Source of the DNA: a bacterium
Lineage (GTDB): Bacteria > Patescibacteriota > Doudnabacteria > UBA920
Assembly: GCA_021791515.1 (NCBI GenBank)
Contig: JAJYWK010000012.1
Span: forward strand, 1-61,203
Reading direction: 5' to 3'
Length of the DNA: 61,203 bases
Part shown: positions 1 through 61,203 of the stretch, in pieces
How the letters are laid out: each line of letters begins with the position of its first letter
How positions within the stretch are numbered: position 1 is the first letter of the stretch
Position numbers and translations under genes: made by a program
Notes under the pieces: model-generated
Databases searched by the model: none
What the model was told of the DNA's origin: nothing
What the model saw: the letters and a program-made list of their open reading frames with translations, nothing else

Positions 1-765
1 TTCATTGCCGGCCGTAATTTTCCGGCCAATGCCGGAAACAATGCCGGTAGTTACGGTATTTTGATATTGCCCCAGAGAGTTTCCAATAGCCACCACCCGC
101 TGGCCAATCTGAATGGAGGCAGAATCGGCTAAATTTAAAAAGGGTTGATTGGAAGTCTCAATTTTTACAATCGCCAAATCGTTTACCGGATCTTTTGCCA
201 ACACTTTTGCCTCAAATTTTTTGCCGTCTTGCGTTAATACGGTATAACTCGCGCTGTCGTCGGACACCACATGTTTGTTGGTTAAAATTAAACCATCGCT
301 CGATACAAAAAATCCGCTGCCCGCTCCAATCTGCTGAATGTTGGGAGTGCTGGATTTTGGCTGCTGCTGTGAGCCGTAAAAAAAGTTAAAAAACGGATCA
401 TCATAAAAAGGATTTATGCCGTATCCGGGAATTTTGCTTAAGTCTTTGGAAATGACTATGGAAACCACGGCCGGACTGGCTTTTTTTACAACGTCAATAA
501 CTGCCGAGTCTTCGCTTAAGGTAATTTTTTGATTAGTGACGGTTTGAAGCAAATTAGAAAAATATTTTTGGTATACTGGGGTTTTTAAAACATAAATCAC
601 CCCGACCGCGCCTCCGGCGGCGCCAAAAACCAAACTTAAAATCAAAGCTAAAATAACAAATTTAAATCCCAGTTTGCCATTTAGCTGATTTTGCTTAAAA
701 TCATAGCTTAAATTTGAAACAGGTACTGGGGTTTGGGAATTTAAATCATTATCTAAATTAGCCAT
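1..765 (-). CDS. HtrA/DegP-family trypsin-like serine protease, N-terminal part (3' end of gene beyond window start)
   Basis: Own translation from ATG 765-763: MANLDNDL..., one TM segment (FKFVILALILSLVFGAAGGAVGVIYVL), then GSGFFVSSDGLILTNKHVV (catalytic His region) and NDLAIVKI (Asp region). Frame open to nt 1, so it is absent from the ORF track. Confidence 0.75.
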   Translation of the reverse strand, partial: MANLDNDLNSQTPVPVSNLSYDFKQNQLNGKLGFKFVILALILSLVFGAAGGAVGVIYVLKTPVYQKYFSNLLQTVTNQKITLSEDSAVIDVVKKASPAVVSIVISKDLSKIPGYGINPFYDDPFFNFFYGSQQQPKSSTPNIQQIGAGSGFFVSSDGLILTNKHVVSDDSASYTVLTQDGKKFEAKVLAKDPVNDLAIVKIETSNQPFLNLADSASIQIGQRVVAIGNSLGQYQNTVTTGIVSGIGRKITAGNE

Positions 766-825
766 ACTTGATGGATGGGGATTACTTATTTTATTTGTAA
801 TTATTATACCATAAAATTGGCTTTC

Positions 826-866
826 ATAAAAACATGGGAACCATTGTGATTCACAGTGGTTCCCAT
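826..866 (-). terminator. Hairpin plus T-run downstream of the 616-aa gene
   Basis: ATGGGAACCA..TGGTTCCCAT inverted repeat (834-866), followed on the minus strand by GTTTTTATG. Confidence 0.45.
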
Positions 867-911
867 TGTTGGTTTTTACTCACCGCCGATTACTTCCAGT
901 TCGGTTGTCTT

Positions 912-2762
912 TTACCGCAATTTTAAAAGATAGCTTTTAAGATTGGAACAATCGGAAGTCGGCCTGATTTGTTGGGCGCATTGTTGGCTTAAAACTTGCA
1001 CATAAGATGATTTTGCCAAATCAGCGCAGCTCATAGTCCCGGTGTGGCCGGAGGGATTATTGACACAAATTCCTAATTCGCTGACAATTGCCGATGTGCA
1101 GTCGCTGGTCAGGCTGGTATAGCCCGAGCACTGTTGGGCCATTACGGCCTGTGTGGTCGGTACTGGCGGCGGGGTTTGAAACACAGTCGACGTGGCAGGC
1201 AATACCGGGGAAATTATTGCGGTATCTAAACAAGTTGATTGTTCTTTGAAAACGGCAATGTTCCCATTATTGGAACTCACCCCCTGGAAGACAAAACGGT
1301 TAACTAATGTTTCGGTAAGCCGGGAGACAATATCGCTAATAAGACTTTCTGCGTTATTAATACCCATTTGTAGCAGCGCGGTAAAACTCGCCCGTTCAGC
1401 GCTAATAATACTGTTAATAGAATTGGAAATTGTGCCCTGCAAAGGATTTCGGGGAGTTTTTAATCCCGGCCCCAGAAGCTCCTGCTCTGCTGCTTTTTGC
1501 GCCGCGCTTAGCGCCTGGCTTGCCGCATCCTGATAGTACAACTCCCAGCCTTGCGGCGAGGAAAGAAAATCCCCCACCCGCGCCAGCTTCTCATAATAAT
1601 TCGGATCCGAGGAACTTAGCGTGCCAGGGTCAAATCCCAAATACTCATTGGCCTTAGCTTCCAGCGCCGGTTTTAAATTTTGATTCTTCCCGCAGCTGAA
1701 TTGGGGAATAAAGTTCTTTATCATATTCCGGTCAAGCGCATCGTTTATATACTTGTTTAAATAATCATCCGCATACTGGCCGTTAATTAAGGCATCGCTA
1801 TAGTATAAAAAATTGGCAATCATGTAATTCTGCTCGATTTTCGTAATTAGCTTATTGAGCATAGTGCCCATAAATTGCAACACGGCAGACCTTAAACCCT
1901 CGCTGACCGCGTCCATAATTATCCGGGGGATATCGCCAATGGTAAAGCTAAAATTTATGCCTAAAAACGCTTTCGCCGGAGGCACCAAAAAATTTCCCTG
2001 AGCCGGCACGGACTGATTAGCATCGGCATAATAATTTACTTCCACATAACCAATCTGATACTTTGCGGCCAGTTTGTTTAGCTCATCGCCGTAAATTTTT
2101 GCGCTGTTATTGGCAATGGCGTAATTTTTATAGAACTGCGCCCAAGTATCGCTATTTTGATCCGCGCTGCCGGCAGAAAAATTCTTTGCCGCAGAAAGCA
2201 AATCCTGATAAGCCAAATACGAGGTAATTAACGCTTTTTGCAGAGGCAAAGCCGCTTTGGGAACCGGCACGGCATAAAGCTGATTGGTTAAATCGGTTAA
2301 TTTTGGCTCCAGCTTTTCGGCCGCTGACTGGTCGGCTGTAAAAAGATTTTGAGCCAAATTCTTGGTATTGGTGTTAAAACTATAAGCCTTGCTTAAACTG
2401 GCTGTTAAATAATCGCTAATGGCTTTTGAACTATCGGCGGAAATAAACTTTAATCTCTTTTCATCAACAACCGGAGCAACAATTGGTTGACTGGGTTTTA
2501 ACTCATTCTCCACTTCCGCCTGGATATCTTCTTTGGATAAAATAGTCTGAAACAATTTTTGACTGGCCTTGCTGTCAACCTTGACTGTTTTTAAATAATT
2601 GAGGTAAGCTTGGGATTGCAAAAATTCCCGGCTTGGGGAGTTTGGAATCGGGGTTGGCTGGTAATTAAAATCCGGCCGGTGCCATATGGACACCAGCCCT
2701 AAGATAATTACCAAAACAATACTGCCGGCAAAAATTTGTTTTTGTTCTTTTGTTTCTAACAT
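912..2762 (-). CDS. Hypothetical membrane-anchored/secreted protein, Cys-rich C-terminus
   Basis: 616-aa ORF with N-terminal TM (IFAGSIVLVIILGLVSIW). No family motif recognised. Confidence 0.65.
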   Translation of the reverse strand: MLETKEQKQIFAGSIVLVIILGLVSIWHRPDFNYQPTPIPNSPSREFLQSQAYLNYLKTVKVDSKASQKLFQTILSKEDIQAEVENELKPSQPIVAPVVDEKRLKFISADSSKAISDYLTASLSKAYSFNTNTKNLAQNLFTADQSAAEKLEPKLTDLTNQLYAVPVPKAALPLQKALITSYLAYQDLLSAAKNFSAGSADQNSDTWAQFYKNYAIANNSAKIYGDELNKLAAKYQIGYVEVNYYADANQSVPAQGNFLVPPAKAFLGINFSFTIGDIPRIIMDAVSEGLRSAVLQFMGTMLNKLITKIEQNYMIANFLYYSDALINGQYADDYLNKYINDALDRNMIKNFIPQFSCGKNQNLKPALEAKANEYLGFDPGTLSSSDPNYYEKLARVGDFLSSPQGWELYYQDAASQALSAAQKAAEQELLGPGLKTPRNPLQGTISNSINSIISAERASFTALLQMGINNAESLISDIVSRLTETLVNRFVFQGVSSNNGNIAVFKEQSTCLDTAIISPVLPATSTVFQTPPPVPTTQAVMAQQCSGYTSLTSDCTSAIVSELGICVNNPSGHTGTMSCADLAKSSYVQVLSQQCAQQIRPTSDCSNLKSYLLKLR

Positions 2763-2949
2763 AGGACCTTCTTTATTATTCTCCCCAATTCATGGGGAGA
2801 TGTCCAGCCCCACTTTCTATTAGTTATTTGTACATGATGATAATCTTTTATATAGCTGATGATTATCAACTATAGTGGAATAACCTTCAGAAAGTGAGGC
2901 TGGACAGAGAGGTTAAAAAAATATTGATCGATTTTATTATATCACAAAA
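2763..2949 (+). repeat. Partial mosaic palindromic element, opposite orientation to the ribosomal-operon copies
   Basis: Plus strand reads CTCCCCAATTCATGGGGAGATGTCCAGCCCCACTTTC ... GAAAGTGAGGCTGGACAGAGAGG. These are the same modules as the 14414-20007 copies, but reverse-complemented relative to the flanking minus-strand genes. Confidence 0.8.
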
Positions 2950-4674
2950 TCATTCTACCAATTCCCCGCCAAAGATTTTTAGCGCCTCGGCAACGGCTTC
3001 GGTAGCGCCAACCGCAGTCGCCGGCTGGTTATTTATTACCTGACCTACAACGGACAGCTTCTTGCCAACCAACTCTCCAATTACCGCAACTATCAATTGG
3101 GAATTTTTTGGTATTTCCAGACTCTTTTTATCAAAAGCAAATTTTACGCTTACGATTATTTTGCCGGGTTGGGTTTGCAGGAGCTGGGTATTTTTTAACA
3201 TACTGGCCAACGGCCCGTTAATTTCCTTGACTTTGGCGATTATTTTCGGCCAAGCCGCCTGAATTTCATCTAAGCTGGCCAAATCCCCTGTCTCCACAAC
3301 CCCAACTTCCGACTGCGGAATATTTTCTGATTCAACCCTAACAACAGGAGGTTTGTTAACATCCGACTTTACCGACATCTCAACATCACTTCCAATTATC
3401 CGACCTTCCGACTCACCGACCTTCCGACTCACCGACCTTCCGACATTCCGATTCTCCGACTCACCGATTTGCCGACCTGCCTCGCCGGCAGGCGGGCTTG
3501 CCGACTTCCGAGTTGCCGCCTCTATCCCCGCTATGAGCAACGGCACCTGCGGGACTGGTGAAAACGGCAAATCTTTATACGCCTTTAAAAACAGGCGTGT
3601 GATATAAATTAATTCCGGAACGGAAAAACTTTCTGCAAGCGTTGTAAGTTTCTCTTCATGTTGTTCTGCCAGCCCAAAATGAATTGCGCCTCCGCCGATT
3701 TTGGCAATTAGCACCTTGCGCAAAAATTCCAAAAAGTCGCGGTTAAAAATCGCGTAATCCGCGCCCTTTTGGGCAAGCTGATTCAAAAATTCCGGGACTT
3801 TTTGAGCCTCGGACTGCCGGATAATTTCCAAAAACTCTGCGGCTGTGCCAAAATCGGTAATTCCCAAAAGCTGCTCTGCTTCTTCCAGGCTGGCTAACGT
3901 GCCCAAGGTGGAAACCTTTCCCAAAAGCGACAAAGCGTCTCTTACGCTGCCTTCCGCGTTATTAGCTAACAATTCCAAAATCGAGTTATTAAAATCTACG
4001 CCTTCTTTTTTGCAAACTTCTTTCAGTAAGTCAAAAATATCCTTTGAGCTCAAGGCCTTAAAATCAAAACGTTGGGTGCGGGAAATAATAGTAGGCGGCA
4101 CTTTGCCTATTTCCGTGGTGGCTAAAATAAAAATCGCATGCTTTGGCGGTTCTTCCAAAGTCTTAAGCAGCGCGTTAAACGCGCCCTTAGAAAGCATATG
4201 AACTTCGTCGATAATAAATACTTTATAATTACCTACCGATGGAGAAAACTTTACATGCTCTATTAGTTCGCGAATATTATCCACGCCGGTATTGGATGCC
4301 GCGTCAATTTCCACTAAGTCGATAAAGTTGCCCTGCTCAATCTGCTTGCACACAGAGCACTCCCCACACGCGCCCCCCAAAGCATCAGGCAAAGCCTGCA
4401 CATTATTACTCTCCCCCTTTTGGGGGAGATGTCCGCCTTCGGCGGACAGAGAGGGCTCCGACCCGCCGATACGCCGACTCGCCGATTCACAATTCACCGC
4501 CTTTGCCATAATCCTCGCGACCGATGTCTTTCCCACCCCCCGACTGCCGGTAAACAAATAGGCATGCGCAAAACTGCCCCCAGCTACCTGGTTTTTGAGG
4601 GTTTGAATTATGGATTTTTGGCCCACCACGTCCGCGAAAATTTGGGGGCGATACTTGCGGTATAAAACAGCCAT
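2950..4674 (-). CDS. dnaX: DNA polymerase III subunit gamma/tau
   Basis: MAVLYRKYRPQIFADVVGQ, Walker A GSRGVGKTS, DEVHMLS, SRTQRF. Stop codon is TGA. Confidence 0.9.
   Translation of the reverse strand: MAVLYRKYRPQIFADVVGQKSIIQTLKNQVAGGSFAHAYLFTGSRGVGKTSVARIMAKAVNCESASRRIGGSEPSLSAEGGHLPQKGESNNVQALPDALGGACGECSVCKQIEQGNFIDLVEIDAASNTGVDNIRELIEHVKFSPSVGNYKVFIIDEVHMLSKGAFNALLKTLEEPPKHAIFILATTEIGKVPPTIISRTQRFDFKALSSKDIFDLLKEVCKKEGVDFNNSILELLANNAEGSVRDALSLLGKVSTLGTLASLEEAEQLLGITDFGTAAEFLEIIRQSEAQKVPEFLNQLAQKGADYAIFNRDFLEFLRKVLIAKIGGGAIHFGLAEQHEEKLTTLAESFSVPELIYITRLFLKAYKDLPFSPVPQVPLLIAGIEAATRKSASPPAGEAGRQIGESENRNVGRSVSRKVGESEGRIIGSDVEMSVKSDVNKPPVVRVESENIPQSEVGVVETGDLASLDEIQAAWPKIIAKVKEINGPLASMLKNTQLLQTQPGKIIVSVKFAFDKKSLEIPKNSQLIVAVIGELVGKKLSVVGQVINNQPATAVGATEAVAEALKIFGGELVE
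3401..3480. repeat. Ten tandem 8-nt units CGAYNNNC inside dnaX
   Basis: cgaccttc cgactcac cgaccttc cgactcac cgaccttc cgacattc cgattctc cgactcac cgatttgc cgacctgc, read directly. Translated as ...GESENRNVGRSVSRKVGESEGR... Confidence 0.9.
4411..4490. repeat. Palindromic mosaic modules plus 8-nt repeats inserted in-frame in dnaX
   Basis: CTCCCCCTTTTGGGGGAG, then GTCCGCCTTCGGCGGACAGAGAGGG, then cgacccgc cgatacgc cgactcgc cgattcac. Encodes SRRIGGSEPSLSAEGGHLPQKGE. Confidence 0.85.
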
Positions 4675-4841
4675 ACCCAGTAGAATTTCTTCGCAATTGC
4701 TCCCTGCATCAAAAGCCGACTAAACAATTGCTGATTTTATGTAATAATATTTACCCAATAAACGCTACTCTTTAAGACTCGCAAAGAAGGCTTTGCGAAG
4801 AAGCTCTACTGGGCATACACCCTATTATACCATTCCCCCAG

Positions 4842-5963
4842 CTACTGTAAAACTATGCTCACAATCTCGCTATGTGTGCCTACCCGCTGGGGTGGACCCC
4901 AGGTACCGACGCCGACGGTAGTTAATACTTGCATGTTTTTATAGGGTGTTAAGCCGTATTCATAGCCGCGAAAAAGAATTTTGGTTAAGAGGTTAAACGG
5001 AAACACCTGCCCCATATGGGTGTGGCCGGAAACCATTAAATTAACATGGGCCTCGTTTGCCGCTTTAAATCCCGATGGCACGTGCTTCATAAGAATGCTG
5101 GGCTTATCGCGGTCAAAATCAATTGCCTTAAGCACCTTGCGCAAATGCCTCACGCCCCGTGTACTGCGGTAATCCACGCCAATAATTTGAAGACCATTAA
5201 TTTCCACAAAATCATTATTCAGCACGACTACGCCGGCCTTTTTTAAAGCATGGACAAAAGGCACGTTGTGCTTAAATTCCTCATGGTTGCCGTCGCAAAA
5301 AAACACTCCGTGCTTAGCCTTAATTTTCGCCAGCGGGGCGGCCAAAGCTTCTAAATCTGCCGGCGGACCGTCAAAATAATCACCCGGAATTAGAACCAAA
5401 TCCGGCTTTTCGTTTTTTACCAAATCTACAGTTGTGTTAATAAAATTAATTCCGCGGATATTGCCCAAATGCACGTCTGCAAACATTACAATTTTTTTGC
5501 CACTCCAAGCCTGGGGCAAATTTTTTATTTTTATCTGATATCTTGCGATTTTAGTCTGGTAAGATTTCCAAACTCCATAAGCGCTAATAAACAAAGCCAA
5601 TAATATCAGCCAACGACCGATTGCCAAAGTCGGCAGATGCAATTCCGCGCTGTCGTTAAAAACCTGCAGTGTCCAATATCCCAAAGACGCCAATACCAAA
5701 AAATGCCCGGTCCCTAAATATAGATTGACGAAGGCAAAAAAACGAACACGCCACTTGGCGTAGCGCCTCATAACGAGCATCCAGCCGACTGTGAGACCCG
5801 CGTCCAACATCAACAACAGTAAAGTCAAAAGATAGATGGCCCAAAGATTATAAATTTCAAATAGTTGAATAAGGGTAACAAAAAAAATCGCCGTCCACAA
5901 AAGCAAGAGGCTTTGATAGGAAAAAGTCAAAATTATCGGACGTAAAAAAATATAGCGTTTCAT
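4842..5963 (-). CDS. Membrane-anchored metallophosphoesterase
   Basis: N-terminal TM helices, then motifs DVHLG, GDYFD, GNHE, GHTH. Confidence 0.85.
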   Translation of the reverse strand: MKRYIFLRPIILTFSYQSLLLLWTAIFFVTLIQLFEIYNLWAIYLLTLLLLMLDAGLTVGWMLVMRRYAKWRVRFFAFVNLYLGTGHFLVLASLGYWTLQVFNDSAELHLPTLAIGRWLILLALFISAYGVWKSYQTKIARYQIKIKNLPQAWSGKKIVMFADVHLGNIRGINFINTTVDLVKNEKPDLVLIPGDYFDGPPADLEALAAPLAKIKAKHGVFFCDGNHEEFKHNVPFVHALKKAGVVVLNNDFVEINGLQIIGVDYRSTRGVRHLRKVLKAIDFDRDKPSILMKHVPSGFKAANEAHVNLMVSGHTHMGQVFPFNLLTKILFRGYEYGLTPYKNMQVLTTVGVGTWGPPQRVGTHSEIVSIVLQ

Positions 5964-6180
5964 GGGCCTGTTGCCGAATGTGCTTTTCAGACGAAATTTC
6001 AGAATTTCGAGCGGATTGGCACAAATAAATTTTGATGTTTATCCGCGGGATAAGAGGAAAAATTTTGGGGACAAGACGCCGTAATTACGAAATTGCATTC
6101 AAAATGACATTCGGCGACAGGCCCTTTATAACTCAAATCAGGACACAACAAAAACAGCGCTTAGGCTGCTGTAGATTGAA

Positions 6181-6837
6181 TTATTTATTAAATACAATAA
6201 CTTTATAGCCGACAAAATTCCAAAATAAAGAAACGGCTGTTGCAACCACCGCGGCAATATTTTTATCTAAATCTGTATTGGTTAAGTGCACATTGGAGGA
6301 TACCACCGAAATCAACCCGCTGTTAATCCCCAACCCAATCAAAGTTACCACAAAAAACGCGACAAATGAATGGGCTTCGTGGTTAAAATTGGATAAGTGG
6401 AAACCAAAACTTTTCCACAGCGCGCCCTCAAAGATCAAATATATAATTAATAAAATTAAATAAAACAGCCAAGTTGCGGAAAAACGGGAACCAAGCAAAA
6501 CCAAAAGAATAGAAATAACCCCCAAGGCGCCGACCAAAACCAATCTTACAACATTATTCCACAAACTTACGCCCGATTCTGAACCAAAGGCCCAAGTCCG
6601 ATTCCATAAATAGCTTTGTATCACGGCAAAAATAAAAGACACTGCCCCCATTGCCCCCAAACTCCAGCCCTGGCTAATGCCAAAAAATTTGGACAGGGTG
6701 TTTAAAATCAAAAAATTCAGCCCGGTATTTAAAAATCCAATTGCCGCAAAGCGAAAGAATTGATAAATTACGGGCTGCCGTTCCAAAAAAGCTGTTAATT
6801 TTTGCTCAAAAAAACTGGGGTTTTGGATTTTGTCCAT
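6181..6837 (-). CDS. GtrA-like membrane protein
   Basis: FFRFAAIGFLNTGLNFLILN N-terminal signature, multiple TM segments. Confidence 0.6.
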   Translation of the reverse strand: MDKIQNPSFFEQKLTAFLERQPVIYQFFRFAAIGFLNTGLNFLILNTLSKFFGISQGWSLGAMGAVSFIFAVIQSYLWNRTWAFGSESGVSLWNNVVRLVLVGALGVISILLVLLGSRFSATWLFYLILLIIYLIFEGALWKSFGFHLSNFNHEAHSFVAFFVVTLIGLGINSGLISVVSSNVHLTNTDLDKNIAAVVATAVSLFWNFVGYKVIVFNK

Positions 6838-6890
6838 TCCTGATTCCCTGCCTGCCGGCAGGCAGGTTAATTCTAAATTCTTGATTCTAT

Positions 6891-7499
6891 TTATAGCTCT
6901 TCGTCTTCGTCCAAGATAACCTTTGCCCCCTCACCCATTTCTATATCAGCATGGCTGGCGCCTTTTTTAATAACATTTTCCACCGCGGCCCAGTCAGACT
7001 CGGTATCTTTTGGCACCACAATAGTAACTTCATCGCCCGCCTCGGCCTTAAAATAAGTTAAAGAAGCCAGCAAAACCTTAAACGGTTTACCCTCGGCCAT
7101 AACCCGAAAATCTCCCTTGTCGTCCACTATCAACATGCCCAGCATTTTCTTGCGCTCGGCCGGTCCGATTTGTTTATAAATAAACGAACCGTCGTCAGCA
7201 ATCGTAAGCTTCAAAACGTCGCCTTCGATCAGTTTTGATTTGGAAGCGTAATTTGCCGGAACCGGATACTGTTTTTTGTCCGGGCCGATCATATTTTGTC
7301 CGTCAAACACGCCTTCAATAATTTTTCCGCCTTCGGACACCGTTAAAACCTGCGCCTTTTCGGAAAGCGCGGAAAGATTTGCCTTGGTGGCCGGCCCGCC
7401 CATAATTTCCCGCAATAACTGCTTGGCGGAAGAAATACTCTTTTCCGCCGAATCAATCATCTGCGCTATGAGCGCTAAATTAGATACTTTGTTATCCAT
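6891..7499 (-). CDS. Hypothetical protein (202 aa)
   Basis: Clean ORF with non-repetitive composition; no motif recognised. Confidence 0.55.
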   Translation of the reverse strand: MDNKVSNLALIAQMIDSAEKSISSAKQLLREIMGGPATKANLSALSEKAQVLTVSEGGKIIEGVFDGQNMIGPDKKQYPVPANYASKSKLIEGDVLKLTIADDGSFIYKQIGPAERKKMLGMLIVDDKGDFRVMAEGKPFKVLLASLTYFKAEAGDEVTIVVPKDTESDWAAVENVIKKGASHADIEMGEGAKVILDEDEEL

Positions 7500-7666
7500 A
7501 ATTATTTTTGTTTCCTTTGGTCATTGACTGCAGACTGCAAAGTTGAAAACGCCTTAAATTTTATTTTTGTTTCAAAATTGCCATACCTGATTTAAAAGTA
7601 TTATATCACTTAAAATAAAAACAGGCAAATGCCCGCTTATCCACCTCCAAGACGGCTTTTTTTGGC

Positions 7667-8116
7667 CTATTTTGCGCCAATTTCCGATAATAATCCAGCC
7701 TTGTCCGAAGTTGTCATAAGGTAGCTGCAAAAATCCGGATATTTAACGCACATCTGCTGAATGGTCATGTCGGGCCGGGAAGCGTCCTGCAGAAACACAT
7801 TAGACCGCTGCAAATCTTGGGTAAAGATTCGGGCGGCATATTCCTTGATTTCCTTTTCAAATACTTTCACCTGCGAAGGCTCGTAGCCAAAATGCAAAGC
7901 CTGCTTTAAAGTAAAAACCTCCTGAAAATCTTTTTCAATATCAGTAAGAATTTTTAAGGCGCTAATTTCCGATGTCGCGCTGGCCAGGCGGGAAATTACC
8001 CGCTGGGATATTTCCGCCGCGCGCGCCAAAGAAGTTCTGCGGGTGCGGATGGCTTCGGCCAAAAACATGGCCACTAAATCGCTGAAGGGTTGATTTTGCG
8101 CGAATGTTGCCGCCAT
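7667..8116 (-). CDS. Hypothetical protein (149 aa)
   Basis: ORF directly downstream of the Gly/His-rich mini-gene, same strand. Confidence 0.5.
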   Translation of the reverse strand: MAATFAQNQPFSDLVAMFLAEAIRTRRTSLARAAEISQRVISRLASATSEISALKILTDIEKDFQEVFTLKQALHFGYEPSQVKVFEKEIKEYAARIFTQDLQRSNVFLQDASRPDMTIQQMCVKYPDFCSYLMTTSDKAGLLSEIGAK

Positions 8117-8134
8117 AAAAATTTAATTTGCCTA

Positions 8135-8356
8135 TTAATGACCGTGGCCATGTCCGGAACCGTGGGACTTGTGCTCATGGCCGCCACCTCCGCCATAACC
8201 ACCTCCGCCTGCCATATCCACGCCGCCGCCAATTTTAATTACATGCTCTGCCATCTGATCCAAAAAATTCGCCGCTCCCTCGCCGGCAGCTTCCAAAATT
8301 CCCGGCCCGTGGCTTTCCGACCCATGATGACTGCCTCCGCCATGTGGTACTGACAT
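8135..8356 (-). CDS. Gly/His-rich small protein (73 aa)
   Basis: HGGGSHHGSESHG at the N-terminus and GGGGYGGGGGHEHKSHGSGHGHGH at the C-terminus. Low-complexity ends flank a normal-looking core. Confidence 0.45.
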   Translation of the reverse strand: MSVPHGGGSHHGSESHGPGILEAAGEGAANFLDQMAEHVIKIGGGVDMAGGGGYGGGGGHEHKSHGSGHGHGH

Positions 8357-8418
8357 ACTATTGATTTTAATTATCTACTAATAATATTTTATTCCTAAAC
8401 TGCCATAAAATCAACCTG

Positions 8419-8466
8419 CTATAAGCCTCTCTCGATATTCGGAAGCGCCCCGCTCATGTTCTCGGC
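8419..8466 (-). other. Diverged duplicate of the last 15 codons plus stop of the 851-aa ATPase gene
   Basis: Minus strand encodes AENMSGALPNIERGL*, versus the real C-terminus AENMSEALPSIERGL* at 8603-8650. Most nucleotide differences are synonymous. Confidence 0.8.
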
Positions 8467-8472
8467 TATTTA

Positions 8473-8577
8473 TCCAGCACTAATTTCACTAAAGCCTATT
8501 TCTGATAAAAACCCATGATTGGAGCAAAATGAATATTATTTAATAACACCATTACGATTACGGAAATTAGTGCTGGA
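8473..8577. repeat. 15-bp perfect inverted repeat closing a ~75-nt AT-rich loop
   Basis: TCCAGCACTAATTTC (8473-8487) / GAAATTAGTGCTGGA (8563-8577). Confidence 0.9.
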
Positions 8578-8602
8578 CTTCGCTCTGCGGGTTTGAAACA
8601 CG

Positions 8603-11158
8603 CTACAACCCTCTTTCTATCGACGGCAAAGCCTCGCTCATGTTCTCAGCTACCTCGCTCGCCTCCAAAATTTCCTCCTCCACCTCTGCCCGCGGCCGAC
8701 CGTATTTCAATCTCGACAATTGTCTAATTGCCTTGGCCGTCTCTTCGCTCCCGTTCCTAAGCAGCGGATAAGTGGCCATATTAAAAGGTTTGCTTGCCGT
8801 ACCCTGAATCATTAACTTTAAATACGCGTTATAGCGATCAACGTTCACCAAATCAAACTCATTAAAAGTTGGCTTAAACTCTTTAGCCATTATTTCACTG
8901 TCCTCCGCGCCAATTCTAAAGCACACCATAGTGCCGGCATTACCGAACACCGCGTCGCGCAAATCCTTGCTCGCCGCGCCCTGCGCGCCTGCCTGCTGTT
9001 CCAATTGCCCCAAATACTGGTGCGCCACGATTAAATTCAAGCGGTATTTCCTGGCTTCCGACAATATGGAAGAAAACGCGTCGGTAATGAAATTCTGGAA
9101 CTCATCCACATACAAATAAAAATCCGGACGCTGATCTTCTTTTACGTCAGCTCGGGACAACGCCGCCATTTGGATTTTGGAAACAATAATAAGCCCCAAA
9201 AGCTTGGCGTTAATCTCCCCCACCTTGCCCTTAGCCAAATTGATGAGGAGAATTTTCTTTTTGTCCATTACGTCCCTAAAGTCAAACGCGGATTTGGATT
9301 GCCCGACGATGTTGCGCATCATGGCGTTTTCCACAAACCGGCCGACTTTGGAAATTAGGTAACCCAGCATTTCACTCTTGTGAAAGTCTGATGTTTTTGC
9401 CATTTCCTTTTCCCAAAACAGCCTAACTACCGGATCTTTGACTTTGGCCAGTTTATATTTTTGGAACTCCGTGTCCGTAAAAATACGCGGAATGTCGGTT
9501 ATGGTGCCCGGGTGCTCCTCATCCGCCATCAGTGTGAGCATGGCATTTCTCATGTTATGCTCAAACATCGGCCCCAGCATTGCCGGATCGGTAACCAATT
9601 TGTAAAAAATCTGGATCATTTCCTGCACGGCAAAATCTTTTTGCTCTTCGCTTTTTACTTCCAGCATATTCAACCCCATGGGTCTGTCCATATCAAACGG
9701 CTCAAATAAAATTACGTCCTCGGCTCTCTCTTTAGGGATGTGGGGCAAAATATCTTCTATAAAATCGCCGTGCGGGTCAATCACGCACAAACCTTCGCCG
9801 TTTTTAATGTCCTGCACGGACATGTATTTCATAATTTCGGTTTTGCCGCTGCCGGTACGCCCGATAATATACATATGGCGGCGGCGGTCGTCGCGCTGCA
9901 TAAACACTTTGGTTTCCTGCCCGCGATAAATATTCCGCCCCAAAAGCAGACCCTCCCTGGGCAAATTCACGGGCGGCGGCGCTTTTTTGGAAACCAGCCA
10001 CTTGATGTTCGGCGTCTCAATATACGGCGTGGGCAAATGCCACAGGCTGGTCATTTCTTCGGTGTTGACGATGCTGTTGCCCTGGTCGCGAAACACGCGA
10101 AAAATATAATCTTTTAAAATATCATTCTTATCGCGCTTTTTGACGCGGATGCCGTTAAACGGCGGCATATTGTATTGCAAAAAAGATGATAATAAATTGC
10201 GCATATGCATTTGCGCGTTGCCGGGAACGGCTGATGACGTGACCAGGCGGATGTTGATTTTATATCCAGGCCGACTGGCTTTTTCCTCCAGTTTTTTTAC
10301 AATTTCCTGCTGCATTGGCGTAAGCTGGATGGGCGAAGCATATCCGGATAAATCCTTGTGCGCGTGGGAGGGCTGGAAATTTCCGCTTTTGCCGCTGCCA
10401 ATCCCGGCCATAGAACGGCCCAACGCCCGGAAAAATCCAACGAATAAACGATAAACATGGCCGCGCTCTATTAATTCCGGATTTTTGCCCTGCTGGATTT
10501 CCAAAGCCATGTGCCGCGGCCTGCCCTGCCAAGTGGTGCCGGCCGGGCTGATTACATATTGAATAACCGCGCCTTCATTTTCCTGCAACTTGCTCATGGC
10601 GTTAGTGAGCGCGTTTAAAGGGTCTGTCTCCGTGGTTTTATAAGTGCGGAACGGATAAACATACTGCTTGGTTAACTGCAATTCTTCCACCTCAATTTGC
10701 CCGCCTTTTTGAAACGGATTATAACCCTTCACCTGTTCAATAAACGCGTGCGGGTACTGCGCCTGGATTTGCTTTTCCACCAACTGCTGCAGGTGCTTTG
10801 GACAATTAACAAAAAAACTTACCTTTTTATCCGTGCAAACTATTTCAAAACTGTAATAATCTTTACCCAATAACCAACCGCGGGACTCGCCGCTTTCAGA
10901 CAGCGTGGCAAACAGCTGTTCGCCCACGGCTATCATTAACTTTTTTTCTTCCTCGGTCTTGGGCCTTTGGTCTTCATTTTCTTTTGCGCTCTCTTTGGGC
11001 ATCATAATTTCCAAAAACACCCAATCTTTGATTCTAGGGATTACGTGTTTGGTGTGGTAAACATGGCGCTTGTAAAAATAAAAAAAGACCGTCGCAAAAA
11101 CGACGATCAATCCAATCAAAACCAGTACCGCAATATTAATTGTGCTTAACTCAAACAT
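8603..11158 (-). CDS. VirD4/TraD-like (FtsK/HerA superfamily) membrane-anchored ATPase
   Basis: N-terminal TM, Walker A GRTGSGKT, Walker B-like FYLYVDEFQNF. Family assignment is by motif only. Confidence 0.7.
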   Translation of the reverse strand: MFELSTINIAVLVLIGLIVVFATVFFYFYKRHVYHTKHVIPRIKDWVFLEIMMPKESAKENEDQRPKTEEEKKLMIAVGEQLFATLSESGESRGWLLGKDYYSFEIVCTDKKVSFFVNCPKHLQQLVEKQIQAQYPHAFIEQVKGYNPFQKGGQIEVEELQLTKQYVYPFRTYKTTETDPLNALTNAMSKLQENEGAVIQYVISPAGTTWQGRPRHMALEIQQGKNPELIERGHVYRLFVGFFRALGRSMAGIGSGKSGNFQPSHAHKDLSGYASPIQLTPMQQEIVKKLEEKASRPGYKINIRLVTSSAVPGNAQMHMRNLLSSFLQYNMPPFNGIRVKKRDKNDILKDYIFRVFRDQGNSIVNTEEMTSLWHLPTPYIETPNIKWLVSKKAPPPVNLPREGLLLGRNIYRGQETKVFMQRDDRRRHMYIIGRTGSGKTEIMKYMSVQDIKNGEGLCVIDPHGDFIEDILPHIPKERAEDVILFEPFDMDRPMGLNMLEVKSEEQKDFAVQEMIQIFYKLVTDPAMLGPMFEHNMRNAMLTLMADEEHPGTITDIPRIFTDTEFQKYKLAKVKDPVVRLFWEKEMAKTSDFHKSEMLGYLISKVGRFVENAMMRNIVGQSKSAFDFRDVMDKKKILLINLAKGKVGEINAKLLGLIIVSKIQMAALSRADVKEDQRPDFYLYVDEFQNFITDAFSSILSEARKYRLNLIVAHQYLGQLEQQAGAQGAASKDLRDAVFGNAGTMVCFRIGAEDSEIMAKEFKPTFNEFDLVNVDRYNAYLKLMIQGTASKPFNMATYPLLRNGSEETAKAIRQLSRLKYGRPRAEVEEEILEASEVAENMSEALPSIERGL

Positions 11159-11183
11159 TTTCTATTTTTATTTTAAAATTTTT

Positions 11184-11567
11184 TTAAACTTCCTGTCTTC
11201 CTGGGGCCGTAGCTTCATTTAAAAGATCCACAAACTCGGCGGCGTCATGTGCTGTAAGTGGAATATCCCCTTGCATAATTTTTAAGGCCTGATCCAAAAT
11301 CAGATAATATTTCTGTCCGGCAGAATCTGAATTTATTTGCGCCGTAAATTCCGGACTTTTTGTGCCTAAAGGCCCTTTTATAATGTTAGCGGGCTCGCTG
11401 CTATCAAGTTTGCTTCTGCCAACGTCGGATTGCCCTAAAACTTCCTTTCTAGCCAACTCTAAAGCAGCCAAAGCCCTTTTATCGCCTTTTTTTACAAGTG
11501 CCGCAACCTCTTCGGCTGTCTTAGGAATGTCTTGATTGCCAGGTACTAACTCTGATTTTGTAACCAT
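11184..11567 (-). CDS. Hypothetical protein (127 aa)
   Basis: ORF only. Confidence 0.45.
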   Translation of the reverse strand: MVTKSELVPGNQDIPKTAEEVAALVKKGDKRALAALELARKEVLGQSDVGRSKLDSSEPANIIKGPLGTKSPEFTAQINSDSAGQKYYLILDQALKIMQGDIPLTAHDAAEFVDLLNEATAPGRQEV

Positions 11568-11698
11568 AAATATACTATATTATAACATATTTAACTTACA
11601 ATTTTACATTTTTCCAGCATTTTTGTCAACCACCCTAGGTTCTAGAAGAGGTGTCCCCTCTTCCAGTTTGATTTTATGGTATAATAAATAAAATACTT

Positions 11699-12064
11699 CT
11701 AAATTTTGCCTTCTTTTGCCCATTTTTCTTCCAACTTCCTTATCCCATCTTCATCAAAGCCAAAATGGTGGCCGATTTCATGCCAGACCACACGGCGCAC
11801 CAGCGCGGGAATTTTATCTTCCGATCCAGCAAAGCGCTCAATCGTGCCTTTGTAAATCGTAATCTTATCCGGCAATACGGGATTCATGCCGTAACTGGAA
11901 CCTCGCTTTAATTGCGACACGCCGTGATACAAGCCGAACAAGGAATTATTCGGTGATTCCCCGGGCTCCATCACAATTTCCACGTTGCTTAGTTTATTCT
12001 TGATGGTGTCCGGCAACGCTTCAACTGCTAAGGTTATTAAATTTTCGAATTCCTTATTATCCAT
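11699..12064 (-). CDS. Zincin-like metallopeptidase family protein
   Basis: VVWHEIGHHFGFDEDG (HExxH) in a ~120-aa protein. Confidence 0.75.
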   Translation of the reverse strand: MDNKEFENLITLAVEALPDTIKNKLSNVEIVMEPGESPNNSLFGLYHGVSQLKRGSSYGMNPVLPDKITIYKGTIERFAGSEDKIPALVRRVVWHEIGHHFGFDEDGIRKLEEKWAKEGKI

Positions 12065-12530
12065 TTTGCGTTTTTAAAACCTCTTTTAGCTTATCTGCAT
12101 AAGGCTTTCTCTCTGCTTCTGTTGTCCAATACGCGTCGTGATGATTGATATAAAAATTATCATCTGCATACCGGGGATAAACGTGCAAATGATAATGTCA
12201 GACATCCTGATTCCCTGCGGGTTCGTTGTGTTGTCTCGTGGAAACCCCGTCACATTTATAGCTTTTTTTCAAAACAATCGCCACTTTTTTTGAAGCATCA
12301 AAAATAGCATGGCCATATTCTTCTGGCAAATCGTAAATATTTTTAAAATGCACATTCGGAATAATTATTACATGGCCTGGATTTGACCTCCACCATTTTG
12401 GAGAAATATAAACCGTAATATTTTTATCCCTAAAAATGACACTGCTTTCCAAATTCCCTCTTTCTGTTGTTTCGCCATTGGCTACTTGGCACAAAGGACA
12501 AATATATTTTTCTGGTTGATGATTATACAT
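12057..12530 (-). pseudogene. HIT-family hydrolase interrupted by an in-frame TGA
   Basis: The ORF ends ...NEPAGNQDV at TGA 12198-12200. The same frame continues HYHLHVYPRYADDNFYINHH...KTQNG to TAA 12057-12059, so the HxHxH triad lies after the stop. Confidence 0.7.
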
Positions 12531-12626
12531 AAATAAAAATTTAAAACCTGCCACCGCCAGCTGGCGGTATTATGGCAGGTTTTTATACTAAATACCAGAT
12601 ACAAAATACAAGATACAAGATACTAT

Positions 12627-13916
12627 CTAAAAGCCTTCATAATCATGCATAGTAAGCTGGGCTTCTATCTTTTTGATTACCTCGATGACGACCGAAACAA
12701 CAATCAACAACGAGGTGCCGCCGAATGTCAGCGAGGTAGTACCGGTGAAGTTTTGCAAAGTTAAAGGCAAAATCGCAATTACAGCCAAAAAGAACGCGCC
12801 GGCCAAAGTGATGCGGTTTAGCACCATGCTCAAAAAATCCGCAGTCTGTCCGCCCGGCCTAAGTCCCGGTACAAAGCCGCCGTTTTTTTGCACGTTTTCC
12901 GCAATTTCAGTCGGGTTAAATACTACAGCGGTATAAAAATAAGTAAACGCCATTACCAAAATAAAATAGGTAATGCCATAAAACATCCCCTGCGAATTGA
13001 ACAGCGCAATGGTTTTACTGGCCAGGCTCGCTATCACATGGGTCTTGGCCGTAACAAAAAACTGCGCAATCATGGCCGGAAAAAGCATAACAGAAATGGC
13101 AAAAATAATCGGGATTACGCCGGCCTGGTTAAGACGCAAAGGCAGGTGAGTGTTTACCCCGCCGAATAATTTGTTGCCCCGAACGCGCTTGGCATAGGCT
13201 ATTGGAATATTGCGCTGGGCCTCCGTAACCAAAACTACGCCGGCAATAACAATCAAAATTACCGCGATAAAAGCCAGGACTAAAGGCAGTTTGGTTGGGT
13301 CATACCAGCTCTTTAAAAAACCAATGTTTGCCGGCAGTCTGGAAACAATTCCGGCAAAAATAATCAGCGACACTCCATTACCCACGTCAAATTCGGAAAT
13401 AATTTCGCCTAGCCACATTGTTAACAATGTACCGGTGGTAACAGAAAGTAAAACCAAAAACCACTGAAACGGTGAAAACACGCCGAGCAGGGATGCCCCG
13501 CCCTGGCTGGCCAACAGGCGAATGGTGCCAAAAGCCTGCAAGGGAGCCAAAACAATCGTCATGTAGCGGGTATACTGGTTAATTTGCGCCCGGCCCGCCT
13601 CGCCGCCTTCCTTTTGCATTTCCGCCAAGGACGGAATTACAATGGTGAGCAGTTGCATAATAATAGAAGCGGTAATATAAGGTCCGACGCCTAACATGGC
13701 AATGGAAAAGTTGGTCAATCCCCCGCCGGAAAAAATATCCAACAAGTTAAAAAACTGGCTTTGTTGGAAATAATTTTTTAAATTCTGTACGTCAATGCCG
13801 GCTATTGGCACGTGAGCCAAAATTCTGGTCACAAACAAAAGACCCACCACAATTAAAATTTTATTGCGCAGGTCCTTAGTTTTCCAAATGAGAGCTAATT
13901 TATTCATAAGGTTCAT
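12627..13916 (-). CDS. secY: Preprotein translocase subunit SecY
   Basis: Multi-TM protein in the conserved position after rplO. Start set at MNLMNKLALIW; the upstream codons of the tracked ORF lie in a catgaagc-type repeat. Start is uncertain by a few codons. Confidence 0.9.
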   Translation of the reverse strand: MNLMNKLALIWKTKDLRNKILIVVGLLFVTRILAHVPIAGIDVQNLKNYFQQSQFFNLLDIFSGGGLTNFSIAMLGVGPYITASIIMQLLTIVIPSLAEMQKEGGEAGRAQINQYTRYMTIVLAPLQAFGTIRLLASQGGASLLGVFSPFQWFLVLLSVTTGTLLTMWLGEIISEFDVGNGVSLIIFAGIVSRLPANIGFLKSWYDPTKLPLVLAFIAVILIVIAGVVLVTEAQRNIPIAYAKRVRGNKLFGGVNTHLPLRLNQAGVIPIIFAISVMLFPAMIAQFFVTAKTHVIASLASKTIALFNSQGMFYGITYFILVMAFTYFYTAVVFNPTEIAENVQKNGGFVPGLRPGGQTADFLSMVLNRITLAGAFFLAVIAILPLTLQNFTGTTSLTFGGTSLLIVVSVVIEVIKKIEAQLTMHDYEGF

Positions 13917-13978
13917 GAAGCATGAAGTTTGAAACATAAAGCATCACGTAAAGTATGCTTCATGTTTTATGCTTCATG

Positions 13979-14413
13979 TTACATAATCTTCCCGCCAGCT
14001 TTTTCTACAGCCAGCTTTACACTGGCCGACACGGGCAATTTGATGTTTAATTTCTTGGCAATTTCGCCGCCTAAAATTTTAACTTTCACGGTATTGATAT
14101 CCACCAGCTTTTTAGCTTTAAGCGCGGCCAAATTTACAGTAGCATTGTCTTCAAATACAGCTAATCTGCTTAAAGAGATCGCTACCGGTTTGTCGCTTAA
14201 AGCCCTAAAACCCCGGGATTTCGGCAATTGGCGAATAAGCGGCTGGCGGCCACCTTCAAATCGTGCGGGCATTTTGCTGTGGCCGGTACGCTTAGTCTGG
14301 CCTTTATTGCCGCGCGTGCTGTAAGTACCCTTGCCACTACCCAAACCACGGCCGACAACTTTGCGGCGATGGGTGGATAATGGATTCTTTTTTAACTGAT
14401 GTAATTTTAACAT
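13979..14413 (-). CDS. rplO: 50S ribosomal protein L15
   Basis: GRGLGSGKGTYSTRGNKGQ; operon position. Confidence 0.93.
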   Translation of the reverse strand: MLKLHQLKKNPLSTHRRKVVGRGLGSGKGTYSTRGNKGQTKRTGHSKMPARFEGGRQPLIRQLPKSRGFRALSDKPVAISLSRLAVFEDNATVNLAALKAKKLVDINTVKVKILGGEIAKKLNIKLPVSASVKLAVEKAGGKIM

Positions 14414-14642
14414 AAATAGTTTATTCCTTATTGGGTTCCCCTCTCCAATTCCTGGAGAGGGGTCAGGGGAGAGGTTAAATACTTAGGATTCAAACCTCTC
14501 TGCCCAGCTCCACTTTCCAGTAATTATTCATTGGGGGGCAATAATTTGTTAACGTTTGATAATTATCTGCCTCAAATGATTAACTCTCAGAAAGCGGGGC
14601 TGGACATCTCCCCAAGCTTTGGGGAGAAAAATATTGAATTAT
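14414..14642 (-). repeat. Intercistronic mosaic hairpin element, long form (class I)
   Basis: Fills the rpsE-stop to rplO-start gap exactly; near-identical to 15144-15370 and 15749-15982. Confidence 0.95.
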
Positions 14643-15143
14643 CTATTTCCGCATTCTACCTAATTCTTCCTTGCTTTTCATCTTCTTAAAAGCCGCGAAA
14701 ACCGCTTTTACGTTATTAACTTTATTATTAGAGCCAAGCATTTTTGAAACCACGTTCTTTACGCCGGAAAGTTCCATAACACTGCGCACCGCGCCGCCGG
14801 CAATCACGCCGGTACCGGGCTTGGCCGGCTTTAGCATTAGAGAAGAAGATTTATACTTAATATTCAATCCATGCGGGATGGTTTGGTTAACCAAAGGTAA
14901 AACAATCAAATTCTTTTTGGCCGCGTTTACTGCTTTATTGACGCTCTCGGAGACATCCGCGCCTTTTTTCAGGCCCATGCCGACTTTGCCTTTGCGATCC
15001 CCGATTACGACCAAAGCGCGAAAGCGCATTCTTTTTCCGCCAGCCACCACGCGGGTGACACGCTTAACTTCCACGACTTTTTGGTCAAACTCGCTTCTTT
15101 CGCGTTCGCCTTCCCTGTTAGATTGTCTTCGTCTTTTTTCCAT
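14643..15143 (-). CDS. rpsE: 30S ribosomal protein S5
   Basis: VTRVVAGGKRMRFRALVVIGD. Confidence 0.93.
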   Translation of the reverse strand: MEKRRRQSNREGERERSEFDQKVVEVKRVTRVVAGGKRMRFRALVVIGDRKGKVGMGLKKGADVSESVNKAVNAAKKNLIVLPLVNQTIPHGLNIKYKSSSLMLKPAKPGTGVIAGGAVRSVMELSGVKNVVSKMLGSNNKVNNVKAVFAAFKKMKSKEELGRMRK

Positions 15144-15370
15144 AAAAATATTTTATTCCTTATTGGGTTCCCCTCTCCAATTCCTGGAGAGGGGTCAGGG
15201 GAGAGGTTAAATACTTAGGATTCAAACCTCTCTGCCCAGCTCCACTTTCCAGTAATTATTCATTGGGGGGCAATAATTTGTTAACGTTTGATAATTATCT
15301 GCCTCAAATGATTAACTCTCAGAAAGTGGGGCTGGACATCTCCCCAAGCTTTGGGGAGAAAAATATTGAA
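15144..15370 (-). repeat. Intercistronic mosaic hairpin element, long form (class I)
   Basis: Fills the rplR-stop to rpsE-start gap. Confidence 0.95.
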
Positions 15371-15748
15371 TTAAAAATCTAACCCACCCTCCCTTGCTCC
15401 TTCTGCCAATGCCTTTATTCTACCATGATAAGCAAAACCGCCGCGGTCAAATTTAACTGCCTTAACATTTTTTGACAAAGCTTTGCTCGCCACCAATTTT
15501 CCAACTTCTTTGGCTAAATCCGACTTCTTAGCTTTTCCGCCGGAGGCGGATCCGCCTTTGGCGGAAACTTCTTTGCTGGATGCCGCCAAAAGAGTCTTGC
15601 CAACAGAATCATCTATAACTTGAGCGTAAATATGGCGGTTGGCTTTGAATATCGAAAGGCGCGGCCTTGCGGTCGTACCGGCAATCCTGCTTCTTACCCG
15701 GCCGTGCCTTAAACTTCGCTTATTCCTTTTTTGCTGTTGCTTGTTCAT
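15371..15748 (-). CDS. rplR: 50S ribosomal protein L18
   Basis: [20 protein letters not shown]. Confidence 0.93.
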
Positions 15749-15982
15749 AATAGTTTATTCCTTATTGGGTTCCCCTCTCCAATTCCTGGAGAGGGGTAAG
15801 GGGAGAGATTAAATACTTAGGATTCAAACCTCTCTGTCCAGCTCCACTTTCCAGTAATTATTCATTGGGGGGCAATAATTTGTTAACGTTTGATAATTAT
15901 CTGCCTCAAATGATTAACTCTCAAAAAGTGGGGCTGGACATCTCCCCAAGCTTTGGGGAGAAAAATATTGAATTTTCTATAT
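15749..15982 (-). repeat. Intercistronic mosaic hairpin element, long form (class I)
   Basis: Fills the rplF-stop to rplR-start gap. Confidence 0.95.
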
Positions 15983-16534
15983 CTATTTCCCGCCCCCAAC
16001 CACCTTAACCACCTTGCCTGCTTTTCTCAAAATCACTTCATCTGAATATTTAATACCTTTACCCTTATAAGGCTCGGGCTTTTTAAGCTCCCGAATTTCC
16101 GCGGCAAACTGGCCGACTTTCTGTTTATCCGCCCCAAAAATGCTAATGACATTCTTTTCCACGGCTACGGTCAAATCTTTAGGCACCTCAACTTCCACCG
16201 GATGCGAAAAACCCAAATGCAATGTCAATTTGCCGGGCACAGTGGCAACTTTAAATCCCACACCAATTACTTCCAGTTTCTTTTCAAAACCTTTAACCAC
16301 GCCGTCTATTTGGTTCTGGATTAAAGCTCTAAATAATCCCCACAAGGCTTTTTCTCTCTTGTTCGCTCCGCCCACAGAAACAGCAACTTCCTTGTCGGAA
16401 ATTTCAACCTTAATTTTTGGATGCAAAGCCAAATGCAAAGTACCTTTAGGGCCGGTAACCACCAACTCTAAGTCTTTCTTTTCTACTTTTACCCCGGAAG
16501 GGATAATTACAGGTTTTTTTCCGATTCTAGACAT
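15983..16534 (-). CDS. rplF: 50S ribosomal protein L6
   Basis: MSRIGKKPVIIPSGVKV. Confidence 0.93.
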   Translation of the reverse strand: MSRIGKKPVIIPSGVKVEKKDLELVVTGPKGTLHLALHPKIKVEISDKEVAVSVGGANKREKALWGLFRALIQNQIDGVVKGFEKKLEVIGVGFKVATVPGKLTLHLGFSHPVEVEVPKDLTVAVEKNVISIFGADKQKVGQFAAEIRELKKPEPYKGKGIKYSDEVILRKAGKVVKVVGGGK

Positions 16535-16696
16535 AATATTTTATTCCTTGTTCTCCCCCTCCCCAAGACATGGGGAGGGAAATTCCACCGAAGGTGGAAT
16601 GGGGAGAGGTTGGTGATTCTTTTCAAACCTCTCTGCCCTCGCTTCGCTCGGGCATCTCCCCAAGCTTTGGGGAGAAAAATAATGAATTTTCTATAT
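16535..16696 (-). repeat. Intercistronic mosaic hairpin element, short form (class III)
   Basis: Same terminal modules. The AT-rich loop is replaced by the GCCCTCGCTTCGCTCGGGC hairpin. Confidence 0.9.
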
Positions 16697-17089
16697 TTAC
16701 CACACCTGGCAAACCACTTCTCCGCCGACCTTGGCTTTACGAGCTTCCCTGTCTGTCATAAGTCCCCGCGAAGTAGAAACAACCGTCAGCCCAAGCCCGC
16801 TGTTGGTTCTGGGCAATTTGTCCACCGGCAAATAAATTCTTTGACCCGGAGTACTTACACGCTTAATACCCGCAATTACCGGCTGGCCATCCTGTGTAAA
16901 CTTTAAACCGATCTTTAATAACTTAGGCTGGCCGCTTACTTCCTTTACATCTTTAACAAAACCTTCTTTCAACAAAACCTGAGCCAAATTAGCCTTGAAT
17001 TTGGAGTACGGCAAAATCAGCTCGGCTTTTTGAGCCATGCTTGCGTTACGGATTCTGGTTAACATGTCGGCGATTGGGTCTGTGAACAT
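16697..17089 (-). CDS. rpsH: 30S ribosomal protein S8
   Basis: MFTDPIADMLTRIRNA. Confidence 0.93.
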   Translation of the reverse strand: MFTDPIADMLTRIRNASMAQKAELILPYSKFKANLAQVLLKEGFVKDVKEVSGQPKLLKIGLKFTQDGQPVIAGIKRVSTPGQRIYLPVDKLPRTNSGLGLTVVSTSRGLMTDREARKAKVGGEVVCQVW

Positions 17090-17170
17090 AAGTTATTTTA
17101 GATTTATGATTTAAGATTTTAGATTTAACTGCAGCCAATCTGCAATCTACAATCTAAAATCTGCAATTAT

Positions 17171-17365
17171 TTACCACGAAGCTTTTACAATTCCAGGTAT
17201 CTCTCCCTTGCTGGCTAATTCTCTAAAGCAGATTCTGCACATGTCAAAATCTCTCATATAACCGGCTTTGCGGCCGCATTTCCAGCAGCGCCTCACAACC
17301 CGAGTCTGATACTTGGGTTTAGTTCTGCTTCTTAAAGATTTTGCAATTTGTGCTTGTGTAGCCAT
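17171..17365 (-). CDS. rpsN: 30S ribosomal protein S14, zinc-binding type Z (64 aa)
   Basis: MATQAQIAKS...CWKCGRKAGYMRDFDMCRICFRE. Start moved to the internal ATG; the upstream 23 codons of the tracked ORF are repeat sequence. Confidence 0.9.
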   Translation of the reverse strand: MATQAQIAKSLRSRTKPKYQTRVVRRCWKCGRKAGYMRDFDMCRICFRELASKGEIPGIVKASW

Positions 17366-17637
17366 ATATAGCTTATTCCTTATAGTCTCCCTCTCCAATT
17401 TCCGCCAGAGGCGGATCTGCCTTAGGCATGACATGGAGAGGGAAATTTCGCGTTAGCGAAATGGGGAGAGGTTAAATCCTTGGGTTCAAACCTCTCTGTC
17501 CAGCTCCACTTTCTATCGGTTATTTATCTTCTTATTAACAATCTTTCCTAATGATGATTATTAACCTCTATTCTATAACCTTCAGAAAGTGGGACTGGAC
17601 ATCTCCCCATGCTTTGGGGAGAAAAATATTGAATGGT
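17366..17637 (-). repeat. Intercistronic mosaic hairpin element, long form (class II)
   Basis: Fills the rplE-stop to rpsN-start gap. Carries an extra CCGCCAGAGGCGG module. Confidence 0.95.
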
Positions 17638-18177
17638 CTATTTCTTAAACGGAAAATTCATTAATCTTAAAAGTTCTCTAACCGGTTCGTCCTGGCCGGC
17701 GTTTGTGACAATTGATACTTCCAAGCCGAAAATATTTTCCAGACTTTCCGAGGAAATTTCCGGGAAAACCAACTGCTCCTTTAAACCCAAATGATAGTTA
17801 CCCCGGCCGTCAAAACCGTCTTTCTTTACGCCCTGGAAATCTCGCACTCTGGGCAACGCAGTGTTAATCAACTTGTCTAAAAAACTATACATTCTAAAAC
17901 CGCGCAAAGTGCAAACAACGCCCACTAACTGATTTTCTCTTACTTTAAAACCGGAAATAGATTTTTTAGCCTTGGTTTTCACCGGCGCCTGGCCGGTTAT
18001 CTTCTTTATATCCTCGGCCACTGCTTCCACTTTTTTCTTATCTTCTTTAATCTTTCCCACGCCAACATTTACAACAATTTTCACGATTTTAGGCACCTGC
18101 ATGACATTCTTAAAACCGAACTTCTGTTTTAAAGCCGGAACAATCTCTTTATTATATTTTTCCTGTAATCTTTCCAT
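17638..18177 (-). CDS. rplE: 50S ribosomal protein L5
   Basis: MERLQEKYNKEIVPALKQKFGFKNVMQVPKI. Start at the internal ATG. Confidence 0.92.
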   Translation of the reverse strand: MERLQEKYNKEIVPALKQKFGFKNVMQVPKIVKIVVNVGVGKIKEDKKKVEAVAEDIKKITGQAPVKTKAKKSISGFKVRENQLVGVVCTLRGFRMYSFLDKLINTALPRVRDFQGVKKDGFDGRGNYHLGLKEQLVFPEISSESLENIFGLEVSIVTNAGQDEPVRELLRLMNFPFKK

Positions 18178-18422
18178 ATATAGCTTATTCCTTATAGTCT
18201 CCCTCTCCAATTCATGGAGAGGGAAATTTCGCGTTAGCGAAATGGGGAGAGGTTAAATCCTTGGGTTCAAACCTCTCTGTCCAGCTCCACTTTCTATCGG
18301 TTATTTATCTTCTTATTAACAATCTTTCCTAATGATGATTATTAACCTCTATTCTATAACCTTCAGAAAGTGGGACTGGACATCTCCCCATGCTTTGGGG
18401 AGAAAAATATTGAATGGTCTAT
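18178..18422 (-). repeat. Intercistronic mosaic hairpin element, long form (class II)
   Basis: Fills the rplX-stop to rplE-start gap. Confidence 0.95.
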
Positions 18423-18740
18423 TTATACTGCCTTACCACTCGCCTTAGCTATTCTCTGCTTTGAACCGTTTTCTAAAAATACAAAATGTACTCTGGAAGG
18501 CTGGCCGGAATTAGGATCCAATAGCATGACTTTAGACGCTGGAAAAGCTGCAAAAAAAGTTATCTTTTTTCCACCCTCGCCGCTTCTTTTGGCTTTCTCA
18601 AAACGGGTGTGCGTATTTACGTTCTCTACTACCAGCTTGCCTGCTTTGGGCAGAACCTTTATAACTTTTCCGGTCTTTCCCTTGTCTTTTCCGGAAAGCA
18701 CTTTTACGGTATCGCCTTTTTTAATTCGTAATTTGTTCAT
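18423..18740 (-). CDS. rplX: 50S ribosomal protein L24
   Basis: KIKKGDTVKVLSGKDKGKTGKV. Confidence 0.92.
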   Translation of the reverse strand: MNKLRIKKGDTVKVLSGKDKGKTGKVIKVLPKAGKLVVENVNTHTRFEKAKRSGEGGKKITFFAAFPASKVMLLDPNSGQPSRVHFVFLENGSKQRIAKASGKAV

Positions 18741-18818
18741 AACTAGATAATTAGTTGGTTAGAGAATTAGAGAAATAGACTTTACTAATTCTCTGTCTCT
18801 CTAATTTTCTGACTCTTT

Positions 18819-19220
18819 CTATATTACTTCCGGAGCTAAGGATAAAATCTTCTTAAACCCATCTTCGTAATAACCTTTTGCCATATCGCGAATCTCTCTG
18901 GGGATGGGCCCAAAAATACGGGTACCGAGCATTTCGTAGTTGCCTTTGGCGTCTTTTTTTACCAATACCCCGGCATTCTCATCAAAGCGGATGTAAGAAC
19001 CGTCTTTGCGGCGGGTTTCTTTGCGCAAACGCACAATCACCGCATAAACTTTATCACCTTTTTTATAAGCGCCGTTCGGAGCGCAAACCCTTACCGATCC
19101 GGCCACCACGTCGCCCACTCTGGCAAAACGGTTGCTGTTCTTGCCGTTTACGCTAAAAACATTAACGACTTTCGCGCCTGTGTTGTCCGCTATTTTAATG
19201 TAGGAACGTACTTGTAACAT
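18819..19220 (-). CDS. rplN: 50S ribosomal protein L14
   Basis: IKIADNTGAK..., operon position. Confidence 0.92.
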   Translation of the reverse strand: MLQVRSYIKIADNTGAKVVNVFSVNGKNSNRFARVGDVVAGSVRVCAPNGAYKKGDKVYAVIVRLRKETRRKDGSYIRFDENAGVLVKKDAKGNYEMLGTRIFGPIPREIRDMAKGYYEDGFKKILSLAPEVI

Positions 19221-19306
19221 AGAATTAATTCAAAATTTAAATATCAAAGTGTAAAATGTAGTTGTCGCTTCGCGACTCTATAATTTTGCATTTTGATTTT
19301 TGCATT

Positions 19307-19552
19307 TTACATTTTCTGAATAACCTTAAACTTCTTCTCTTTACTTATCGGCCTTATTGATTCAATAGTAACTCGATCGCCGACTTTATACTCATTATTT
19401 TCATCATGCGCCTTGAACCTCTTCGAAACCGTGTAGGATTTTTTGTACTTGGAATGGCGCTTTTTAATATCAACCTTGACCACAACAGTCTTGGTCATTT
19501 TATCGGAAACCACCGTACCAATTAATTGCTGTTTTTTGATAGATGTTGTCAT
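19307..19552 (-). CDS. rpsQ: 30S ribosomal protein S17
   Basis: GTVVSDKMTKTVVVKV. Confidence 0.92.
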   Translation of the reverse strand: MTTSIKKQQLIGTVVSDKMTKTVVVKVDIKKRHSKYKKSYTVSKRFKAHDENNEYKVGDRVTIESIRPISKEKKFKVIQKM

Positions 19553-19563
19553 ATTCTTGATAC

Positions 19564-19764
19564 TTACTGCTTACTGCTTACTGCTTTTGAATGTAAATAA
19601 GTCATTATTCTGGCAATGTCTTTTTTGACCACTCCGAGCTCATGGGTATTCTTTAGCTGATTAAGCCGGATTTTAACCCCTAAATCCTGCGCCTTTTCTT
19701 TCAATTCCAAAAGCAGGTTCTTAATTTCAGCGTCTGATTTAGTTTTCAGTTCTTTAAAATTCAT
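19564..19764 (-). CDS. rpmC: 50S ribosomal protein L29
   Basis: 66 aa, ELKTKSDAEIKNLLLELK, operon position. Confidence 0.88.
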   Translation of the reverse strand: MNFKELKTKSDAEIKNLLLELKEKAQDLGVKIRLNQLKNTHELGVVKKDIARIMTYLHSKAVSSKQ

Positions 19765-20007
19765 AATAGCTTATTCCTTATAGTCTCCCTCTCCAATTCA
19801 CGGAGAGGGAAATTTCGCGTTAGCGAAATGGGGAGAGGTTAAATCCTTGGGTTCAAACCTCTCTGTCCAGCTCCACTTTCTATCGGTTATTTATCTTCTT
19901 ATTAACAATCTTTCCTAATGATGATTATTAACCTCTATTCTATAACCTTCAGAAAGTGGGACTGGACATCTCCCCATGCTTTGGGGAGAAAAATAATGTG
20001 CTTCGCG
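19765..20007 (-). repeat. Intercistronic mosaic hairpin element, long form (class II)
   Basis: Fills the rplP-stop to rpmC-start gap. Confidence 0.95.
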
Positions 20008-20424
20008 CTATCCCTGTTTCTCCTTCTCCAAAAATTTACTCTTTACCGGCAGTTTATAGCTGGCCAATCTCATGGCTTCCTGTGCCTGGTCCCGGGTTAC
20101 GCCGTCCATTTCAAACAAAATTTTCCCGCGTTTGACAACAGATACAAAATGATCCACCGCGCCTTTACCGCCACCCATAGGGCTCTCGTTTCCGTGCAAG
20201 GTGACCGGCTTGTCCGCAAACACACGGATCCAAATCTTTCCGCCTCTTTGCACGTAGCGGGTCATGGCTCGCCTGGCCGCTTCAATCTGCCTGGCTGTAA
20301 CCCAAGAACTTTCGGTGGCTTTAAGCGCAAACTGCCCAAAAGCAATCTGCTCGCCGGCCGAGGCCTGTCCTTTGGTATGACCGCGATGATGCTTGCGGTG
20401 TTTAAGTTTCTTAGGGATGAACAT
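20008..20424 (-). CDS. rplP: 50S ribosomal protein L16
   Basis: [15 protein letters not shown]. Confidence 0.93.
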
Positions 20425-20555
20425 ATATCTTTACAATCAATTTCTTAATTTCTATTAATTTCGCGAAAGCCGAAGGCTTGAACTAATTTCATAATAATAT
20501 TGATAGAAATTTGTTCGCCTTTCAGGCTCACGAAATTTGGAAATTGTCTTGAATA

Positions 20556-21206
20556 TTAAACCTTCTGCCTTTCTTCAAACTTATCTCCCTTATAAATCCA
20601 AATCTTTACGCCCACGGTTCCATATGTAGTAAATGCGGTGCTTCTGGCAAAATCAATGTCAGCCCTTAAAGTGTGAAGCGGAATTTTTCCGGAAGACAAA
20701 TGTTCGGTTCTGGCAATGTCCGCGCCGTTAAGCCTGCCGCCAATTGCTACTTTTGCTCCTTTGGCCCCCGCGTTCATTATCTGCTCCAAAGACTGCTTCA
20801 TCAGTTTTCTAAATGCCACGCGCTTTTCCAACTGCTCTACAATTCCGTTGGCTATTACCTGGGCCTGCAAATTAATGTCCCTTACTTCTTCAATGTTGAC
20901 TTTAAGTTCTTTTTTAATGCCAAGCTTGTTCTTTATCTTCTTTTTTAATTCTTCAATTCCGGCTCCGCCTTTGCCAATAATCAGTCCCGGTTTGGTGGTC
21001 TTTACTATTACCGTGATAGTACCATCATTTAAGCGCTCAATGTCAATTCTAACCAAGCCCGCTTTTTTGAGATGTTTTTCCAAATATTCGCGAATCCTCA
21101 CGTCATCCTGCAGTTGCTTGGCAAAACCGTGCCTTGCAAACCACCTGGATTTCCAGGATTCGGTAATATTAAGCCGTAATGAAGTTGGATTAATCTTATG
21201 TCCCAT
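20556..21206 (-). CDS. rpsC: 30S ribosomal protein S3
   Basis: MGHKINPTSLRL. Start at the internal ATG. Confidence 0.92.
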   Translation of the reverse strand: MGHKINPTSLRLNITESWKSRWFARHGFAKQLQDDVRIREYLEKHLKKAGLVRIDIERLNDGTITVIVKTTKPGLIIGKGGAGIEELKKKIKNKLGIKKELKVNIEEVRDINLQAQVIANGIVEQLEKRVAFRKLMKQSLEQIMNAGAKGAKVAIGGRLNGADIARTEHLSSGKIPLHTLRADIDFARSTAFTTYGTVGVKIWIYKGDKFEERQKV

Positions 21207-21375
21207 ATATAGCTTATTCCTTATTCTCTCCCTCTCCAAGACTTGGGGAGGGAAATTCCACCGAAGGTGGAATGGGGAGAGGTTGATATTAATTTAACCG
21301 TTCAAACCTCTCTGCCCTCGCTTCGATCGGGCATCTCCCCAAGCTTTGGGGAGAATTATAATGAATTTTCTATGT
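21207..21375 (-). repeat. Intercistronic mosaic hairpin element, short form (class III)
   Basis: Fills the rplV-stop to rpsC-start gap. Confidence 0.9.
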
Positions 21376-21960
21376 TTATTCTCCACTCTTTCTATTAAAT
21401 AACCTTCTCTTATTCGCTGCCTTGCTCAATTTCATTTGCTGTTCGGTCGTCTTGCCGACCTCGCTGTGTCTGCCCATTTCCTTTGGCGCTTTTTTGGCCG
21501 CCGCGTCCGCTTTGTCTGCATTTTCGGAAGTTTGTTCTTTCTTGTCTTCCACTTTCTTTAAGAAGCTCATTTTGGTCTTGCTGGCTTTGCCTTTCTTTCT
21601 TTCTTCCAGTACCAAATTTACATGGCAAAGTTTTCTGCGAATTACAAAAGCGCTTCCGCGGGCCCGGGGAAAATACCGCTTCATGGTTTGCCCCATGTCC
21701 GTGGAAATGCTCTTAATAAAAAGATGTTCGGGTGAAAGCGAAAAATTATTTTTGGCGTTGGCAATGGCGGATTTAATTAACCTGATGAGTAGCGGCGCAG
21801 CCTTTTTGTTGGCATGCTGCAATTGGACAATCGCGTCAACCGCGTTCATCCCGCTCACTAAACCGGTCACCAGGCGCATCTTTCTCGGGGCAATTCTAAG
21901 CTGACGGGCAGAAGCTCGGACTAATTTTGGAGATTCGGTTGTGGATGTCTTATTGGCCAT
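21376..21960 (-). CDS. rplV: 50S ribosomal protein L22 with ~75-aa Lys-rich C-terminal extension
   Basis: ASARQLRIAPRKMRLV core; 194 aa total. Confidence 0.9.
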   Translation of the reverse strand: MANKTSTTESPKLVRASARQLRIAPRKMRLVTGLVSGMNAVDAIVQLQHANKKAAPLLIRLIKSAIANAKNNFSLSPEHLFIKSISTDMGQTMKRYFPRARGSAFVIRRKLCHVNLVLEERKKGKASKTKMSFLKKVEDKKEQTSENADKADAAAKKAPKEMGRHSEVGKTTEQQMKLSKAANKRRLFNRKSGE

Positions 21961-21997
21961 TACTTTATAAACTTTATAACTTTATGAACTTGATAAA

Positions 21998-22330
21998 CTA
22001 TTTCTTTTCCGGCTCTTTCGCCGCATTCAGCTTTGCCTTTTCCGCTTCCGCTGCCGCGGCTTCCTGTTCTTTGGCCATCTTACCGCCGTGGCGGGTAAAT
22101 TTGCGGGTTGGGGAAAATTCGCCTAGCTTATGTCCGACCATATTTTCCGTAACAAATACCGGGGTGTGCGCCCTGCCGTTGTGCACCAAAAAAGTAAAGC
22201 CTACAAATTCAGGCGCAATAGAGCAAGCGCGGGACCAAGTTTTAATTTGATCCTTGCCTGCCTTGCCGTTCTGTACTTTCTTAAGTACTCGCGGGTCTAC
22301 GTATGGTCCTTTTTTAGAACTTCTTGACAT
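21998..22330 (-). CDS. rpsS: 30S ribosomal protein S19 (C-terminal Ala/Lys/Glu tail)
   Basis: [12 protein letters not shown]. Confidence 0.92.
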
Positions 22331-22426
22331 AAATGTAATACGAAACTACTAATTAAATACGAACCTGCGAAATGTTATGCGAAATTTCGAATTATTTTCG
22401 TTGTTTCGCATGCGCATTTTCGCATG

Positions 22427-23263
22427 CTACTTGCTTCTCCTTTGCACTATCATCTGATTAGAATATTTCTTCTTTAATCTCGTCTTAACCCCTAACGCAT
22501 GCTTGCCCCACGGGGTTTTTGGATATTTCATACCAATTGGGTTGTGTCCTTCACCACCACCGTGCGGGTGATCTACCGGGTTCATAACTTTGCCGCGAAC
22601 GGTCGGCCGCCAGCCCATATTGCGCATCCGGCCTGCCTTGCCGATTCTCACATTCATCCAATCTTGGTTCGCCAACTGGCCAACTGTGGCCAATGCCTCT
22701 TCTTTTACTTTACGAATTTCGCTGCTGGGAAGTTTAAGCAACGCGTACCCGCCTTCCAGCGTCTGTAGTGTAGCATATCCGCCGGCGCTGCGCGCGATTT
22801 TGCCGCCCTGTCCTGGAATCAATTCAATGTCGTGGATTAATGTTCCAACCGGAATATTTTTTAAAGCCAATCGGTTGCCGGGCAAAATTTCCGCTGTCTC
22901 GCCGTACATAACTTTATCGCCGACTTTCATGCCCTGCGCGGTTAACATATAGCGTTTACTGCCGTCTTTATAGGAAATCAGGGAAATAAAGCTGCTTCTG
23001 GTCGGATCGTACTCAATGGTTAAAACTTTGGCTGGAATATTCTTTTTGTCGCTCCTGGAAAAATCCACAATCCGGTATTTGCGCTTGGCGCCGCCGCCTT
23101 GATGGCGCACGGTAATTTTGCCGCTGTTGTTGCGGCCGGCCGGCCTGGCTTTGCTTACAATCAAACCTTTGGGGGTTTTCTTGAATTTACGCAAAACCGA
23201 ATAATCCGTAACCGAATGGATACGTCTGCCTGCGCTGGTTGGTTTGTAGAGTTTTACGGCCAT
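22427..23263 (-). CDS. rplB: 50S ribosomal protein L2
   Basis: MAVKLYKPTSAGRR ... HPHGGGEG. Start at the internal ATG; the upstream 39 codons are repeat sequence. Confidence 0.92.
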   Translation of the reverse strand: MAVKLYKPTSAGRRIHSVTDYSVLRKFKKTPKGLIVSKARPAGRNNSGKITVRHQGGGAKRKYRIVDFSRSDKKNIPAKVLTIEYDPTRSSFISLISYKDGSKRYMLTAQGMKVGDKVMYGETAEILPGNRLALKNIPVGTLIHDIELIPGQGGKIARSAGGYATLQTLEGGYALLKLPSSEIRKVKEEALATVGQLANQDWMNVRIGKAGRMRNMGWRPTVRGKVMNPVDHPHGGGEGHNPIGMKYPKTPWGKHALGVKTRLKKKYSNQMIVQRRSK

Positions 23264-23408
23264 AAATAGATTATTCTTTATCGTATTTCCCCTCTCCAAT
23301 TCCTGGAGAGGGATCAGGGGAGAGGTTAAATACCTGGTTTCAAACCTCTCTGTCCCGCCTTCGGCGGGACATCTCCCCAAGCTTTGGGAGAAAAATAATG
23401 AATGAGCT
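23264..23408 (-). repeat. Intercistronic mosaic hairpin element, short form (class III)
   Basis: Fills the rplW-stop to rplB-start gap. Central hairpin GTCCCGCCTTCGGCGGGAC. Confidence 0.9.
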
Positions 23409-23807
23409 TTACACGACGTCTGTTAGTCCCTTAATTGTATCTCCCTTTTTCAGGGTCACTATTGCTTTTTTAAAACCGGAGGTTTTGCCCGCGATGCGTC
23501 CAAAATTCTTTAATTTCCCTTGGGTATTTACCATATTAACCTGAATAACCCGGACTTTATAATGCTTTTCCACCGCTTTTTTTACTTCCACTTTATTGGC
23601 GGATTTTAAAACGGCAAAAACATACTTATTCAAACTCACCAACTTGCCGGCTTTTTCGGAAATTCTGGGCTGTAATAAAACGGCCGGGATTTTGAGTTCA
23701 GGGACCTTATCAGATTTAGATGCATCCGAAGAAACGGCATCCAAAGCAGATGTTTCTTTTTTCTGATCATCTTTTTGATCATCGGATTTTTTTGAAAATA
23801 AGGCCAT
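23409..23807 (-). CDS. rplW: 50S ribosomal protein L23 with acidic N-terminal extension
   Basis: Operon position; C-terminal two thirds L23-like (LLQPRISEKA...KKAIVTL). Confidence 0.85.
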   Translation of the reverse strand: MALFSKKSDDQKDDQKKETSALDAVSSDASKSDKVPELKIPAVLLQPRISEKAGKLVSLNKYVFAVLKSANKVEVKKAVEKHYKVRVIQVNMVNTQGKLKNFGRIAGKTSGFKKAIVTLKKGDTIKGLTDVV

Positions 23808-23873
23808 GTCTCAAATTTAAAATATAAATATCAAAGTGTAAAATACGAGTGTTTTTGCGAAACAAAAACTCAT

Positions 23874-24545
23874 TTATTTTTCATTTTGATTTTTCAATTT
23901 TGCATTTTTTAAATAAACTTTCTCAATTACCGGCAATGAATCTTTTAAAACCAGCATCCTGTCTGCAGTCAATACATCCACCAAATTCAAGCTGTTAGCT
24001 AAAATAGTTTTAATCCCTTGCAAATTCTTTGTGCTTCTGACTAACGACGCTTCAGCCCTTGGTAAAACCAATAACTGCTTCTTTGCCGCTGTCTTAAAAG
24101 CCGTATTTAAATCGGTTAAAACTTTAACAAATTCTTTAGTCTTGCCTTTCTCTAACGCAATTTGTTCAATAACCACTAAAGCTTTATCCTTGGCTTTATC
24201 GGAAAGAGACATAAACAGCGCCTTGGTCTTGGCTTTCTTGTTGATTTTCAAAGTCCAGTTCTGATTAGCTCTCGGACCAAAAGTCACGCCGCCTTTGCGC
24301 CAGATTGGACTTCTAGTGGAACCCGCGCGCGCTCTGCCTGTGCCTTTTTGCTTCCAGGGTTTTCTACCGCCGCCGCGCACTTCGGCGCGGGTCTTGGTGT
24401 TGCTGGTGCCCTGGCGCGAATTGCTAAGCTGGATGCGTACCGCTTCAGCCAATAAATGCTCATTAGGCTTAACTTCAAAAATTCTTGAGTTTAACTCAAC
24501 GTCGCCCACCACTTCGCCTTTTTGGTTGTATAAGTTAACCTTCAT
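23874..24545 (-). CDS. rplD: 50S ribosomal protein L4
   Basis: MKVNLYNQKGE ... GGGRKPWKQKGTGRAR. Start at the internal ATG. Confidence 0.92.
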   Translation of the reverse strand: MKVNLYNQKGEVVGDVELNSRIFEVKPNEHLLAEAVRIQLSNSRQGTSNTKTRAEVRGGGRKPWKQKGTGRARAGSTRSPIWRKGGVTFGPRANQNWTLKINKKAKTKALFMSLSDKAKDKALVVIEQIALEKGKTKEFVKVLTDLNTAFKTAAKKQLLVLPRAEASLVRSTKNLQGIKTILANSLNLVDVLTADRMLVLKDSLPVIEKVYLKNAKLKNQNEK

Positions 24546-24616
24546 AAAACATGAATTATGAAGCATGAAGTTTGAAAAGCAAAATGTTGCGTGTTTCAAG
24601 TTTCATGTTTCATCGT

Positions 24617-25282
24617 TTATTTTTTCTTCTTTTCTTCCTTTACTGCTTCTACTCTTACCAACGGTTTAACTTTGCCTGTGGAAATAATTTTTACCCAACC
24701 GTTTCTGTGTCCGGGCACCGCGCCTTTTACGGAAATTAAATTCTTTTTGGCGTCAACTTCTACAATCTGCAAATTCTTTATGGTAACCTGCTCTACGCCC
24801 ATATGGCCGGCCATGCGCATGCCTTTTCTTACGTGCTGCGGGAATCTTTGCCCAATGGAACCGACACTGCGGGGTTTGTTATGTCCGTGGCTCATGGGGA
24901 AACCGTGGAAACCGTGGCGCTTCATAGCGCCGGCAAAGCCGCGGCCCTTGCTAATACCAATAGCATTAACCAATTCACCGGTTTTAAAACCGCTGATATC
25001 AATTTTTTGCCCTCGCTGATAAGCTTTTGCGTCTGAAACTCTAAATTCAGATAAAACAGCAAAAGTCCCCAAATCTTTAAGGTGCCCCTTTACAGATTTT
25101 GAGACTTTTTTTGTTTTTCCCACGCCAATTTGCACGGCATTATACTTATCCTTGCTTTCCAAGGATTTTACCTGGGTAATGGTCATGGGCGCGGCATGAA
25201 TAACGGTCAACGGCACAACTTCGCCGCTGGCTTCATCAAAATACTGGGACATATTAAGTTTTCTGCCAATCAGAAAATTCAT
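24617..25282 (-). CDS. rplC: 50S ribosomal protein L3
   Basis: FKTGELVNAIGISKGRGFAG. Confidence 0.92.
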   Translation of the reverse strand: MNFLIGRKLNMSQYFDEASGEVVPLTVIHAAPMTITQVKSLESKDKYNAVQIGVGKTKKVSKSVKGHLKDLGTFAVLSEFRVSDAKAYQRGQKIDISGFKTGELVNAIGISKGRGFAGAMKRHGFHGFPMSHGHNKPRSVGSIGQRFPQHVRKGMRMAGHMGVEQVTIKNLQIVEVDAKKNLISVKGAVPGHRNGWVKIISTGKVKPLVRVEAVKEEKKKK

Positions 25283-25542
25283 AAAATATATAATACGAAA
25301 CTACGAAATGTATTCGAATCTGCGAAATTATATACGAAACAGGTTTTCGTAGTATTTTCGCAGTTTCGTATTTCAATTTTCGCATTTTAAAAGCGGGCCA
25401 ATTCGCCCGCATAAACAATGACAGCAACCTGTCTTTGGCTATCCGCGCAAATCGTTTTCTCGTCGGTTGACCATTTTTGGTTTGGCCAACAAGAACTAAT
25501 TTACTTTCCATGATTCATGATTCAAACTTCATGATTCATGTT

Positions 25543-25866
25543 TTATGACATTTTTATCTCTACATCCACCCCAGCCGGTAAATTCAAGTTGGTAAGAGAA
25601 TCTATGGTTTTTGGAGTTGCGTTCACAATATCAATCAAACGCTTATGAACTCGCATCTCAAACTGCTCGCGGCTGTCTTTGTGCACAAAAGTGGAGCGAA
25701 GAACCGTATACTTGGTCTTTTCGGTAGGAAGTGGGATAGGTCCGGAAATAGACGCGCCGGTCCGCTTGGCGGTATCGACAATTTGTTTAGAGCTTTGGTC
25801 AATTAGCTTATGATCATAAGCTCTGATTTTTATGCGGATTTTAGGAGCTGCTACAGACTTATCCAT
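25543..25866 (-). CDS. rpsJ: 30S ribosomal protein S10
   Basis: [17 protein letters not shown]. Confidence 0.93.
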
Positions 25867-25967
25867 TGTTAAGCTACGAGATTATTAACGATAATAAAAC
25901 GTGCTGTTTTCCGCGTGTTTTCCGCGTTGCTATCCGCGAGCAATCAGCGTTTTTAAGCACTTGCAAT

Positions 25968-25996
25968 ATTTTATATGAAGATTAGATTTTTGTCAA
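25968..25996 (-). promoter_or_regulatory. Sigma-70-type promoter for the S10 operon
   Basis: Minus strand: TTGACA (25996-25991), 17 nt, TAAAAT (25973-25968), ~95 nt upstream of rpsJ. Confidence 0.55.
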
Positions 25997-26022
25997 ACAT
26001 TTTACGCTAATTTTCCTTACTC

Positions 26023-26051
26023 TTGACAAAAACCTAAAAAAGTGCTATAAT
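26023..26051 (+). promoter_or_regulatory. Consensus sigma-70 promoter, divergent from the S10 promoter
   Basis: TTGACA (26023-26028), 17 nt, TATAAT (26046-26051). Confidence 0.6.
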
Positions 26052-26057
26052 ATATAA

Positions 26058-26113
26058 AGATTACTTCGGTTTTTTAGCAAAAATCCCCTGCCAACGGCGA
26101 TGGGGATTTTTGC
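26058..26113 (+). ncRNA. Candidate ~55-65-nt small RNA (promoter to intrinsic terminator)
   Basis: Consensus promoter immediately upstream. AAATCCCC(12 nt)GGGGATTT stem at 26081-26109, followed by TTTTGCTTTT. No ORF. Confidence 0.35.
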
Positions 26114-26147
26114 TTTTACTATTGCCTATTACCTAATCGCTAATAGA

Positions 26148-26198
26148 CTATTTGATTATTTTAGTAACTACACCAGCGCCTACTGTGTGACCGCCTCC
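26148..26198 (-). other. Diverged duplicate of the last ~16 codons plus stop of tuf
   Basis: Minus strand encodes [15 protein letters not shown], identical in amino acids to the tuf C-terminus but with many synonymous nucleotide differences. Confidence 0.8.
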
Positions 26199-26246
26199 CT
26201 CCTTCGCTAAAGCTACGGCGGGCAGGTCGCGAATGTAATCGTTAGA

Positions 26247-27437
26247 TTATTTTATAATCTTCGTGACCACACCTGCGCCTACGGTATGTCCACCCTCTCT
26301 AATAGCGAACTTGCCTTTTTCTTCCAAAGCAACTGGAGTAATTAATTTTACAACCAATTTTACGGTATCACCAGGCATAACCATTTCCTGGCCTTCCGGC
26401 AAGGTAACATCACCGGTTACGTCCGTAGTGCGAACATAGAATTGCGGCTTATATCCCTTAAAGAACGGAGTGTGGCGGCCGCCTTCTTCTTTGGTCAAAA
26501 TATAAACTTCGGTTTCAAATTCAGTGTGCGGGTTAATGGATCCCGGCTTGCACAAAACTTGTCCGCGTTCCACTTCGTCTTTCTTAGTACCGCGCAGGAG
26601 AATACCGGCGTTGTCCCCGGCCATACCGGAATCAAGCTGCTTGTTGAACATTTCAATACCGGTAACCACGGTTTTTTGAGTAGGCTTTAAACCTACAATT
26701 TCAATTTCTTCGTTAATCTTAACCTGGCCGCGTTCAATTCTGCCGGTGACCACGGTTCCTCTGCCTTCAATGGAGAAGATGTCTTCAATCGGCATCAAGA
26801 ACGGCTTATCAACTTCGCGTTTGGGGTCCGGGATATAGCTGTCCAAGGTTTCCATTAATTTCTTAATGGAGCCTTCGCCCATATCAGATGCATCCCCTTC
26901 CAAAGCTTTCAAAGCGCTGCCCCTGATAATCGGAGTGTCTTTGCCCGGGAATTCATACTTCGTGAGTAAATCGCGGATTTCTTCTTCTACCAAGTCCAAA
27001 AGTTCAGCGTCCTGAACCATATCGCACTTGTTCATATAAACCACAATGTAAGGCACGCCTACTTGGCGGGCTAACAGAATGTGCTCGCGGGTCTGCGGCA
27101 TGGGGCCGTCAGCGGCCGAAACTACCAAGATAGCGCCGTCCATTTGGGCCGCGCCGGTAATCATATTCTTAATGTAGTCGGCGTGTCCCGGACAGTCTAC
27201 GTGCGCGTAGTGGCGCTTATCTGTCTGATATTCAACGTGCGCGGTGTTAATGGTAATACCGCGGGCTTTTTCTTCCGGGGCATTGTCAATGCTGTCATAA
27301 GCGCGGGCTTTGGCGCCGCCGGTTTTGGCGAGCACCGTGGTGATGGCCGCGGTTAATGTAGTCTTACCGTGGTCAACGTGGCCAATAGTTCCCACGTTAA
27401 CGTGGGTTTTGCTACGGTCAAACTTTCCTTCTGCCAT
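26247..27437 (-). CDS. tuf: Elongation factor Tu
   Basis: [18 protein letters not shown]. Confidence 0.97.
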
Positions 27438-27773
27438 AAACTTTATACCTTTCTTTTTGATGAGTCAGTATGGATATTAATCCAATATGCCGATTCACCA
27501 ATCTGCCCGAGACCCCCTCACCGCTGCAGCGTATCGATCCGCCACAGTGCCGAGGGTATCTCTTTCTTTCCTTTCGGAATCCAGGGCAATAATTAATTTG
27601 TTAGTCAAAACTTATTTTAAAGATATTTAGCAGGTTTGTCAACCTACAATCCTAACACGGATATTACGGATTGGTCACGCCTGCCTGCCGGCAGGCAGGG
27701 AACTACTGATATCTGCGGATTTGATATCCGTAGTAATCCGTTTTTCCGTGTACAATCAGCAGATCCGTGTTAA

Positions 27774-28109
27774 CTATAAATCATCAACTTCAACCTTCGG
27801 TCCTTCGAAGTCGAAACTGGGGTCAATGACCTCTTCCCTTAAGTCCACTCTGGCGCGGGGCTGGGGCACGGTTTGGACGGTTGGGCCAGTGGCGGGTTTA
27901 GCCGATAGTTCTTCGGTCAATTGCGCCCGCATAATTTCTTTATTAATTTTTTCCACATCCAAAATTTGCCTTTGCAGTTTGCCCAAAAGCATTTTTTGAT
28001 ACTCATCTATACCCATTATCACCAGCTTCGGCTCACCCTGTTCGTCAATAACAAAAAACTTCCCTCCATCGGCTTTGGCTAAATTGATTAAATCTTGTAG
28101 TGATGCCAT
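27774..28109 (-). CDS. Hypothetical protein with Phd/YefM-like N-terminal segment
   Basis: KFFVIDEQGEPKLVIMGIDEYQKML resembles the antitoxin-fold pattern. No toxin partner nearby. Confidence 0.5.
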   Translation of the reverse strand: MASLQDLINLAKADGGKFFVIDEQGEPKLVIMGIDEYQKMLLGKLQRQILDVEKINKEIMRAQLTEELSAKPATGPTVQTVPQPRARVDLREEVIDPSFDFEGPKVEVDDL

Positions 28110-28260
28110 AGAATTAGCTGTTAGGAATCAGCTTGTAGCTTTTTAGATTATAACCCTTAAATGTAGCCAAAACAAGGGCTTTATCCAGCACTAATAAAAC
28201 TACAATCTTTAAGGGGTCCCTCCACTCCTTCGGATGCACTCAGTCGGTCGGGATAACGTA

Positions 28261-28286
28261 ACAAAAGGGCGGCCGTTCGGCCGCCC
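28261..28286 (-). terminator. Intrinsic terminator after fusA
   Basis: GGGCGGCC GAAC GGCCGCCC, followed by TTTTGT on the minus strand. Confidence 0.65.
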
Positions 28287-28336
28287 TTTAATTTCTGCGT
28301 CAGTCTGCGTTTAGTCCGCGTAAGTCCGCGCTTGTA

Positions 28337-30517
28337 TTACATTCCCTTACGCACGTTAATCCCCTGCCGGCTTTCAATAATTTTTTCCGCCACATTTCTT
28401 GGTACTTCGGCGTAGTGGTCAAATTCCATTGTGTAGGAAGCCTGACCCTGGGTCATACTGCGAAGAGCGGTGGCATAGCCAAACATTTCGGACAATGGCA
28501 CAAAAGCGTCTATAACCTTTAAGTGCAAGCGGTCGGTCATTTCGTTAATTTGCGCGCGTTTGGAATTCAAATCCCCAATCACGTCGCCCATGTTGGATTC
28601 CGGCGTAATAACCTCCACTTTCATAATCGGTTCCAAAATAATCGGATCAGCTCGCTTTACCACTTCCTGAAGACCCTTACTGGCCGCGATTTTAAACGCC
28701 ATTTCACTGGAGTCAACTTCGTGATAGCTTCCATCGTAAAGCGCGATGCGGAAATCCACCAAAGGATATCCGGCAATAACGCCATTAGCAGCGGATTCCT
28801 GAATACCTTTGTCAACAGGTTTAATAAATTCTTTCGGAATGACGCCGCCGACAATTTCGTCCACGAATTCATAGCCCTTGCCGCGCTCTAAAGGCTCAAT
28901 GCGCAAGTATACATGGCCGTATTGACCCTTACCGCCCGACTGGCGAATGTATTTGCTCTCGGCTTCGGCGGTCTTTTTTATAGTTTCCTTGTAAGCCACT
29001 TCCGGTTTGCCCACATTGGCTTCCACTTTAAATTCGCGCTTCATTCTGTCCACGATAATTTCCAGGTGCAGTTCGCCCATACCCGAAATAATAGTCTGCT
29101 GGGTTTCTTCGTCCCCGCGAATGCGGAAGGTCGGATCTTCTTCAGCGAGCTTGCTTAAAGCAATGCCCATTTTTTCCTGGTCAGCTTTGGTCTTGGGTTC
29201 AATGGACATGGAAATAACCGGCTCGGCAAACTTGATGGACTCCAGCATCATAGGCTTGTCCACGTCGCACAAAGTGTCGCCGGTAAAAGTATTTTTCGGG
29301 CCGACCAGCGCGCAAATGTCGCCGGCAAAAACTTCCTTAACCTCATCGCGCTGGTCCGCGCGCATTCTTACAATGCGTCCTACGCGCTCCTTGTCGCCGG
29401 TGCGCGCGTTAAGCACGTACGAGCCGGCTTCCAATTTTCCGGAATAAACGCGGAAAAAACACAGCCGGCCCACAAACGGGTCAGTGGCAATTTTAAAAGC
29501 CAAAGCCGTAAACGGCTCGTCGTCGGAGGGCTTTCTTTCTATTTCCGCGCCGGTTTTTAAATCGTGGCCTTTTACGTTGCCACGGTCTACCGGAGAGGGC
29601 AAAAAGTTAGTAACCGCGTCCAAAACTGTCTGCACAATAATCCCGCGCCCGTCGCCGCCTAAAACCGGGAAGAACTTGCCGCCCTGCACCGCCTTGCGAA
29701 TCGCGCTTAAAAATTCGGCTTCGGTTAATTCCTGACCGGCTAAATATTTTTCCATTAAAGCATCATCGCTCTCCACCACTTTTTCCAACAGCCGGTGGCG
29801 GTACTCTTTAGCCTTCTCCAGCATATTGGCCGGCACTTCTCCTACCGTGAATTCCTTATCCGTAAAATCTTTATAGGTATAGGATTTCATGTTAATCAAA
29901 TCCACCACGCCGTTGATTTCTTTTTCAAAACCAATTGGCAGTTGAATCGGAAAAGCATTCGGAGACAGGCGCTTGTGAATGGAATCCAAAGATTTGTAAA
30001 AATCGCCGCCGGTTTGGTTGATTTTATTAATAAAGCACATTCTGGGCACGCCGTATTTATCGGCCTGGCGCCAGACGGTCTCGCTTTGGGGCTCCACGCC
30101 CATTTTTCCGTCAAAAACTACAACCGCGCCGTCCAAAACGCGGAGCGATCTTTCAACCTCTACGGTAAAGTCCACGTGGCCCGGGGTGTCAATAATGTTG
30201 ATTTTGTGCCTTGCCCCGTTAAATTTCGCCGCAGGCGAACCGGCTTCGCCGGATTTAACGGGGTGAAGTATCGCCGGCGCTAATTTAATAAATTTCGGTT
30301 CCCAATAGCAGGTTACCGCGGCCGAGGTAATGGTAATACCGCGTTCGCGCTCCTGCTCCATCCAGTCGGTGGTGGTTTCGCCTTCGTGCACCGCGCCGAT
30401 TTTGTGGATCATGCCGGTGTTATACAAAACACCCTCGGTAACCGTGGTTTTCCCCGCGTCAATGTGAGCAATGATGCCGATATTCCTTGTTAACTCAATT
30501 GGATACTCTCTAGACAT
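28337..30517 (-). CDS. fusA: Elongation factor G
   Basis: [17 protein letters not shown], full-length 726 aa. Confidence 0.97.
30214..30263. repeat. 50-nt hairpin element inserted in-frame in the fusA G domain
   Basis: CCCCGTTAAAT ... ATTTAACGGGG 11-bp perfect arms enclosing two mini-hairpins. Lies in the segment [29 protein letters not shown]. Confidence 0.85.
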
Positions 30518-30750
30518 TTTAGATTTTAGATTTAATGATTTTGGATTGTAGGGGGCGGACTTGCCCGCCAGTTAATCGATTATATAGTATACCGATTTAT
30601 CGGTTTTAGTTTCTGTAGGCATCTGTAGTGCATTTCCTCTGTAGTTCTGTAGTACCTTTACAAACCTCTCTCTCTTTGATATTCTGACCTGTCACCATAA
30701 AGGGATACGGGCCTTGAGACCCTAAAGCCCGGCGAGAAAGGAGGAAGCCA

Positions 30751-31011
30751 ATGCTAATAAACGGCTATCATCGATGTCCACACTTGCCCTTGGATGTCGT
30801 AATCCACCACCAAGCAAACCCGGTGCAGTGGTTCCTAGAGCATAGAGCACCGGCGATTTCAGAACTCCGGATCCCCGAGAAGGTTTTCTTGCTCGCAATC
30901 TGGTTCTGCCCCATCTGCGGGCAGAATCTCAGCCAGCCACCAGAGGAAGCTCTGCCGCGCGACGGCCGGACGAGCGATCTGGATCTGCCCAAGGACTCGG
31001 TCCCCATCTGA
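30751..31011 (+). CDS. GC-rich small ORF (86 aa), convergent with the str operon
   Basis: AAGGAGG 6 nt before the ATG. HRCPH ... CPICG Cys/His pairs. Intrinsic terminator downstream. Confidence 0.5.
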   Translation: MLINGYHRCPHLPLDVVIHHQANPVQWFLEHRAPAISELRIPEKVFLLAIWFCPICGQNLSQPPEEALPRDGRTSDLDLPKDSVPI

Positions 31012-31035
31012 ACAGTACCTGCCGCCGCCACTCTC

Positions 31036-31078
31036 GCGCCGCGCCTGACCCTCCCGGTCTCGCGCGGCGCATTTTTTT
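31036..31078 (+). terminator. Intrinsic terminator of the 86-aa ORF
   Basis: GCGCCGCGC ... GCGCGGCGC stem, followed by ATTTTTTT. Confidence 0.6.
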
Positions 31079-31241
31079 GATTCAAATTACGTAATTAATT
31101 ACGTAATTATTTTTTAAAGTTCCTTATAAATGTATCGTCCTAAATTTATTTTAGGACCCATCCTTCTTTGTAGATTCTGAAACAAGTTCAGAATGACACT
31201 TCAGCGTAAGTCTGCGTTCAGTCCGCGTTAGTCAGCGCTGT

Positions 31242-31838
31242 TTATCTGCGTTTATTTCCAAACCTCGCAAAGTGCGCGAAGGCCTTGTTGGCTTCGGCCA
31301 TTCGGTGCACGTCTTCTCTCTTTTTCATGGCAATACCGGTCTTGTTATAAGCATCCAGTACTTCTTGGGCCAACTTTTCGGCCATGGGCACGCCTTTACG
31401 CGAGCGGGCGCCCAAAAGCAGCCAGCGCATAGCCAAGGTGGTGCGCCTCGGTTCCATAACTTCCATCGGCACTTGATAGTTAGCTCCGCCAATACGGCGG
31501 GATTTTAATTCCATAATCGGCGCCACGTTTTTTAAGGCAATGTCAAAGGCGGCTCTGCCGTCCAGTTTTTTCTCGGCCGGTGCGGCTTTTTTGGCATCCA
31601 CTGGCGCGGCCTTGTCGGCCGCTGCCGGTTTTGCCGCCGATGGAGTAGCCGGAGCGATAACCGGCATCTGGGCAATCTTCTCGCTCACAATATCCAGGGC
31701 AGTATAAAAAATCCTGCGCGCAACGGTTTTCTTGCCGCGCTCCATTATCAGATTAATAAATTTGGCGTACTTCACCGAGCCGTATTTCGGATCCGGCAAA
31801 GGCACGTGTTTGTCGTATGAACGTGATTTTCTAGGCAT
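31242..31838 (-). CDS. rpsG: 30S ribosomal protein S7 with ~36-aa Ala/Pro/Lys insertion
   Basis: MPRKSR..LPDPKYGS ... KSRRIGGANYQVPMEV. Confidence 0.93.
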   Translation of the reverse strand: MPRKSRSYDKHVPLPDPKYGSVKYAKFINLIMERGKKTVARRIFYTALDIVSEKIAQMPVIAPATPSAAKPAAADKAAPVDAKKAAPAEKKLDGRAAFDIALKNVAPIMELKSRRIGGANYQVPMEVMEPRRTTLAMRWLLLGARSRKGVPMAEKLAQEVLDAYNKTGIAMKKREDVHRMAEANKAFAHFARFGNKRR

Positions 31839-31990
31839 AATAGATTTTCCTTACAATTCTCCTCTCTCCAATTCTTGGAGAGAGGCCGGGAGAGAGGTTA
31901 AAACCTAAGTTTCAAACCTCTCTGTCCCGCCTTCGGCGGGACATCTCCCCTCCGCCAGCTGGCGGACTTGGGGAGAATAATAATGTAAAA
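31839..31990 (-). repeat. Intercistronic mosaic hairpin element, short form
   Basis: Fills the rpsL-stop to rpsG-start gap; modules GTCCCGCCTTCGGCGGGAC and CCGCCAGCTGGCGG. Confidence 0.9.
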
Positions 31991-32404
31991 CTATTTTCTC
32001 TTCGCTCCATACTTGCTTCTTGAGCGTTTCCGACCGTCAACGCCTAATGTATCCAACTTCCCTCTTACAATGTGATAGCGCACGCCGGGCAAATCTTTTA
32101 CCCTACCGCCACGAATCATAACCACGCTGTGTTCCTGCAAGTTGTGGCCAATGCCGGGAATATAGGCAATTACTTCCATCCCGTTGGTGAGTTTCACTTT
32201 GGCAACTTTGCGCAAAGCAGAGTTCGGCTTTTTTGGCGTGGTGGTATACACCTTTAAGCACACGCCGCGCATAAACGGCGCTCCGGTTTTTATGTGCAGG
32301 GTTTTATTTTTGATTAAGTTGACGCGGCGCATAAGCGCAGGGCTTTTGCTCTTGTACTTAAACGGATGCCGCCCTTTTCGAACTAATTGGTTGATTGTTG
32401 GCAT
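31991..32404 (-). CDS. rpsL: 30S ribosomal protein S12
   Basis: [13 protein letters not shown]. Start at the internal ATG; the upstream 67 codons of the tracked ORF are repeat sequence. Confidence 0.93.
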
Positions 32405-32590
32405 AAATAGTCCATTCCTTATTCGGTTCCCCTCTCCAATTTCCGCCAGAGGCGGATCTGCCTTAGGCATGACATGGAGAGGGGTCAGGGGAGAGGTTAA
32501 AAACTTAGATTTCAAACCCCTCTGTCCCGACGAGTCGGGACATCTCACCTCCGCCAGCTGGCGGACTTGGGGAGAAAAATAATGATTAAA
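32405..32590 (-). repeat. Mosaic hairpin element in the rpsL leader
   Basis: Same head (GGTTCCCCTCTCCAATT...) and tail modules as the intercistronic copies; abuts the rpsL ATG. Confidence 0.9.
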
Positions 32591-32847
32591 TCTATCTTGG
32601 CGCAATAAAAACTGATTATAGACATCAGTTTTGCGTCTACTTCGCTCATTCGGTACTCATCAGAAACCGCTGATGTTGCTTCCCAAACAAGTCGACTAAA
32701 ATTGAGTAATTCAACCACAGATTTTTATCGCAGATAAACACTGATAACTTTATCTGTGCCATCTGTCCCAATCTGCGCCCGCCTGCAACGCTATGCGTAG
32801 CATTGCGGGCAGGTATCTGCGGTCGGGTTTCTTATTCAATTAAACGT

Positions 32848-32877
32848 ATTATACCTTAGCTGTGGCTTAACTGTCAA
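32848..32877 (-). promoter_or_regulatory. Sigma-70-type promoter of the str operon
   Basis: Minus strand: TTGACA (32877-32872), 18 nt, TATAAT (32853-32848). Confidence 0.55.
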
Positions 32878-32885
32878 ATTAATTT

Positions 32886-32914
32886 TTGACATCTTTTTTC
32901 AAATCCTGTAAATT
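32886..32914 (+). promoter_or_regulatory. Promoter of the 85-aa plus-strand ORF
   Basis: TTGACA (32886-32891), 17 nt, TAAATT (32909-32914). The ATG lies 10 nt after the -10 box. Confidence 0.5.
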
Positions 32915-32924
32915 ATACGACAGT

Positions 32925-33182
32925 ATGCAACCACAAACGCCTGATACCGAACCCAGCCCGCTCACTGTGGGCAGCGATGTATTGGCCATCACGAGCCCTG
33001 TTGACGTTGTCGGCAGGTCACGCGTAGTGCCAATGGGGGGCAAGTATCGGATAACCGAAATCTTGCCTGGATTCAGCGAAGGTCAACTCCACGCCCGTGT
33101 GGGGGAAATCAAGGAGGATGGAACCGTGAAACCGGTACCCGCACTTTTTCACCTTTCCAGCTTCAGAGCGGCGACCGCCTGA
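32925..33182 (+). CDS. GC-rich small ORF (85 aa), probably near-leaderless
   Basis: MQPQTPDTEPSPLTVGSDVLAITSPVDVV... has protein-like composition. No SD; promoter directly upstream. Confidence 0.5.
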   Translation: MQPQTPDTEPSPLTVGSDVLAITSPVDVVGRSRVVPMGGKYRITEILPGFSEGQLHARVGEIKEDGTVKPVPALFHLSSFRAATA

Positions 33183-33282
33183 TACAAGAGCGCCTATTCG
33201 GCGCAAACAACAAAAGCCGATCCTCGCGCCCGTCACACCAGTGGCAATGGGCGAAAGGAAAGGCTTTTTCTCTTTTTTGGTA

Positions 33283-33891
33283 TTAAAAAAACCTAAGGCC
33301 AAAAATTGTGCCGAACCACAAAATCACAGGTACTAACAAATAATTCAGCCACCCCAGATACAAAAATAAAAGCACCAATAAAAACCCATAGCGCTCCAGG
33401 GATAAAATTTTCTCCATCCAGGCATTAGGCGCCAAAGAAGCCAAAATTTTACTGCCATCCAGCGGCGGAATCGGCACCAAATTAAAAGTCCCCAAAACCA
33501 AATTAATTAAAATCCCCTGCATTAATATTGGATAAGAAATCTCATTTGCCAACCCCAGCTTAATCGGCAAAACCAACAAAATAGCGAGCGCAAAATTAGA
33601 CAAAGGGCCTGCTAAACTTACCAAAGCCATACCCTTCTTTGGCTCCCTTAAATTATTAAAATTCACTGGCACCGGCTTGGCTGCGCCAAAAATAATCGGA
33701 GAACCTACGCTTAGTAAAATAAAGGGCAATAAAATGCTGCCAAACGGATCTATATGGGGAATTGGATTTAAAGTAATTCTCCCTGCTTCCCTGGCCGTGT
33801 CATCGCCCAATTTTTCCGCCATAAGGCCGTGCGCCACTTCATGCACTATGGCGCTAAATATTAAAATGATAAATGTAATTAGAATGTCCAT
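33283..33891 (-). CDS. Site-2 protease (M50) family membrane metalloprotease
   Basis: HEVAHG and NLVPIPPLDGSK. Start at MDILITF; the upstream codons are repeat sequence. Confidence 0.85.
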   Translation of the reverse strand: MDILITFIILIFSAIVHEVAHGLMAEKLGDDTAREAGRITLNPIPHIDPFGSILLPFILLSVGSPIIFGAAKPVPVNFNNLREPKKGMALVSLAGPLSNFALAILLVLPIKLGLANEISYPILMQGILINLVLGTFNLVPIPPLDGSKILASLAPNAWMEKILSLERYGFLLVLLFLYLGWLNYLLVPVILWFGTIFGLRFF

Positions 33892-34040
33892 AAAAAAATA
33901 AAGCCTGAAACATGAAGCATGATACATGTTTTATATTTCATGTTTCATAATTTTTCCCTTGACCATTATACCAAACTATGTTAATCTGTTCTAGATACTT
34001 AATACTTAATACTTAATACTAAATACAAGATACTTATTCC

Positions 34041-34214
34041 ATGCCCAGACAATGCGCCGTTTGCAATAAAACTTACTCCCGCACCATAAAGCGCTCTCAT
34101 TCCATGAGACCTTCTATTGTGCGCCTTTTGCCTAACTTACAGTATGCGGTTTTTGACGGCCAGCGCGTAAAAGCCTGCGCGAGATGCATAAAAACCCAGA
34201 ACAAAGGCAAGTAG
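34041..34214 (+). CDS. rpmB: 50S ribosomal protein L28 (57 aa)
   Basis: Own translation: MPRQCAVCNKTYSRTIKRSHSMRPSIVRLLPNLQYAVFDGQRVKACARCIKTQNKGK*. Below the ORF-track length cutoff. Confidence 0.85.
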   Translation: MPRQCAVCNKTYSRTIKRSHSMRPSIVRLLPNLQYAVFDGQRVKACARCIKTQNKGK

Positions 34215-34252
34215 AGCCGCGGACCATACGCGGATAAACGCTGAAACTTAAA

Positions 34253-34280
34253 GGCCGCCCAAAAACGGGCGGTCTTTTTT
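34253..34280. terminator. Terminator between convergent rpmB and the Cys-rich mini-gene
   Basis: GGCCGCCC AAAAAC GGGCGGTC TTTTTT. Confidence 0.65.
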
Positions 34281-34287
34281 ATACCTG

Positions 34288-34455
34288 TCATTCTCCATCC
34301 ACAGCGTCCGACTTCGGCATAACTTCTTCGTGATTACCGTCGGTGCAATTACATTCCACTAACGGCTGGTTATGCATTCGACAGCTTTCCGCCTGGCAAT
34401 TGCCAGGCTGGTCCGAGACCCCGCCGCAATCGCCGGTGCAAACATAATGAACCAT
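34288..34455 (-). CDS. Cys-rich small protein (55 aa)
   Basis: Own translation: MVHYVCTGDCGGVSDQPGNCQAESCRMHNQPLVECNCTDGNHEEVMPKSDAVDGE*. Contains 7 Cys. Confidence 0.5.
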   Translation of the reverse strand: MVHYVCTGDCGGVSDQPGNCQAESCRMHNQPLVECNCTDGNHEEVMPKSDAVDGE

Positions 34456-34527
34456 ATAATTTTTAAATTTAAGATTTATAATTAAAGGATTAAAACTTGT
34501 TATCTTACATCTTATATCTTACATCTA

Positions 34528-36252
34528 TTAGTGCCCGAAAAATCCTCTCGCGTCCTTGTCCGGGAGCATAACCAAAGTTATTTTGTTATCTTCGCAAAAC
34601 TTTTTAACTTCCTCATCGCGCACACTGCCGGAAGTGGCGAAGATGGTTGTAATGCCGGCGTTAAATAAAACCTGAACACCGTCCACAAACGGAAAAAAGC
34701 TGTCGCTGTAGGCAGTGGCATTCTTAACATCATGACCCGCGTCAGTTGCGCGTTTTATGGCCAACTGACAGCAACCCACCCTGTCCTGCTGACCCACGCC
34801 GTTTCCAAGCAGCTGATTATTTTTTACGACCGTGACCGTGTTGCTATTGCTGGTAGAGCCAATTGCCCAGGCTAAAATGATATCCGATTTTTGCTGGTCT
34901 GATAAATTCCCTATTCGTGTCATTCGGGTAGAATTCGTGTCATTCGGGTCGGACAAATTTGGTATAAATGAATAATTTGGCTGTTTTAAAAACCCGCCGC
35001 GCACGTAGCGAAAACGAGAATGTTGATCGAGAGAATTTTTAGAAAGCGATGTGAGAGCCGGATTAACTAAAAATCTGCACTTGTCGCCTTTTCGCTTCAT
35101 TAGTTCTATAGCTTTCTGATCAAAATCCGGCGCAATAATTCCGTCCAGCAAACGCCTTCCCGATTCCATACGATGAGTTAAAAGTACCTCTGCCAACTCT
35201 TCATCTATTTTAAAATTTACCATTACTACTCCGCCGAATATTGCGCGCAAATCCCCTTCCAGCATTTTTTGGATTGCGGTTTTAGCGTCTTGTGATGCTG
35301 ATGCCCCGCACGGATTTCCATGTTTGACCCCAACTGCAATATTCAATTTAGACCTCCCCTCCCCAAGACTTGGGGAGGGGTCGGGGGAGAGGTTGATTTT
35401 ATTCACATCAAACCCCGCGGCTATGTGGGTCATGGTCTGCAAGAGCCTGTCAACATCCGCCAAATTATTGTAAGACGGCGCCGTACCCGCAACTAACTTA
35501 AAATTAGAAATTGCTAATTCATCTTCAATTTCGTTTTTAAACAGCCCAGCCGGCACCTGCCAGGCATTCTCTCCGTATTTAAGGCCCAAAACTTCATGGG
35601 CAACCACGCCGCCAATCTTGCCTTGGGCATGATAGCGGGCTGAAGCCAAAGCATAATCAGACACAACAAATTCCGCTTTGGCGCAATATTTGTTTATAAA
35701 ATTTTCCCTATCCGGCTCGCCGTTTTTTAACCACTCGATTATTTTTGGCCTATCTTCGGGATCACAGACAACTATGCGTCGGCCCTTTGCCGCGCTTCTT
35801 AGCATTGTCGGCCCGCCAATATCGGTTTTTTCTAACACAGCTTCTAATCCTTTTTGTTTCTCTCCCCAAGTTTGGGGAGAGTTAGAGAGAGGTTGATGTT
35901 TAGTAATCTCCTCCGAAAGCGGATACAAATCCACGCAAACCAAATCTATAAACGGAATATGCAAACGATCCAACTCTTTTCGATCCTCATCAATATCCCG
36001 CGCCAAAAGCCCGGCATGGATTTCGCGCGACAGTGTAACCACGCGGTGGCCCAAAATCGCCCCACCGCCGACAAGCGAAGCCACATCTGTGGTCTCAATG
36101 CCGGCATCGGATAACACCTTGGCCGTCCCCCCGCTGGCTAAAATTCTAAAACCCAAAGCAACCAGTTCTTTGGCAAACTCCACAATCCCTTCTTTATTGA
36201 AAACCGAAATTAAGGCTATCCTGTTCTTTACATTTTGATCAATCATAATCAT
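34528..36252 (-). CDS. purH: Bifunctional AICAR transformylase / IMP cyclohydrolase
   Basis: MGS-like N-terminus (SVFNKEGIVEFAKEL..GGTAK), GVKHGNPCGAS, AYSDSFFPF. Confidence 0.9.
   Translation of the reverse strand: MIMIDQNVKNRIALISVFNKEGIVEFAKELVALGFRILASGGTAKVLSDAGIETTDVASLVGGGAILGHRVVTLSREIHAGLLARDIDEDRKELDRLHIPFIDLVCVDLYPLSEEITKHQPLSNSPQTWGEKQKGLEAVLEKTDIGGPTMLRSAAKGRRIVVCDPEDRPKIIEWLKNGEPDRENFINKYCAKAEFVVSDYALASARYHAQGKIGGVVAHEVLGLKYGENAWQVPAGLFKNEIEDELAISNFKLVAGTAPSYNNLADVDRLLQTMTHIAAGFDVNKINLSPDPSPSLGEGRSKLNIAVGVKHGNPCGASASQDAKTAIQKMLEGDLRAIFGGVVMVNFKIDEELAEVLLTHRMESGRRLLDGIIAPDFDQKAIELMKRKGDKCRFLVNPALTSLSKNSLDQHSRFRYVRGGFLKQPNYSFIPNLSDPNDTNSTRMTRIGNLSDQQKSDIILAWAIGSTSNSNTVTVVKNNQLLGNGVGQQDRVGCCQLAIKRATDAGHDVKNATAYSDSFFPFVDGVQVLFNAGITTIFATSGSVRDEEVKKFCEDNKITLVMLPDKDARGFFGH
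35351..35396. repeat. Palindromic module inserted in-frame in purH
   Basis: GACCTCCCCTCCCCAAGACTTGGGGAGGGGTCGGGGGAGAGGTTG; encodes LSPDPSPSLGEGRS. Confidence 0.85.
35860..35897. repeat. Palindromic module inserted in-frame in purH
   Basis: CTCTCCCCAAGTTTGGGGAGAGTTAGAGAGAGGTTG; encodes LSNSPQTWGEK. Confidence 0.85.
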
Positions 36253-36272
36253 TTTTTATTTAATAAAACCTT

Positions 36273-37103
36273 TTATAAATTATTTCTATGTATATTTATA
36301 AACTTTTGAGCCAGCAAGTCACTTTGCCCTATAACATTTTGTTCATTCTCAAAATCTGCTTGCCAATCTGAAGCAGTGGAATACCGCCCCAAAATTCTAA
36401 CGGGGTTTGTTGTGCGCAATCTGTTTAAATTAGGTACCGGGGCAACCGAACTTATGGCGCCCGCCAATCCGCGCGAGGGTACAAATTTTCTTTTGCCTTT
36501 GGTTGCCAGCACAAAATCTGTCGGATTTACTGAGAAACTATAAACCATTTTGCTTCCTTCCATGTGTTCTAAAACATATGGAAGTCCGCCATAAAATTGC
36601 ATTTTATTTCCGCTCTGCTCTATTCCCCCGCTTGGAAACATTAAAAATAACCCGCCGGACTTAATATGCTCAATAGCCGAATCCAAGGCTTGTTTGGCGG
36701 GTTTGTATTCTTTTGGTTTCAATTCAATAAAATTCTCTTTGCCTAAATTACCCGCGAATGCCGGATATGTACTATCATTAACTAAAATTTTAAAATCTTT
36801 TCTCACCTGTCCGGCCCTATTTTTTACCATTTCCAATGCAATTGGGATATCAAAAATTCCGGGATGATTTGCTATTACCAAACCCGGTTCAGTAAGTAGC
36901 CTGTCCATATTTTCCGCTCCGCTGAAATCCGGTTTAACATTCCATAAATTAAATATGCTTTCTGAGTAATGGTCAATCGCCCTGTTGCCATAATTCATTC
37001 TGGTTTTTACCAACTCATCCTCAAAAGCCATAGCTCCAAAAAGGTGATTGCCTTTATCTACCTCCTTTTTGATACGGCCTCCAATTTCCGACAATAAACG
37101 CAT
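36273..37103 (-). CDS. PlsC-like acyltransferase family protein
   Basis: NHPGIFD (HX4D-type) and FPSGG motifs. Start at MRLLSEIGG. Confidence 0.55.
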   Translation of the reverse strand: MRLLSEIGGRIKKEVDKGNHLFGAMAFEDELVKTRMNYGNRAIDHYSESIFNLWNVKPDFSGAENMDRLLTEPGLVIANHPGIFDIPIALEMVKNRAGQVRKDFKILVNDSTYPAFAGNLGKENFIELKPKEYKPAKQALDSAIEHIKSGGLFLMFPSGGIEQSGNKMQFYGGLPYVLEHMEGSKMVYSFSVNPTDFVLATKGKRKFVPSRGLAGAISSVAPVPNLNRLRTTNPVRILGRYSTASDWQADFENEQNVIGQSDLLAQKFINIHRNNL

Positions 37104-37108
37104 AAAAA

Positions 37109-37636
37109 TTATCCTTTCCACTCCCTGTCTAAAATTGACATATGGTAAACATCCCAAAACTTTCCTTTGTGATAATTATGTTCCCTCTTAACGCCCTCTT
37201 TCTTAAAACCCAACCGCTTATAAACCTTAAGCGCTCTCGGGTTATAGCCAAAAACATCCAACTCAACCTTATGCAGTTTCATTTTTTCAAATCCATACTT
37301 TAAAATCGTCCTTGCCGCATCGGTGCCCAGCCCTTTGTTCCAATAGCTTTTTTCGCCGATAAAAATTCCCAATGTCGCGCGCTTATGCTTTACCTCAACT
37401 CTTTCCAAACTTACCACGCCAATATGCTTATGCTCCAAAGTCTCTATGGCAAACCGTTTATCTGTTTTATTCTTTAAGCTATCTCTAATCCATTTCCGTT
37501 CTTTCTTTAAAGTAAGATGCCGCGCTTGGGCCTGTAAATATTGATAAACCTTAGGGTCATTAAGCCACTTCACAAACCGCTCGGCGTCAGATAGCCGAAC
37601 ATGCCGGAGTGTAACTTTATCTCCTTTAATAACCAT
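37109..37636 (-). CDS. GNAT family N-acetyltransferase (RimJ/RimL-like)
   Basis: VTLRHVRLSDAERFVKWLNDP ... typical GNAT core. Start at MVIKGDK. Confidence 0.8.
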   Translation of the reverse strand: MVIKGDKVTLRHVRLSDAERFVKWLNDPKVYQYLQAQARHLTLKKERKWIRDSLKNKTDKRFAIETLEHKHIGVVSLERVEVKHKRATLGIFIGEKSYWNKGLGTDAARTILKYGFEKMKLHKVELDVFGYNPRALKVYKRLGFKKEGVKREHNYHKGKFWDVYHMSILDREWKG

Positions 37637-37673
37637 GATGGAATTATACCAAAAAAACCCTTTTTGGGGCATT

Positions 37674-38246
37674 TCAAAACTTAACATTTAACTTTTCCAA
37701 AGCATTGTACACAAAACCCAAAGGCAAGCCTAAATTGTTGTTAAAATCGCCGGTCATTTTCTCCAATAAGTTAAACCCAATTCCCTGCGGACTAAACCCG
37801 CCGGCTTTGTCATAAGGGTGCCCGCGCTTGATGTAATCCAAAATATCTTTCTGCTCTAATTTTCTAAAATAGATTTTAGATTTTGTGACATTGGTAATGA
37901 GCCTACCGGTCTTGGCATCCAACACCGCTGTGCCGGTAATAAATTCGTGATGCTTGCCGGAAAAATCCTTAAAATTTTGAATAGCTTCTTGTCTGGTTTT
38001 TGGCTTGCCGATGATTTTACCTTTAAAGTAAGCCACGGAATCCGCCGCTATAATAATAGCTTTTGGATATTTTTTTGCCGCGGCTTTGGCTTTGCCTAAA
38101 GCAAGATATTTTACCAATTGTTCAACGCTTAAGTGTTTATGCACAACTTCCTCATAGCCGGAATCAACGGCCTTAAAAGGAATGCCAAAAAGCTTAAACA
38201 TTTGCCTCCGACGCGGACTAATTGTGGCTAAAATAATTTGTCTCAT
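37674..38246 (-). CDS. maf: Maf-like nucleoside triphosphate pyrophosphatase
   Basis: ILATISPRRRQMF, IIAADSV, DKAGGF. TGA stop. Confidence 0.85.
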   Translation of the reverse strand: MRQIILATISPRRRQMFKLFGIPFKAVDSGYEEVVHKHLSVEQLVKYLALGKAKAAAKKYPKAIIIAADSVAYFKGKIIGKPKTRQEAIQNFKDFSGKHHEFITGTAVLDAKTGRLITNVTKSKIYFRKLEQKDILDYIKRGHPYDKAGGFSPQGIGFNLLEKMTGDFNNNLGLPLGFVYNALEKLNVKF

Positions 38247-38381
38247 CTCATTAGAATTCAGTTAATTTTATTCTTCGAGCGTAGCGCTAGCGAAGTCGAG
38301 AAGATAAAATTATAGTATAAAAATTTAGGTTCTCCACAAGGTCGAACACTATTATTTAACTGTCGTGTAAGTCCTAATTTT

Positions 38382-38840
38382 TTAAACTTTCTCCGCCCAT
38401 GGTTTTAAATTCGCACCAATGTTCATTACCAAGGCAATCAAAACCAAATTTTTTATAATATATTGTCCTTCCAAAGTCGGAGTTAAAAAACTCTGCCAAG
38501 CCACAGCAGGTAAAAATACCAAGGGCATAAAGGTAGTGCCCATATGCAAAACAAACAGAGCGATGGCAATCCGGTCAAACTTCTTAAACAAAAACAAAAC
38601 GCCAATTAGCATCTCAAAAAGGGCAAAGCCAACAATAAACTGATGGAAGCTTAAAAAAGGCAGGGTTTTTTGCTGCAGCTGCATTACCAAAGGATTGGCC
38701 GGGCTGGTATCTAAAATTTTTAATATTCCAAACCAAAAGTAAACAATAAACAAAGCAAAACGGGCAAAATAAGGGTGGAATCGCCTTAATTGTTCTATAA
38801 GCTTGGCATCTAATTGTTGAATTTTTGGATGTATAAACAT
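38382..38840 (-). CDS. Hypothetical integral membrane protein
   Basis: 152 aa, 4 predicted TM segments. Confidence 0.6.
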   Translation of the reverse strand: MFIHPKIQQLDAKLIEQLRRFHPYFARFALFIVYFWFGILKILDTSPANPLVMQLQQKTLPFLSFHQFIVGFALFEMLIGVLFLFKKFDRIAIALFVLHMGTTFMPLVFLPAVAWQSFLTPTLEGQYIIKNLVLIALVMNIGANLKPWAEKV

Positions 38841-38921
38841 AAAGCTATTATAACAAATATTTTTTAAATCACCAGTTCCATTTTCCCCAAGTATCTGTTA
38901 AAATATCAAAAGGTAAATTTT

Positions 38922-39163
38922 CGGGCTGTAGCCCCATAGTAGTTCCGGCAAGCCGGAACACTACGGGGTAAATATAGCTTGCCCTGTTAAATATTTGCCC
39001 TTGTACGGGATATAGTATAATGGTAGTACGCGTGCATGGGGTGCATGTAGCCCCGGTTCGATTCCGGGTATCCCGACCACGGGCAAATAATATTTAACGG
39101 GGTGAAGTAGTACGCGTCCATGGGGTGGATGTAGTCTGGGTTCGATTCCCAGCAGCCCGACCA
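38922..39163 (+). other. Disrupted/outer tRNA-Pro(GGG)-like gene enclosing the intact tRNA-Pro
   Basis: CGGGCTG (38922-38928) is perfectly complementary to CAGCCCG (39151-39157), which is followed by ACCA. The 3' part has the anticodon arm CGTCC-ATGGGGT-GGATG and the T arm CTGGG-TTCGATT-CCCAG. The D region is interrupted by hairpin elements and tRNA-Pro. Confidence 0.5.
39006..39079 (+). tRNA. tRNA-Pro (anticodon GGG), CCA encoded
   Basis: Hand-folded cloverleaf: CGGGATA/TATCCCG acceptor, GTAT/GTAC D stem, CGTGC-AUGGGGU-GCATG anticodon arm, CCCGG-TTCGATT-CCGGG T arm, A73, CCA. Confidence 0.9.
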
Positions 39164-39270
39164 TGACGAAAATTACTACAGGGTAAAGGTGCGTGCTCGC
39201 CCCGTAGCATCCCGCCGATGGCGGGATTGCTACCGGGGTAGTCCGAGTTCGATTCTCGGCATCCCGACCA
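39164..39270 (+). other. tRNA-derived fragment (T arm + acceptor 3' strand + CCA) fused to a long hairpin
   Basis: ...CCCCGTAGCATCCCGCCGATGGCGGGATTGCTACCGGGG TAGT CCGAG TTCGATT CTCGG CATCCCG ACCA. No matching 5' acceptor strand found. Confidence 0.6.
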
Positions 39271-39348
39271 CGGGCAAATATTTCACTGTTCGTTTCCCAG
39301 TCTACCCCGTAGCCAACCGAAGGTTGTGCTACCGGGGCAGCCCGACCA
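39271..39348 (+). other. tRNA-derived fragment (acceptor 3' strand + CCA only) fused to a hairpin
   Basis: GGGCAAATATTT... CCCCGTAGCCAACCGAAGGTTGTGCTACCGGGG CAGCCCG ACCA. Confidence 0.55.
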
Positions 39349-39384
39349 TTCGATGATGCTTGTGGTCTGTGGTCGAAAGACAAT

Positions 39385-39404
39385 CCCGCCTTTGGGCGGG
39401 TTTT
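39385..39404 (+). terminator. Weak intrinsic terminator after the tRNA-Pro cluster
   Basis: CCCGCC TTTG GGCGGG TTTT. Confidence 0.4.
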
Positions 39405-39422
39405 AAATTGACAAAATTTCAC

Positions 39423-40930
39423 TTTTTTTTACCAGAAATGAAACAGCCGAGACAACAGTTTCTTATTGCAACTGGTCATCGCAATAATACTTATGTTTAT
39501 CTCGGACTGTAAGCATGCGCCATGTATTGCCCCTAGGCCACCTGGGGGGACTATGACACTGTTTGTACCCGGCCCGGAGCCGGGCTCATAACTATTTACC
39601 TCCTTAAAATTGAAAACCAAAAAAGCAAAACGCCCCTACTGGCCTGGTTGGCCAAAAGACCTAAACGATTATTGTAAAACCGAGTTGGTCTTGGACGTCA
39701 ACTGCCGTTTGGCTGCGCTTTGCGCGCTAAGCTTGACCCAAACTTTTTGGCCAAACTTACCAAGCAAGTACAGCTGCTTTAATATATAGGACTTACGCAT
39801 TTAGCCAAGTTCAAGGCATTTTCCCTGCCTGCGGCAGGCAGGCGAGGATATTTGGAGCCGTAGTTTAACTACGGCGACAAATACCGAAAGACAAAATAAC
39901 GCATCGGGGTTCCCCGAAAATCTGAAAGATTTTTGGGGTGATCAAGAAATTGGCTAAACTTTAGCGCAGTTGCCCTGAAATGCGGGCAAAGCCTGCATTT
40001 TGGGCAACTAGTGCGTAAGTTCTAAAAAATAAAATGAACGGCCCCGGGCAGTTGCTCATGATCTCGCGATCACAAGTACTTGCCCGGGGGTCTCTGCCGC
40101 CGTTTCGGTCACCCCCCTCGAGGTTGGGTGAAGCTCGTCCCACTCTGATGTAATGAGGGGAGCAAAGCTTCGACAGTGTGAGGTGCCGCAACGGACGACA
40201 GGTCTGTGGCATCAACTTTCTACCACCTTACGATGGTTTGCCCGAGTTGATTGCTCAGGCAGGCTGATGCCGAGTTGCATTTCTGGCGGTTTTTTGATGA
40301 CAGCCTGGTTGACTGCCAAAACCTGCTACCATAGCAGGCCGCCAGCGAAACGGCTAGGTGGCCGCAAATCTTGCGGCCAATCCAGCCCACTCCGCCGAAA
40401 AGAATGGCTCCGGCGGCGGAGCGGGCTCCCCATTCTCCACGCACTCCTGGCACACCAGGCCCTCCTGGTGATTACTGTCGAATGCGGGAATATGGGGTGT
40501 CATGCATCTGCACGCATGACAGAACTGAATATTTTCAGCTCCAGCCATCTCTGGCCCTCCTTAGACACCATCGCCTCGTGCTTGATTAAGGCGACGGTTT
40601 TGCACGGCCAGGTTTCCCCGGCCAGCACTGGGGTGGGTGGTTATTCCAATTTTCAGCCATTGAACGCGGGCTGAATTAACTGGACAGGAGCCTGTGGCTC
40701 ATCAGAGACCGCTCTGACTGGTTCCCTTAACCTTCACCATTAAGGAAACCAACTTACCACCCAAACTGGTGGGCGCTTTGAGAGCATTTGCCGTTTGTAA
40801 CAGCAAATTTGGAGTTCGGACATACGCCGGCGTCCCCAGCTCTCATTGCGCCCGTAACTTTTGCGAAGCTCTTACGCTCGCGGCAATAAAATCAAAATTA
40901 TTAATTTTACTGCCCCAAACATTAGGCTTT
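39423..40930. other. GC-rich, ORF-poor, hairpin-dense region (candidate large structured RNA or island remnant)
   Basis: Only short, Arg/Cys-rich or overlapping ORFs. Hand count of line 40321-40380 gives 37/60 G+C, versus 17/60 for line 38401-38460. Many perfect nested stems. Confidence 0.5.
40354..40548 (-). CDS. Small zinc-ribbon-like protein (64 aa)
   Basis: GGAGGG 6 nt before the ATG. FCHAC ... CQEC Cys pairs. Hairpin CCTGCTA-TGG-TAGCAGG plus TTTT downstream. Confidence 0.5.
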   Translation of the reverse strand: MAGAENIQFCHACRCMTPHIPAFDSNHQEGLVCQECVENGEPAPPPEPFFSAEWAGLAARFAAT

Positions 40931-40953
40931 AAAAAAACCCGCCTTGCGCGGGA
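40931..40953 (-). terminator. Intrinsic terminator ending the parB / four-helix-bundle transcription unit
   Basis: Minus strand: CCCGC GCAAG GCGGG, followed by TTTTTTT. Confidence 0.6.
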
Positions 40954-41181
40954 TTTGGTTTTGCTTTGATTTTTTTAAAAAAATCTTACGCCAAATCCCT
41001 ATTTTTAATAACCCAAACCAAGCCCTTAAAAAGGACCGGGAGGGTAACAATAGAGTTGCGGCGAAAATTCATCATAATTTATACTAACTTGATTTAACTA
41101 AAGTATACGGATTTTAAAAAGTTTGTCAAACGGAGTTATCCAGAGGGTGTAGGGTTGAGGGTGTAGGGTACAGAAGCTTAT

Positions 41182-41544
41182 TTATTTTTTGAGACTTTTT
41201 ATTAAAACAAACAGCATTTTTTGGACTTCAGTAAGTAAACTTTCCATTTTTGAAAAGTTAATATTCCTGTATAAATCTTTACTAATTATTTCTTGAGTTT
41301 CTAATTCCGCAGATGATGCGTCTGCAATGCTTAAAAATTGAATATATTCTCCTAAATTTTTTCTTTTATATCCTTCGGCAATATTTGAAGGAATAGAAAC
41401 GGCAGCCCGACGCATTTGGCTAACTAATCCATATAGTTCGTTTTTTGGAAACTTTTCAGTAACAAAATAAACTTCCTTTACTAACTCAATTGCCTTTTGC
41501 CAAACTATTAATTCTTTAAATGAAGTTATCATTTTTGTTTGCAA
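41182..41544 (-). CDS. Four-helix-bundle protein (23S rRNA intervening-sequence protein family)
   Basis: FKELIVWQKAIELVKEVY...LVSQMRRAAVSIPSNIAEGY signature. Confidence 0.85.
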   Translation of the reverse strand: MQTKMITSFKELIVWQKAIELVKEVYFVTEKFPKNELYGLVSQMRRAAVSIPSNIAEGYKRKNLGEYIQFLSIADASSAELETQEIISKDLYRNINFSKMESLLTEVQKMLFVLIKSLKK

Positions 41545-41579
41545 TATCCAACTATACCCTAAACCCTTTACCCTATCCC

Positions 41580-42638
41580 CTACACCGTCAAATAGGTTTC
41601 CCCTTCGGTACCCTTAGGCTCTGCCATCTTGTGTACAATCTCATTCAACTCCTCTTCGCTGTAAAAATCTATGGTAATTTTTCCGCCATCGCCCTGGCGC
41701 TGGATTTTTACCAAAGTACCCAGTTTGCCCCTAAGTTCGGTTTCTATGGCCATTAATTTTGGATCCGGCGTGGCGGCATCCATGGCCCGCTTTTGAGTTA
41801 TGTCGCGCACTTTTGTTTCCACCTGGCGCACGTTTAAGCCCTGCTCCAAAACCATCTTATACATTATAAGCATGCGGTCTATGTCATTGAGGCCCAAAAT
41901 CGCCCTTGCGTGACCTTCGGTAATTTTGCCTTCTATTAACGCGCGCTGGATTTCCGCCGGCAAATTCAGCAAACGCACGGTATTGGCCACCGCCGGGCGG
42001 GATTTGCCAACCTTTTTGGCCACCTGCTCCTGGGTCATATTAAAGGTCTTCATCAATCTATCGAAGGCCATGGCTTCTTCTATGGGGTTTAACTCCTGCC
42101 GTTGAATATTTTCTATAAGAGCCACTTCCAGCTTGGTCTGGTCTACCATCGCCTCCTTAATTATGGCCGGAACCTTTTCTATGCCCGCGAGCTGGCTGGC
42201 CCTAAAGCGCCTCTCGCCCACCACCAATTCATAACCGCCGGGCGTTTTGGTTACCACCAAGGGCTGAATCACCCCGTGCTCTTTAATGGAATCTGCCAAT
42301 TCTTTTAGCGCTAAGGGTTCAAAAGTTTTTCTGGGCTGGAAAGGATTGGGTACGATTTTTGCCACTTCAATTTCCTGAATTTGCGCGTCGGCATAAGAAA
42401 CCCTGTCGTCAGCCGGGGCACTAACCGCAGTTGGCTGATTAGCCGCCGGCCCAAGACCAACCGGCGCCGGGATCTGAAAATCATTCCGATTTAAAGGCTC
42501 AACCGCCCCAGTAGCAGTCGCTCCGACGTTCGTCGTCTCCACTACGGGGTAAACCGGTTGAGCCTTTGGCAAAACGGCCGGGGCCAGAGTGTCCAAAGGC
42601 TGAATACTAATATTTGGTTGTGGATTTATAGCGTCCAT
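41580..42638 (-). CDS. parB: ParB/Spo0J chromosome partitioning protein
   Basis: LVVGERRFRASQLAG box, HTH TQEQVAKKVGKSRPAVANTVRLL. Confidence 0.9.
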   Translation of the reverse strand: MDAINPQPNISIQPLDTLAPAVLPKAQPVYPVVETTNVGATATGAVEPLNRNDFQIPAPVGLGPAANQPTAVSAPADDRVSYADAQIQEIEVAKIVPNPFQPRKTFEPLALKELADSIKEHGVIQPLVVTKTPGGYELVVGERRFRASQLAGIEKVPAIIKEAMVDQTKLEVALIENIQRQELNPIEEAMAFDRLMKTFNMTQEQVAKKVGKSRPAVANTVRLLNLPAEIQRALIEGKITEGHARAILGLNDIDRMLIMYKMVLEQGLNVRQVETKVRDITQKRAMDAATPDPKLMAIETELRGKLGTLVKIQRQGDGGKITIDFYSEEELNEIVHKMAEPKGTEGETYLTV

Positions 42639-43042
42639 TGGTCTTTCTCCCCTCCTCTTGATGCAAGAGGAGGCCGGGAGGAGTTTAATTCTGTGGTTAT
42701 CACCTGAATTACACCGTCAATATTATTTAAAACTTCATTATTCCAAAATCTTAAAACTTTAATATGATTCTCGTTTAAAAATTCGGTTCTTAGCTTATCA
42801 TGACTTTTATCAGCTTCCCGGGAGTGCTGTCCGCCGTCAACTTCTATCGCCAACCTGCAAAACGGACAATAAAGATCTAAAATATAATCCCCGACGCTGT
42901 ACTGGCGAAAAAATTTTAACCCTAACAGCTTTTTATTCCTTACGCAATTCCAAATTTTTCTTTCCGCTTCTGTTTGGGTTTTTCTTAAGGATTTTCTAAA
43001 ATTTTTCTTATCAGGATTGTTATAAATGGAATTATATACCAT
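42626..43042 (-). CDS. DUF559 (Vsr-like) endonuclease-domain protein
   Basis: TEAERKIWNCVRNKKLLGLKFFRQYSVGDYILDLYCP..LAIEVDGGQH...VLRFWNNEV. Confidence 0.8.
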   Translation of the reverse strand: MVYNSIYNNPDKKNFRKSLRKTQTEAERKIWNCVRNKKLLGLKFFRQYSVGDYILDLYCPFCRLAIEVDGGQHSREADKSHDKLRTEFLNENHIKVLRFWNNEVLNNIDGVIQVITTELNSSRPPLASRGGEKDQWTL

Positions 43043-43117
43043 TTAACTCCCCCTAACCCCCTCTTATAATAAGAGGGGGAAAGTTTGGTGCCTTTGGGCT
43101 GATATAAGGCTGCTTTA

Positions 43118-43357
43118 TGGTGCCGGTGGTCGGAGTCGAACCGACATGCCGTTAGGCGCGCGCTCTTGCCTGTCCGCCGCAGTCCCGCCGCAAGGCGGGA
43201 CGAAGGCGGAAGGCGCGTGTGCCCTGTACAAATGGTGCCGGTGGTCGGAGTCGAACCGACATGCCGTTAGGCGCGCGCTCTTGAGGCGCGTGTGTCTGCC
43301 ATTTCACCACACCGGCACCAACTGTACAGGGTAAATCTGCCATTTCACCACACCGGC
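43118..43357 (-). pseudogene. Outer tRNA-Leu(CAA) gene split by a 114-nt insert (containing the inner tRNA-Leu) and a 42-nt hairpin
   Basis: Segments 43357-43336, 43221-43211 and 43168-43118 concatenate to exactly the 84-nt sequence of the inner tRNA. Confidence 0.85.
43233..43316 (-). tRNA. tRNA-Leu (anticodon CAA), class II, CCA encoded
   Basis: Hand-folded: GCCGGTG/CACCGGC acceptor, GTG/CAC D stem, CGCGC-CUCAAGA-GCGCG anticodon arm, 13-nt variable arm, GTCGG-TTCGACT-CCGAC T arm, A73, CCA. Confidence 0.92.
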
Positions 43358-43388
43358 ATCAGCTGAAAATATTAACCTAAATGTAATT

Positions 43389-43919
43389 TTACCAAAAGCC
43401 AGCACTCACGTAAAGAGTCAGAATGCCAGCCAAAATCCCCACCAGCCAGCCGGCAAAAATGTCGTCAACATGATGATAACCCAAAACCACCCGCGCCATA
43501 CCGTTAATTATTGTAAATAATATCAAAGCGATCCCAAACGGCGGGAAAAAGTAGCAAAGAACCAAAGTAATAGACGCCCAGCTTACGCCGTGATCGGAAG
43601 GAAAAGAGTTTAATTTGATGGTAGGCTCGGAAAGCAACCAAGAATGCACCGGAATAAAATTTAAAACCTGATACGGCCGGGCTTTTTTATAAAATAAATA
43701 AATTAAAGGCGACAAAATTAACCTGGCCAAAACAAAAGCCAAAAAAGCCAGAAAAACTTTTTTCCATTCGCCGATAAAAAGTAAATATCCGCCCACGATA
43801 AACGACAACAAAACCGAATAAATTCCCCAAAACGCCCAAAACCGCCGGAAAGCCGGACTTTCCTTAATTCGCTTTTGCCAGTTTAAATATTGTAGGTCGG
43901 AAATCATAAAGATTGTCAT
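43389..43919 (-). CDS. PAP2-family phosphatase
   Basis: KKARPY, FPSDHG, ARVVLGYHHVDD motifs. Confidence 0.75.
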   Translation of the reverse strand: MTIFMISDLQYLNWQKRIKESPAFRRFWAFWGIYSVLLSFIVGGYLLFIGEWKKVFLAFLAFVLARLILSPLIYLFYKKARPYQVLNFIPVHSWLLSEPTIKLNSFPSDHGVSWASITLVLCYFFPPFGIALILFTIINGMARVVLGYHHVDDIFAGWLVGILAGILTLYVSAGFW

Positions 43920-44013
43920 TCCGGAAAATTTATACTGCTGTTAAATTTGTCCGGAATCTATTTTCTAAAGAATGGATCCCGGACATCCCGCCAGGGCGGG
44001 ATTCCGGGATGAC
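43915..44013. repeat. GTCATYCC-type MITE-like element
   Basis: GTCATTCCGGAA ... TTCCGGGATGAC termini with an internal CATCCCGCCAGGGCGGGAT hairpin. The left end supplies the PAP2 ATG. Confidence 0.85.
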
Positions 44014-44027
44014 AGACCAAGGATAGA

Positions 44028-44837
44028 TTAACTCCTTAAATATAAAACAACCAAAATCAGCGCCGCCAAAGCCAACCTATACCAAACAAAAATTTTATAA
44101 TCGTGCTTGGCTAAGTACTGCAGTAAAAATTTAATGGATAAAAACCCCACGATCGCGGAAGTAATAAACCCAACCGCTAATTCAACCAATGTTACGCCTT
44201 TGCCAAAATTTTCAAACGCCACCAGCCCGGCGCCAAAAATTATTGGCGCGGACATTAAAAAACTAAACCTGGCCGCGTCTTCTCGCTTAAAGCCCAAAGC
44301 CAAACCGGTGGCCATGGTTGCGCCGCTGCGCGACACCCCGGGAATAATTGCCACTGCTTGTCCTAAGCCAATCAGCAAAGCGTCTAATTTAGTTATTCGA
44401 TCTAAATTTTTTGCTTTTTTGCCCAAATAATCAACCAGCCAAAACACCAAGCCAAAGCTGGCAAGCGTAATTGCGATTAACAGAGGGCTTCTTAAACTGC
44501 TTTCCGCTTTGCTTTCTAATAAATAGCCGATTACAGCGCCCGGAATGCTGGCAATAATAATTAGCCAGGAAAGTTTTTGATAAATATTATTTTGCAAATC
44601 CCTGGACGCAGGCGAAAGGGAATGGAAAAAACCGCGAATGATGAGCAAAATATCCTGCCAAAAATAAAACAACAGCGCCGCCAGCGTGCCCATATGAAGC
44701 GCCAAATCAAACCCCAAGCCCGGATCGTTCCACTTAAACAACCAAGGCGTAATAACAAGATGGGCCGTTGAGGAAATTGGCAAAAATTCCCCCAGACCCT
44801 GAACTATGCCTAAAACTAAAGCGTGGAGTATACTCAT
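44028..44837 (-). CDS. uppP: Undecaprenyl-diphosphate phosphatase
   Basis: GLGEFLPISSTAHL, PGVSRSGAT. Confidence 0.92.
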   Translation of the reverse strand: MSILHALVLGIVQGLGEFLPISSTAHLVITPWLFKWNDPGLGFDLALHMGTLAALLFYFWQDILLIIRGFFHSLSPASRDLQNNIYQKLSWLIIIASIPGAVIGYLLESKAESSLRSPLLIAITLASFGLVFWLVDYLGKKAKNLDRITKLDALLIGLGQAVAIIPGVSRSGATMATGLALGFKREDAARFSFLMSAPIIFGAGLVAFENFGKGVTLVELAVGFITSAIVGFLSIKFLLQYLAKHDYKIFVWYRLALAALILVVLYLRS

Positions 44838-45433
44838 TATTTTAAATAAAACTCTTTAATAATTTTAAACACCTGATGCTCTTTAGTAACTTGGGTAATG
44901 ACCAATCTTTGAGCGGCAAATCTTTTCCACCGATACTTATCGACGAGCTTTATAGCCTCAGGCGAATCGGCCGGATTTTTTACGTGACCCAAAGTAATAT
45001 GCGGATGAAAATATTTTAGCACATTACCCACGCCATAAAGCTTAAAATACTTTTTTTGCAAATTATTTTTGGGTTTTTTGGGAAGCAAAATTATTCCTGT
45101 CCGATATGGGCTGATGGATTTTACAATTTTTTGATGAAGATTGAACAATTGTTTGGGCTTTGTAGTGGCAATACAAAAATACATTTTTCCGCTATAAGCT
45201 GAAGTAAATTCCAAGGGAATTTTTCGATGTTTGGCCGCCAACCGAGCAACTAATTTAACAATCGCCGGAAGCTTTGCGGACGATGATTTTAAGTGCAAAA
45301 GCGAAATATGCGGAAACAATTTTTTGCTGTCAACCGCAAGACTTAAAGGAACTTTTTTGCCAACTTTCAAAACTCTGCGGCCAATAGTAGCGGATAAATT
45401 TTTTGGCGGTAAGATGACGACATCTAAATCCAT
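44837..45433 (-). CDS. 2'-5' RNA ligase / 2H-phosphoesterase family protein
   Basis: Two HxT/S-type motifs: HISLLH and HITLGH. Confidence 0.65.
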   Translation of the reverse strand: MDLDVVILPPKNLSATIGRRVLKVGKKVPLSLAVDSKKLFPHISLLHLKSSSAKLPAIVKLVARLAAKHRKIPLEFTSAYSGKMYFCIATTKPKQLFNLHQKIVKSISPYRTGIILLPKKPKNNLQKKYFKLYGVGNVLKYFHPHITLGHVKNPADSPEAIKLVDKYRWKRFAAQRLVITQVTKEHQVFKIIKEFYLK

Positions 45434-45434
45434 A

Positions 45435-46685
45435 TTATTCTATCCCCGGCACCGGGAATTTTAAGGCAAAGGCTTTTACCTTATCTTTTACAGATGCCAA
45501 TTTGGTTTCATCCGCGCGATTCATTAAAGCTTCGTCCATTAAATCCGCCACGGTTTGCATATCCGCTTCCTTACAGCCGCGGGTGGTGAGAGCCGGCGTG
45601 CCCAAGCGAATGCCGGAAGGGTCAAGGGGCTTTCTTGGGTCGAAGGGAATCATATTTTTGTTAATGGAAATCCCCACTTGCTCCAAGCATTTTTCCGCCT
45701 CCTTGCCGGTAATTTGTTTACTGCCGAATAAATCTACAAGCATTAAATGATTGTCCGTACCGCCGGAGATTATTCGGTAGCCTTTTTCCTGCAAAGCGGA
45801 TGCTAATTTCTGGGCATTCTTAATAACCTGTTTGGAATATTCTTGAAATGAGGGCTTTAACGCTTCGCCATAAGCCACGGCTTTGGCCGCGTTAATATGG
45901 TCATGCGGCCCGCCCTGAACCCCGGGGAAAACCGATTTATCTATGACAGACGCGAACTTTTCCTTGCACATAATCATGGCCCCCCGCGGGCCTCTTAAGG
46001 TTTTGTGAGTGGTGGTTGATACCACGTCAAAATACGGCACCGGGTTTTCCAACTGCTTGCCGGCAATTAAGCCGGCCGCATGCGCAATATCCGCGAAAGT
46101 AAATGCGCCGACTTTGTCCGCAATTTCCTTAAAACGTTTCCAATCCATATTTCGGCTGTACGCGCTAAATCCGGCCAAAATCATTTTTGGTTTTTCACGA
46201 AGCGCAATTTCTTCCACTTCATCCATATCTATTATTTCTGTTTCCTTTTTGGCAAAATACGGAATTATAGTGTAAAGCTTGCCGCTAAAATTTAAAGGGT
46301 GTCCGTGGGACAAATGCCCGCCCTGGTCAAGCGAAAAACCCAAAACCTTATCGCCGGGATTCAACAAAGCCATATACACGGCCAAGTTCGCCGGGCTTCC
46401 GGAAAGCGGCTGAACGTTTACGTGTTCAGCTTCAAACAGCTGTTTAGCGCGCTCAACAGCCAAACTTTCGGCCTGATCAATAATTTCATTGCCGCCATAA
46501 TACCTCTTTCCCGGATAACCTTCGGAGTATTTGTTTGTCAAAACCGAACCCATGGCTTCCAACACCGCGCGGGAAACATAATTTTCGCTGGCAATAAGTT
46601 CTATGCCCTCTTTTTGCCTCTGCTCTTCGCGTTTAATAATTTCATAAACCGCTAAATCTTCTGCTTGAATATTTGGATAATTCAT
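45435..46685 (-). CDS. glyA: Serine hydroxymethyltransferase
   Basis: LIASENY, TTTHKTLRGPRG. Confidence 0.95.
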   Translation of the reverse strand: MNYPNIQAEDLAVYEIIKREEQRQKEGIELIASENYVSRAVLEAMGSVLTNKYSEGYPGKRYYGGNEIIDQAESLAVERAKQLFEAEHVNVQPLSGSPANLAVYMALLNPGDKVLGFSLDQGGHLSHGHPLNFSGKLYTIIPYFAKKETEIIDMDEVEEIALREKPKMILAGFSAYSRNMDWKRFKEIADKVGAFTFADIAHAAGLIAGKQLENPVPYFDVVSTTTHKTLRGPRGAMIMCKEKFASVIDKSVFPGVQGGPHDHINAAKAVAYGEALKPSFQEYSKQVIKNAQKLASALQEKGYRIISGGTDNHLMLVDLFGSKQITGKEAEKCLEQVGISINKNMIPFDPRKPLDPSGIRLGTPALTTRGCKEADMQTVADLMDEALMNRADETKLASVKDKVKAFALKFPVPGIE

Positions 46686-46735
46686 AAAAATAGCTTTTAG
46701 GTTTTAGTTATTAGCTTTTAGTAAGAAACCTGGTT

Positions 46736-46820
46736 GTCATTCCTGCGAAAGCAGGAATCTTTTTAAATTTTCAAAAATCCTTCACTCAACCCATCTACCG
46801 GCAGGCAGGTTCAGTATGAC
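46736..46820. repeat. GTCATYCC-type MITE-like element
   Basis: GTCATTCCTGCGAAAGCAGGAAT ... CCGGCAGGCAGGTTCAGTATGAC. Confidence 0.75.
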
Positions 46821-46871
46821 ATTAAAGATTAAAATAATGGAATTTGATTTGAAAATAATATTTATTCATGG

Positions 46872-47270
46872 TTATAATCCGCAAAATTTTCTTAATTCCT
46901 CAAATTTTTGCAACAAAATTTTATAGTACGACTCCTGGGAAAAATCTGGCTTAAGAACACCATCTCCCGTCTTAACCATATTAATAGTTCTCCCATAAGT
47001 ATTACCACCTGACAAAGATCTTGCTTTATTGATAGCTTGTGTGATTAAATCATCCAACCCAACTCTGGCAAAATCTATATCAAATTGCTCCTGAACTTCT
47101 AAAGGAAAATGCTTAAATAAAAACAAAAAGTCTCTTTCAGTTCTCTCAATAAACAATAACTCTTCGCCTTGCTGTCCAATTTGGTAATTGACTAAAGTTT
47201 GCAACTTTTCTGGCGACAAAGCTTCATTCGGATTATATTTTTCCATGTTACTTTCATCCATTGATTTCAA
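46872..47270 (-). CDS. Hypothetical protein (132 aa)
   Basis: ORF only. Confidence 0.5.
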   Translation of the reverse strand: MKSMDESNMEKYNPNEALSPEKLQTLVNYQIGQQGEELLFIERTERDFLFLFKHFPLEVQEQFDIDFARVGLDDLITQAINKARSLSGGNTYGRTINMVKTGDGVLKPDFSQESYYKILLQKFEELRKFCGL

Positions 47271-47329
47271 AACTTAATTTCAAAATTTGCTCTGTTATCA
47301 TCTTCTAAAAGCTATAACCTACAATCTAG

Positions 47330-48478
47330 TTATATATACATATAAAACAGGCTAAAAACAGCGGCTAATATGAATAATACCATAAAGCTGCCGGTGAGGC
47401 TAAAAAGCAGGGCTCCCAAAAGCGCTGCCAGCAATTTGCCAACAGCCAGGCTTTGTTCAAAAAACACGGCATACGGCACAATGTGCGTGGCTTCCGCCCG
47501 CAAATAGGTTAGAGTGGAAAGCGGGATAAAAAAAGTTTCCCTGGCGACTTTGGAAAGCGAATCCGCGGAAAAAGTAGTAATAAAATTTGTGGCAAAAATT
47601 CTGGCCAGCCAAAAAACCGCGGAAAAAAACGCGCCGATTTTTATTAACACTCTTTTAGTGTAAGTGTCGGTAATTTTTCCTAAAAATAGGGCGATTATCG
47701 CGGCCACAAAACTGGCCGTCGCGGCCAGCAGACCAGTGTCTTTGTAATCTTTCACAATAATAAAAATAAAAATCGGCCAAGCGGTTAAAAACAGCAGTTC
47801 TTCGCCAAAACCCGCGTAGCCTAAAAATTTTTTGGGGAAATCTTTGTAAAGCTGCCAAGTGTCTCTGTATTTATAGACTTTCGGCACAAAAATTTCCGGA
47901 GCCAACAGAACCGGCACGGCGCTAATACAATAAATTATAGCCGCGGCCAAAAATGCCGCCGGCATTCCAAAATATTGGGACAGAATACCGCCGAGTAGCG
48001 GCCCGCCGATTTGCGCCAAGCTGATAATCGCGTAAGCCGCTCCAAATTCGCGCCCCACCTGTTCGGTTTGCGCGTAGCGGGCAATTACCGAATGAAATCC
48101 GGGCCAATAAAAAGATTTTTGCAAAGCAAACACCGGCGCGGCCAAAAATGCCGCGTTGCCGTGGCCAATAGAAGCTAAAAGCGCCAGCCAATAAAAAATT
48201 TGAAACGGCACGGAAATCGCAATGCAGTGCCTATAGCCGTAAATGCTGGCAAACTTCCCGCCCAAAGGGATTAAGACAATATAAAAACCGTACACCAGCG
48301 CCATAAACAGCAAAACTTTGGGCACGGAAAAATGCAAAACATTATACAAAAAAATCGGCTCAAAAATCGTAATAACCGCGAGAGCGAAATTGGAAATGGC
48401 CGAAGAAGCGTAAAGCTCCCCCATTTCCTTGCGGACGTCTTTGTGAAAATAATGCGGAAGGTGAAAATTTAGAAGCAC
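47330..48478 (-). CDS. MFS-type transporter
   Basis: ~12 TM segments, 382 aa. Confidence 0.6.
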   Translation of the reverse strand: MLLNFHLPHYFHKDVRKEMGELYASSAISNFALAVITIFEPIFLYNVLHFSVPKVLLFMALVYGFYIVLIPLGGKFASIYGYRHCIAISVPFQIFYWLALLASIGHGNAAFLAAPVFALQKSFYWPGFHSVIARYAQTEQVGREFGAAYAIISLAQIGGPLLGGILSQYFGMPAAFLAAAIIYCISAVPVLLAPEIFVPKVYKYRDTWQLYKDFPKKFLGYAGFGEELLFLTAWPIFIFIIVKDYKDTGLLAATASFVAAIIALFLGKITDTYTKRVLIKIGAFFSAVFWLARIFATNFITTFSADSLSKVARETFFIPLSTLTYLRAEATHIVPYAVFFEQSLAVGKLLAALLGALLFSLTGSFMVLFILAAVFSLFYMYI

Positions 48479-48486
48479 GGAAAAAT

Positions 48487-49161
48487 TTAAGATTTAAGAT
48501 TTAGAATATAAGATATTCGAGCTGTAGACACCGGCCCGGATCGCAGAACTTCTACTTGATTACCATCAATTTTCACCACCGTGGACGGTTTGCGCTTGGA
48601 CAATTTCCCAACGTTGATAATAATGTCGGGCTTTAGTTTTTGATTTTGAAACTGCGCAATAATATCTTTTGCTGAATAACAATCCGGCCGGCCGGCCAGG
48701 TTTGCAGATGTCGCTGTAATTGGCTTTTTTAGATATTTTGCCAGATCAAGGGCGATTTTATTCTTCGGCATTCTTAAACCAATCCAGCCTGTTTTTCCTG
48801 TTAAAATCTTTGCCCCCTCTCCCTTAATCCCTCTCCATCGAGGGAGAGGGGCAGGGGTGAGGGGGAGTACAAAAGTGATCATCCCCGGCCAAAATCTTTT
48901 TGCCAACCTGTCCGCCGCATTATTCCATCGTACTATTTTTTTTGCGTGCGCCGCCGAAGGCACTACCACCGAACTTGGCTTATTAAACCCCCGTCCTTTT
49001 ACTTTGTATAACCTTTTAATCGATTTAATATTCGTCGCGTCCGCCGCCAACCCATAGCTGGTATCTGTCGGATAGGCCACAACCTTACCTTGTTTTAATG
49101 CCACCAAACAAGCATGGATAATTTTTTTGTGATGTTGCTTTTTGTAATCGATAATAATCAT
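48487..49161 (-). CDS. tsaC: L-threonylcarbamoyladenylate synthase (YrdC/TsaC family)
   Basis: VVAYPTDTSYGLAADA, TSANLAGRP. Confidence 0.85.
   Translation of the reverse strand: MIIIDYKKQHHKKIIHACLVALKQGKVVAYPTDTSYGLAADATNIKSIKRLYKVKGRGFNKPSSVVVPSAAHAKKIVRWNNAADRLAKRFWPGMITFVLPLTPAPLPRWRGIKGEGAKILTGKTGWIGLRMPKNKIALDLAKYLKKPITATSANLAGRPDCYSAKDIIAQFQNQKLKPDIIINVGKLSKRKPSTVVKIDGNQVEVLRSGPVSTARISYILNLKS
48812..48867. repeat. Palindromic module inserted in-frame in tsaC
   Basis: GCCCCCTCTCCCTTAATCCCTCTCCATCGAGGGAGAGGGGCAGGGGTGAGGGGGAG; encodes LTPAPLPRWRGIKGEGA. Confidence 0.85.
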
Positions 49162-49211
49162 AATTATCCGGAACTACGGGATGATCGCGAATCTACGGAA
49201 AACTGCGGAAC

Positions 49212-49580
49212 TTAGTTAATTCTTAGAATTCTATGCGGCTTAACGTACAATTCTCTAAAATTATAAATTACCCCTAATTCCCAATTTAGTGCCTGCAAAT
49301 ACCTTTGCACCTGATAATAATCTTCTTTGGTTATAAAAGGCTTGGCCTTCATTTCTAAAGCGATTTTATCAGCTACAACAAAATCCAAACGATTACCCGT
49401 ACCACCAATGGTTTGTTCTCTAACAGCTAAAATTCCCTTTTCTTTTAGCTTAGCCCAATATAAATCGCAATATTGCTTTTCTCTGCCATACCTACCAATC
49501 TCTTTTCTAACTTCTATAGCAATACCATTAAGCCTAAAAGTTAAGTCTTCATATAGCAATTTTGTATTTTTGGTTTCCAT
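49212..49580 (-). CDS. GxxExxY-family protein
   Basis: LLYEDLTFRLNGIAIEVRKEIG ... RLDFVVADKIALEMKA pattern. Confidence 0.75.
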   Translation of the reverse strand: METKNTKLLYEDLTFRLNGIAIEVRKEIGRYGREKQYCDLYWAKLKEKGILAVREQTIGGTGNRLDFVVADKIALEMKAKPFITKEDYYQVQRYLQALNWELGVIYNFRELYVKPHRILRIN

Positions 49581-49619
49581 TTCCGTAGTTTTCCGCAGTT
49601 CCGGATTACTCTTTCCGGA

Positions 49620-52600
49620 TTATATTACAAGATTTATCAATCTGTCCTTCACAAAAATCACTCGCTTAACGCTTTCCCCCACCAAAGCTTGTTTTACCGC
49701 CGGCAACTGCATAACCAGTTCTTTTACCGCCGTTTCCTCGCTTCCGCTTGGCGCTGTAATTTTACCTTTTACCCGGCCGTTAATCTGTAAAACAATTTCC
49801 ACTGTCTTATCAATTATCATAACCGGATCAAACGAAGGCCAACTCGCTGTTTGCAAAGTTGTCTGACTCTTTGACTTTCCGATTCTCTGATATAATTCCT
49901 CCGAAATATGCGGCGCAAACGGATACAGTAAAACTAAAAACTTTTTTACCGACTCTAGGGTAATAAATTCATCTTTCACTTCGTTATGGAATTCCATAAA
50001 CGCGGAAATGCAGGTATTAAACCTAAACGCCTCTATGTCTTCGGTAATTTTCTTGATCAAACGATTCAAACTTCTTTCGACTTTCTCTGTATCTTTTACT
50101 TCCGACTCACCGACTTCCGACCTTCCGACCTTCCGACCCGCCGATTTCTGATGCGGCGCCTCTGCAATTTCGTTCACCCAGCCCCAAACCCTGTCTAAAA
50201 ATCTGCGCACTCCCACCACGCCCTTATTATTCCACGAAACCATGGCCTCATGCGGACCTAAAAACAATTCATACATCCTTAAAGTATCCGAGCCATAAGT
50301 TTTTACAATATCGTCCGGATTTACCACATTACCCCGGCTCTTGGACATTTTTTCGCCATCTGGCCCCAAAACAATTCCGTGCGGATGGCGTTTGGCATAA
50401 GGTTCGCTCTGGGATACCAAACCTTGGTCATACAAAAACAAATTCCAAAAACGCGAGTATAGCAAATGCAAAGTGGTGTGTTCCATACCGCCAAAATAAA
50501 CATCAACCGGCGTCCAATACTTCTGTTTTTTCAACGACGCAAATTCTTTGGCGTTTTTGGAATCCGCGTATCTTAACCAATACCAGGAACTTCCCGCCCA
50601 TTGCGGCATGGTGTTGGTTTCGCGCCAGGCCAATTTTTTGCATTTTGGACATTTAGTTTTTACCCATTTTTCAATATCTGCCAAAGGCGACTCGCCGGTG
50701 CCGGTGGGTTCGTATTTTTTTACGTTAGGTAATTTAACAGGCAAATCTTTTTCCGGCACCGGCACAGTACCGCAATCTTCACAGTGAATAAGGGGGATTG
50801 GCTCGCCCCAATAGCGCTGGCGGGAAAATACCCAGTCACGGAGCTTGTAATTTATAACTCTTTTTCCATAACCCTTTTCTACCATATAATCCATAATCTT
50901 TTCCGTCGCCGCGTGAATATCCATTCCATTCAAAAAATCGGAATTAACCATAATGCCTTCGTCTTCCTGAACTTGATCTAGCGATGTTATGTCGCCTGCA
51001 TCATTGGCGTTTTTTTGCACCACTCTTTTAACTTCCAATTTGAAAACCTGGGCAAATTCAAAATCGCGCTTGTCGTGCCCGGGCACGCCAACTACCGCCC
51101 CTGTCCCCACGTTGCCTAAAACGTAATCCGCCACATAAAGCGGCATTTTAAAATTATTTAAAGTATTTATACAATACAAACCCGTAAAGACCCCTGTCTT
51201 TTTTCTATTTTCAGCCGTTCTATCCATATCGGCTGCCTCCACTGCCTGCTTTTGATACTGTTCAATTTCCTTCCAAATTTTTTCTTCAATGCCTAAAATA
51301 TTCCTGTCTTTTAAAAGCGGATGTTCCGGCCCCAGCACTACAAAAGTCGCTCCAAAGTTGGTGTCAGGACGGGTGGTAAAGCAAGTAATTTGTGGTAACA
51401 AAATATTTAAAATTAAAGGTTCTTCCTCATTGGTAAAATGCGGCTTCAAGCCATTCTGCTCAATAAGGGCGCCATTTAATTTTTGACTTAAAATTTTTCC
51501 CTGTTCAATAGGAATAGCAAAGTCAGTTGGATCACTAAGCACGGTGATTGATTTGGCTTTATTTTTTATAGTTTCAAAATCAAACTTCCAATTAAACTTG
51601 GCGTGATAATTTCTGGGTCGATCTTTAAATCGTGGCTCAGTAAAACCACCGGCTAAAACTAATCCTGCTATTTTAATAGGTAGTTTTTCCAAAACTTTCA
51701 TTGCCACCACTGCGCCCAAACTGTGTCCAAAAAGAATAGTGTTTTCATCAAACTGACAATTTTGCAATACAAAACTAACCTGTTCTTCCTCCGTAGGCTC
51801 GCTTGCGTTAGGCAGCTGCGGAGCTTGATATTTAACACCTTGCTTATTTAGTTCCTTTTTAAGCGAAGGAAAGAATATTCCATCCGGGGTGCCCTTAAAC
51901 CCATGCAATAATACATAATTATTTTTTAAGTCAAAATTATAGGTGATATTTATCCCTGTCTTTTTTCCAATCCAATTCTCCTGCTGGAGTTTTACCGCCT
52001 CCGGCCACTCGGGCAGATTTTTTAAACCTTCCAATAATTTTTCCGCGTACGCGGTAATTTTTAAATACCACTGCCTAAGTTCTTTCTTTTCAACAGTTGT
52101 TCCGCAGCGTTCGCACTTGCCGTCTATAACTTCTTCGTTGGCAAGACCGGTTTTGTCCTTGGGGCACCAATTAATTACGCCTGTAGACTCGTAAGCCAAA
52201 CCCTTTTTAAAAAATTGCAAAAACAGCCATTGCGTCCATTTGTAGTAGCTTGGATCGGTCGTGTTTACCTCTCTGCTAAAATCAAAACTCAACCCCCAAC
52301 TAAGCATCTGTTTTTTGGCGTTTTTAATGTTGGTTTCCGTGGTTTTGGATGGATGCACACCCATTTTTATGGCATAGTTTTCCGCTGGCAAACCAAAAGC
52401 ATCCCAGCCAATTGGAAAAAGCGTTTCAAAACCTTTCATCCGGTGATAACGGCTATAAACATCACCGGCGACATAAGGCCTTAAATGTCCCATGTGCAAA
52501 CCCGCGCCGGAAGGATACGGAAATTCCACCAGCACGTATTTTTTTAGCTTTCTGGAAAAATCTTTGGCAAAAAAAGTTTTTTTTGTCAGCCAAAATTTTT

Positions 52601-52655
52601 GCCACTTAGCTTCTATTTTTTTATGATTGTATTTATTCATATTAGGCCTGTTCAC
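49620..52655 (-). CDS. leuS: Leucyl-tRNA synthetase with an inserted alpha/beta-hydrolase domain
   Basis: HMGH, TTRPDT, GTGAVVGVPGHDKRDFEFA, KMSKS. 1011 aa. Confidence 0.95.
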   Translation of the reverse strand: MNRPNMNKYNHKKIEAKWQKFWLTKKTFFAKDFSRKLKKYVLVEFPYPSGAGLHMGHLRPYVAGDVYSRYHRMKGFETLFPIGWDAFGLPAENYAIKMGVHPSKTTETNIKNAKKQMLSWGLSFDFSREVNTTDPSYYKWTQWLFLQFFKKGLAYESTGVINWCPKDKTGLANEEVIDGKCERCGTTVEKKELRQWYLKITAYAEKLLEGLKNLPEWPEAVKLQQENWIGKKTGINITYNFDLKNNYVLLHGFKGTPDGIFFPSLKKELNKQGVKYQAPQLPNASEPTEEEQVSFVLQNCQFDENTILFGHSLGAVVAMKVLEKLPIKIAGLVLAGGFTEPRFKDRPRNYHAKFNWKFDFETIKNKAKSITVLSDPTDFAIPIEQGKILSQKLNGALIEQNGLKPHFTNEEEPLILNILLPQITCFTTRPDTNFGATFVVLGPEHPLLKDRNILGIEEKIWKEIEQYQKQAVEAADMDRTAENRKKTGVFTGLYCINTLNNFKMPLYVADYVLGNVGTGAVVGVPGHDKRDFEFAQVFKLEVKRVVQKNANDAGDITSLDQVQEDEGIMVNSDFLNGMDIHAATEKIMDYMVEKGYGKRVINYKLRDWVFSRQRYWGEPIPLIHCEDCGTVPVPEKDLPVKLPNVKKYEPTGTGESPLADIEKWVKTKCPKCKKLAWRETNTMPQWAGSSWYWLRYADSKNAKEFASLKKQKYWTPVDVYFGGMEHTTLHLLYSRFWNLFLYDQGLVSQSEPYAKRHPHGIVLGPDGEKMSKSRGNVVNPDDIVKTYGSDTLRMYELFLGPHEAMVSWNNKGVVGVRRFLDRVWGWVNEIAEAPHQKSAGRKVGRSEVGESEVKDTEKVERSLNRLIKKITEDIEAFRFNTCISAFMEFHNEVKDEFITLESVKKFLVLLYPFAPHISEELYQRIGKSKSQTTLQTASWPSFDPVMIIDKTVEIVLQINGRVKGKITAPSGSEETAVKELVMQLPAVKQALVGESVKRVIFVKDRLINLVI
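50103..50149. repeat. 8-nt CGAYNNNC tandem units inside leuS
   Basis: cgactcac cgacttc cgaccttc cgaccttc cgacccgc cgatttct; encodes SAGRKVGRSEVGESE. Confidence 0.88.
51390..51923 (-). other. ~178-aa alpha/beta-hydrolase (YdeN/RBBP9-like serine hydrolase) domain within LeuRS (aa ~245-422)
   Basis: YVLLHGFKG ... LFGHSLGA (nucleophile elbow) ... VLAGGF ... VLSDPTDFAIP (Asp) ... KPHF (His). Sits between NITYNF and ITCFTTRPDT. Confidence 0.7.
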
Positions 52656-52746
52656 CCTCCGAAGCTTTAGCGAAGGAGGGTCACTTTTTTTCTATTTGCT
52701 GATGATTATACTTTTACATAATAGCCGTTCTTTATTCCCTCTCCCT

Positions 52747-53736
52747 CTAGGGAGAAGGTAAATTAAACAATTTTTTTGCATTATTGGTGGTCAGTTCCGC
52801 AATTTCTCCGGCTGATAATCCTTTAATTTCCGCTACCTTCTCCGCAACAAATTTCACATAGGCAGGCTCGTTTCTTTTTCCGCGCATAGGCACTGGCGAC
52901 AAATAAGGGCTATCTGTTTCTAAAAGTATTCTATCAAGCGGCGTAAGTTTAACCAACTTTTCCATATTACCAGTCTTGTCAAAGGTAATTATTCCATTAA
53001 AACTAACATACGCGCCGCGGTCTAAAAATTTTTGCAAAGCTTCTGGACTGCCGGTAAAACTGTGGACTTCAAACTTTAGCGGTTTGTCATCCCGACCGAC
53101 TGAACCTGCCTGCCGGCAGGCAGGTGCGTCTGAGGGTGAGTGGAGGGATCCCTTAACTTTTGATAAATCCCTAACTTTAAGGGATTCCTCGTTCGGATGC
53201 ACTCTCTCGGAATGACGCCAAGGGGAAGCTTCTTCATCCAAAATTTTTATTAAATCATCAAACAATTCCTCGTTGCCTTTTTCCGGCCGGCTGTGGATTA
53301 CTAAAACTTTATTTACTTCCTTGGCTAATTTAACCTGGAGTCTAAAAACTTCTTTTTGCTTTTCTTTAATTGTCCGATGAAGTTCCTTGTCTTCCGGCAG
53401 ACGATAATAGTCCAGCCCACACTCTCCAATCGCGACTACCTTTTCGTTTAATGCCAATTTTTTATACTCTTCGTAATTAAAATTTTCTTCTCTGCTTTTA
53501 AAATGCGTTTCTTCCTCGTCCACATATTGCGAGTGAGTGTGTTCGGGATGCAGCCCCACGGCTGCATAAACGCCGGTCTCAAACTGTTCTGCCAATTCCA
53601 CAGCCTGCCGGCTGGTATCTATTTGCGAGCCGATGTTGATTACAAAAACTCCCGCATCCAAAGCCCTAGCTAGAGTTTCTTTAGCGTCGTCCTTAAAGGA
53701 GCGAAAATTAACATGCGCGTGGGTGTCAATTAGCAT
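52747..53736 (-). CDS. TatD-family metal-dependent hydrolase
   Basis: MLIDTHAHVNF, GECGLDY, ETDSPYLSP. Confidence 0.9.
   Translation of the reverse strand: MLIDTHAHVNFRSFKDDAKETLARALDAGVFVINIGSQIDTSRQAVELAEQFETGVYAAVGLHPEHTHSQYVDEEETHFKSREENFNYEEYKKLALNEKVVAIGECGLDYYRLPEDKELHRTIKEKQKEVFRLQVKLAKEVNKVLVIHSRPEKGNEELFDDLIKILDEEASPWRHSERVHPNEESLKVRDLSKVKGSLHSPSDAPACRQAGSVGRDDKPLKFEVHSFTGSPEALQKFLDRGAYVSFNGIITFDKTGNMEKLVKLTPLDRILLETDSPYLSPVPMRGKRNEPAYVKFVAEKVAEIKGLSAGEIAELTTNNAKKLFNLPSP
53086..53216. repeat. GTCATYCC-type MITE-like element inserted in-frame in the TatD-like gene
   Basis: GTCATCCCGACCGACT...CCTGCCTGCCGGCAGGCAGG...GGGATCCCTTAAC..TTAAGGGATTCC...CTCGGAATGAC; encodes ~44 extra aa. Confidence 0.85.
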
Positions 53737-54391
53737 CTTTAGCGGGTTTTTTAATTAAATCGAAAATAATTATTTTATTATATTTGGTATCATAAGCCAT
53801 ATTATGCGTATCCACATCATAAAAATGAGGCCTTAATATTCTGACTATTTCGTCTTTTTTTTGTATTAAATATTCATATTCAGCCTGCTTATCTGGCAAT
53901 AATCTTATCCTGCCCATATAATCCTCCAAGTTTTCCCGCAAACCGTCGTCCCATCTGGAAACTAAAAATGTTTCGTAATTATCCTCAAAACCCACATGAT
54001 ATTCCAATACGCTAACGCCAGAAATTCCTTCCAAAAGTTTTCCAGCTTCGGACATTGCGGTTATTTCCCCTGCCCCACCTCCAAAATCCTGAAGTTCTTT
54101 GGTCGGCGTCCTTTTTACAAAATAAATGTTGTCTTCCAGCTGCATTCTGTAATAATATCTTGATCTTCCGCTTGAACCGATCTTCCGGCCCACCATTTCC
54201 ATCTTCATACCATTTTTTTCTTGTTCTCCGGATAATTTCGCTGCCCTGTCAATCAATTCCACAAAAATTCCGCGGTTGGGCCGGGTGAGCAAATGGCCGA
54301 TTTCGGCATTTCTAACCAATTTCTTACCGCGCCCAAATTCAACTTCAACATATTTTCCTCCGTCAAATTCTCTTCTTTTCGGAAAACTCAT
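53726..54391 (-). CDS. Hypothetical protein, possibly atypical kinase-like
   Basis: 221 aa; FYDVDTHNMAYD...IIIFDL faintly resembles the HxDxxxxN...D catalytic pattern. Overlaps both neighbours. Confidence 0.5.
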   Translation of the reverse strand: MSFPKRREFDGGKYVEVEFGRGKKLVRNAEIGHLLTRPNRGIFVELIDRAAKLSGEQEKNGMKMEMVGRKIGSSGRSRYYYRMQLEDNIYFVKRTPTKELQDFGGGAGEITAMSEAGKLLEGISGVSVLEYHVGFEDNYETFLVSRWDDGLRENLEDYMGRIRLLPDKQAEYEYLIQKKDEIVRILRPHFYDVDTHNMAYDTKYNKIIIFDLIKKPAKDAN

Positions 54392-55926
54392 ATAATTCTA
54401 GGAAATAATCTTGGAATATTTTCTTCTTTTAAATTTTTTAGGGCTTCTAATATTTTTTCAGCGGTTTTTGGCAAAAATGGCTGCAAACTAACGGCAATAT
54501 TTTGCAATTCTGAAAGCAAGTACTCAATATCTTTTTTTGCCGCCTCTGCATCTGTTTTAATTTTCTTAAACGGTTCTTCTTTTTGAATAAACTGATCACA
54601 GGCTTGAATTTTCGCCCAAATTTCATCCATTGCTTTGGCGAGTTCGTAGGAATCCAAGAGCTGGTTTGTATTACTTGCATTCGACCCCTCCCTGCCCTCC
54701 CCTCGCCAGGGGAGGAGGGATGAGGAGTGAGCCATTTTCAAAATCCTACTAGTTAAATTCCCAATCCCATTAGCCAGCCCCGCGTTATAAGTTTCCACCA
54801 GACGCTCCCAAGTGTAATCGCCGTCTTCAAAAGTCGGAATTTCACGCAATAAATAATAACGCAAAGCGTCAGTTGCCTGCTCATTAGTTAGGCCTTTGGA
54901 TTTCAGCTGATTGATTATTTGATAAGGATCCGCCACATTGCCCAAAGACTTGGACATTTTTTGGTTGCCGGAAGTAATGAAGCCGTGAATAATAATCTGC
55001 CTGGAGTTAGGCAGCCCGGCGGACATTAACATGGCCTGCCACATGGCGGATTGCTGGCGCAAATTGTCTTTGCCGGCGATTTGAATGGCATTGGGCTTTT
55101 CTTTAGTGCCCCAATAGTCATGAAACTTGAAACTTGAAACTTGAAACTTTTTTTCATGCTTCATGTTTCCTGCTTCATGCTTCATGCTAGTCCCCCACCC
55201 CAACGTTGAAACATAATTAATAAGCGCGTCAAACCACACATACATTACATGGTCTTCATCGCCGGGCACCGGCACTCCCCAGGGCATTTTTTCTTTTAAT
55301 CGCGATATGGAAAAATCCTGCAGGCCATTTTTTACAAACTGCTTAATTTCGTTAAAGCGGAAATCCGGCACCACAAAATCCGGATGCTTTTCGTAAAAAT
55401 CCAAAAGCGGCTTTTGGTAATTGGAAAACCGAAAAAAATAATTTTCTTCCTCAATTAATTCAATTTCCAAATTGGGATGGATTGGGCAGTGGCCGCTGTC
55501 ATCCAAATCGCTTTCCGTTTTTTCCAGTTCGCATCCCACGCAATATTTAACTTTGTAAATCTTCTTGTAAATATCGCCGCGGCCTTCGCACCTATCCCAA
55601 AACTCCTGGCAAGCGGCAATGTGATGCTGGTCGGTTGTGCGAATAAAATGAATATCCGGCAATATGCCCAAAGCCGGCGCTAATTGTTTAAATTTTTCCG
55701 CGTACTCGTCACAATAACCTTGAATATCTTTTCCGGCTTCTTCGGCCTTTTGATAAACTTTCTGGCCGTGTTCGTCTGTACCGGTATTAAAAAATACTTC
55801 CTGCTTAAGCAGTTTATGGTACCTGACAATCGCGTCTGACTGCACCAATTCCAAAGCAAACCCCAAATGCGGGTCGGAATTTACATATGGCAGGGTGGTG
55901 GTTAAATAGAAATTATTCTCGGCCAT
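54388..55926 (-). CDS. metG: Methionyl-tRNA synthetase
   Basis: PYVNSDPHLGF (HIGH variant), KMSKSLGN. Confidence 0.93.
   Translation of the reverse strand: MAENNFYLTTTLPYVNSDPHLGFALELVQSDAIVRYHKLLKQEVFFNTGTDEHGQKVYQKAEEAGKDIQGYCDEYAEKFKQLAPALGILPDIHFIRTTDQHHIAACQEFWDRCEGRGDIYKKIYKVKYCVGCELEKTESDLDDSGHCPIHPNLEIELIEEENYFFRFSNYQKPLLDFYEKHPDFVVPDFRFNEIKQFVKNGLQDFSISRLKEKMPWGVPVPGDEDHVMYVWFDALINYVSTLGWGTSMKHEAGNMKHEKKFQVSSFKFHDYWGTKEKPNAIQIAGKDNLRQQSAMWQAMLMSAGLPNSRQIIIHGFITSGNQKMSKSLGNVADPYQIINQLKSKGLTNEQATDALRYYLLREIPTFEDGDYTWERLVETYNAGLANGIGNLTSRILKMAHSSSLLPWRGEGREGSNASNTNQLLDSYELAKAMDEIWAKIQACDQFIQKEEPFKKIKTDAEAAKKDIEYLLSELQNIAVSLQPFLPKTAEKILEALKNLKEENIPRLFPRII
54684..54730. repeat. Palindromic module inserted in-frame in metG
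   Basis: ACCCCTCCCTGCCCTCCCCTCGCCAGGGGAGGAGGGATGAGGAGTGA; encodes SSLLPWRGEGREGS. Confidence 0.8.
55119..55187. repeat. catgaagc/gaaactt word-repeat hairpin inserted in-frame in metG
   Basis: CATGAAACTTGAAACTTGAAACTTGAAAC...CATGCTTCATGTTTCCTGCTTCATGCTTCATGC; encodes SMKHEAGNMKHEKKFQVSSFKFHDY. Confidence 0.85.
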
Positions 55927-55937
55927 AAAATTGGCGC

Positions 55938-56050
55938 CACTCCGAGTCCCGCAACAAGCGGGACGAGGAATCTCTTAACACCCGACAATTATCAAATGAT
56001 AAGGGATCCCTCGGCTCGTCCCGCCTGCGGCGGGACTCGCTCGGGATGAC
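55938..56050. repeat. GTCATYCC-type MITE-like element upstream of metG
   Basis: ...GAGTCCCGCAACAAGCGGGAC...TAAGGGATCCCTCGG...GTCCCGCCTGCGGCGGGACTCGCTCGGGATGAC. Confidence 0.8.
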
Positions 56051-56109
56051 AAAATAAAAAGGCTTTAAAAGCCTCTTTATTATAGCGTTTCTTTAGATTT
56101 TAAACAACA

Positions 56110-57111
56110 TTAGGCATTTTTATTAGACCAAAACTCGTTAACCACCACGGTGATTGCGCTTACCAGCGGCACGGCAATTAATAAACCAATTACCCCGGCC
56201 AATTTAAAACCCACTAAAATTGCCAACAGCACGGCTAAAGGAGAAGTTCCCACGGTTTTTTGCATCACTTTTGGCACCAGCACATAGCCCTCGGTTTTTT
56301 GGATTATCAAATAAAGCAATCCGACCACCAAAGCCAAGGGCGGATTTTGGGTGAAAGCTATAAACATTGCCGGAATGGCGGATAAAAACGGACCGATATA
56401 CGGCACAATTTCCAGCATGCCCGCGACCATGGCCAAAAACAAAGCGTACTTCACGCCCAAAATCATTAAGCCAACCCAGGTAATTATAAAAATGGAAAGG
56501 CTTAAAATAATCTGGCCCAAAACCCACAAGCCCATTTTCCTCTGAATCTTTTCTATTAAAGAAAGAGTAAATTCGTGATGGTGCTCGGGAATTAAGGTTG
56601 CCACAAACTGCTTCATGCCTTTTTCTTCCGCTACCAAATAAAAAGAAATTACTAGCACGCTGATAAACGAGACTACTCCGTTAAACACCCCAAAAGTTTG
56701 GCTAACTACTCCGTCTTGAGAGCCAAAACCGGATAGCGCTTTTTGGGCCAGATTGGAAAAATCCACATCGCCCAAACCCAAAGAGGTAAGCTTGGCTTGC
56801 AAAGCAACTAAATTCTGGGGCAAGGTGCTTTGGATAATTTTAAACTCGCTTACTATTGGCGGCACAATTAAATAAATCACCAAACCAATTAAACCAAATA
56901 CCGCAAGGTAAGTTACCAAAATACTTACCGCGCGCGGAACTTTTTTTTCGTTAAAATAATCCACCATCGGCTCCATGGCCGAAGCAAAAATTAAAGCCAA
57001 CAGCAAAATTAAAATAATGTCGCGCGTAAGCCACAAAAAGCCTAAAATCAGCCCGGCCAACACAACTTTCAAAATAATCTTGGTTGAATTTTCCAGTTCG
57101 CTAAATCGCAT
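56110..57111 (-). CDS. AI-2E family transporter (PerM-like)
   Basis: 333 aa, 7-8 TM segments, typical ...EIVPYIGPFLSAIPA... segment. Confidence 0.8.
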   Translation of the reverse strand: MRFSELENSTKIILKVVLAGLILGFLWLTRDIILILLLALIFASAMEPMVDYFNEKKVPRAVSILVTYLAVFGLIGLVIYLIVPPIVSEFKIIQSTLPQNLVALQAKLTSLGLGDVDFSNLAQKALSGFGSQDGVVSQTFGVFNGVVSFISVLVISFYLVAEEKGMKQFVATLIPEHHHEFTLSLIEKIQRKMGLWVLGQIILSLSIFIITWVGLMILGVKYALFLAMVAGMLEIVPYIGPFLSAIPAMFIAFTQNPPLALVVGLLYLIIQKTEGYVLVPKVMQKTVGTSPLAVLLAILVGFKLAGVIGLLIAVPLVSAITVVVNEFWSNKNA

Positions 57112-57147
57112 ATATTTTTATTACAAAAACAAAATAATCCATCCGCG

Positions 57148-57372
57148 TCAGGCGGATGGATTTGATTGAACTTTTTCTTCCAAGCTCTTTTTTGCCGCAA
57201 TAATTTTCTCATCAATTAACTTTAAACCTTCCATGCAGTAAGCCTGAATTTGTTCCCGCAAAAAATCCGTCAGCCCTTCGGCTTCCAAATCTCTAATCAA
57301 AATATCTTTTATAGTCTGGTCCAGCGGAGATTGCCGGATTAAATGTATAATGTTTTGAATTTTATTTTCCAT
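57148..57372 (-). CDS. Hypothetical small protein (74 aa)
   Basis: ORF only. Confidence 0.4.
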   Translation of the reverse strand: MENKIQNIIHLIRQSPLDQTIKDILIRDLEAEGLTDFLREQIQAYCMEGLKLIDEKIIAAKKSLEEKVQSNPSA

Positions 57373-57377
57373 ATTTT

Positions 57378-57569
57378 TTATTGTCCAACCGCTTTTTGTA
57401 AAGCAAGCAGGCCCTTTTGATATTCCTGTAATTCTTTCAAAGACGCCCCCTTTAAAACCATTTCATTTAAATGGTGCTGGCCTTCTACTATTAAGGCTAG
57501 TTTGGGGTCTATTAAAGACCTCTTCTCCCCTCCGGCTACCGAATTTTCTGGCATACGTTGCCCTTTCAT
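57378..57569 (-). CDS. Hypothetical small protein (63 aa)
   Basis: ORF only. Confidence 0.35.
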   Translation of the reverse strand: MKGQRMPENSVAGGEKRSLIDPKLALIVEGQHHLNEMVLKGASLKELQEYQKGLLALQKAVGQ

Positions 57570-57572
57570 TTT

Positions 57573-58490
57573 TTATTTCTTGAGGTTATTCCTCAAAGAT
57601 TTTAAAAGCTTAATATCTGTTTTTACTTTATCATGTTCTGTTTCTAAGATCAAATAAAAAGACCCGGACTCTGCATACTGCTTACTGTATACTGTATTTA
57701 AATACTCCAAAAATGCCTTAAATCCGGCCTGGCCGATTTTCCCTTCGCCAATATGCTCGTGGCGGTCTTTTCGGCCACCCAGGTCTATTTTGGAATCATT
57801 GATGTGCGACATTTTTAGCCACTTGAGGCCAATGGCTTTATCAAATTGTTTAAAAGTTTTAGCGACTGATGATGCGTCGCGCAAATCGTAGCCAGAAGCA
57901 AACGCGTGCTGGGTATCAAAGCACACGCCGCCAAAAGTTTTAAACTTCATCAAAGGCTCCATAAGTTCGGCCAACTGTTCAAAATTGCCCCCAATAGTTT
58001 CGCCGGAACCAGCGGCAATTTCAAGCAAAAACGCCGTGTCGCCTTTGTATTTTTTTAACACTTCACTCAAACCCGCTTTGGCCTGCTTCATCCCTTTTTT
58101 TGCCCCCAAATCTTTAAAACTGCCCAGGTGCGTCATCACGTATTTCGCGCCCAGCAAATTAGCGCGTTTGAGATCTTCCCCCACTACCGATATAGATCCG
58201 TGGTAAATCCTTGGAGTGGCGGAACCAAAATTTACAAAGTACGGACAGTGCACCACAAACAGAGGTGTCCCCTCTGCTGCAGAGGGGACACCTCTGTCAA
58301 AACACCTCTCCATCTCTTCTTTGAATTTGCTGATAATTTCCGGTGTTAGCTCCGGAGCATTCCCTCCCATCGGCGGACGCGTAAAAATTTGAAAAGTCTC
58401 ACAGCCTAAATCCGCCGCATTTTTAGGCGCGTTCCATACTCCTCCGGCAATACTTACATGGCAGCCGATTTTATACATAACGTCTGTCAT
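57573..58490 (-). CDS. nfo: Endonuclease IV
   Basis: THLGS, LLEIAAGSG, CFDTQHAFASGYD, DRHEHIGEGKIG. Confidence 0.9.
   Translation of the reverse strand: MTDVMYKIGCHVSIAGGVWNAPKNAADLGCETFQIFTRPPMGGNAPELTPEIISKFKEEMERCFDRGVPSAAEGTPLFVVHCPYFVNFGSATPRIYHGSISVVGEDLKRANLLGAKYVMTHLGSFKDLGAKKGMKQAKAGLSEVLKKYKGDTAFLLEIAAGSGETIGGNFEQLAELMEPLMKFKTFGGVCFDTQHAFASGYDLRDASSVAKTFKQFDKAIGLKWLKMSHINDSKIDLGGRKDRHEHIGEGKIGQAGFKAFLEYLNTVYSKQYAESGSFYLILETEHDKVKTDIKLLKSLRNNLKK
58259..58297. repeat. 39-nt perfect palindrome (19-bp arms) in-frame in nfo
   Basis: ACAGAGGTGTCCCCTCTGC T GCAGAGGGGACACCTCTGT; encodes DRGVPSAAEGTPL. Confidence 0.92.
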
Positions 58491-58546
58491 TCCGGCCTAA
58501 GGGCCAAGAATCTATTTTCTGGATCCCGGATCAAGTCCGGGATGAC
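58486..58546. repeat. GTCATYCC-type MITE-like element bridging the M16 peptidase stop and the nfo start
   Basis: GTCATTCCGGCC...GGATCCCGGATCAAGTCCGGGATGAC. The nfo ATG (58490-58488) and the M16 stop (58531-58533) both lie inside it. Confidence 0.85.
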
Positions 58547-59808
58547 AAAATCAATTTTGTAAAAACTTTTTCGTTTTTATATGGACCGATTATTGCCAAA
58601 GTCATTCGTTTGCTATTAAACAAATCATTGGCGACTTTTTGAATATCGGCCGACGTTACCGCGTCAATTTTTTTAAACGCCTCTTCCGGCGTTTCCACCG
58701 GCCTGCAAAAAGCCACTCTGTCGAGCATCCAATCCAAACGTATTTGATTGTCTTCCAAAGCCAAAATCGTTTTGCCTTTAATGTACTCTTTGGTTTTTTT
58801 GAGTTCGGTTGGGCTAACTTGATGGGTCTTAATTTTACGCAATTCATCTAAAATGACTTTTAGCGCTTCTTCGATTTTAGGAATTTGCACGCCCGCGCCA
58901 ATATTAAACACGCCGGTGTCCTGATAATTCGAACCGCTGGCTCTTACATAATAAGCCAAGCCCCTGCGCTCCCTAACTTCCATAAACAAGCGGCTGGACA
59001 TTCCCCCGCCCAGGATTGCGGATAAAACCGATTGTGCCTTGTTGCGCTTGTCATTATACGCAAACCCTTTAAAACCTAAAGACAGATGCGCTTGCTCTGT
59101 GGCTTTAAATTCAACTTTTAATCTGGGCTGTGTTTGCTTATCTGCGGCGCGATTCCAACCGTGAAAACTTTTCTTGGGATATTTTACCCAATACTTGTTT
59201 ATTAAACCAGATAATTTTTTCTTATTGTATTTTCCCGAAACGCCCAAAATCATGTTTGGCATTTGGTAGTGCCGGGAAATATAATCTTGAAACATCTGGC
59301 GATTAAACTTCGATACGGTTTCCTTAGTACCGGCAATGTCGCGGCCAAGCGCGTCTTTCGGCCACATGGTTCGCTCCAGCACATTCTCTATTTCGTACAT
59401 GGGCGTGTCTTTATACATATTTATTTCTTCCACAATTACGCCTTTTTCCCGCTCCAACTCCGCGCTATCCAGTAGCGGATTTTGAATCATGTCCGTAAGC
59501 ACTTCAAAAATTAATTCAAGATGCTTGCTGGCTGCCTTAATGTAAAACTGCGTGTGCTCTTTACCAGTGTTGGCGTTCATTTCCCCGCCAATACTGTCAA
59601 TAAGCGATGATATAGCAAGAGCCGATGGATATTTTTTTGTGCCTTTAAAAAGAAAATGCTCCAAAAAATGCGAAATGCCGTTTTCCTTTGGAGTTTCTGA
59701 ACGCGAGCCGGTCTTCACAAAAAAATCTACCACCACGCTTTCCGCGTCATGGGATGGAACTTCTAAAATTATCAAACCGTTTTTTAAAATTTTCTTTGTA
59801 AATTTCAT
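58531..59808 (-). CDS. M16 (pitrilysin) family peptidase
   Basis: HFLEHFLFKGT (HxxEH). Confidence 0.85.
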   Translation of the reverse strand: MKFTKKILKNGLIILEVPSHDAESVVVDFFVKTGSRSETPKENGISHFLEHFLFKGTKKYPSALAISSLIDSIGGEMNANTGKEHTQFYIKAASKHLELIFEVLTDMIQNPLLDSAELEREKGVIVEEINMYKDTPMYEIENVLERTMWPKDALGRDIAGTKETVSKFNRQMFQDYISRHYQMPNMILGVSGKYNKKKLSGLINKYWVKYPKKSFHGWNRAADKQTQPRLKVEFKATEQAHLSLGFKGFAYNDKRNKAQSVLSAILGGGMSSRLFMEVRERRGLAYYVRASGSNYQDTGVFNIGAGVQIPKIEEALKVILDELRKIKTHQVSPTELKKTKEYIKGKTILALEDNQIRLDWMLDRVAFCRPVETPEEAFKKIDAVTSADIQKVANDLFNSKRMTLAIIGPYKNEKVFTKLILSSRT

Positions 59809-60071
59809 GTTCTTTTTCTATAAATAGAATCTTTTAATTTTGACAAGTTATCCCGTAAATGATTAACCTTTAAATTGCTCGGAATGTAATCCGGATTTTG
59901 ATCCATTTTTGCTATTTCTAAACACACCGAAGGAAACGTCTGAAGATAAATTTGCCTCTCACTCTCTTCTAACAAGGGCTGATCAATGCCCTGTAAATTT
60001 TCAAATAAAAACTTAAGGTCTTCCCTTGCCCATTGCCTTTGCTTTTCAAAACCACTTTCTGGGGATGTCAT
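59805..60071 (-). CDS. Hypothetical protein (88 aa)
   Basis: ORF only; 4-nt overlap with the downstream gene. Confidence 0.45.
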   Translation of the reverse strand: MTSPESGFEKQRQWAREDLKFLFENLQGIDQPLLEESERQIYLQTFPSVCLEIAKMDQNPDYIPSNLKVNHLRDNLSKLKDSIYRKRT

Positions 60072-60075
60072 ATAC

Positions 60076-61203
60076 TCATAAAATATTTTCTTCTAACTTT
60101 GTAGAGGCCTCGATAAATTTTTTACATTCGCCTTTATCCAAGTATACTAAATCCTCAATCCTTATGCCACCAAGCTTAGGAATGTACACCCCGGGCTCAA
60201 TGGAAAACACCATGCCGTTTTGCAATATATCTTTTGACCCAGGCGACAAATTCGGCAGTTCGTGGATTTCCAACCCCGTGCCGTGGCCCAAGGAATGGAT
60301 GAAATATTTGTCCAAGTGTTTTTCCGCCAGAACATCAACCGCGCGCTGATACAAATCGTTGCCAGTTACAATACTGTCATTGCGAGGAGCCCCGCCTCTG
60401 GCGGGGCGACGAAGTAATCCCTTACCTGATATGAGATTGCTTCGCTCGGATGCACTCGCTCGCAATGGCATACACGAATTATACGCCTTCTCCACCTGAT
60501 TATACGCTTCTTCCAAACGCGGCGAAACTTTTTTTAAAAACACCGTCCGTGTAAAATCACTGCAGTAATTTTTGTACTTAAAACCAAAATCGATGATAAT
60601 TGATTCGCCGGGCTTTAATTTTTTGTTAGATGGCACATGATGCGGTACGGCCGCGTTGGCGCCGCAGGCCACAATGGGCGGAAAACTCACGTCCTCCGCG
60701 CCCAATTTTAGGCCGGCTGATTTAATAAAATTAGCCAGCCTGAATTCCGTCATCCCCGGTTTTTTTATTTCCCGCCTGACCTGATCAAATACTTTACCAA
60801 CAATGTTCATTGATTTGCCAACCAACCTTATTTCCCCAGGCTCTTTTATTTGCCGCTGGTAATCCACCGGACTTTTAACGTGGTTAATTTTTACCTTATA
60901 CCTTATGCCTTTTACCTTTTTCCTGATGTAATTATATTCTCTAAAACTAAACTCATCCTCCAACTCCAATTTTTCAGCCCTGCCCAAATATAGTCCGATA
61001 TTTTTTAGCCTGTCTGACTTGATGCCTTCCACGTGCTCTAACCCATCCCCAAAAAATACTGTCTTAGCCCTCAGCCCTTCTCGCTTAGCGCTAGGTATAA
61101 CCAGCAAATACCCATGCATAAAAGAACGACCTGTCAAATACAACAGGTTTTCTTTTTTCTTTATTAAAACTGGATTTCTTAAATCCGCCTGAAGTTTTTT
61201 TAT
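60076..61203 (-). CDS. Xaa-Pro aminopeptidase (M24B) family, 5' end beyond window
   Basis: HSLGHGTGLEIHE, GMVFSIEPGVY, IRIEDLV. The frame stays open upstream of the tracked TTG start to nt 61203 (IKKLQADLRNPVLIKKKENLLYLTGRS). Confidence 0.88.
   Translation of the reverse strand: MKKLQADLRNPVLIKKKENLLYLTGRSFMHGYLLVIPSAKREGLRAKTVFFGDGLEHVEGIKSDRLKNIGLYLGRAEKLELEDEFSFREYNYIRKKVKGIRYKVKINHVKSPVDYQRQIKEPGEIRLVGKSMNIVGKVFDQVRREIKKPGMTEFRLANFIKSAGLKLGAEDVSFPPIVACGANAAVPHHVPSNKKLKPGESIIIDFGFKYKNYCSDFTRTVFLKKVSPRLEEAYNQVEKAYNSCMPLRASASERSNLISGKGLLRRPARGGAPRNDSIVTGNDLYQRAVDVLAEKHLDKYFIHSLGHGTGLEIHELPNLSPGSKDILQNGMVFSIEPGVYIPKLGGIRIEDLVYLDKGECKKFIEASTKLEENIL
60376..60468. repeat. GTCATYCC-type MITE-like element inserted in-frame (93 nt) in the PepP-like gene
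   Basis: GTCATTGCGAGGAGCCCCGCCTCTGGCGGGGCGACG...CGGATGCACTCGCTCGCAATGGC; encodes PLRASASERSNLISGKGLLRRPARGGAPRND. Confidence 0.85.

Follow-up and report, generated by a model that had tools for sequence, protein, structure and literature searches.

REP, BIME and REPIN elements of proteobacteria were first described as intercistronic elements. Neisseria REP2 lies upstream of virulence genes that are regulated together and contains a promoter; we know of no report of REP2 filling the intercistronic gaps of ribosomal-protein operons. In Rickettsia, palindromic repeats known as Rickettsia palindromic elements (RPEs) enter protein-coding genes without disturbing the reading frame; to our knowledge, they neither supply ribosome-binding sites nor occupy ribosomal-protein operons. 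The intercistronic RNase III hairpins of the phage T7 early region and the Correia and ERIC MITEs, which are processed within operon transcripts, illustrate that stem-loops between cistrons can set processing or stability. Proteobacterial REP/BIME elements that lie between cistrons are co-transcribed, with a reported effect on mRNA stability (Delihas 2011, PMC3184786; for the REPIN concept, see PMC3337134), and rhizobial intergenic palindromic repeats have been annotated with function unknown (PMC2573895). The TAACTGA heptamer repeats of Beggiatoaceae and cyanobacteria are found just upstream of start codons, where they replace the SD sequence; translation genes have them more often than expected, and the repeats are considered mobile, with a possible regulatory role (PMC4679880).

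Architecture of the cassettes in a ribosomal-protein operon

We analysed a stretch of 61,203 nucleotides from a Doudnabacteria genome (contig JAJYWK010000012.1; hereafter the window), which contains the minus-strand operon rpsJ-rplC-rplD-rplW-rplB-rpsS-rplV-rpsC-rplP-rpmC-rpsQ-rplN-rplX-rplE-rpsN(Z)-rpsH-rplF-rplR-rpsE-rplO-secY. NCBIfam confirmed the identity of all genes flanking the nine gaps named in the original prediction, and by this gene assignment rpmD is missing from the operon. As predicted, and reproducibly, the nine gaps are filled by one repeat family of fixed module order, which extends from stop codon to start codon and is co-oriented with the genes; from rplW|rplB to rplO|rpsE the gaps measure 145, 169, 243, 245, 272, 162, 234, 227 and 229 nt. 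The family is not confined to positions 14414-23408, the range originally given: a covariance-model (CM) census of the window yielded 11 full copies (102-140 bits): the nine reported ones, one in rpsL|rpsG and one upstream of rpsL. All 11 are on the minus (sense) strand, so the claim of a single orientation stands for full copies but not for partial units, which also occur inverted and inside coding regions. Full copies occupy 11/22 gaps before ribosomal-protein genes and 0/53 other gaps (p=1.4e-7), and the motif GGGGAGATGYC has 13 occurrences where 1.2 would be expected. In two groups of three, the copies share 94-99% identity. Nearly all predicted genes of the window lie on one strand; the directions of transcription and replication are thus confounded, and the orientation bias can be attributed to neither.

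Each cassette begins with a 5' AT flank, followed by hairpin H1 (CTCCCCAAAGCTTGGGGAG), H2 (long or a GC mini-hairpin), H3 (GAGAGGTTTGAA..AACCTCTC), in some copies a mini-hairpin, and H4 (CCCTCTCCA..TGGAGAGGG), and ends in ATAAGGAATAA-N-ATG. The basic unit of ~45-60 nt consists of a CTCCCC..GGGGAG hairpin, ATG, a GC mini-hairpin (GYCC..GGRC, at times lengthened to a ~100-nt arm) and CAGAGRGG. The full element comprises two such units in inverted arrangement, plus the AT-rich 5' flank and an A-rich 3' tail, so that H3 is made by both unit ends. The 3' tail places UAAGGA 7-12 nt ahead of the ATG. AAGGAA, expected at the end of every copy, is present in 10/11 full copies, the remaining one having AAAGAA (1/11); the operon's remaining genes have no SD-like motif upstream.

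Every full copy contains 4-6 stable hairpins. The copies fold at between -58 and -112 kcal/mol, with z-scores of -5 to -13 when compared with dinucleotide shuffles. In an alignment of 16 copies, 96% of the cells at 33 pairs are paired, compared with 42-56% in slid controls; two-sided changes occur at 8/33 pairs, and 2/4 helices have compensatory changes. H1 and H3 have identical stem sequences in genomes with only 72% identity between their L5 proteins; functional constraint, and not recent transfer, might be the cause. Folding energies are nearly equal on the sense and antisense strands and G-U asymmetry between the strands is absent; selection at the RNA level is therefore not demonstrated. 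In the predicted fold, the 5' flank can pair weakly with the SD tail, thereby juxtaposing stop and start. No terminator-like site was found on the sense strand within any cassette.

Features of the repeat family in the window, with covariance-model (CM) scores
Position	Strand	Location	Feature	CM (bits)	Remarks
14414..14642	-	rpsE/rplO gap	full long-form cassette	121.8	fold -88.6 kcal/mol; 97-99% identity with the following two copies
15144..15370	-	rplR/rpsE gap	full long-form cassette	122.1	
15534..15567	-	rplR, in-frame	double GC mini-hairpin (CCGCCAAAGGCGGATCCGCCTCCGGCGG)		looks like the nested H4-loop insert
15749..15982	-	rplF/rplR gap	full long-form cassette	120.9	gap in relative L003 likewise holds a family member
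16535..16696	-	rpsH/rplF gap	full short-form cassette	139.7
17366..17637	-	rplE/rpsN gap	full long-form cassette, nested hairpins in H4 loop	101.8	54-nt H4 insert 100% identical to insert 32430-32483; copies otherwise different
18178..18422	-	rplX/rplE gap	full long-form cassette	114.4
19765..20007	-	rplP/rpmC gap	full long-form cassette	109.6	gap just 24 nt in L003
21207..21375	-	rplV/rpsC gap	full short-form cassette	126.7
23264..23408	-	rplW/rplB gap	full short-form cassette	139.7
31839..31990	-	rpsL/rpsG gap	full short-form cassette	124.2
32405..32590	-	upstream of rpsL	full cassette	104.3
2763..2949	-	between dnaX and next gene	single unit, opposite unit orientation		AACCTCTC-T, long H2, AT, CTCCCC..GGGGAG, A-rich AAGAAGG tail, ATG; includes GGGGAGATGTC at 2794 (+ strand)
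4405..4460	+	dnaX coding sequence, antisense to gene	left unit		ATTATTA CTCCCCC TTTT GGGGGAG ATG TCCGCC TTCG GGCGGA CAGAGAGGG; ~32-aa insertion versus E. coli DnaX (alignment)
35345..35400	-	purH-like gene, in-frame	right unit (ATCAACCTCTCCCC + CCCCTCCCCAAGTCTTGGGGAGGGG)	43.4	~19-aa insertion (alignment with PDB PurH)
35850..35905	-	purH-like gene, in-frame	right unit (ATCAACCTCTCTC + CTCTCCCCAAACTTGGGGAGAG + A-rich tail)	28.8	~14-aa insertion (alignment with PDB PurH)

Variation between strains and relatives

The sequence recurs in the independent assemblies GCA_027335125.1 and GCA_027424835.1, in ENA ERZ27236928/ERZ27237183 and in Logan SRR22746132, and is therefore not an assembly artefact. 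Between strains the occupant of a given gap changes. In strain L013, the rpsH/rplF gap contains another mosaic variant and the rplE/rpsN gap a 73-nt AU-type hairpin in place of the element. In strains L014 and L016 the rplX/rplE gap has a different hairpin, and the genes on either side are 98-100% identical to those of the window; mismatches in such flanks concentrate in the final codons beside the swapped gap. Contigs with 100% identical L5 contain the element in either the rplX/rplE or the rplE/rpsN gap only, with another hairpin in the other. One AU-type cassette is found in different gaps across strains, and in the species to which the window belongs every alternative allele is some other hairpin, never an empty spacer.

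Comparison of the same operon in relatives revealed a patchy presence: the family is absent from the closer relatives L017, L019, L027, L030 and L032 (L5 identity 83-86%), but is found with a near-identical core in the distant L003 (L5 identity just 72%). The rplK/band7 gap contains a full element in L008, a different hairpin in L156 and a 17-nt spacer in L154. Across five genomes, 16/16 full copies are co-oriented with the genes and abut the start codon. Independent pattern matches in other genomes adjoin ribosomal-protein genes in 4/4 cases; independent loci there are situated upstream of rplY, rpsG, rplR and rplK, and units also precede the non-ribosomal genes band7 in L008 and orf70 in L156. 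Long spacers had been considered highly unusual, which holds in general but not in this lineage: in the Doudnabacteria MAG L019, 20/20 gaps from rpsJ to secY are occupied by hairpin cassettes of 82-274 nt, which come from a few genome-specific families. The L18 insertion AKGGSASGG, which in the window corresponds to the double mini-hairpin in rplR, is confined in our alignment to the window and L019. In the corresponding operons of relatives L017, L003, L031 and L154, many gaps are short (4-50 nt) and unstructured.

Origin and possible roles of the repeat

The original prediction offered two readings. According to the first, the cassettes may be standardised processing, stabiliser or insulator modules, a proposal with which the real hairpins, the lack of sense-strand terminators and the supplied SD sequence are consistent. 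A dedicated cis-regulatory RNA module for ribosomal-protein synthesis would go further: a common structured leader, in which anti-SD-like CCUCUCC and CUCCCC arms mask the SD-like GGAGAGG and GGGGAG arms, would respond to one trans-factor (candidates being a protein, RNase III or the ribosome itself) and co-ordinate translation or processing of many ribosomal-protein cistrons, like a bacterial '5'TOP'. The enrichment before ribosomal-protein genes here and in other genomes, the constant orientation, the coincidence of cassette end and start codon, the maintenance of H1 and H3 in sequence as well as structure, and the pairing that joins stop and start argue for such a module. We nevertheless regard it as improbable, because the element is polymorphic within the species and replaceable by unrelated hairpins, is missing from closer relatives and from half of the operon's ribosomal-protein gaps, and also occurs as units in dnaX and purH and before band7 and orf70; moreover, an Rfam search of the element gave no match, and the SD is predicted to be just moderately more accessible than the element body. 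Doubtful, but a more serious candidate, is that selection in this lineage maintains intercistronic hairpins of whatever sequence, provided that they are stable, to serve as RNase III sites, 3'-exonuclease blocks or folding insulators, the GC-rich family being one of several interchangeable hairpin sources. The cassettes of L019, the hairpins that also occupy window gaps lacking the family, the conspecific hairpin alleles and the wandering AU-type cassette all point in this direction. Against it stand the many short gaps of the four relatives, from which it follows that hairpins are not required, the strand-symmetric folding and the better antisense fold of some AU cassettes.

That the cassettes bear internal promoters, especially in the long H2 loop, so that each downstream gene would have a transcript of its own, a situation known from Neisseria REP2 and Correia elements, appears distinctly unlikely. 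Promoter-like TTAACA-18-AATAAT and TTGAGA-17-GATAAT sites do lie on the sense strand in the long H2 loops of three copies, and such sites in the region are ~3 sd above shuffles. However, they are mere consensus matches in AT-rich loops, short-form copies have none, the L004 copy lies downstream of a separate promoter-like TTGCCA..TATAAT, and the elements are not preceded by terminators. There is next to no likelihood that collapsed or misjoined repeats produced a chimera: short-read assemblies of this organism are indeed interrupted by the repeats, and the resulting 0.8-5 kb contigs terminate within elements, but identical gene-cassette-gene junctions recur in several independent assemblies and samples, and related elements are present in other genomes.

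The cassettes are probably copies of a selfish palindromic repeat that has proliferated recently and belongs to the same kind as REP, BIME and REPIN elements. Selection would have sifted the insertions, and those that are tolerated may have been co-opted as punctuation made up of hairpins and an RBS. The second original reading, a mobile element with its own ribosome-binding site, thus gains good support on the side of mobility (strain-level presence and absence, patchy phylogeny, near-identical copies and in-frame units in dnaX, purH and rplR), while the function of the SD-like tail is putative. The argument made against MITE litter is weakened by the inverted and intragenic fragments, given which fixed orientation and stop-to-start fit are explicable by selection on insertions. 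Units would spread by a hairpin-dependent mechanism, such as a trans-acting single-strand-DNA transposase or template switching, and then by homologous recombination via the conserved flanking genes. They would land in intergenic or coding DNA in either orientation, and in essential ribosomal-protein operons one configuration alone would survive, with a terminator-free sense strand, both reading frames intact and an unpaired SD tail immediately before the next start codon. The stem-loops that result in the polycistronic transcript would, most plausibly, block exonucleases or be cleaved as RNase III-type sites, and would part neighbouring cistrons structurally, with the tail driving de novo initiation. 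Several observations count against selfish spread: no transposase or RAYT gene was found in the window, and the copies show no recognisable target-site duplication or defined site of insertion; the ribosomal-protein enrichment and the four matches in other genomes are not predicted by pure selfish spread; and the uniform orientation and start-codon abutment of the 16 full copies, as well as the alternative allele that is always a hairpin, weigh in the same sense.

Comparison with described repeat families

By description, the in-frame units in dnaX, purH and rplR resemble RPEs; Neisseria REP2 and Borrelia IR repeats were likewise set beside the element by description. The TAACTGA repeats are short direct repeats without hairpins or SD, whereas the present element is a palindrome of several hairpins and contributes an SD of its own. 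Compared with the T7, Correia and ERIC hairpins, its stems are shorter (8-17 bp each) and arrayed, and processing is putative. The unit is built like that of abundant rhizobial intergenic repeats (RIME/Sm-repeat/palindrome class; Sinorhizobium, Rhizobium), a likeness that we count in favour of the selfish-repeat reading; the rhizobial unit reads ATCTCCCC-loop-GGGGGAG, ATG, GYCC-loop-GGRC, AGAGGGG. Among the pattern matches, 138/197 also show the H1 arm and form a palindromic H2, features that the pattern does not specify, and many form inverted pairs; homology is unproven because the matches were chosen with a 17-nt pattern derived from our element. The rhizobial copies are GC-rich and occur in both orientations in the sampled loci, and none of the copies inspected showed an SD tail downstream of the unit.

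With the REP/BIME/REPIN elements of E. coli and Pseudomonas, the family shares short palindromic units of alternating orientation, conserved linkers and mosaic clusters, and the full element is a REPIN-like inverted doublet of one unit. It differs from them in having no GTAG-type tetranucleotide and no RAYT gene in view, in units that also lie in-frame inside genes, in an SD tail immediately adjoining the start codon of the following gene, and in its preference for the ribosomal-protein operons of a reduced-genome Patescibacterium host.

Census and anatomy of the cassettes

In the window, the minus strand carries nearly all predicted genes. NCBIfam models recognised the S10/spc super-operon (rpsJ...rplO-secY) and showed that its L30 gene is missing, as is typical for Patescibacteria/CPR. 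The nine gaps in which the original prediction had placed co-oriented hairpin cassettes were confirmed to be 145-272 nt long, to consist almost wholly of one repeat and to have the module order claimed. A covariance model was derived from nine short-form copies, of which five belong to the window and four to other genomes. With it, exactly 11 full copies were detected within the 61 kb, every one of them sense-strand and scoring 102-140 bits, which extends the earlier observation by two; at least five partial copies were present besides. The proposed SD-like AAGGAA was found in 10 of the 11 full copies, but the rplW/rplB copy reads AAAGAA; the operon's other cistrons lack the motif. Likewise, the fixed orientation applies to every full copy but not to a single unit within dnaX, which is antisense. 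Since gene-cassette-gene junctions are identical across several independent assemblies and samples, an assembly artefact was rejected as the origin of this architecture; short-read assemblies typically break within these repeats. An exact search for the RpsL sequence had no match on record.

After the stop codon, the cassette starts with the AT-rich flank ATTCAWTATTTTT, followed by hairpin H1 (CTCCCCAAAGCTTGGGGAG) and AT. Hairpin H2 takes one of two forms, a GC mini-hairpin or a stem of 16-17 bp that closes an AT-rich arm of ~70 nt, and is followed by A. Next come H3 (GAGAGGTTTGAA..AACCTCTC) with an optional mini-hairpin after it, H4 (CCCTCTCCA..TGGAGAGGG) and the tail ATAAGGAATAA-N-ATG. The left unit is composed of H1-AT-H2-A-GAGAGGTT and the right unit of AACCTCTC-(optional mini-hairpin)-H4. 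The right half has the layout of the left half when reverse-complemented, which makes the full element an inverted doublet of one ~45-60-nt unit, with an AT flank on its 5' side and an SD tail on its 3' side. The UAAGGA(AU) tail is 7-12 nt from the ATG in all full copies, and the T-run lies ahead of H1, not after a hairpin. In L004, another genome with the family, a uORF of 14 codons begins at the element's own ATG and overlaps the L25 start, an indication that this ATG is part of the repeat itself. Of two tandem elements in contig L005, the second has no 5' arm of H1; stacking of copies is thus possible.

Positions of family copies, single units and other features in the window and in further contigs
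Feature	Contig	Position	Strand	Context
Full copy	window	31839-31990	sense (minus)	rpsL/rpsG gap
Full copy	window	32405-32590	sense (minus)	upstream of rpsL
Divergent full element, directly followed by second element in tandem	L005	75-330	minus	upstream of rpsG
Right-type single unit, long H2	window	2763-2949		between dnaX and next gene
Left unit			antisense to gene	inside dnaX
Two right units				inside purH-like gene
Right unit	L008			before rplK
Left unit	L156			before non-ribosomal ORF
Double GC mini-hairpin CCGCCAAAGGCGGATCCGCCTCCGGCGG	window	15534-15567		rplR
Nested insert, near-CCGCCAAAGGCGGATCCGCCTCCGGCGG	window	17389-17442, 32430-32483		H4 loops
CYCYCC..GGRGRG palindrome	window	54695-54719		metG, coding
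CYCYCC..GGRGRG palindrome	window	48831-48848		sua5/yrdC-like, coding
AU-type hairpins outside family	window	13938-13978, 17090-17170, 18741-18818, 19221-19306, 22331-22426, 23808-23873, 24546-24616		gaps
Hairpins of 82-274 nt	L019	2862-13793		20/20 gaps, rpsJ-secY
Tandem 8-nt-period repeats, CTTCCGAC and variants	window	3373-3484	+	dnaX, coding
Tandem 8-nt-period repeats, CTTCCGAC and variants	window	50106-50153	+	leuS, coding
Perfect palindrome CCTGCCTGCCGGCAGGCAGG	window	6847-6866, 27680-27699, 53105-53124
Palindrome CCTGCCTGCCGGCAGGCAGG	L156	10766-10790
LeuRS, 1011 aa	window	49620-52655
Strongly structured non-coding stretch, 724 nt, outside family	window	30518-31241		rpsG to fusA
Strongly structured non-coding stretch, 336 nt (z -7.4), outside family	window	27438-27773		upstream of tuf
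tRNA-associated repeats	window	39006-39280, 43117-43316		near tRNA-Pro and tRNA-Leu
GC-rich (~0.53), highly structured stretch, ~1.5 kb	window	39620-41182		adjoins gene for 23S-rRNA-intervening-sequence protein

Genomic setting and exchange between strains

Full copies precede 11 of the 22 ribosomal-protein genes of the window versus none of its 53 other genes (p=1.4e-7), and none stands before tuf, fusA or an aminoacyl-tRNA synthetase gene there. An unbiased scan of GTDB genomes and JGI metagenomes with the H3 pattern (the source genome lies outside the GTDB representative set) returned four true members, the rest being chance matches. All four adjoin ribosomal-protein genes (rplF/rplR, upstream of rplY, upstream of rpsG, and rplK/band7); the same pattern had 0 matches on viral_contigs. 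The association is not absolute, as seen from the unit in L156, a related genome, and from those in dnaX and purH.

Units occur in-frame within dnaX, purH and rplR and are not strictly extragenic. Alignment to solved structures revealed a ~32-aa insertion in DnaX and insertions of ~14 and ~19 aa in PurH. The mini-hairpin pair in rplR encodes AKGGSASGG, an 8-10-aa insertion in L18 that is found only in the window and in L019, a relative without the family; a near-CCGCCAAAGGCGGATCCGCCTCCGGCGG sequence is also seen in the L019 rplR/rpsE gap. The palindromes in metG and the sua5/yrdC-like gene may be additional in-frame unit insertions.

Two triplets of window copies are 94-99% identical, and two otherwise differing copies carry an identical 54-nt nested insert. 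Four sibling-sample contigs are 100% identical in L5 and differ in gap content. In L013 the element occupies rplX/rplE, a 73-nt AU-type hairpin occupies rplE/rpsN, and rpsH/rplF holds a different mosaic variant; in L014 and L016 the element occupies rplE/rpsN, and the rplX/rplE hairpin is 90% identical to the window's rplN/rplX hairpin. One AU-type hairpin sits in rplN/rplX in the window and in rplX/rplE in L014 and L016. Genes flanking the swapped gaps are 98-100% identical, their few mismatches clustering in the last 2-4 codons beside the gap. When these three contigs were compared with window 17090-18822, the synonymous differences were seen to crowd into the final 2-4 codons of the gene upstream, and of that gene alone. 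Conspecific strains exchange whole stop-to-start intergenic cassettes, and because the alleles are whole-cassette replacements, no target-site duplication or empty site was definable at the junctions.

The family is missing altogether from relatives whose L5 is 83-86% identical. L003 (72% L5 identity) has one copy with a near-identical core in the same rplF/rplR gap, while its rplP/rpmC and rplE/rpsN gaps measure 24 and 18 nt. The rplK/band7 gap differs between genomes: L008 has a full element there, the L004 genome (L154) has 17 nt and L156 has another hairpin. We speculate that highly conserved ribosomal-protein genes may act as homology arms for the inter-strain and inter-species transfer of what lies between them, which could account at once for the bias towards ribosomal-protein genes, the patchiness of the phylogeny and the existence of whole-cassette alleles.

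The cassette family exemplifies a trait of the lineage. In L019 (GCA_031291995.1, a Doudnabacteria MAG), the gap hairpins belong to a few genome-specific families that recur in different gaps and have internally periodic arms; in L017, also without the family, about half of the gaps contain hairpins. Hairpins of a similar AU type occur in the window's gaps outside the family. AU-rich cassette arms are periodic in 7-10-nt units (e.g., TACGAAG/TACGAAC, TTGACAAGA, AGATTNT); none of these cassettes supplies an SD, and some fold better antisense.

Several other features of the window were recorded. The 8-nt-period repeats in dnaX and leuS presumably encode low-complexity peptide repeats, and weak alpha/beta-hydrolase Pfam matches at residues ~247-399 suggest that LeuRS carries an inserted domain. 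The CCTGCCTGCCGGCAGGCAGG palindrome, common to the window and a related genome, lies shortly past the predicted gene end in the cases read and may represent another REP-like or terminator-like family. The stretch between rpsG and fusA includes a GC-rich 105-aa ORF without a Pfam match. The tRNA-Pro gene is followed by two more tRNA-3'-half-like repeats without an ARAGORN call, and a 52-nt exact duplicate of part of the tRNA-Leu gene lies 115 nt from it. The GC-rich 1.5-kb stretch has few convincing ORFs and no Rfam match at gathering thresholds.

Folding and interpretation of the cassettes

The cassettes have folding energies between -58 and -112 kcal/mol, which is lower than those of dinucleotide shuffles by 5-13 sd. 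In 16 full copies, representing five genomes, standard pairs make up 96.1% of the cells of the four core helices, compared with 42-56% in slid controls; both partners have changed in eight pairs, six of them in H2 and the other two in H4, and H1 and H3 are sequence-invariant. Strand energies and G-U versus A-C asymmetry were compared to tell RNA-level from DNA-level hairpins; since sense and antisense fold about equally and no clear asymmetry emerged, the comparison was uninformative in this respect, and the data show that the palindromes are selected for or generated, without indicating the strand or molecule. More speculatively, the 5' ATTCAWTATT may pair with the SD tail in a closing stem; this modelled stem is present in many MFE folds, with the SD unpaired at 0.2-0.8 in the ensemble and covariation too sparse. 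No cassette contains a terminator-like site, a GC-rich hairpin with a U-tract, on its sense strand. No curated covariance model of a ribosomal-protein autoregulatory leader, or of any other Rfam family, matches: at gathering thresholds Rfam identified only two tRNAs in the window, and a permissive E-value search gave chance-level matches only.

The best-supported reading, and in our judgement a probable one, is that of a selfish palindromic repeat, similar to REP/BIME/REPIN elements, whose spread in this species is recent; the original interpretation, which offered an intercistronic module or a mobile element bringing its own ribosome-binding site, is supported in part. Survival in essential operons would be conditional on a benign configuration, that is, co-oriented, terminator-free, with frames intact and the SD tail at the start codon, and the hairpins may secondarily serve as mRNA punctuation. 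Such punctuation could also be generic, any hairpin sufficing, which would be compatible with a selfish repeat. The hairpins in every L019 gap and the alleles that swap hairpin for hairpin favour this idea, whereas relatives with short unstructured gaps speak against it, and we regard it as possible but somewhat doubtful. Enrichment before ribosomal-protein genes and the invariant stems would fit a dedicated regulon for these genes, a proposal that we nevertheless judge unlikely.

We also find it rather unlikely that the CTCCCC..GGGGAG-AUG-mini-hairpin-CAGAGRGG unit is an ancient cross-phylum mobile RNA/DNA module domesticated in Patescibacteria as an expression cassette. Such a standard intercistronic cassette would provide hairpin punctuation and a portable SD, and recombination through the ultra-conserved ribosomal-protein genes would pass it from one strain or species to another; if so, the repeat would actively remodel the architecture of ribosomal-protein operons in this lineage, setting mRNA processing and translation cistron by cistron.

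Few bacterial gene arrays are as conserved and compact as the ribosomal-protein super-operons, and Patescibacteria genomes are highly reduced. It is therefore unexpected that half of the intercistronic junctions hold a recently mobile 145-272-nt palindromic repeat bringing the downstream RBS, that conspecific strains swap cassettes from stop to start, and that a relative has hairpins in 20/20 gaps. Collectively, these findings indicate that selfish repeats can colonise and restructure core translation operons. The same genes with different cassettes also form a natural allelic series, usable to test hairpin effects on mRNA processing, stability and translational coupling in unculturable organisms.

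Comparison with known repeat systems

Cassettes of this kind in the ribosomal-protein operons of Patescibacteria were not described in any paper that a literature search turned up, and the cassette differs from each of the systems REP/BIME/REPIN, REP2/IR, RPE and TAACTGA repeats. With REP/BIME/REPIN elements, which are mosaic inverted units in intercistronic positions that affect mRNA stability (PMC3184786, PMC3337134), it shares short imperfect palindromic units in many copies with compensatory changes, and a mosaic, inverted-doublet build with conserved linkers; single units of both types also occur here. Those elements, however, are strictly extragenic, unlike the units in dnaX, purH and rplR, and their hallmark RAYT (Y1 transposase) and GTAG were not seen in the window, where Pfam identified no transposase among ~40 proteins and no GTAG-type tetranucleotide was evident. 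MITEs are marked by TIRs, target-site duplication and a related autonomous IS. Here, the element as a whole forms an imperfect inverted repeat; a duplication was not definable at the junctions, and a parent IS was not found.

Rickettsia RPEs are in-frame intragenic insertions; like them, the present repeat lies in-frame in conserved proteins (DnaX, PurH and L18), a likeness in the type of insertion. Neisseria REP2 and Borrelia IR repeats contain stem-loops, an RBS and an ATG (PMC3184786), and the cassette resembles the REP2 type in having these directly before an ORF; REP2 has a functional promoter, and the promoter-like sites found here, in the long H2 loops, are consensus-level matches only. 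Beggiatoaceae TAACTGA repeats lie upstream of start codons, with translation genes over-represented (PMC4679880).

A loose pattern derived from the junction of H1, H2 and H3 in the CPR element matched at least 120 viral/proviral loci in viral_contigs, and the CTCCCC arm and palindromic H2, neither required by the pattern, were also present in 138 of 197 among the matches listed. BLAST found the matched unit on 183 plasmids of Rhizobium, Sinorhizobium and relatives, which places it among the intergenic palindromic repeats of rhizobia; these carry the annotation RIME, Sm-repeat or palindrome, with function unknown (PMC2573895). Both groups have the CTCCCC..GGGGAG hairpin, ATG, GC mini-hairpin and CAGAGGGG; a common unit architecture is thus shown at the level of sequence, common descent not being established because the matches were selected by a CPR-derived pattern. 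This common architecture hints at a widespread repeat class.

Follow-up and report, generated by a model that had tools for sequence, protein, structure and literature searches.

We report that the proline tRNA locus of the DNA analysed here (the window: 61,203 nt of contig JAJYWK010000012.1, assembly GCA_021791515.1) holds one intact and probably working tRNA-Pro(GGG), at 39006-39079, flanked on either side by an arm of a palindromic element and set inside an older, broken tRNA-Pro(GGG). The whole array falls within 38922-39348, all its parts reading on the forward strand; it is common to seven independent assemblies (from NCBI, ENA and Logan) at 99.9-100% identity, and it is not an assembly artefact. 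Its neighbours are Maf, a 152-aa membrane protein, ParB and an Avd-like ORF. The organism from which the window comes is a Patescibacteria bacterium.

The inner tRNA-Pro(GGG) is intact and encodes its own CCA. ARAGORN calls it, and a covariance-model check gave a full-length match to Rfam family RF00005, scoring 60.1 bits over model positions 1-71 (39006-39076; gathering score 29). An earlier note, made from the sequence alone, had described this gene as intact and bracketed by inverted repeats, which a repeat search recovered as two pairs, I4 (38982-38995 with 39089-39102, 14 nt, 93% complementary) and I3 (38992-39012 with 39069-39089); the other features that it described are likewise all found where it had placed them. 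The element as a whole occupies 38978-39106, within the D-loop of the older gene. Its left half (38978-39005) is made up of the flank CTTG, the arm CCCTGTTAAAT, which has one mismatch to the family consensus CCCCGTTAAAT, the inner stem ATTTGCCC and TTGTA, and its right half (39080-39106) of C, GGGCAAAT, AAT, the arm ATTTAACGGGG, an exact family match, and the flank TGAA. The right half base-pairs with 38978-39000 in both the repeat search and the MFE fold, and the tRNA occupies the loop position of a recurrent interior hairpin, AATTTTGCC..GGCAAAATT. The MFE fold of the 496-nt region is a drawing of nested cloverleaves (z = -7.0), and none of 100 shuffled sequences was equally stable. Hairpins of the form CCCYRT...AYRGGG number four in the window, against 0.2 expected from shuffled sequence. 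Over 38800-39500, an Rfam search at E values up to 10 returned only tRNA, with no group I or II intron and no self-cleaving ribozyme, and the sequence past one window end, in which further tRNAs of the same genome were sought, held no tRNA.

The older tRNA-Pro survives in three pieces. Nucleotides 1-10, CGGGCTGTAG (38922-38931), agree with the L012 and L008 alleles of tRNA-Pro at 10 of 10 positions; nucleotides 11-15, TATAG (38973-38977), agree with the L012 allele at 5 of 5; and nucleotides 18-74, running from the end of the D loop through the anticodon arm, T arm and acceptor to the CCA (39107-39163), agree with L012 at 57 of 57, against 48-51 of 57 for the other alleles. Summed, the pieces equal the allele of L012, a relative, at 72 of 72 positions, and the earlier reading of one tRNA-Pro nested in another, mirroring a nearby tRNA-Leu locus, is borne out. 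So is the acceptor partner that it proposed, CGGGCTG (38922-38928), which pairs with CAGCCCG (39154-39160) in the whole-region MFE fold. The first two pieces are separated by another insert (38932-38972), recovered in a hairpin scan, which splits the old D stem after G10 and consists of TAAA preceded by the perfect-ended hairpin H0, CCCCATAG...CTACGGGG (38932-38968); it is absent from the tRNA-Pro genes of all relatives compared. The junction with the element itself is inexact, TG having been lost or AA gained, with 2-3 nt missing. When the insert is excised in silico, tRNA-Pro is called at many junctions, with a damaged D loop. The exact junction TTCGATTC(N7)CCCGACCACGGGCAAAT had no match in the metagenome collection, and a 17-mer had three chance-like matches in viral contigs, with no tRNA at any of those loci. 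The -10-like hexamer TAAAAT (38899-38904), read by eye, lies 17 nt upstream of the outer 5' end, and the plain tRNA-Pro genes of relatives have TAAAAT, TATAAT or TAAACT 15-21 nt upstream; a two-hexamer consensus promoter scan, which requires both hexamers, did not call it. Judging from the sequence, the inner copy is likely the only functional tRNA at the locus.

Beyond 39163 the earlier note had seen two further, separate units. Their hairpins and CCCGACCA ends are present (the window has just four copies of CCCGACCA, at 39072, 39156, 39263 and 39341), but they are not independent fragments: 39175-39348 is the entire composite over again, duplicated in tandem and since decayed. Pairwise alignment gives 38960-39174 and 39175-39360 as a collinear pair, marked also by the direct-repeat families D1, D4 and D6. 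Read in order, the duplicate comprises the right end of an H0-like hairpin (39175-39187), a relic of the inner tRNA (39188-39199 and 39239-39270, the latter equal to the L003 allele at 32 of 32 positions) with hairpin H3 (39200-39238) between its two parts, the arm relic CGGGCAAATATTTCAC (39271-39286), an outer T-loop relic (39287-39300), hairpin H4 (39305-39337), and the outer acceptor with its CCA (39338-39348). A terminator scan placed an intrinsic terminator of six G-C pairs followed by TTTT at 39385-39404. In each of six relatives with conserved synteny there is a single plain tRNA-Pro with a single 3' end, and 118 kb of loci from relatives contain no copy of the element family. The tRNA alleles do not track genome relatedness.

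Four kilobases from the array, a tRNA-Leu(CAA) locus on the reverse strand has the same architecture. A spliced comparison resolves the outer gene (43118-43357) into three pieces, 43357-43336, 43221-43211 and 43168-43118; its D loop is interrupted by an intact inner tRNA-Leu (43316-43233) with the arms CCCTGTACA and TGTACAGGG, and its anticodon loop by a 42-nt hairpin (43210-43169). Spliced in silico, the outer copy is identical to the inner at 84 of 84 positions, and the MFE fold of the locus has z = -5.65. A DUF559 endonuclease gene (42626-43042) adjoins this tRNA-Leu, and we considered homing through it; the gene is also found beside plain tRNA-Leu in L100 and L008, the L100 protein being 89% identical, and its presence is uncorrelated with nesting, so the idea was set aside.

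The arms around the tRNA-Pro belong to a mobile or dispersed family, CCCCGTTAAAT…ATTTAACGGGG, with 123 copies in at least 120 metagenome contigs. The conserved part is a 15-bp outer stem only, made of the 11-nt arm and four flanking nucleotides with the recurrent flank pair CTTG/TGAA; flank positions 1, 3 and 4 are paired in 69-77% of 116 copies, and positions 5-6 are unpaired. The elements are about 50-70 nt long and have no coding capacity, and their interiors, mostly two small hairpins, vary even within one genome. As regards a target-site duplication of the MITE kind, their flanks are complementary, not direct, and TG at most is shared at the tRNA-Pro junction. About 85% of the plain copies are intergenic, and in an in-silico deletion test none of 143 interrupted a tRNA or tmRNA gene. 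Besides the copy at tRNA-Pro the window has one other, CTTG-CCCCGTTAAAT...ATTTAACGGGG-TGAAG (30210-30268, forward strand), which lies antisense inside fusA (EF-G), where its in-frame translation adds 19 residues that L001 and L003 lack in both protein and DNA alignments. Fourteen of the 16 in-gene copies of the family are in frame and stop-free, reading (H/Y)PVKS...FNG(V/A), and the remaining two look like adjacent genes; on their reading frames, elements in protein genes are translated, not spliced. A tRNA was the interior of none of 150 family copies (717 kb), three of which had large interiors, and Rfam at E values up to 1 found only tRNA, and no element family, in eight element-bearing contigs. 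Copies of an AT-rich subfamily are flanked at either end by ACGCAGAT, the repeat itself being conserved between contigs; a CRISPR-like nature was rejected for it, as it occurs in single units and not in arrays. An integron attC was rejected on inspection, in that GTTAAAT matches GTTRRRY, and ATTTAAC matches RYYYAAC, but their 5'-3' order is reversed with respect to attC.

Four more nested tRNA loci were found in other contigs. L122 has a tRNA-Thr nest of three levels, L179 a nested tRNA-Gly, and L210 both a nested tRNA-Arg and a tRNA-Ser(UGA) within a tRNA-Ser(CGA), that is, within a paralogue and not an allele. Among the tRNAs of the element-bearing contigs, which were fetched solely for carrying the element, four of 26 are fully nested and one partially, against none of 22 at other loci. 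Inner and outer copies lie on the same strand in eight of eight cases and, Leu excepted, diverge by 18-39%. At L179 the leader and trailer nucleotides of the inner gene are shared by the outer one, which is partly deleted. Retroposition of a mature tRNA was rejected, since the inner genes of L122 and L179 lack CCA and hence are not cDNA copies. At L122 #2 the insert sits in the anticodon loop, as in the outer tRNA-Leu, and excising the insert from L122 #2, L179 or L210 restores no canonical tRNA. The stems of the outer copies are all still perfectly paired in the window tRNA-Pro, L122 #2 and #3, and L210, and it follows that the events are recent or that the outer copies are not dead. One and the same arm family surrounds a tRNA-Gly in L179 and a tRNA-Arg in L210, and it occurs also as a plain hairpin in a genome that holds an arm-enclosed tRNA. 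Among tRNAs flanked by arms, there was no clear case without outer relics, the tRNA-Ala of L123 being borderline.

We suggest that transcription would begin at the old promoter, whose -10 lies at 38899-38904, run through the whole array and end at the terminator (39385-39404). The arms would lengthen the acceptor stem of the inner tRNA to a helix of about 30 bp. A single functional tRNA would be freed from it by RNase P and by trimming of the 3' end, perhaps with RNase III cutting the long helix first, and the outer halves and the downstream relics would be left as waste. As to origin, a plain palindromic element may first have landed in an exposed loop of a tRNA gene, and its break-prone hairpin tip may then have been repaired by copying into it an intact tRNA-Pro allele, from the sister chromosome or from imported DNA, the copying being anchored by homology to the two halves of the broken gene. 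The product would be retained by selection because it restores the tRNA under the old promoter, and multi-level nests would reflect repetition of this cycle. Taken together, the composite anatomy, this expression route and an origin by element insertion and repair form an account that we regard as rather probable. Its least certain step is the entry of the intact tRNA into the element, which may have come about by break repair at the hairpin or by way of a tRNA-carrying cassette.

Formation at the locus is favoured over a roaming cassette because the same arms surround different tRNAs and also occur plain in the same genome, because there is no clear arm-flanked tRNA free of outer relics, because the leader and trailer nucleotides inside L179 are those of the outer gene, because the window tRNA sits at the loop of AATTTTGCC..GGCAAAATT, and because the inner genes of L122 and L179, without CCA, are not cDNA of mature tRNA. 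Some observations weigh on the other side. Inner/outer divergence of 18-39% (not at Leu) means that the repair homology anchors would be short, in blocks of 6-15 nt; the Ser(UGA) in Ser(CGA) of L210 counts against repair, being a paralogue and not an allele; and, with none of 143 plain copies in tRNA genes, the proposed first step is never seen alone. Simple schemes of replication slippage or fold-back were also considered on paper and rejected, as none of them places a whole tRNA between two arms with the 5' half ahead and the 3' half behind.

It could instead be that element and interior tRNA together form a mobile unit that inserts in the loops of tRNA genes, a selfish gene replacement whose survivors would be those insertions that fell in a cognate or decodable tRNA gene, in expressed orientation, with the cargo replacing the gene destroyed. 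We consider this unlikely, though several observations suit it: the arms are a dispersed family, L122 would record serial take-overs, the strand is the same in all eight cases, the divergence of inner and outer alleles dates from a time when each was a functional gene, which suggests a foreign inner copy, and tRNA-Ser(UGA) in tRNA-Ser(CGA) suits functional complementation better than homology. However, no arm-flanked tRNA was found at a non-tRNA site, though about 85% of plain copies are intergenic; identical arms enclose different tRNAs; none of the 150 family copies has a tRNA interior; and the first capture of the cargo is left unexplained.

Quite improbable, to our mind, is a functional nested precursor, in which the insert would be intron-like or akin to an rRNA-type intervening sequence, and the outer halves would be ligated or held together by the arms as a second tRNA. 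The nested cloverleaves of the MFE folds, the intact outer stems and the base-exact outer tRNA-Leu would all accord with it, but the outer tRNA-Pro has a hairpin in its D stem and is without a G18-G19 context, the anticodon loops of the outer tRNA-Leu and of L122 #2 are interrupted by inserts, part of the outer copy at L179 is deleted, and the second copy of the array in the window is plainly decaying. Moreover, there is no bulge-helix-bulge, since in the folds each junction is the base of a continuous helix and 3-nt bulges are lacking; Rfam gave no match to a ribozyme or an intron family; and family copies in genes are translated rather than removed (14 of 16 in frame).

Serial site-specific integration, in which integrase elements displaced 3' fragments of tRNA-Pro and their cargo was later deleted, is very improbable, even though partial tRNA genes are known to arise by integration (PMC9897764) and the multiple 3' ends do come from differing alleles. 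A 5' fragment is present upstream, the fragments are unequal (57, 32 and 11 nt) with two allele types alternating (S, R, S, R), the spacing of 84-215 nt is cargo-free, the neighbours include no integrase and form no island, and the flanking repeats are inverted and of a palindromic family, not direct; the suggestion that the repeated ends are att-site scars falls with it. We give equally little credence to ordinary tandem duplication and decay, in which chance or local templated mutation would have made the inverted repeats: the second copy is truly a decayed tandem duplicate, and the genome is rich in long intergenic hairpins, but this leaves unexplained both an allele split exactly in the D loop by a family of at least 120 contigs and the same architecture at tRNA-Leu and at four loci in unrelated contigs. 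Least credible of all is the alternative raised earlier, that 39098-39163 is a functional D-armless tRNA-like RNA; the second Pro-type unit, with its anticodon arm, T arm and CAGCCCG-ACCA ending at 39163, does exist and scores 31.8 bits against RF00005 (39098-39160), slightly over the gathering score, but its D arm is reduced to 3 bp with a 1-nt loop, its acceptor has one mismatch, its last 57 nt are the normal tRNA of a relative, and what looks like its 5' acceptor strand, CGGGGTG, belongs to the element, being the arm end plus flank that all family copies share without variation (ATTTAACGGGG + TG).

The composite read here as insertion and repair has likenesses to several known systems. In rRNA processing stems and intervening sequences, which RNase III cuts, a long leader-trailer helix surrounds a structural RNA; a structural RNA enclosed by a long helix in a longer precursor may be analogous, with the difference that here a tRNA is enclosed, the helix is made of a dispersed repeat, and RNase III cleavage is predicted only. 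The mobility of REPs depends on a tyrosine (HUH) transposase that works on single-stranded DNA, a mechanism that would suit a preference for loops. The family here resembles them as dispersed hairpins whose conserved stem base may be a protein recognition site, and differs in being without the external GTAG motif of the REP type.

Rickettsia palindromic elements (RPE) are short palindromic repeats, mostly intergenic, that also occur in frame in proteins, in tmRNA and in RNase P RNA (PMC2229807). Like RPE and MITE-like repeats, the present family has terminal inverted repeats, is non-coding and mostly intergenic, and is translated in conserved protein genes; it too is found in a structural RNA gene (tRNA-Pro), in fusA and in 14 in-frame copies. 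By analogy, the element may be said to work like an RPE-like palindromic insertion element, a likeness of function and not of sequence kinship. It differs in its length (about 50-70 nt against 105-146 nt), in conserving only the 15-bp outer stem while the interior is free to vary, in its spread over many environmental contigs rather than one genus, and in that some copies enclose a complete tRNA inside the cognate gene, which is unreported for RPE in the literature searched.

Integrative elements that target tRNA genes restore tRNA function and leave fragments of the old gene (PMC9897764). The likeness to phage, ICE and island integration thus lies in the target, in the restoration of function by incoming DNA and in the relics that remain. 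In contrast to the 3' tRNA part, integrase, kilobases of cargo and direct repeats of those systems, a whole tRNA with inverted arms of about 25 nt lies here in a loop of the old gene, with both 5' and 3' relics. The disrupted tRNA genes of archaea include non-canonical and multiple introns, split tRNAs and transposing tRNA introns. In archaea, the D loops and anticodon loops of tRNA genes are interrupted by short, hairpin-forming, mobile-like inserts (PMC10714607), and in Caldiarchaeum a mobile-element event is described as having left a 5' tRNA fragment next to a newer tRNA gene (PMC3293823). Short hairpin inserts at these two loop positions are common to both cases. However, archaeal inserts are cut at a bulge-helix-bulge by the splicing endonuclease and the exons are used, whereas the present host is a bacterium, the junctions show no motif of that kind, copies in genes are translated, and a second complete tRNA would supply the function.

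To our knowledge, the interruptions so far recognised in bacterial tRNA genes are limited to self-splicing introns and to integrases acting at the 3' end. The loci described here point to a new kind of disruption, in which the D loop or anticodon loop is broken by tiny palindromic repeats and rescued by an enclosed tRNA, a pattern that recurs in unrelated contigs and reaches three levels. For annotation, relics such as the 31.8-bit unit are prone to being miscalled as odd tRNAs. The arm family has a wide distribution, contributes residues to proteins such as EF-G, and was found neither in Rfam nor in the literature searched. These loci also offer a bacterial counterpart, and a testable link, to the archaeal question of how disrupted and split tRNA genes originate. 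Beyond this, we would tentatively entertain the idea that an undescribed process may overwrite tRNA genes from the inside in small-genome environmental bacteria, whereby an element that carries or captures a tRNA kills the cognate gene, borrows its promoter and becomes indispensable, with take-overs that stack. If true, such inside overwriting would be a new selfish gene-replacement element, as well as a new route of tRNA allele turnover via horizontal transfer.

An intact tRNA-Pro(GGG) gene lies on the forward strand at 39006-39079 (ARAGORN; Rfam, 60.1 bits), and the repeat finder confirmed the inverted repeats described around it in the earlier note (38982-38995 / 39089-39102, 93%; second pair 38992-39012 / 39069-39089, 86%). 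The outer tRNA-Pro that the same note had proposed is real. The tRNA-Pro allele of a distant relative (L012), CGGGCTGTAG TATAG TG GTAGTAC...CAGCCCGACCA, is present in the window as three pieces, 38922-38931 (10/10), 38973-38977 (5/5) and 39107-39163 (57/57, with other alleles matching at 48-51 of 57 positions only). Two inserts separate these pieces: a 37-nt hairpin followed by TAAA, placed after G10 (38932-38972), and a palindromic element of 129 nt in the D loop (38978-39106), whose terminal inverted repeats, the arms, hold the intact gene. The D-loop TG has been lost or overlapped at the junction, with no other loss. The inner gene represents another allele (CGGGATA/TATCCCG); it shares 82% identity with the outer one, and the differences are compensatory in three stems. 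In the minimum-free-energy fold of 38915-39410, CGGGCUG (38922-38928) pairs with CAGCCCG (39154-39160) and the inner cloverleaf is drawn within the long arm helix (z = -7.0; 0 of 100 shuffles equally stable). A second tRNA-like match at 39098-39160 (31.8 bits under permissive thresholds, gathering score 29) is less complete, since its D arm is collapsed and its acceptor has one mismatch; ARAGORN reports two tRNAs in the window, this Pro(GGG) and a Leu(CAA).

The tRNA 3' part occurs as three direct copies (39023, 39107 and 39214 by the repeat finder), and all four copies of CCCGACCA in the window lie at this array. Two further units had been noted downstream; they are indeed tRNA 3' remnants, but not separate units. 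Since 39175-39360 is collinear with 38960-39174 in pairwise alignment, they are the inner and outer relics of one decayed tandem copy of the whole composite (39175-39348). In both copies the hairpin right end ACTAC(G/A)GGGTAAA leads into the inner T arm, acceptor and CCA, then CGGGCAAAT..ATTT(A/C)AC, the outer T loop, the outer acceptor and CCA, and the first trailer bases; the decayed copy differs by large deletions and two extra hairpins (39200-39238 and 39305-39337). Within it, 39239-39270, the 3' part of one of the fragments noted earlier, is identical (32/32) to the allele of another relative, L003. The array is no assembly artefact, being 99.9-100% identical across seven independent assemblies.

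The resemblance to the tRNA-Leu locus, also proposed earlier, holds, and there the reconstruction is base-exact. The inner tRNA-Leu(CAA) (43233-43316, reverse strand; ARAGORN; Rfam, 53.4 bits) occupies, with arms CCCTGTACA / TGTACAGGG on its two sides, the D loop of an outer gene whose pieces (43357-43336, 43221-43211 and 43168-43118), once joined, equal the inner tRNA at 84 of 84 positions; a 42-nt hairpin forms a second insert between positions 33 and 34. The region folds in the same manner as the tRNA-Pro locus (z = -5.65). At both loci the inner-tRNA leader is complementary to the CCA plus trailer, so that the acceptor stem continues into the arm helix. Directly downstream of tRNA-Leu is a gene for a DUF559 (Vsr-like) endonuclease (42626-43042, reverse strand), found at the same place in relatives L100 (527-943) and L008 (~420), while in L001 a LAGLIDADG-like ORF (6336-6683) takes this spot; we read the tRNA-Leu 3' flank as a landing site for selfish endonuclease genes, independent of the nesting. 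In relative L005, a hairpin GCCCTGCACC...GGTACAGGGC (~6860-6900) with the same ends as the arms of the window's inner tRNA-Leu lies ~90 nt downstream of a plain tRNA-Leu.

Because a putative -10 hexamer, TAAAAT (38899-38904), lies 17 nt upstream of the outer tRNA-Pro 5' end (15-21 nt upstream of the plain genes in relatives) and no promoter-like site was found between the arm and the inner tRNA-Pro, the whole array is probably a single transcript, ending at 39404 with the intrinsic terminator 3' of the array (39385-39404). From it the inner tRNA would be freed by RNase P and 3' trimming, possibly following an RNase III cut in the arm helix. The outer tRNA-Pro has a hairpin in its D stem and a damaged D loop, and the outer tRNA-Leu an insert in its anticodon loop; most simply, the outer halves would be waste.

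Nesting of this kind recurs on unrelated metagenome contigs. The retrieved loci contain 50 distinct tRNAs flanked by 45 nt or more on either side; computed for all of them, the leader-trailer duplex energy had a median of -12 kcal/mol, against -37 and -30.5 kcal/mol for the window's two tRNAs. Five tRNAs at -28 to -42 kcal/mol stood on contigs retrieved solely for carrying the palindromic element, and these loci were interpreted by eye. Contig L122 (2040-2345, reverse strand) holds a three-level tRNA-Thr nest: the innermost tRNA-Thr(CGT), with arms CCCCCACACCTA / TAGGTGTGGGGG and TGAA, interrupts a second tRNA (GCCGCCT/AGGCGGC) at its anticodon loop; that tRNA, between arms CTTG-CCCCGCCAAAT / ATTTGGCGGGG-TGAA, in turn interrupts the D loop of the outermost one, tRNA-Thr(CGT) (GCCTGGA/TCCAGGC). 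The fold of the locus shows the same nesting (-139 kcal/mol). In L179 (990-1160), an older tRNA-Gly, now partly deleted, has its D loop interrupted by a tRNA-Gly(CCC) between arms TCCCGCACTAAA. L210 has two cases: at 1000-1230 (reverse strand), a tRNA-Arg flanked by arms CCCCGCACTAAAA interrupts the anticodon loop of an older tRNA-Arg, whose D loop also contains a plain hairpin with the same arms, and at 2285-2490 a tRNA-Ser(UGA) lies within a tRNA-Ser(CGA). L170 (7520-7640, reverse strand) retains an upstream 5' fragment only. In-silico deletion gave junction-spanning tRNA predictions at these loci. Nested loci number four, plus one partial, among 26 tRNAs in element-bearing contigs versus 0 of 22 in other loci (one-sided Fisher p 0.01-0.02 with the window's two tRNAs added).

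In every case the inner and outer copies lie on the same strand. Their alleles are 61-82% identical (100% for tRNA-Leu), and nearly all stems are intact, apart from a single mismatch in the L179 acceptor and another in the anticodon stem of the second tRNA of L122; the alleles therefore diverged as working genes. Since the inner genes of L122 and L179 are without CCA, they derive from genes and not from cDNA of mature tRNA. The set of outer genes comprises Pro(GGG), Leu(CAA), Thr(CGU), Gly(CCC), Ser(CGA) and an Arg, mostly C34 or G34 isoacceptors, whose codons can usually be read by a U34 isoacceptor too.

The arms belong to a dispersed family. A scan of the window for CCCYRT...AYRGGG hairpins found four, versus 0.2 expected: the hairpin at 38932-38968, the tRNA-Pro arms, the tRNA-Leu arms, and a 50-nt element at 30214-30263 with arms CCCCGTTAAAT...ATTTAACGGGG and flanks CTTG...TGAAG, the same as in the tRNA-Pro element. 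The pattern CCCCGTTAAAT N(15-45) ATTTAACGGGG was found on at least 120 contigs of a metagenome collection, with 123 copies among the matches listed; no copy was found in a viral collection or in 118 kb of relatives' loci, and no Rfam family matched. Interiors differ even among copies on one contig; of 116 copies among the matches listed, 66 form two small hairpins inside and 48 form one. Four nucleotides outside CCCC/GGGG prolong the stem, positions 1, 3 and 4 being Watson-Crick in 69-77% of the copies listed and positions 5-6 unpaired; at position 2, 51% of them have T·G or C·A, and the element is therefore strand-asymmetric. An AT-rich subfamily (L157 1570-1680, L220 1515-1605 and ~12 other loci) has an unstructured ~42-nt interior with the direct repeat ACGCAGAT(T) on both sides; it occurs as single units and not in CRISPR-like arrays. 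On the 1.3-kb contig L180 (68-185 and 568-730, reverse strand), group II intron domains (RF01999, 66.9 bits) adjoin two copies of the element, together with an RT-7 RNA match that is below threshold (76.8 bits, gathering 116.8).

When in protein genes, the element is translated and not spliced from the mRNA. The copy at 30210-30268, inside fusA (28337-30517, reverse strand), is translated in frame and adds 19 residues to EF-G directly after FIKLA, where relatives have GDV-K or KDT-K and L001 and L003 have no insertion. Among the matches listed, 19 of 123 copies lie in long open frames, 16 of them reading (H/Y/D/N/C)PVK...FNG(V/A). Among 16 in-gene copies flanked by 70 or more open codons on each side, 14 keep the same frame without a stop, and the other two resemble adjacent genes; the family is thus tolerated by translation, not removed from RNA. 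PurH (34528-36252) has several short lineage-specific insertions (e.g., LSNSPQTWGEKQKG, DPNDTNSTRMTRIG), which in different relatives (L001, L003, L005) fall at the same three places and may be further translated repeat insertions.

Rickettsia palindromic elements likewise lie in protein genes, where they are translated and not removed, and they are also described from the genes for tmRNA and RNase P RNA (PMC2229807); the present element behaves like an RPE or MITE-type palindromic repeat. The outcome is similar to that of integrative elements that target tRNA genes and restore the gene they hit, and to archaeal disrupted tRNA genes, but by its defining features it is neither. In the full-text literature we found no description of such palindromic elements in Patescibacteria or of nested bacterial tRNA genes, and none of a complete tRNA between palindromic arms in a loop of its own gene kind, up to three levels deep.

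The window holds other structured features. A GC-rich stretch of ~1 kb (~39950-40950) without a credible ORF (a 173-aa ORF, 40153-40674, has no Pfam match) runs up to a bidirectional terminator-like hairpin near 40928-40950 and had no match in Rfam; between ParB and tRNA-Pro, relatives too have stretches poor in ORFs, and strain variants L086 and L088 part from the window at ~39958. It is a candidate large, unannotated structured RNA. A second MITE-like repeat of ~105 nt, with terminal inverted repeats TGTCCAGCYCCACTTTC...GAAAGTGGGGCTGGACA, has at least six copies, all intergenic in the ribosomal-protein region (2801-2906, 15233-15338, 15835-15940, 17497-17601, 18278-18382 and 19864-19968). 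The intergenic spacers 4673-4816 and 5964-6124 each fold over their entire length into one long hairpin (140-160 nt; -57 and -55 kcal/mol; ends CCCAGTAG...CTACTGGG and GGGCCTGT...ACAGGCCC), near-identical structured leaders (23313-23400 and 31885-31970; GGGAGAGAGGTTAAA..CCTCTCTGTCCCGCCTTCGGCGGGACATCTCCCC) adjoin reverse-strand gene starts, and hairpin tips GTCCCGCC-loop-GGCGGGAC recur at 43986, 56019 and the tRNA loci. Adjoining ParB is an ORF of the 23S-rRNA-intervening-sequence protein / Avd family (41182-41544, reverse strand), with no reverse transcriptase seen nearby.

As to origin, we favour repair at the locus. A plain element would insert into the loop of a tRNA gene and its hairpin tip would break; with the gene halves as anchors, synthesis primed by microhomology at both ends would then copy in an intact allele, taken from a sister chromosome or from imported DNA, yielding 5' half, arm, whole tRNA, arm and 3' half. 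Alternatively, an element already carrying a tRNA might transpose into tRNA loops and survive only where its cargo complements the loss. Against such a cassette, and for repair, different tRNAs are enclosed by one and the same arm family, which is also present as a plain hairpin within the same genome; the retrieved loci offer no clear arm-flanked tRNA without outer relics (the tRNA-Ala of L123 is borderline), though ~85% of plain copies among the matches listed are intergenic; the L179 inner gene has leader and trailer bases in common with the outer gene; and the window's inner tRNA-Pro sits at the loop position of a recurrent interior hairpin. Telling against repair are the short homology blocks between inner and outer alleles, the paralogous L210 Ser pair, and the absence of any tRNA gene broken by a plain element alone (0 of 143 plain copies).

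The neighbouring genes are bacterial (Maf, PurH, ParB, PAP2, BacA, SHMT), the closest named relatives being Patescibacteria, Candidatus Doudnabacteria (Maf 55-66%, EF-G 90-92% identity), which keep the order LeuRS ... SHMT - PAP2 - tRNA-Leu - ParB ... tRNA-Pro - Maf - PurH. In every relative, tRNA-Pro and tRNA-Leu are each represented by one plain gene with a single 3' end, and the complexity of the window's loci is therefore lineage-specific. The tRNA-Leu of the window is shared at 100% identity with L008 (Maf 55% identical) and is very different from that of the closer L100, while its outer tRNA-Pro is that of L012 (Maf 42% identical). The tRNA alleles here are out of step with genome relatedness, which suggests that they are frequently imported or exchanged.

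Follow-up and report, generated by a model that had tools for sequence, protein, structure and literature searches.

A GC-rich, stem-dense block next to tRNA-Pro in a Doudnabacteria genome: a probable mosaic of a structured repeat, a minus-strand unit with a small zinc-ribbon ORF and a structured spacer

Results

The GC-rich, stem-dense block at positions 39423-40930 of a 61,203-nt Doudnabacteria contig (the stretch of DNA analyzed here, referred to as the window) is probably a mosaic of three adjacent units rather than one gene. Unit 1 (40930-40027, minus strand) would comprise a structured leader, a 64-aa ORF, a structured trailer and a terminator. Unit 2 (39785-40026) would be one copy of a structured repeat that we named E, and unit 3 (39423-39784) a structured spacer. 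The genomes of Patescibacteria (candidate phyla radiation) are tiny, and to our knowledge there are very few descriptions of non-coding or repeat elements from them. No relevant paper on structured RNAs or repeats of this radiation turned up in a full-text literature search.

A sequence-only reading of the window had described the block as GC-rich, without a convincing long ORF and packed with helices, and had proposed a large structured RNA or a decayed integrative element. The GC content of the block is 51.0%, compared to 43.7% for the whole window (standard deviation 3.0% in 1508-nt windows). It ranks 19th among 1194 windows and every richer window overlaps it, so that the block is the GC maximum of the window. 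The hand counts of G+C given in that reading, 37/60 inside the block and 17/60 outside it, are exact. The genome has 44% GC and the block lies 7 points above it; the block is richer than its surroundings, as had been noted, but the description of these as strongly AT-rich was overstated. The density of stems was confirmed by folding. The minimum free energies of 200-nt windows over the block have z-scores of -3 to -8.5 against a window-wide background with a mean of -0.95 (standard deviation 1.9). The minus strand of 40027-40960 folds at -462.8 kcal/mol, compared to -328.7 kcal/mol for shuffled sequences (z -21), while the plus strand reaches only z -8. G.U pairs number 63 on the minus strand and 29 on the plus strand across the block, where the GC skew is close to 0. 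Three helices that had been named individually were found: 40044-40050 with 40081-40087, which is part of the terminator stem of unit 1; 40719-40731 with 40739-40751, in which a single C.A mismatch on the plus strand is a G.U pair on the minus strand; and the one at approximately 39969-40007. The terminator-like hairpins reported on both sides of the block are located at 39385-39400 and 40938-40952. The conflicting strand signals of the wobble pairs that had been noted are explained by the opposite preferences of E (plus strand) and the remainder of the block (minus strand).

The plus strand of the block is poor in ORFs. A word-indexed search of 5.8 billion proteins with its 173-aa ORF returned only the query itself, and no relative of the 180-aa plus-strand frame was identified in JGI metagenomes by degenerate back-translation. 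The lack of a convincing long ORF holds for this strand, but a 64-aa minus-strand ORF preceded by a Shine-Dalgarno sequence had been missed. Rfam 15 (4227 families, including RNase P, tmRNA, SRP, 6S, GOLLD, ROOL, HEARO, OLE, group I/II introns and riboswitches) produced only tRNA matches in the window at gathering thresholds and nothing credible between 38800 and 41300 at E<=10, in agreement with the earlier failure to see RNase P, tmRNA or SRP signatures by eye. When the window, the block, locus L013 and eight E-bearing loci were compared to Rfam, the only match beyond tRNAs was a fluoride riboswitch elsewhere. The prophage or plasmid fragment that had been considered was not found either, as blastn of the block against phages and plasmids yielded no match. 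Tandem repeats are absent, and hence there is no TIGR- or CRISPR-like array. In a sensitive blastn comparison of the whole gap with 350 kb of related contigs and with the gaps of sister species, nothing matched apart from the micro-ORF unit, the terminator, the tRNA and E. Inspection by eye for hammerhead, K-turn and CsrA-type GGA-loop motifs showed none with the required core sequence or loop geometry.

The block is bounded by a tRNA cluster on one side and a micro-ORF unit on the other. The tRNA-Pro(GGG) gene (39006-39079, plus strand; ARAGORN and Rfam) lies on the strand opposite to the genes, and its position is kept in the sister Doudnabacteria L064, L066 and L068. It is followed on the same strand by three degenerate partial copies (39098-39163, 39214-39270 and 39328-39350; Rfam and direct-repeat family D11) that alternate with CCCCGTAGC...GCTACCGGGG hairpins, the first of them scoring 31.8 bits with the Rfam tRNA model at 39098-39160. 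The sister species have a single tRNA-Pro and no partial copies. A nearby tRNA-Leu has an exact 52-nt duplicate of its 3' part. An intrinsic terminator (39385-39404, plus strand), consisting of a 6-bp all-G-C stem followed by TTTT, ends the tRNA cluster. On the other side, outside the block and bounding it, a sigma-70-like promoter (TTGACA-16-TATACT, 41129-41102, minus strand) and a 29-aa micro-ORF (41075-40986, minus strand) are conserved in the five Doudnabacteria loci examined. The micro-ORF unit ends at a bidirectional terminator hairpin (40938-40952) with a run of seven U on the minus strand, and an equivalent terminator is present 3' of the micro-ORF in four relatives. Between these landmarks, the four sister loci contain 0.9-1.3 kb of unalignable, GC-richer DNA, and no empty site was seen.

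The E copy in the window (39785-40026, 242 nt, plus strand) is an expanded form of a basic element of about 165 nt. The family was collected with a 24-base pattern that identified 50 metagenome loci and one GTDB genome, resulting in 41 distinct copies from groundwater and peat metagenomes, and was described by a covariance model, R1. The window copy scores 100.6 bits (E 5e-22) with R1 on the plus strand, opposite to its flanking genes, and is the only one in the window; searches of 39423-39784 and unit 1 with the model, filters off, found no further copy or E-like module. In the predicted fold, helix P1 (about 13 bp) closes the element and is continued by P2; enclosed by them are the co-axial helices P3-P5 and, on the 3' side, a branch hairpin. 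Three stacked helices are parted by two invariant tandem G.A loops. The window copy includes two extra hairpin modules, CCTGCCTGCGGCAGGCAGG and CGGGGTTCCCC...GATTTTTGGGG, and its fold has a z-score of -10.9.

A collection of homologs and a covariation analysis, of the kind that the sequence-only reading had recommended for the block, were carried out for E, and compensatory changes exceeded those in shuffled alignments. In the alignment of 41 copies, 94% of the cells are paired compared to 31-44% in slid controls, and changes on both sides are found in 169 cells and at 26 of 46 pairs, values reached in none of 500 shuffles. The covariation score is 0.262, against 0.111 +/- 0.005 in shuffles and at most 0.052 in slid controls, in statistics that are not tree-aware and include 24 positions fixed by the search pattern. 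Helix P1 alone is 96% paired over its 13 bp, 12 of which have changed on both sides, and the ends of the element form a terminal inverted repeat. Taken together, these comparisons give good support to E being a new structured element conserved across Doudnabacteria and related Patescibacteria in several copies per genome. It is absent from Rfam (also when eight other E loci were compared at E<=1), and scanning viral contigs with the E pattern retrieved nothing. All copies are intergenic and dispersed, two each in the species of the window (E1 and E2), L013 and L056; L034 and L050 have weaker second matches. E has core genes as neighbors, for example rplT, hrcA and the gene for a CAP-domain protein. 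The 3' (downstream) flanking gene is on the opposite strand in 30 of 36 cases, and in 17 of these 30 its stop codon is within 10 nt of E. No position-specific promoter signal was detected upstream of E in the flanks of the 41 copies. The gene context suggests that the reverse complement is co-transcribed; the modeled strand is favored by G.U counts (52 versus 20), by stability in 36 of the 41 copies and by the tandem G.A loops.

The two E copies of this species also recombine in natural strains. L002/L003 match the window up to 39958 and L009/L010 from 39844 onward, these contigs coming from two independent assemblies, and the block is physically split at E. In strain variant B, the spacer 39423-39784 adjoins the CAP-domain gene while unit 1 adjoins hrcA, and both arrangements persist in nature. 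Only in the window arrangement do the closing arms of E pair with each other (-118.4 and -105.4 versus -105.3 and -95.8 kcal/mol). These two E copies serve as substrates of a homologous recombination through which the chromosome is rearranged between strains.

Unit 1 lies on the minus strand, as do nearly all genes in the window. Its ORF (40354-40548, minus strand) would encode a 64-aa peptide, MAGAENIQFCHACR..., whose zinc-ribbon pattern is CxxC-x19-CxxC and which has a helix at its C terminus. A consensus Shine-Dalgarno sequence, AAGGAGG (40556-40562, minus strand), is located 7 nt 5' of the ATG. The predicted fold includes a structured 5' leader of about 370 nt (40563-40930, minus strand), with a three-way domain (40853-40771), a five-way domain (40763-40634) and hairpins at 40624-40605 and 40598-40567. 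The ORF lies wholly within a five-hairpin domain whose closing helix forms between the start and stop regions, and a structured 3' untranslated region of three multi-helix domains (40090-40353, minus strand) follows. The unit ends at an intrinsic terminator (40027-40089, minus strand) that has a G+C-rich stem (40089-40044) and a U-rich tail, GUUCAUUUUAUUUUUU (40043-40027). A homologous hairpin with a GTTCATTTT tail is present at the conserved position in the sister species L068. A simple scanner did not list this terminator because the stem-loop exceeds its loop limit and the U tract begins 3 nt past the stem. The region between the terminator at 40938-40952 and the ORF has no strong promoter, the best candidate being a 9/12 match at 40933-40904, and unit 1 may therefore rely on transcripts that read through from the 41129 promoter.

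Although the word-indexed search of 5.8 billion proteins with the 64-aa ORF gave only a self-match, an exhaustive HMMER search of 1.84 billion representative proteins later found a single full-length homolog, P0124, which aligns end to end with 44% identity (E 5.7e-6). Its gene is on an unrelated contig, L070, with 58% GC. The AGGAGG core of the Shine-Dalgarno sequence, the ATG and the TAG are kept in L070, and all three indels are of 3 nt and in frame. The ribosome-binding site, the preserved reading frame and the full-length homolog indicate that the ORF is probably coding. The pattern of substitution, on the other hand, is not protein-like: differences are spread evenly over the codon positions (24/22/20), 23 of 27 conserved residues share an identical codon with only four synonymous differences, and no excess of third-position or synonymous change was found between the window and L070. 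Seven compensatory pairs separate the two sequences, and the leader hairpin 40598-40567 is retained in L070 with three compensatory pairs. With such RNA-like change, a conserved RNA could have given rise to the ORF as a by-product. AlphaFold2 predicted a beta-hairpin core (pLDDT 72-75). The small ORFs had no match in Pfam, NCBIfam or PHROG, and a scan of viral contigs with the zinc-ribbon alignment recovered nothing. Cys-rich small ORFs preceded by a Shine-Dalgarno sequence occupy the same slot in the sister species L064, L066 and L073. These zinc-ribbon ORFs have no significant similarity to the 64-aa ORF (for L064, the only pair run with BLASTP, E was 4.8; hhalign gave 23% probability).

The spacer (39423-39784, minus strand) has a fold z-score of -4.5 on the minus strand and -2.8 on the plus strand, with 21 G.U pairs versus 5, and is common to both strain arrangements (the window and L002/L003). 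It is species-specific, with no homolog in 350 kb of related contigs, and has no ORF of at least 22 aa preceded by a Shine-Dalgarno sequence. Since there are no homologs, the folds of the spacer and of unit 1 outside the ORF region rest on thermodynamic prediction from one sequence.

Discussion

These findings led us to favor a mosaic of separate units. E would be an interspersed structured repeat comparable to REP/BIME or Correia/ERIC elements, and may act on transcript 3' ends or be mobilized as a hairpin. Unit 1 would be a messenger with RNA-structure constraint on its leader, coding region and trailer alike; because of this constraint, it would be a dual-function RNA or else an mRNA that is very stable or regulated. 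Transcription, the translation of the 64-aa ORF and all functional roles are what we infer from these data. A stronger version, in which E is a new functional RNA class transcribed on the strand opposite to its neighbors, with G.A loops that bind proteins, and unit 1 is a dual-function RNA selected for its fold, is rather unlikely.

The large structured RNA of the sequence-only reading survives in part, in that genuine, non-random folding of the RNA type dominates the block. A single minus-strand non-coding RNA of 1.5 kb, with E and the ORF as its domains, would account for the unbroken strongly negative z-scores and minus-strand G.U excess over 39423-40930 (E excepted), for the absence of any matching Rfam family and for the nucleotide-like, rather than codon-like, conservation between the window and L070. 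We nevertheless consider it very unlikely. The strong terminator at 40089-40027, kept in L068, is inside the block, and E is autonomous, being found in more than 40 other contexts without the rest of the block and with a preference for the other strand. Variant B places 39423-39784 next to the CAP-domain gene and unit 1 next to hrcA, and the Shine-Dalgarno sequence, in-frame indels and protein homolog indicate coding. The known large or structured bacterial RNAs (GOLLD, ROOL, HEARO, OLE, raiA, RNase P, tmRNA, SRP and 6S) are likewise GC-rich, ORF-poor and densely folded, and some GOLLD and ROOL loci adjoin a tRNA as the block does. Unlike them, the block has no covariance-model match at E<=10, is cut by a terminator and an independent repeat, and holds a probable coding ORF.

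The evidence for a decayed integrative element, the other proposal of that reading, is circumstantial. A remnant of one or more elements integrated at the 3' end of tRNA-Pro would explain why the block is directly 3' of this gene, the lineage-specific partial copies of the tRNA 3' end (that of tRNA-Leu is also duplicated), the elevated GC, slot contents that cannot be aligned between sister species, and an ORF whose only homolog is on an unrelated 58%-GC contig. In these respects (tRNA 3' position, repeated tRNA 3' segments and deviant GC) the block resembles tRNA-targeted integrative elements and genomic islets. It differs from them in having neither an integrase nor a distal att site, in being only 1.5 kb long and in that the slot is filled in all relatives. 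Pfam searches of six-frame pieces of at least 45 aa revealed no integrase or mobile-element gene or fragment, the ten longest stop-to-stop frames having only chance-level matches (best E 0.02), and there is no phage or plasmid similarity. No distal tRNA-derived repeat (attR) was found at or near 40930; such repeats are confined to the proximal side (39098-39350), where the fragments are 84-115 nt apart, a spacing too small for elements. All five related species have a filled slot flanked by the same micro-ORF and terminator, which fits a fast-evolving resident locus. The small Cys-rich ORF in the slot of four of the five argues for vertical inheritance, and one of the five species shares the unit 1 terminator. 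Integration is therefore an improbable origin of the block. Equally doubtful as the giant RNA is that the hairpins are non-functional palindromic insertions, or quasi-palindromes corrected by template switching, in tolerant intergenic DNA. A mobile-looking mini-palindrome, CCTGCCTGCCGGCAGGCAGG, does occur at 6847, 27680 and 53105 and is inserted in 6 of the 41 E copies, and modules are gained and lost among these copies. However, no hairpin from 39423-39784 or unit 1 is repeated elsewhere in the window or among the 350 kb of related contigs, the G.U asymmetry toward the minus strand is strong while the GC skew is about 0, and several hairpins are retained with compensatory changes in L070.

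Within the mosaic, E has features of several known repeats. Like the REP/BIME sequences of Enterobacteria and Pseudomonas, which are associated with RAYT transposases, it is interspersed, multi-copy and intergenic, often right after a stop codon, and it is a hairpin-forming mosaic of small palindromic modules and a recombination substrate; the P5 hairpin contains GTAG...CTAC. REP/BIME are built on a 20-40-nt palindrome, while E has 165 nt, five helices and a branch, internal loops that are invariant over many species and no sequence similarity to them. MITEs of the Correia (NEMIS), ERIC and RUP type are also 100-200 nt long, with terminal inverted repeats that fold the whole element, and are present in several copies per genome at gene ends. 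Many E ends read TA|GGAC...GTCC|TA, but the outermost pair shows covariation (T-A or C-G), as a helix would and a TA target duplication would not. Furthermore, the internal helices are compensated across species, which the neutral decay of MITEs would not yield, and the copy number is so far low (2 per contig or MAG). As in integron attC sites, the structure of E is conserved, it follows the stop codon of co-oriented genes by 0-10 nt and one strand is preferred. Unlike attC, E lacks RYYYAAC/GTTRRRY boxes and has a highly conserved internal sequence and core genes as neighbors, and no integron integrase was seen. The 64-aa protein shares the CxxC-x19-CxxC pattern, beta-hairpin core and C-terminal helix with small C4 zinc-ribbon proteins such as the DksA/TraR finger and ribosomal L32/L33, but in contrast to these it has no Pfam, NCBIfam or PHROG match and only one homolog.

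The composite nature of the block has implications for genome scanning, where GC-rich, stem-dense islands can consist of more than one unit and opposite wobble asymmetries are a clue to it. With model R1, E can be searched for across the candidate phyla radiation, and it provides a concrete case in which a repeat mediates the rearrangement of the chromosome between strains of an uncultivated symbiont that co-exist. Unit 1 would be a rare instance in which the gene for a small protein lies wholly within conserved RNA hairpins, which bears on dual-function RNAs and the evolution of micro-proteins. If E were a functional RNA and unit 1 a dual-function RNA, two undescribed RNA classes would be present at one locus.

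Results

The GC-rich, structure-dense block at 39423-40930 lies in the gap 38841-41181, the largest ORF-free stretch of a window in which nearly all genes are on the minus strand and the neighbours' protein names identify the organism as Candidatus Doudnabacteria (Patescibacteria). A sequence-only reading had described the block as GC-rich in a strongly AT-rich genome. The excess was confirmed (51.0% GC, rank 19 of 1194 equal-sized windows, every higher-ranked one overlapping the block) and the hand counts of that reading were exact on recount; the description of the genome needed correction, the window having 43.7% GC. All the helices and terminator-like hairpins it had named were found. The 200-nt MFE z in the block was -3 to -8.5 (dinucleotide shuffles), whereas over the whole window it averaged -0.95 (sd 1.9). 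The minus-strand fold of 40027-40960 reached -462.8 kcal/mol, compared with -328.7 in shuffles (z -21), and the plus-strand fold -393 (z -8). G.U pairs in the predicted helices of the whole block number 63 on the minus versus 29 on the plus strand. As an observation the block is real, and its density of structure is unusual.

Sister Doudnabacteria, whose flanking protein is 77-79% identical, keep the order ParB-(IVP)-gap-tRNA-Pro-YkgB-like. Every gap starts with the same module, consisting in the window of a sigma-70-like promoter (TTGACA-16-TATACT; 41129-41102, minus), a micro-ORF of 29-32 aa across loci (41075-40986, minus; peptide MMNFRRNSIVTLPVLFKGLVWVIKNRDLA) and an intrinsic terminator (40952-40938, minus). 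This ~190-nt module sits downstream of parB/IVP and was kept in five of five Doudnabacteria loci (window 40986-41129, minus; L064 8950-9150, L066 8860-9060, L068 8590-8800, L073 4865-5070). The micro-ORF peptide is conserved at the amino acid level (xNxxRHNSxxTLPVLxKGLVW), and neither a Shine-Dalgarno sequence nor a family match was found for it. Past the module, each gap holds DNA particular to its species, GC-richer (0.50-0.58) and not alignable by blastn. A small Cys-rich ORF with a good Shine-Dalgarno sequence occurs in that DNA in the window, L064, L066 and L073, the window's ORF resembling the others in architecture only. Further Shine-Dalgarno-preceded ORFs in the slot encode a 52-aa Arg-rich product (L066, 9395-9553) and a 56-aa acidic one (L073, 5735-5902), neither with a family match.

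The window's ORF encodes 64 aa (40548-40354, minus), with AAGGAGG 7 nt 5' of the ATG. A word-indexed protein search with it found no relative; when 1.84 billion representatives were searched exhaustively with HMMER, a single full-length relative emerged, P0124 (44% identity, E 5.7e-6), on a 363-nt contig of 58% GC. The claim that the block has no convincing ORF also needed correction. Both proteins share FCxAC...TPHI...CxxCxExGxP...EPF..WAxLxAxFAA. Their genes differ by three length differences of 3 nt each and keep the Shine-Dalgarno sequence, ATG and TAG. In a single-sequence AlphaFold2 model of the ORF product (overall pLDDT 60), the core is a beta-hairpin (pLDDT 72-75) and the C-terminus forms a helix. 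Substitutions between the two genes fall 24/22/20 by codon position and the same codon is used at 23 of 27 conserved residues, an even spread and codon identity that count against simple coding. Double changes keep seven pairs of the predicted fold intact, and the ORF lies wholly within a five-hairpin domain whose closing helix pairs the start region with the stop region. In our reading, coding and RNA-structure constraints overlap in this ORF. The unit that holds this ORF (40930-40027, minus) ends with a terminator whose long G+C stem spans 40089-40044 and whose tail is GUUCAUUUUAUUUUUU; the hairpin ends and the tail are kept in L068.

Within the block, 39785-40026 is a copy of a structured element, E. 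Its core pattern was found among GTDB representatives in one related MAG, as two copies within 6.9 kb; a looser 24-base pattern matched 50 JGI metagenome loci and zero viral contigs. The 41 distinct full-length copies aligned well. The basic form is ~165 nt, with a 13-bp closing helix P1, then P2, an invariant tandem G.A loop, P3 (AUUUUSC/GSAAAAU), P4 (GGAUKUUUG/CAAAMACC), a second tandem G.A loop between P4 and P5, and the hairpin P5; a variable branch hairpin of two alternative types separates the 3' strand of P2 from that of P1. In this hand-drawn structure, standard pairs occupy 94.0% of cells in P1-P5 versus 31-44% with slid partners. Both-side changes occur at 26 of 46 pairs (169 cells), and 0 of 500 shuffles matched any measure, in a control that is not tree-aware and with 24 columns set by the search pattern. 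The covariance model R1 found exactly one copy in the window (100.6 bits), none elsewhere in the block with filters off, and second copies on several contigs. E has no Rfam family, and a literature search found no published description.

Hairpin modules are inserted in some of the copies, the window's among them; one is the palindrome CCTGCCTGYCGGCAGRCAGG. This 20-nt palindrome, CCTGCCTGCCGGCAGGCAGG, stands in the window's E at 39826-39845, in L013, L014, L028, L037 and L052, at the same P3/P4 junction in 6 of 41 copies, and alone at window positions 6847-6866, 27680-27699 and 53105-53124, with a degenerate copy at 46790. This distribution suggests a mobile mini-hairpin.

Most genes next to E (27 of 36 upstream, 30 of 36 downstream) run opposite to the modelled strand, and of the 30 such downstream genes 17 end in a stop codon ≤10 nt from the end of E. 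Viewed in gene direction, E is placed after stop codons, as are REP and attC sites. The upstream flanks have no position-specific promoter signal. Of 41 copies, 36 were more stable on the modelled strand (mean 5.5 kcal/mol, Wilcoxon p 3e-8), and the helices have 52 G.U versus 20 A.C. E's two invariant tandem G.A loops correspond to a recognised RNA motif on the modelled strand only. Within the window E prefers the plus strand and the parts on either side of it (39423-39784 and 40930-40027) the minus strand, which accounts for the conflicting wobble signals noted earlier.

Strain variants were compared on contigs chosen for encoding exactly the flanking proteins. The window's arrangement was also present in one ENA assembly (L001/L008), and a second arrangement in MAG GCA_027424835.1 and another ENA assembly. 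L002/L003 match the window at 99.97% identity from 28382 up to 39958 and then continue to a CAP-domain gene; L009/L010 match it from 46872 down to 39844 and then continue to hrcA-grpE-dnaK. The two matches overlap at 39844-39958, the conserved core of a ~240-nt element with two copies in that genome. This chromosomal rearrangement has its breakpoints inside the 115-nt E core; short-read contigs of other runs end at the same position. Between the two copies, the closing arms show compensated differences (ACTTACGCA/TGCGTAAGT versus ACTTCCACA/TGTGGAAGT); they are complementary in the window's arrangement only (-118.4 and -105.4 kcal/mol versus -105.3 and -95.8 for the hybrids). Because the arms pair only there, the window has the ancestral order and the other strains are reciprocal recombinants between the two copies (L002 1990-2240 and L009 6845-7070 versus window 39785-40026, the other copy lying between the CAP-domain gene and hrcA).

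The remaining part, 39423-39784, is common to both strain arrangements and moderately structured (minus-strand z -4.5; G.U 21 on minus versus 5), with no homologue among the fetched sequences. It includes AAGGAGG, a 9-nt spacer and an ATG that opens only a 12-codon ORF (39587-39549, minus; MSPAPGRVQTVS). Between it and tRNA-Pro lie a terminator and three lineage-specific partial tRNA-Pro copies, which are absent in sister species. These tandem, degenerate 3' parts (39098-39163, 39214-39270, 39328-39350) are 84-107 nt apart, with a CCCCGTAGC-(stem-loop)-GCTACCGGGG hairpin ahead of each one (38930-38975, 39200-39240, 39300-39335); the third resembles an acceptor/T-arm minihelix with an ACCA end. 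The same kind of short-range duplication affects tRNA-Leu(CAA), whose 3' 52 nt are exactly duplicated 115 nt downstream of the gene (43117-43168, 43232-43283).

Elsewhere in the window, a family of strongly structured intergenic repeats of ~120-240 nt stands directly upstream of start codons in a ribosomal-protein/translation gene cluster (14393-14641, 15125-15373, 15727-15985, 16536-16699, 17362-17646, 18157-18427, 19760-19998, 21203-21378, 23273-23416, 31845-31997, 32384-32598, 35340-35394). Their motifs include CCCCTCTCCAATTCCTGGAGAGGGG and GGGGAGAGGTT, and their fold z, down to -8 to -11, is stronger on the gene strand. Runs of 8-nt period (CTTCCGAC/CTCACCGAC) at 3373-3484 and 50106-50153, inside long minus-strand ORFs, are probably coding repeats.

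Discussion

The block is probably composite, made up of a hyper-structured transcript for a small protein, one copy of the conserved repeat E and a spacer. The sequence-only reading had proposed either one large structured RNA or a decayed integrated element beside tRNA-Pro. A giant non-coding RNA is unlikely, the block being split at E between strains; Rfam 15 matched tRNA-Pro(GGG) (39006-39079), a degenerate tRNA-like copy (39098-39160) and tRNA-Leu, and nothing in the block. An integration history is weakly possible for part of the block: partial tRNA-Pro copies lie beside it, its GC is raised and its content does not align between relatives. Against it, no integrase remnant, distal att repeat or mobile-element similarity was found, and no relative had an empty slot. 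The block had no match in GenBank phages or PLSDB plasmids, and Pfam, PHROG and NCBIfam had none for any of the small ORFs described above.

The most valuable outcome of the analysis is the E family, which we record as a newly found family of interspersed structured repeats. This repeat also drives rearrangement at the strain level.
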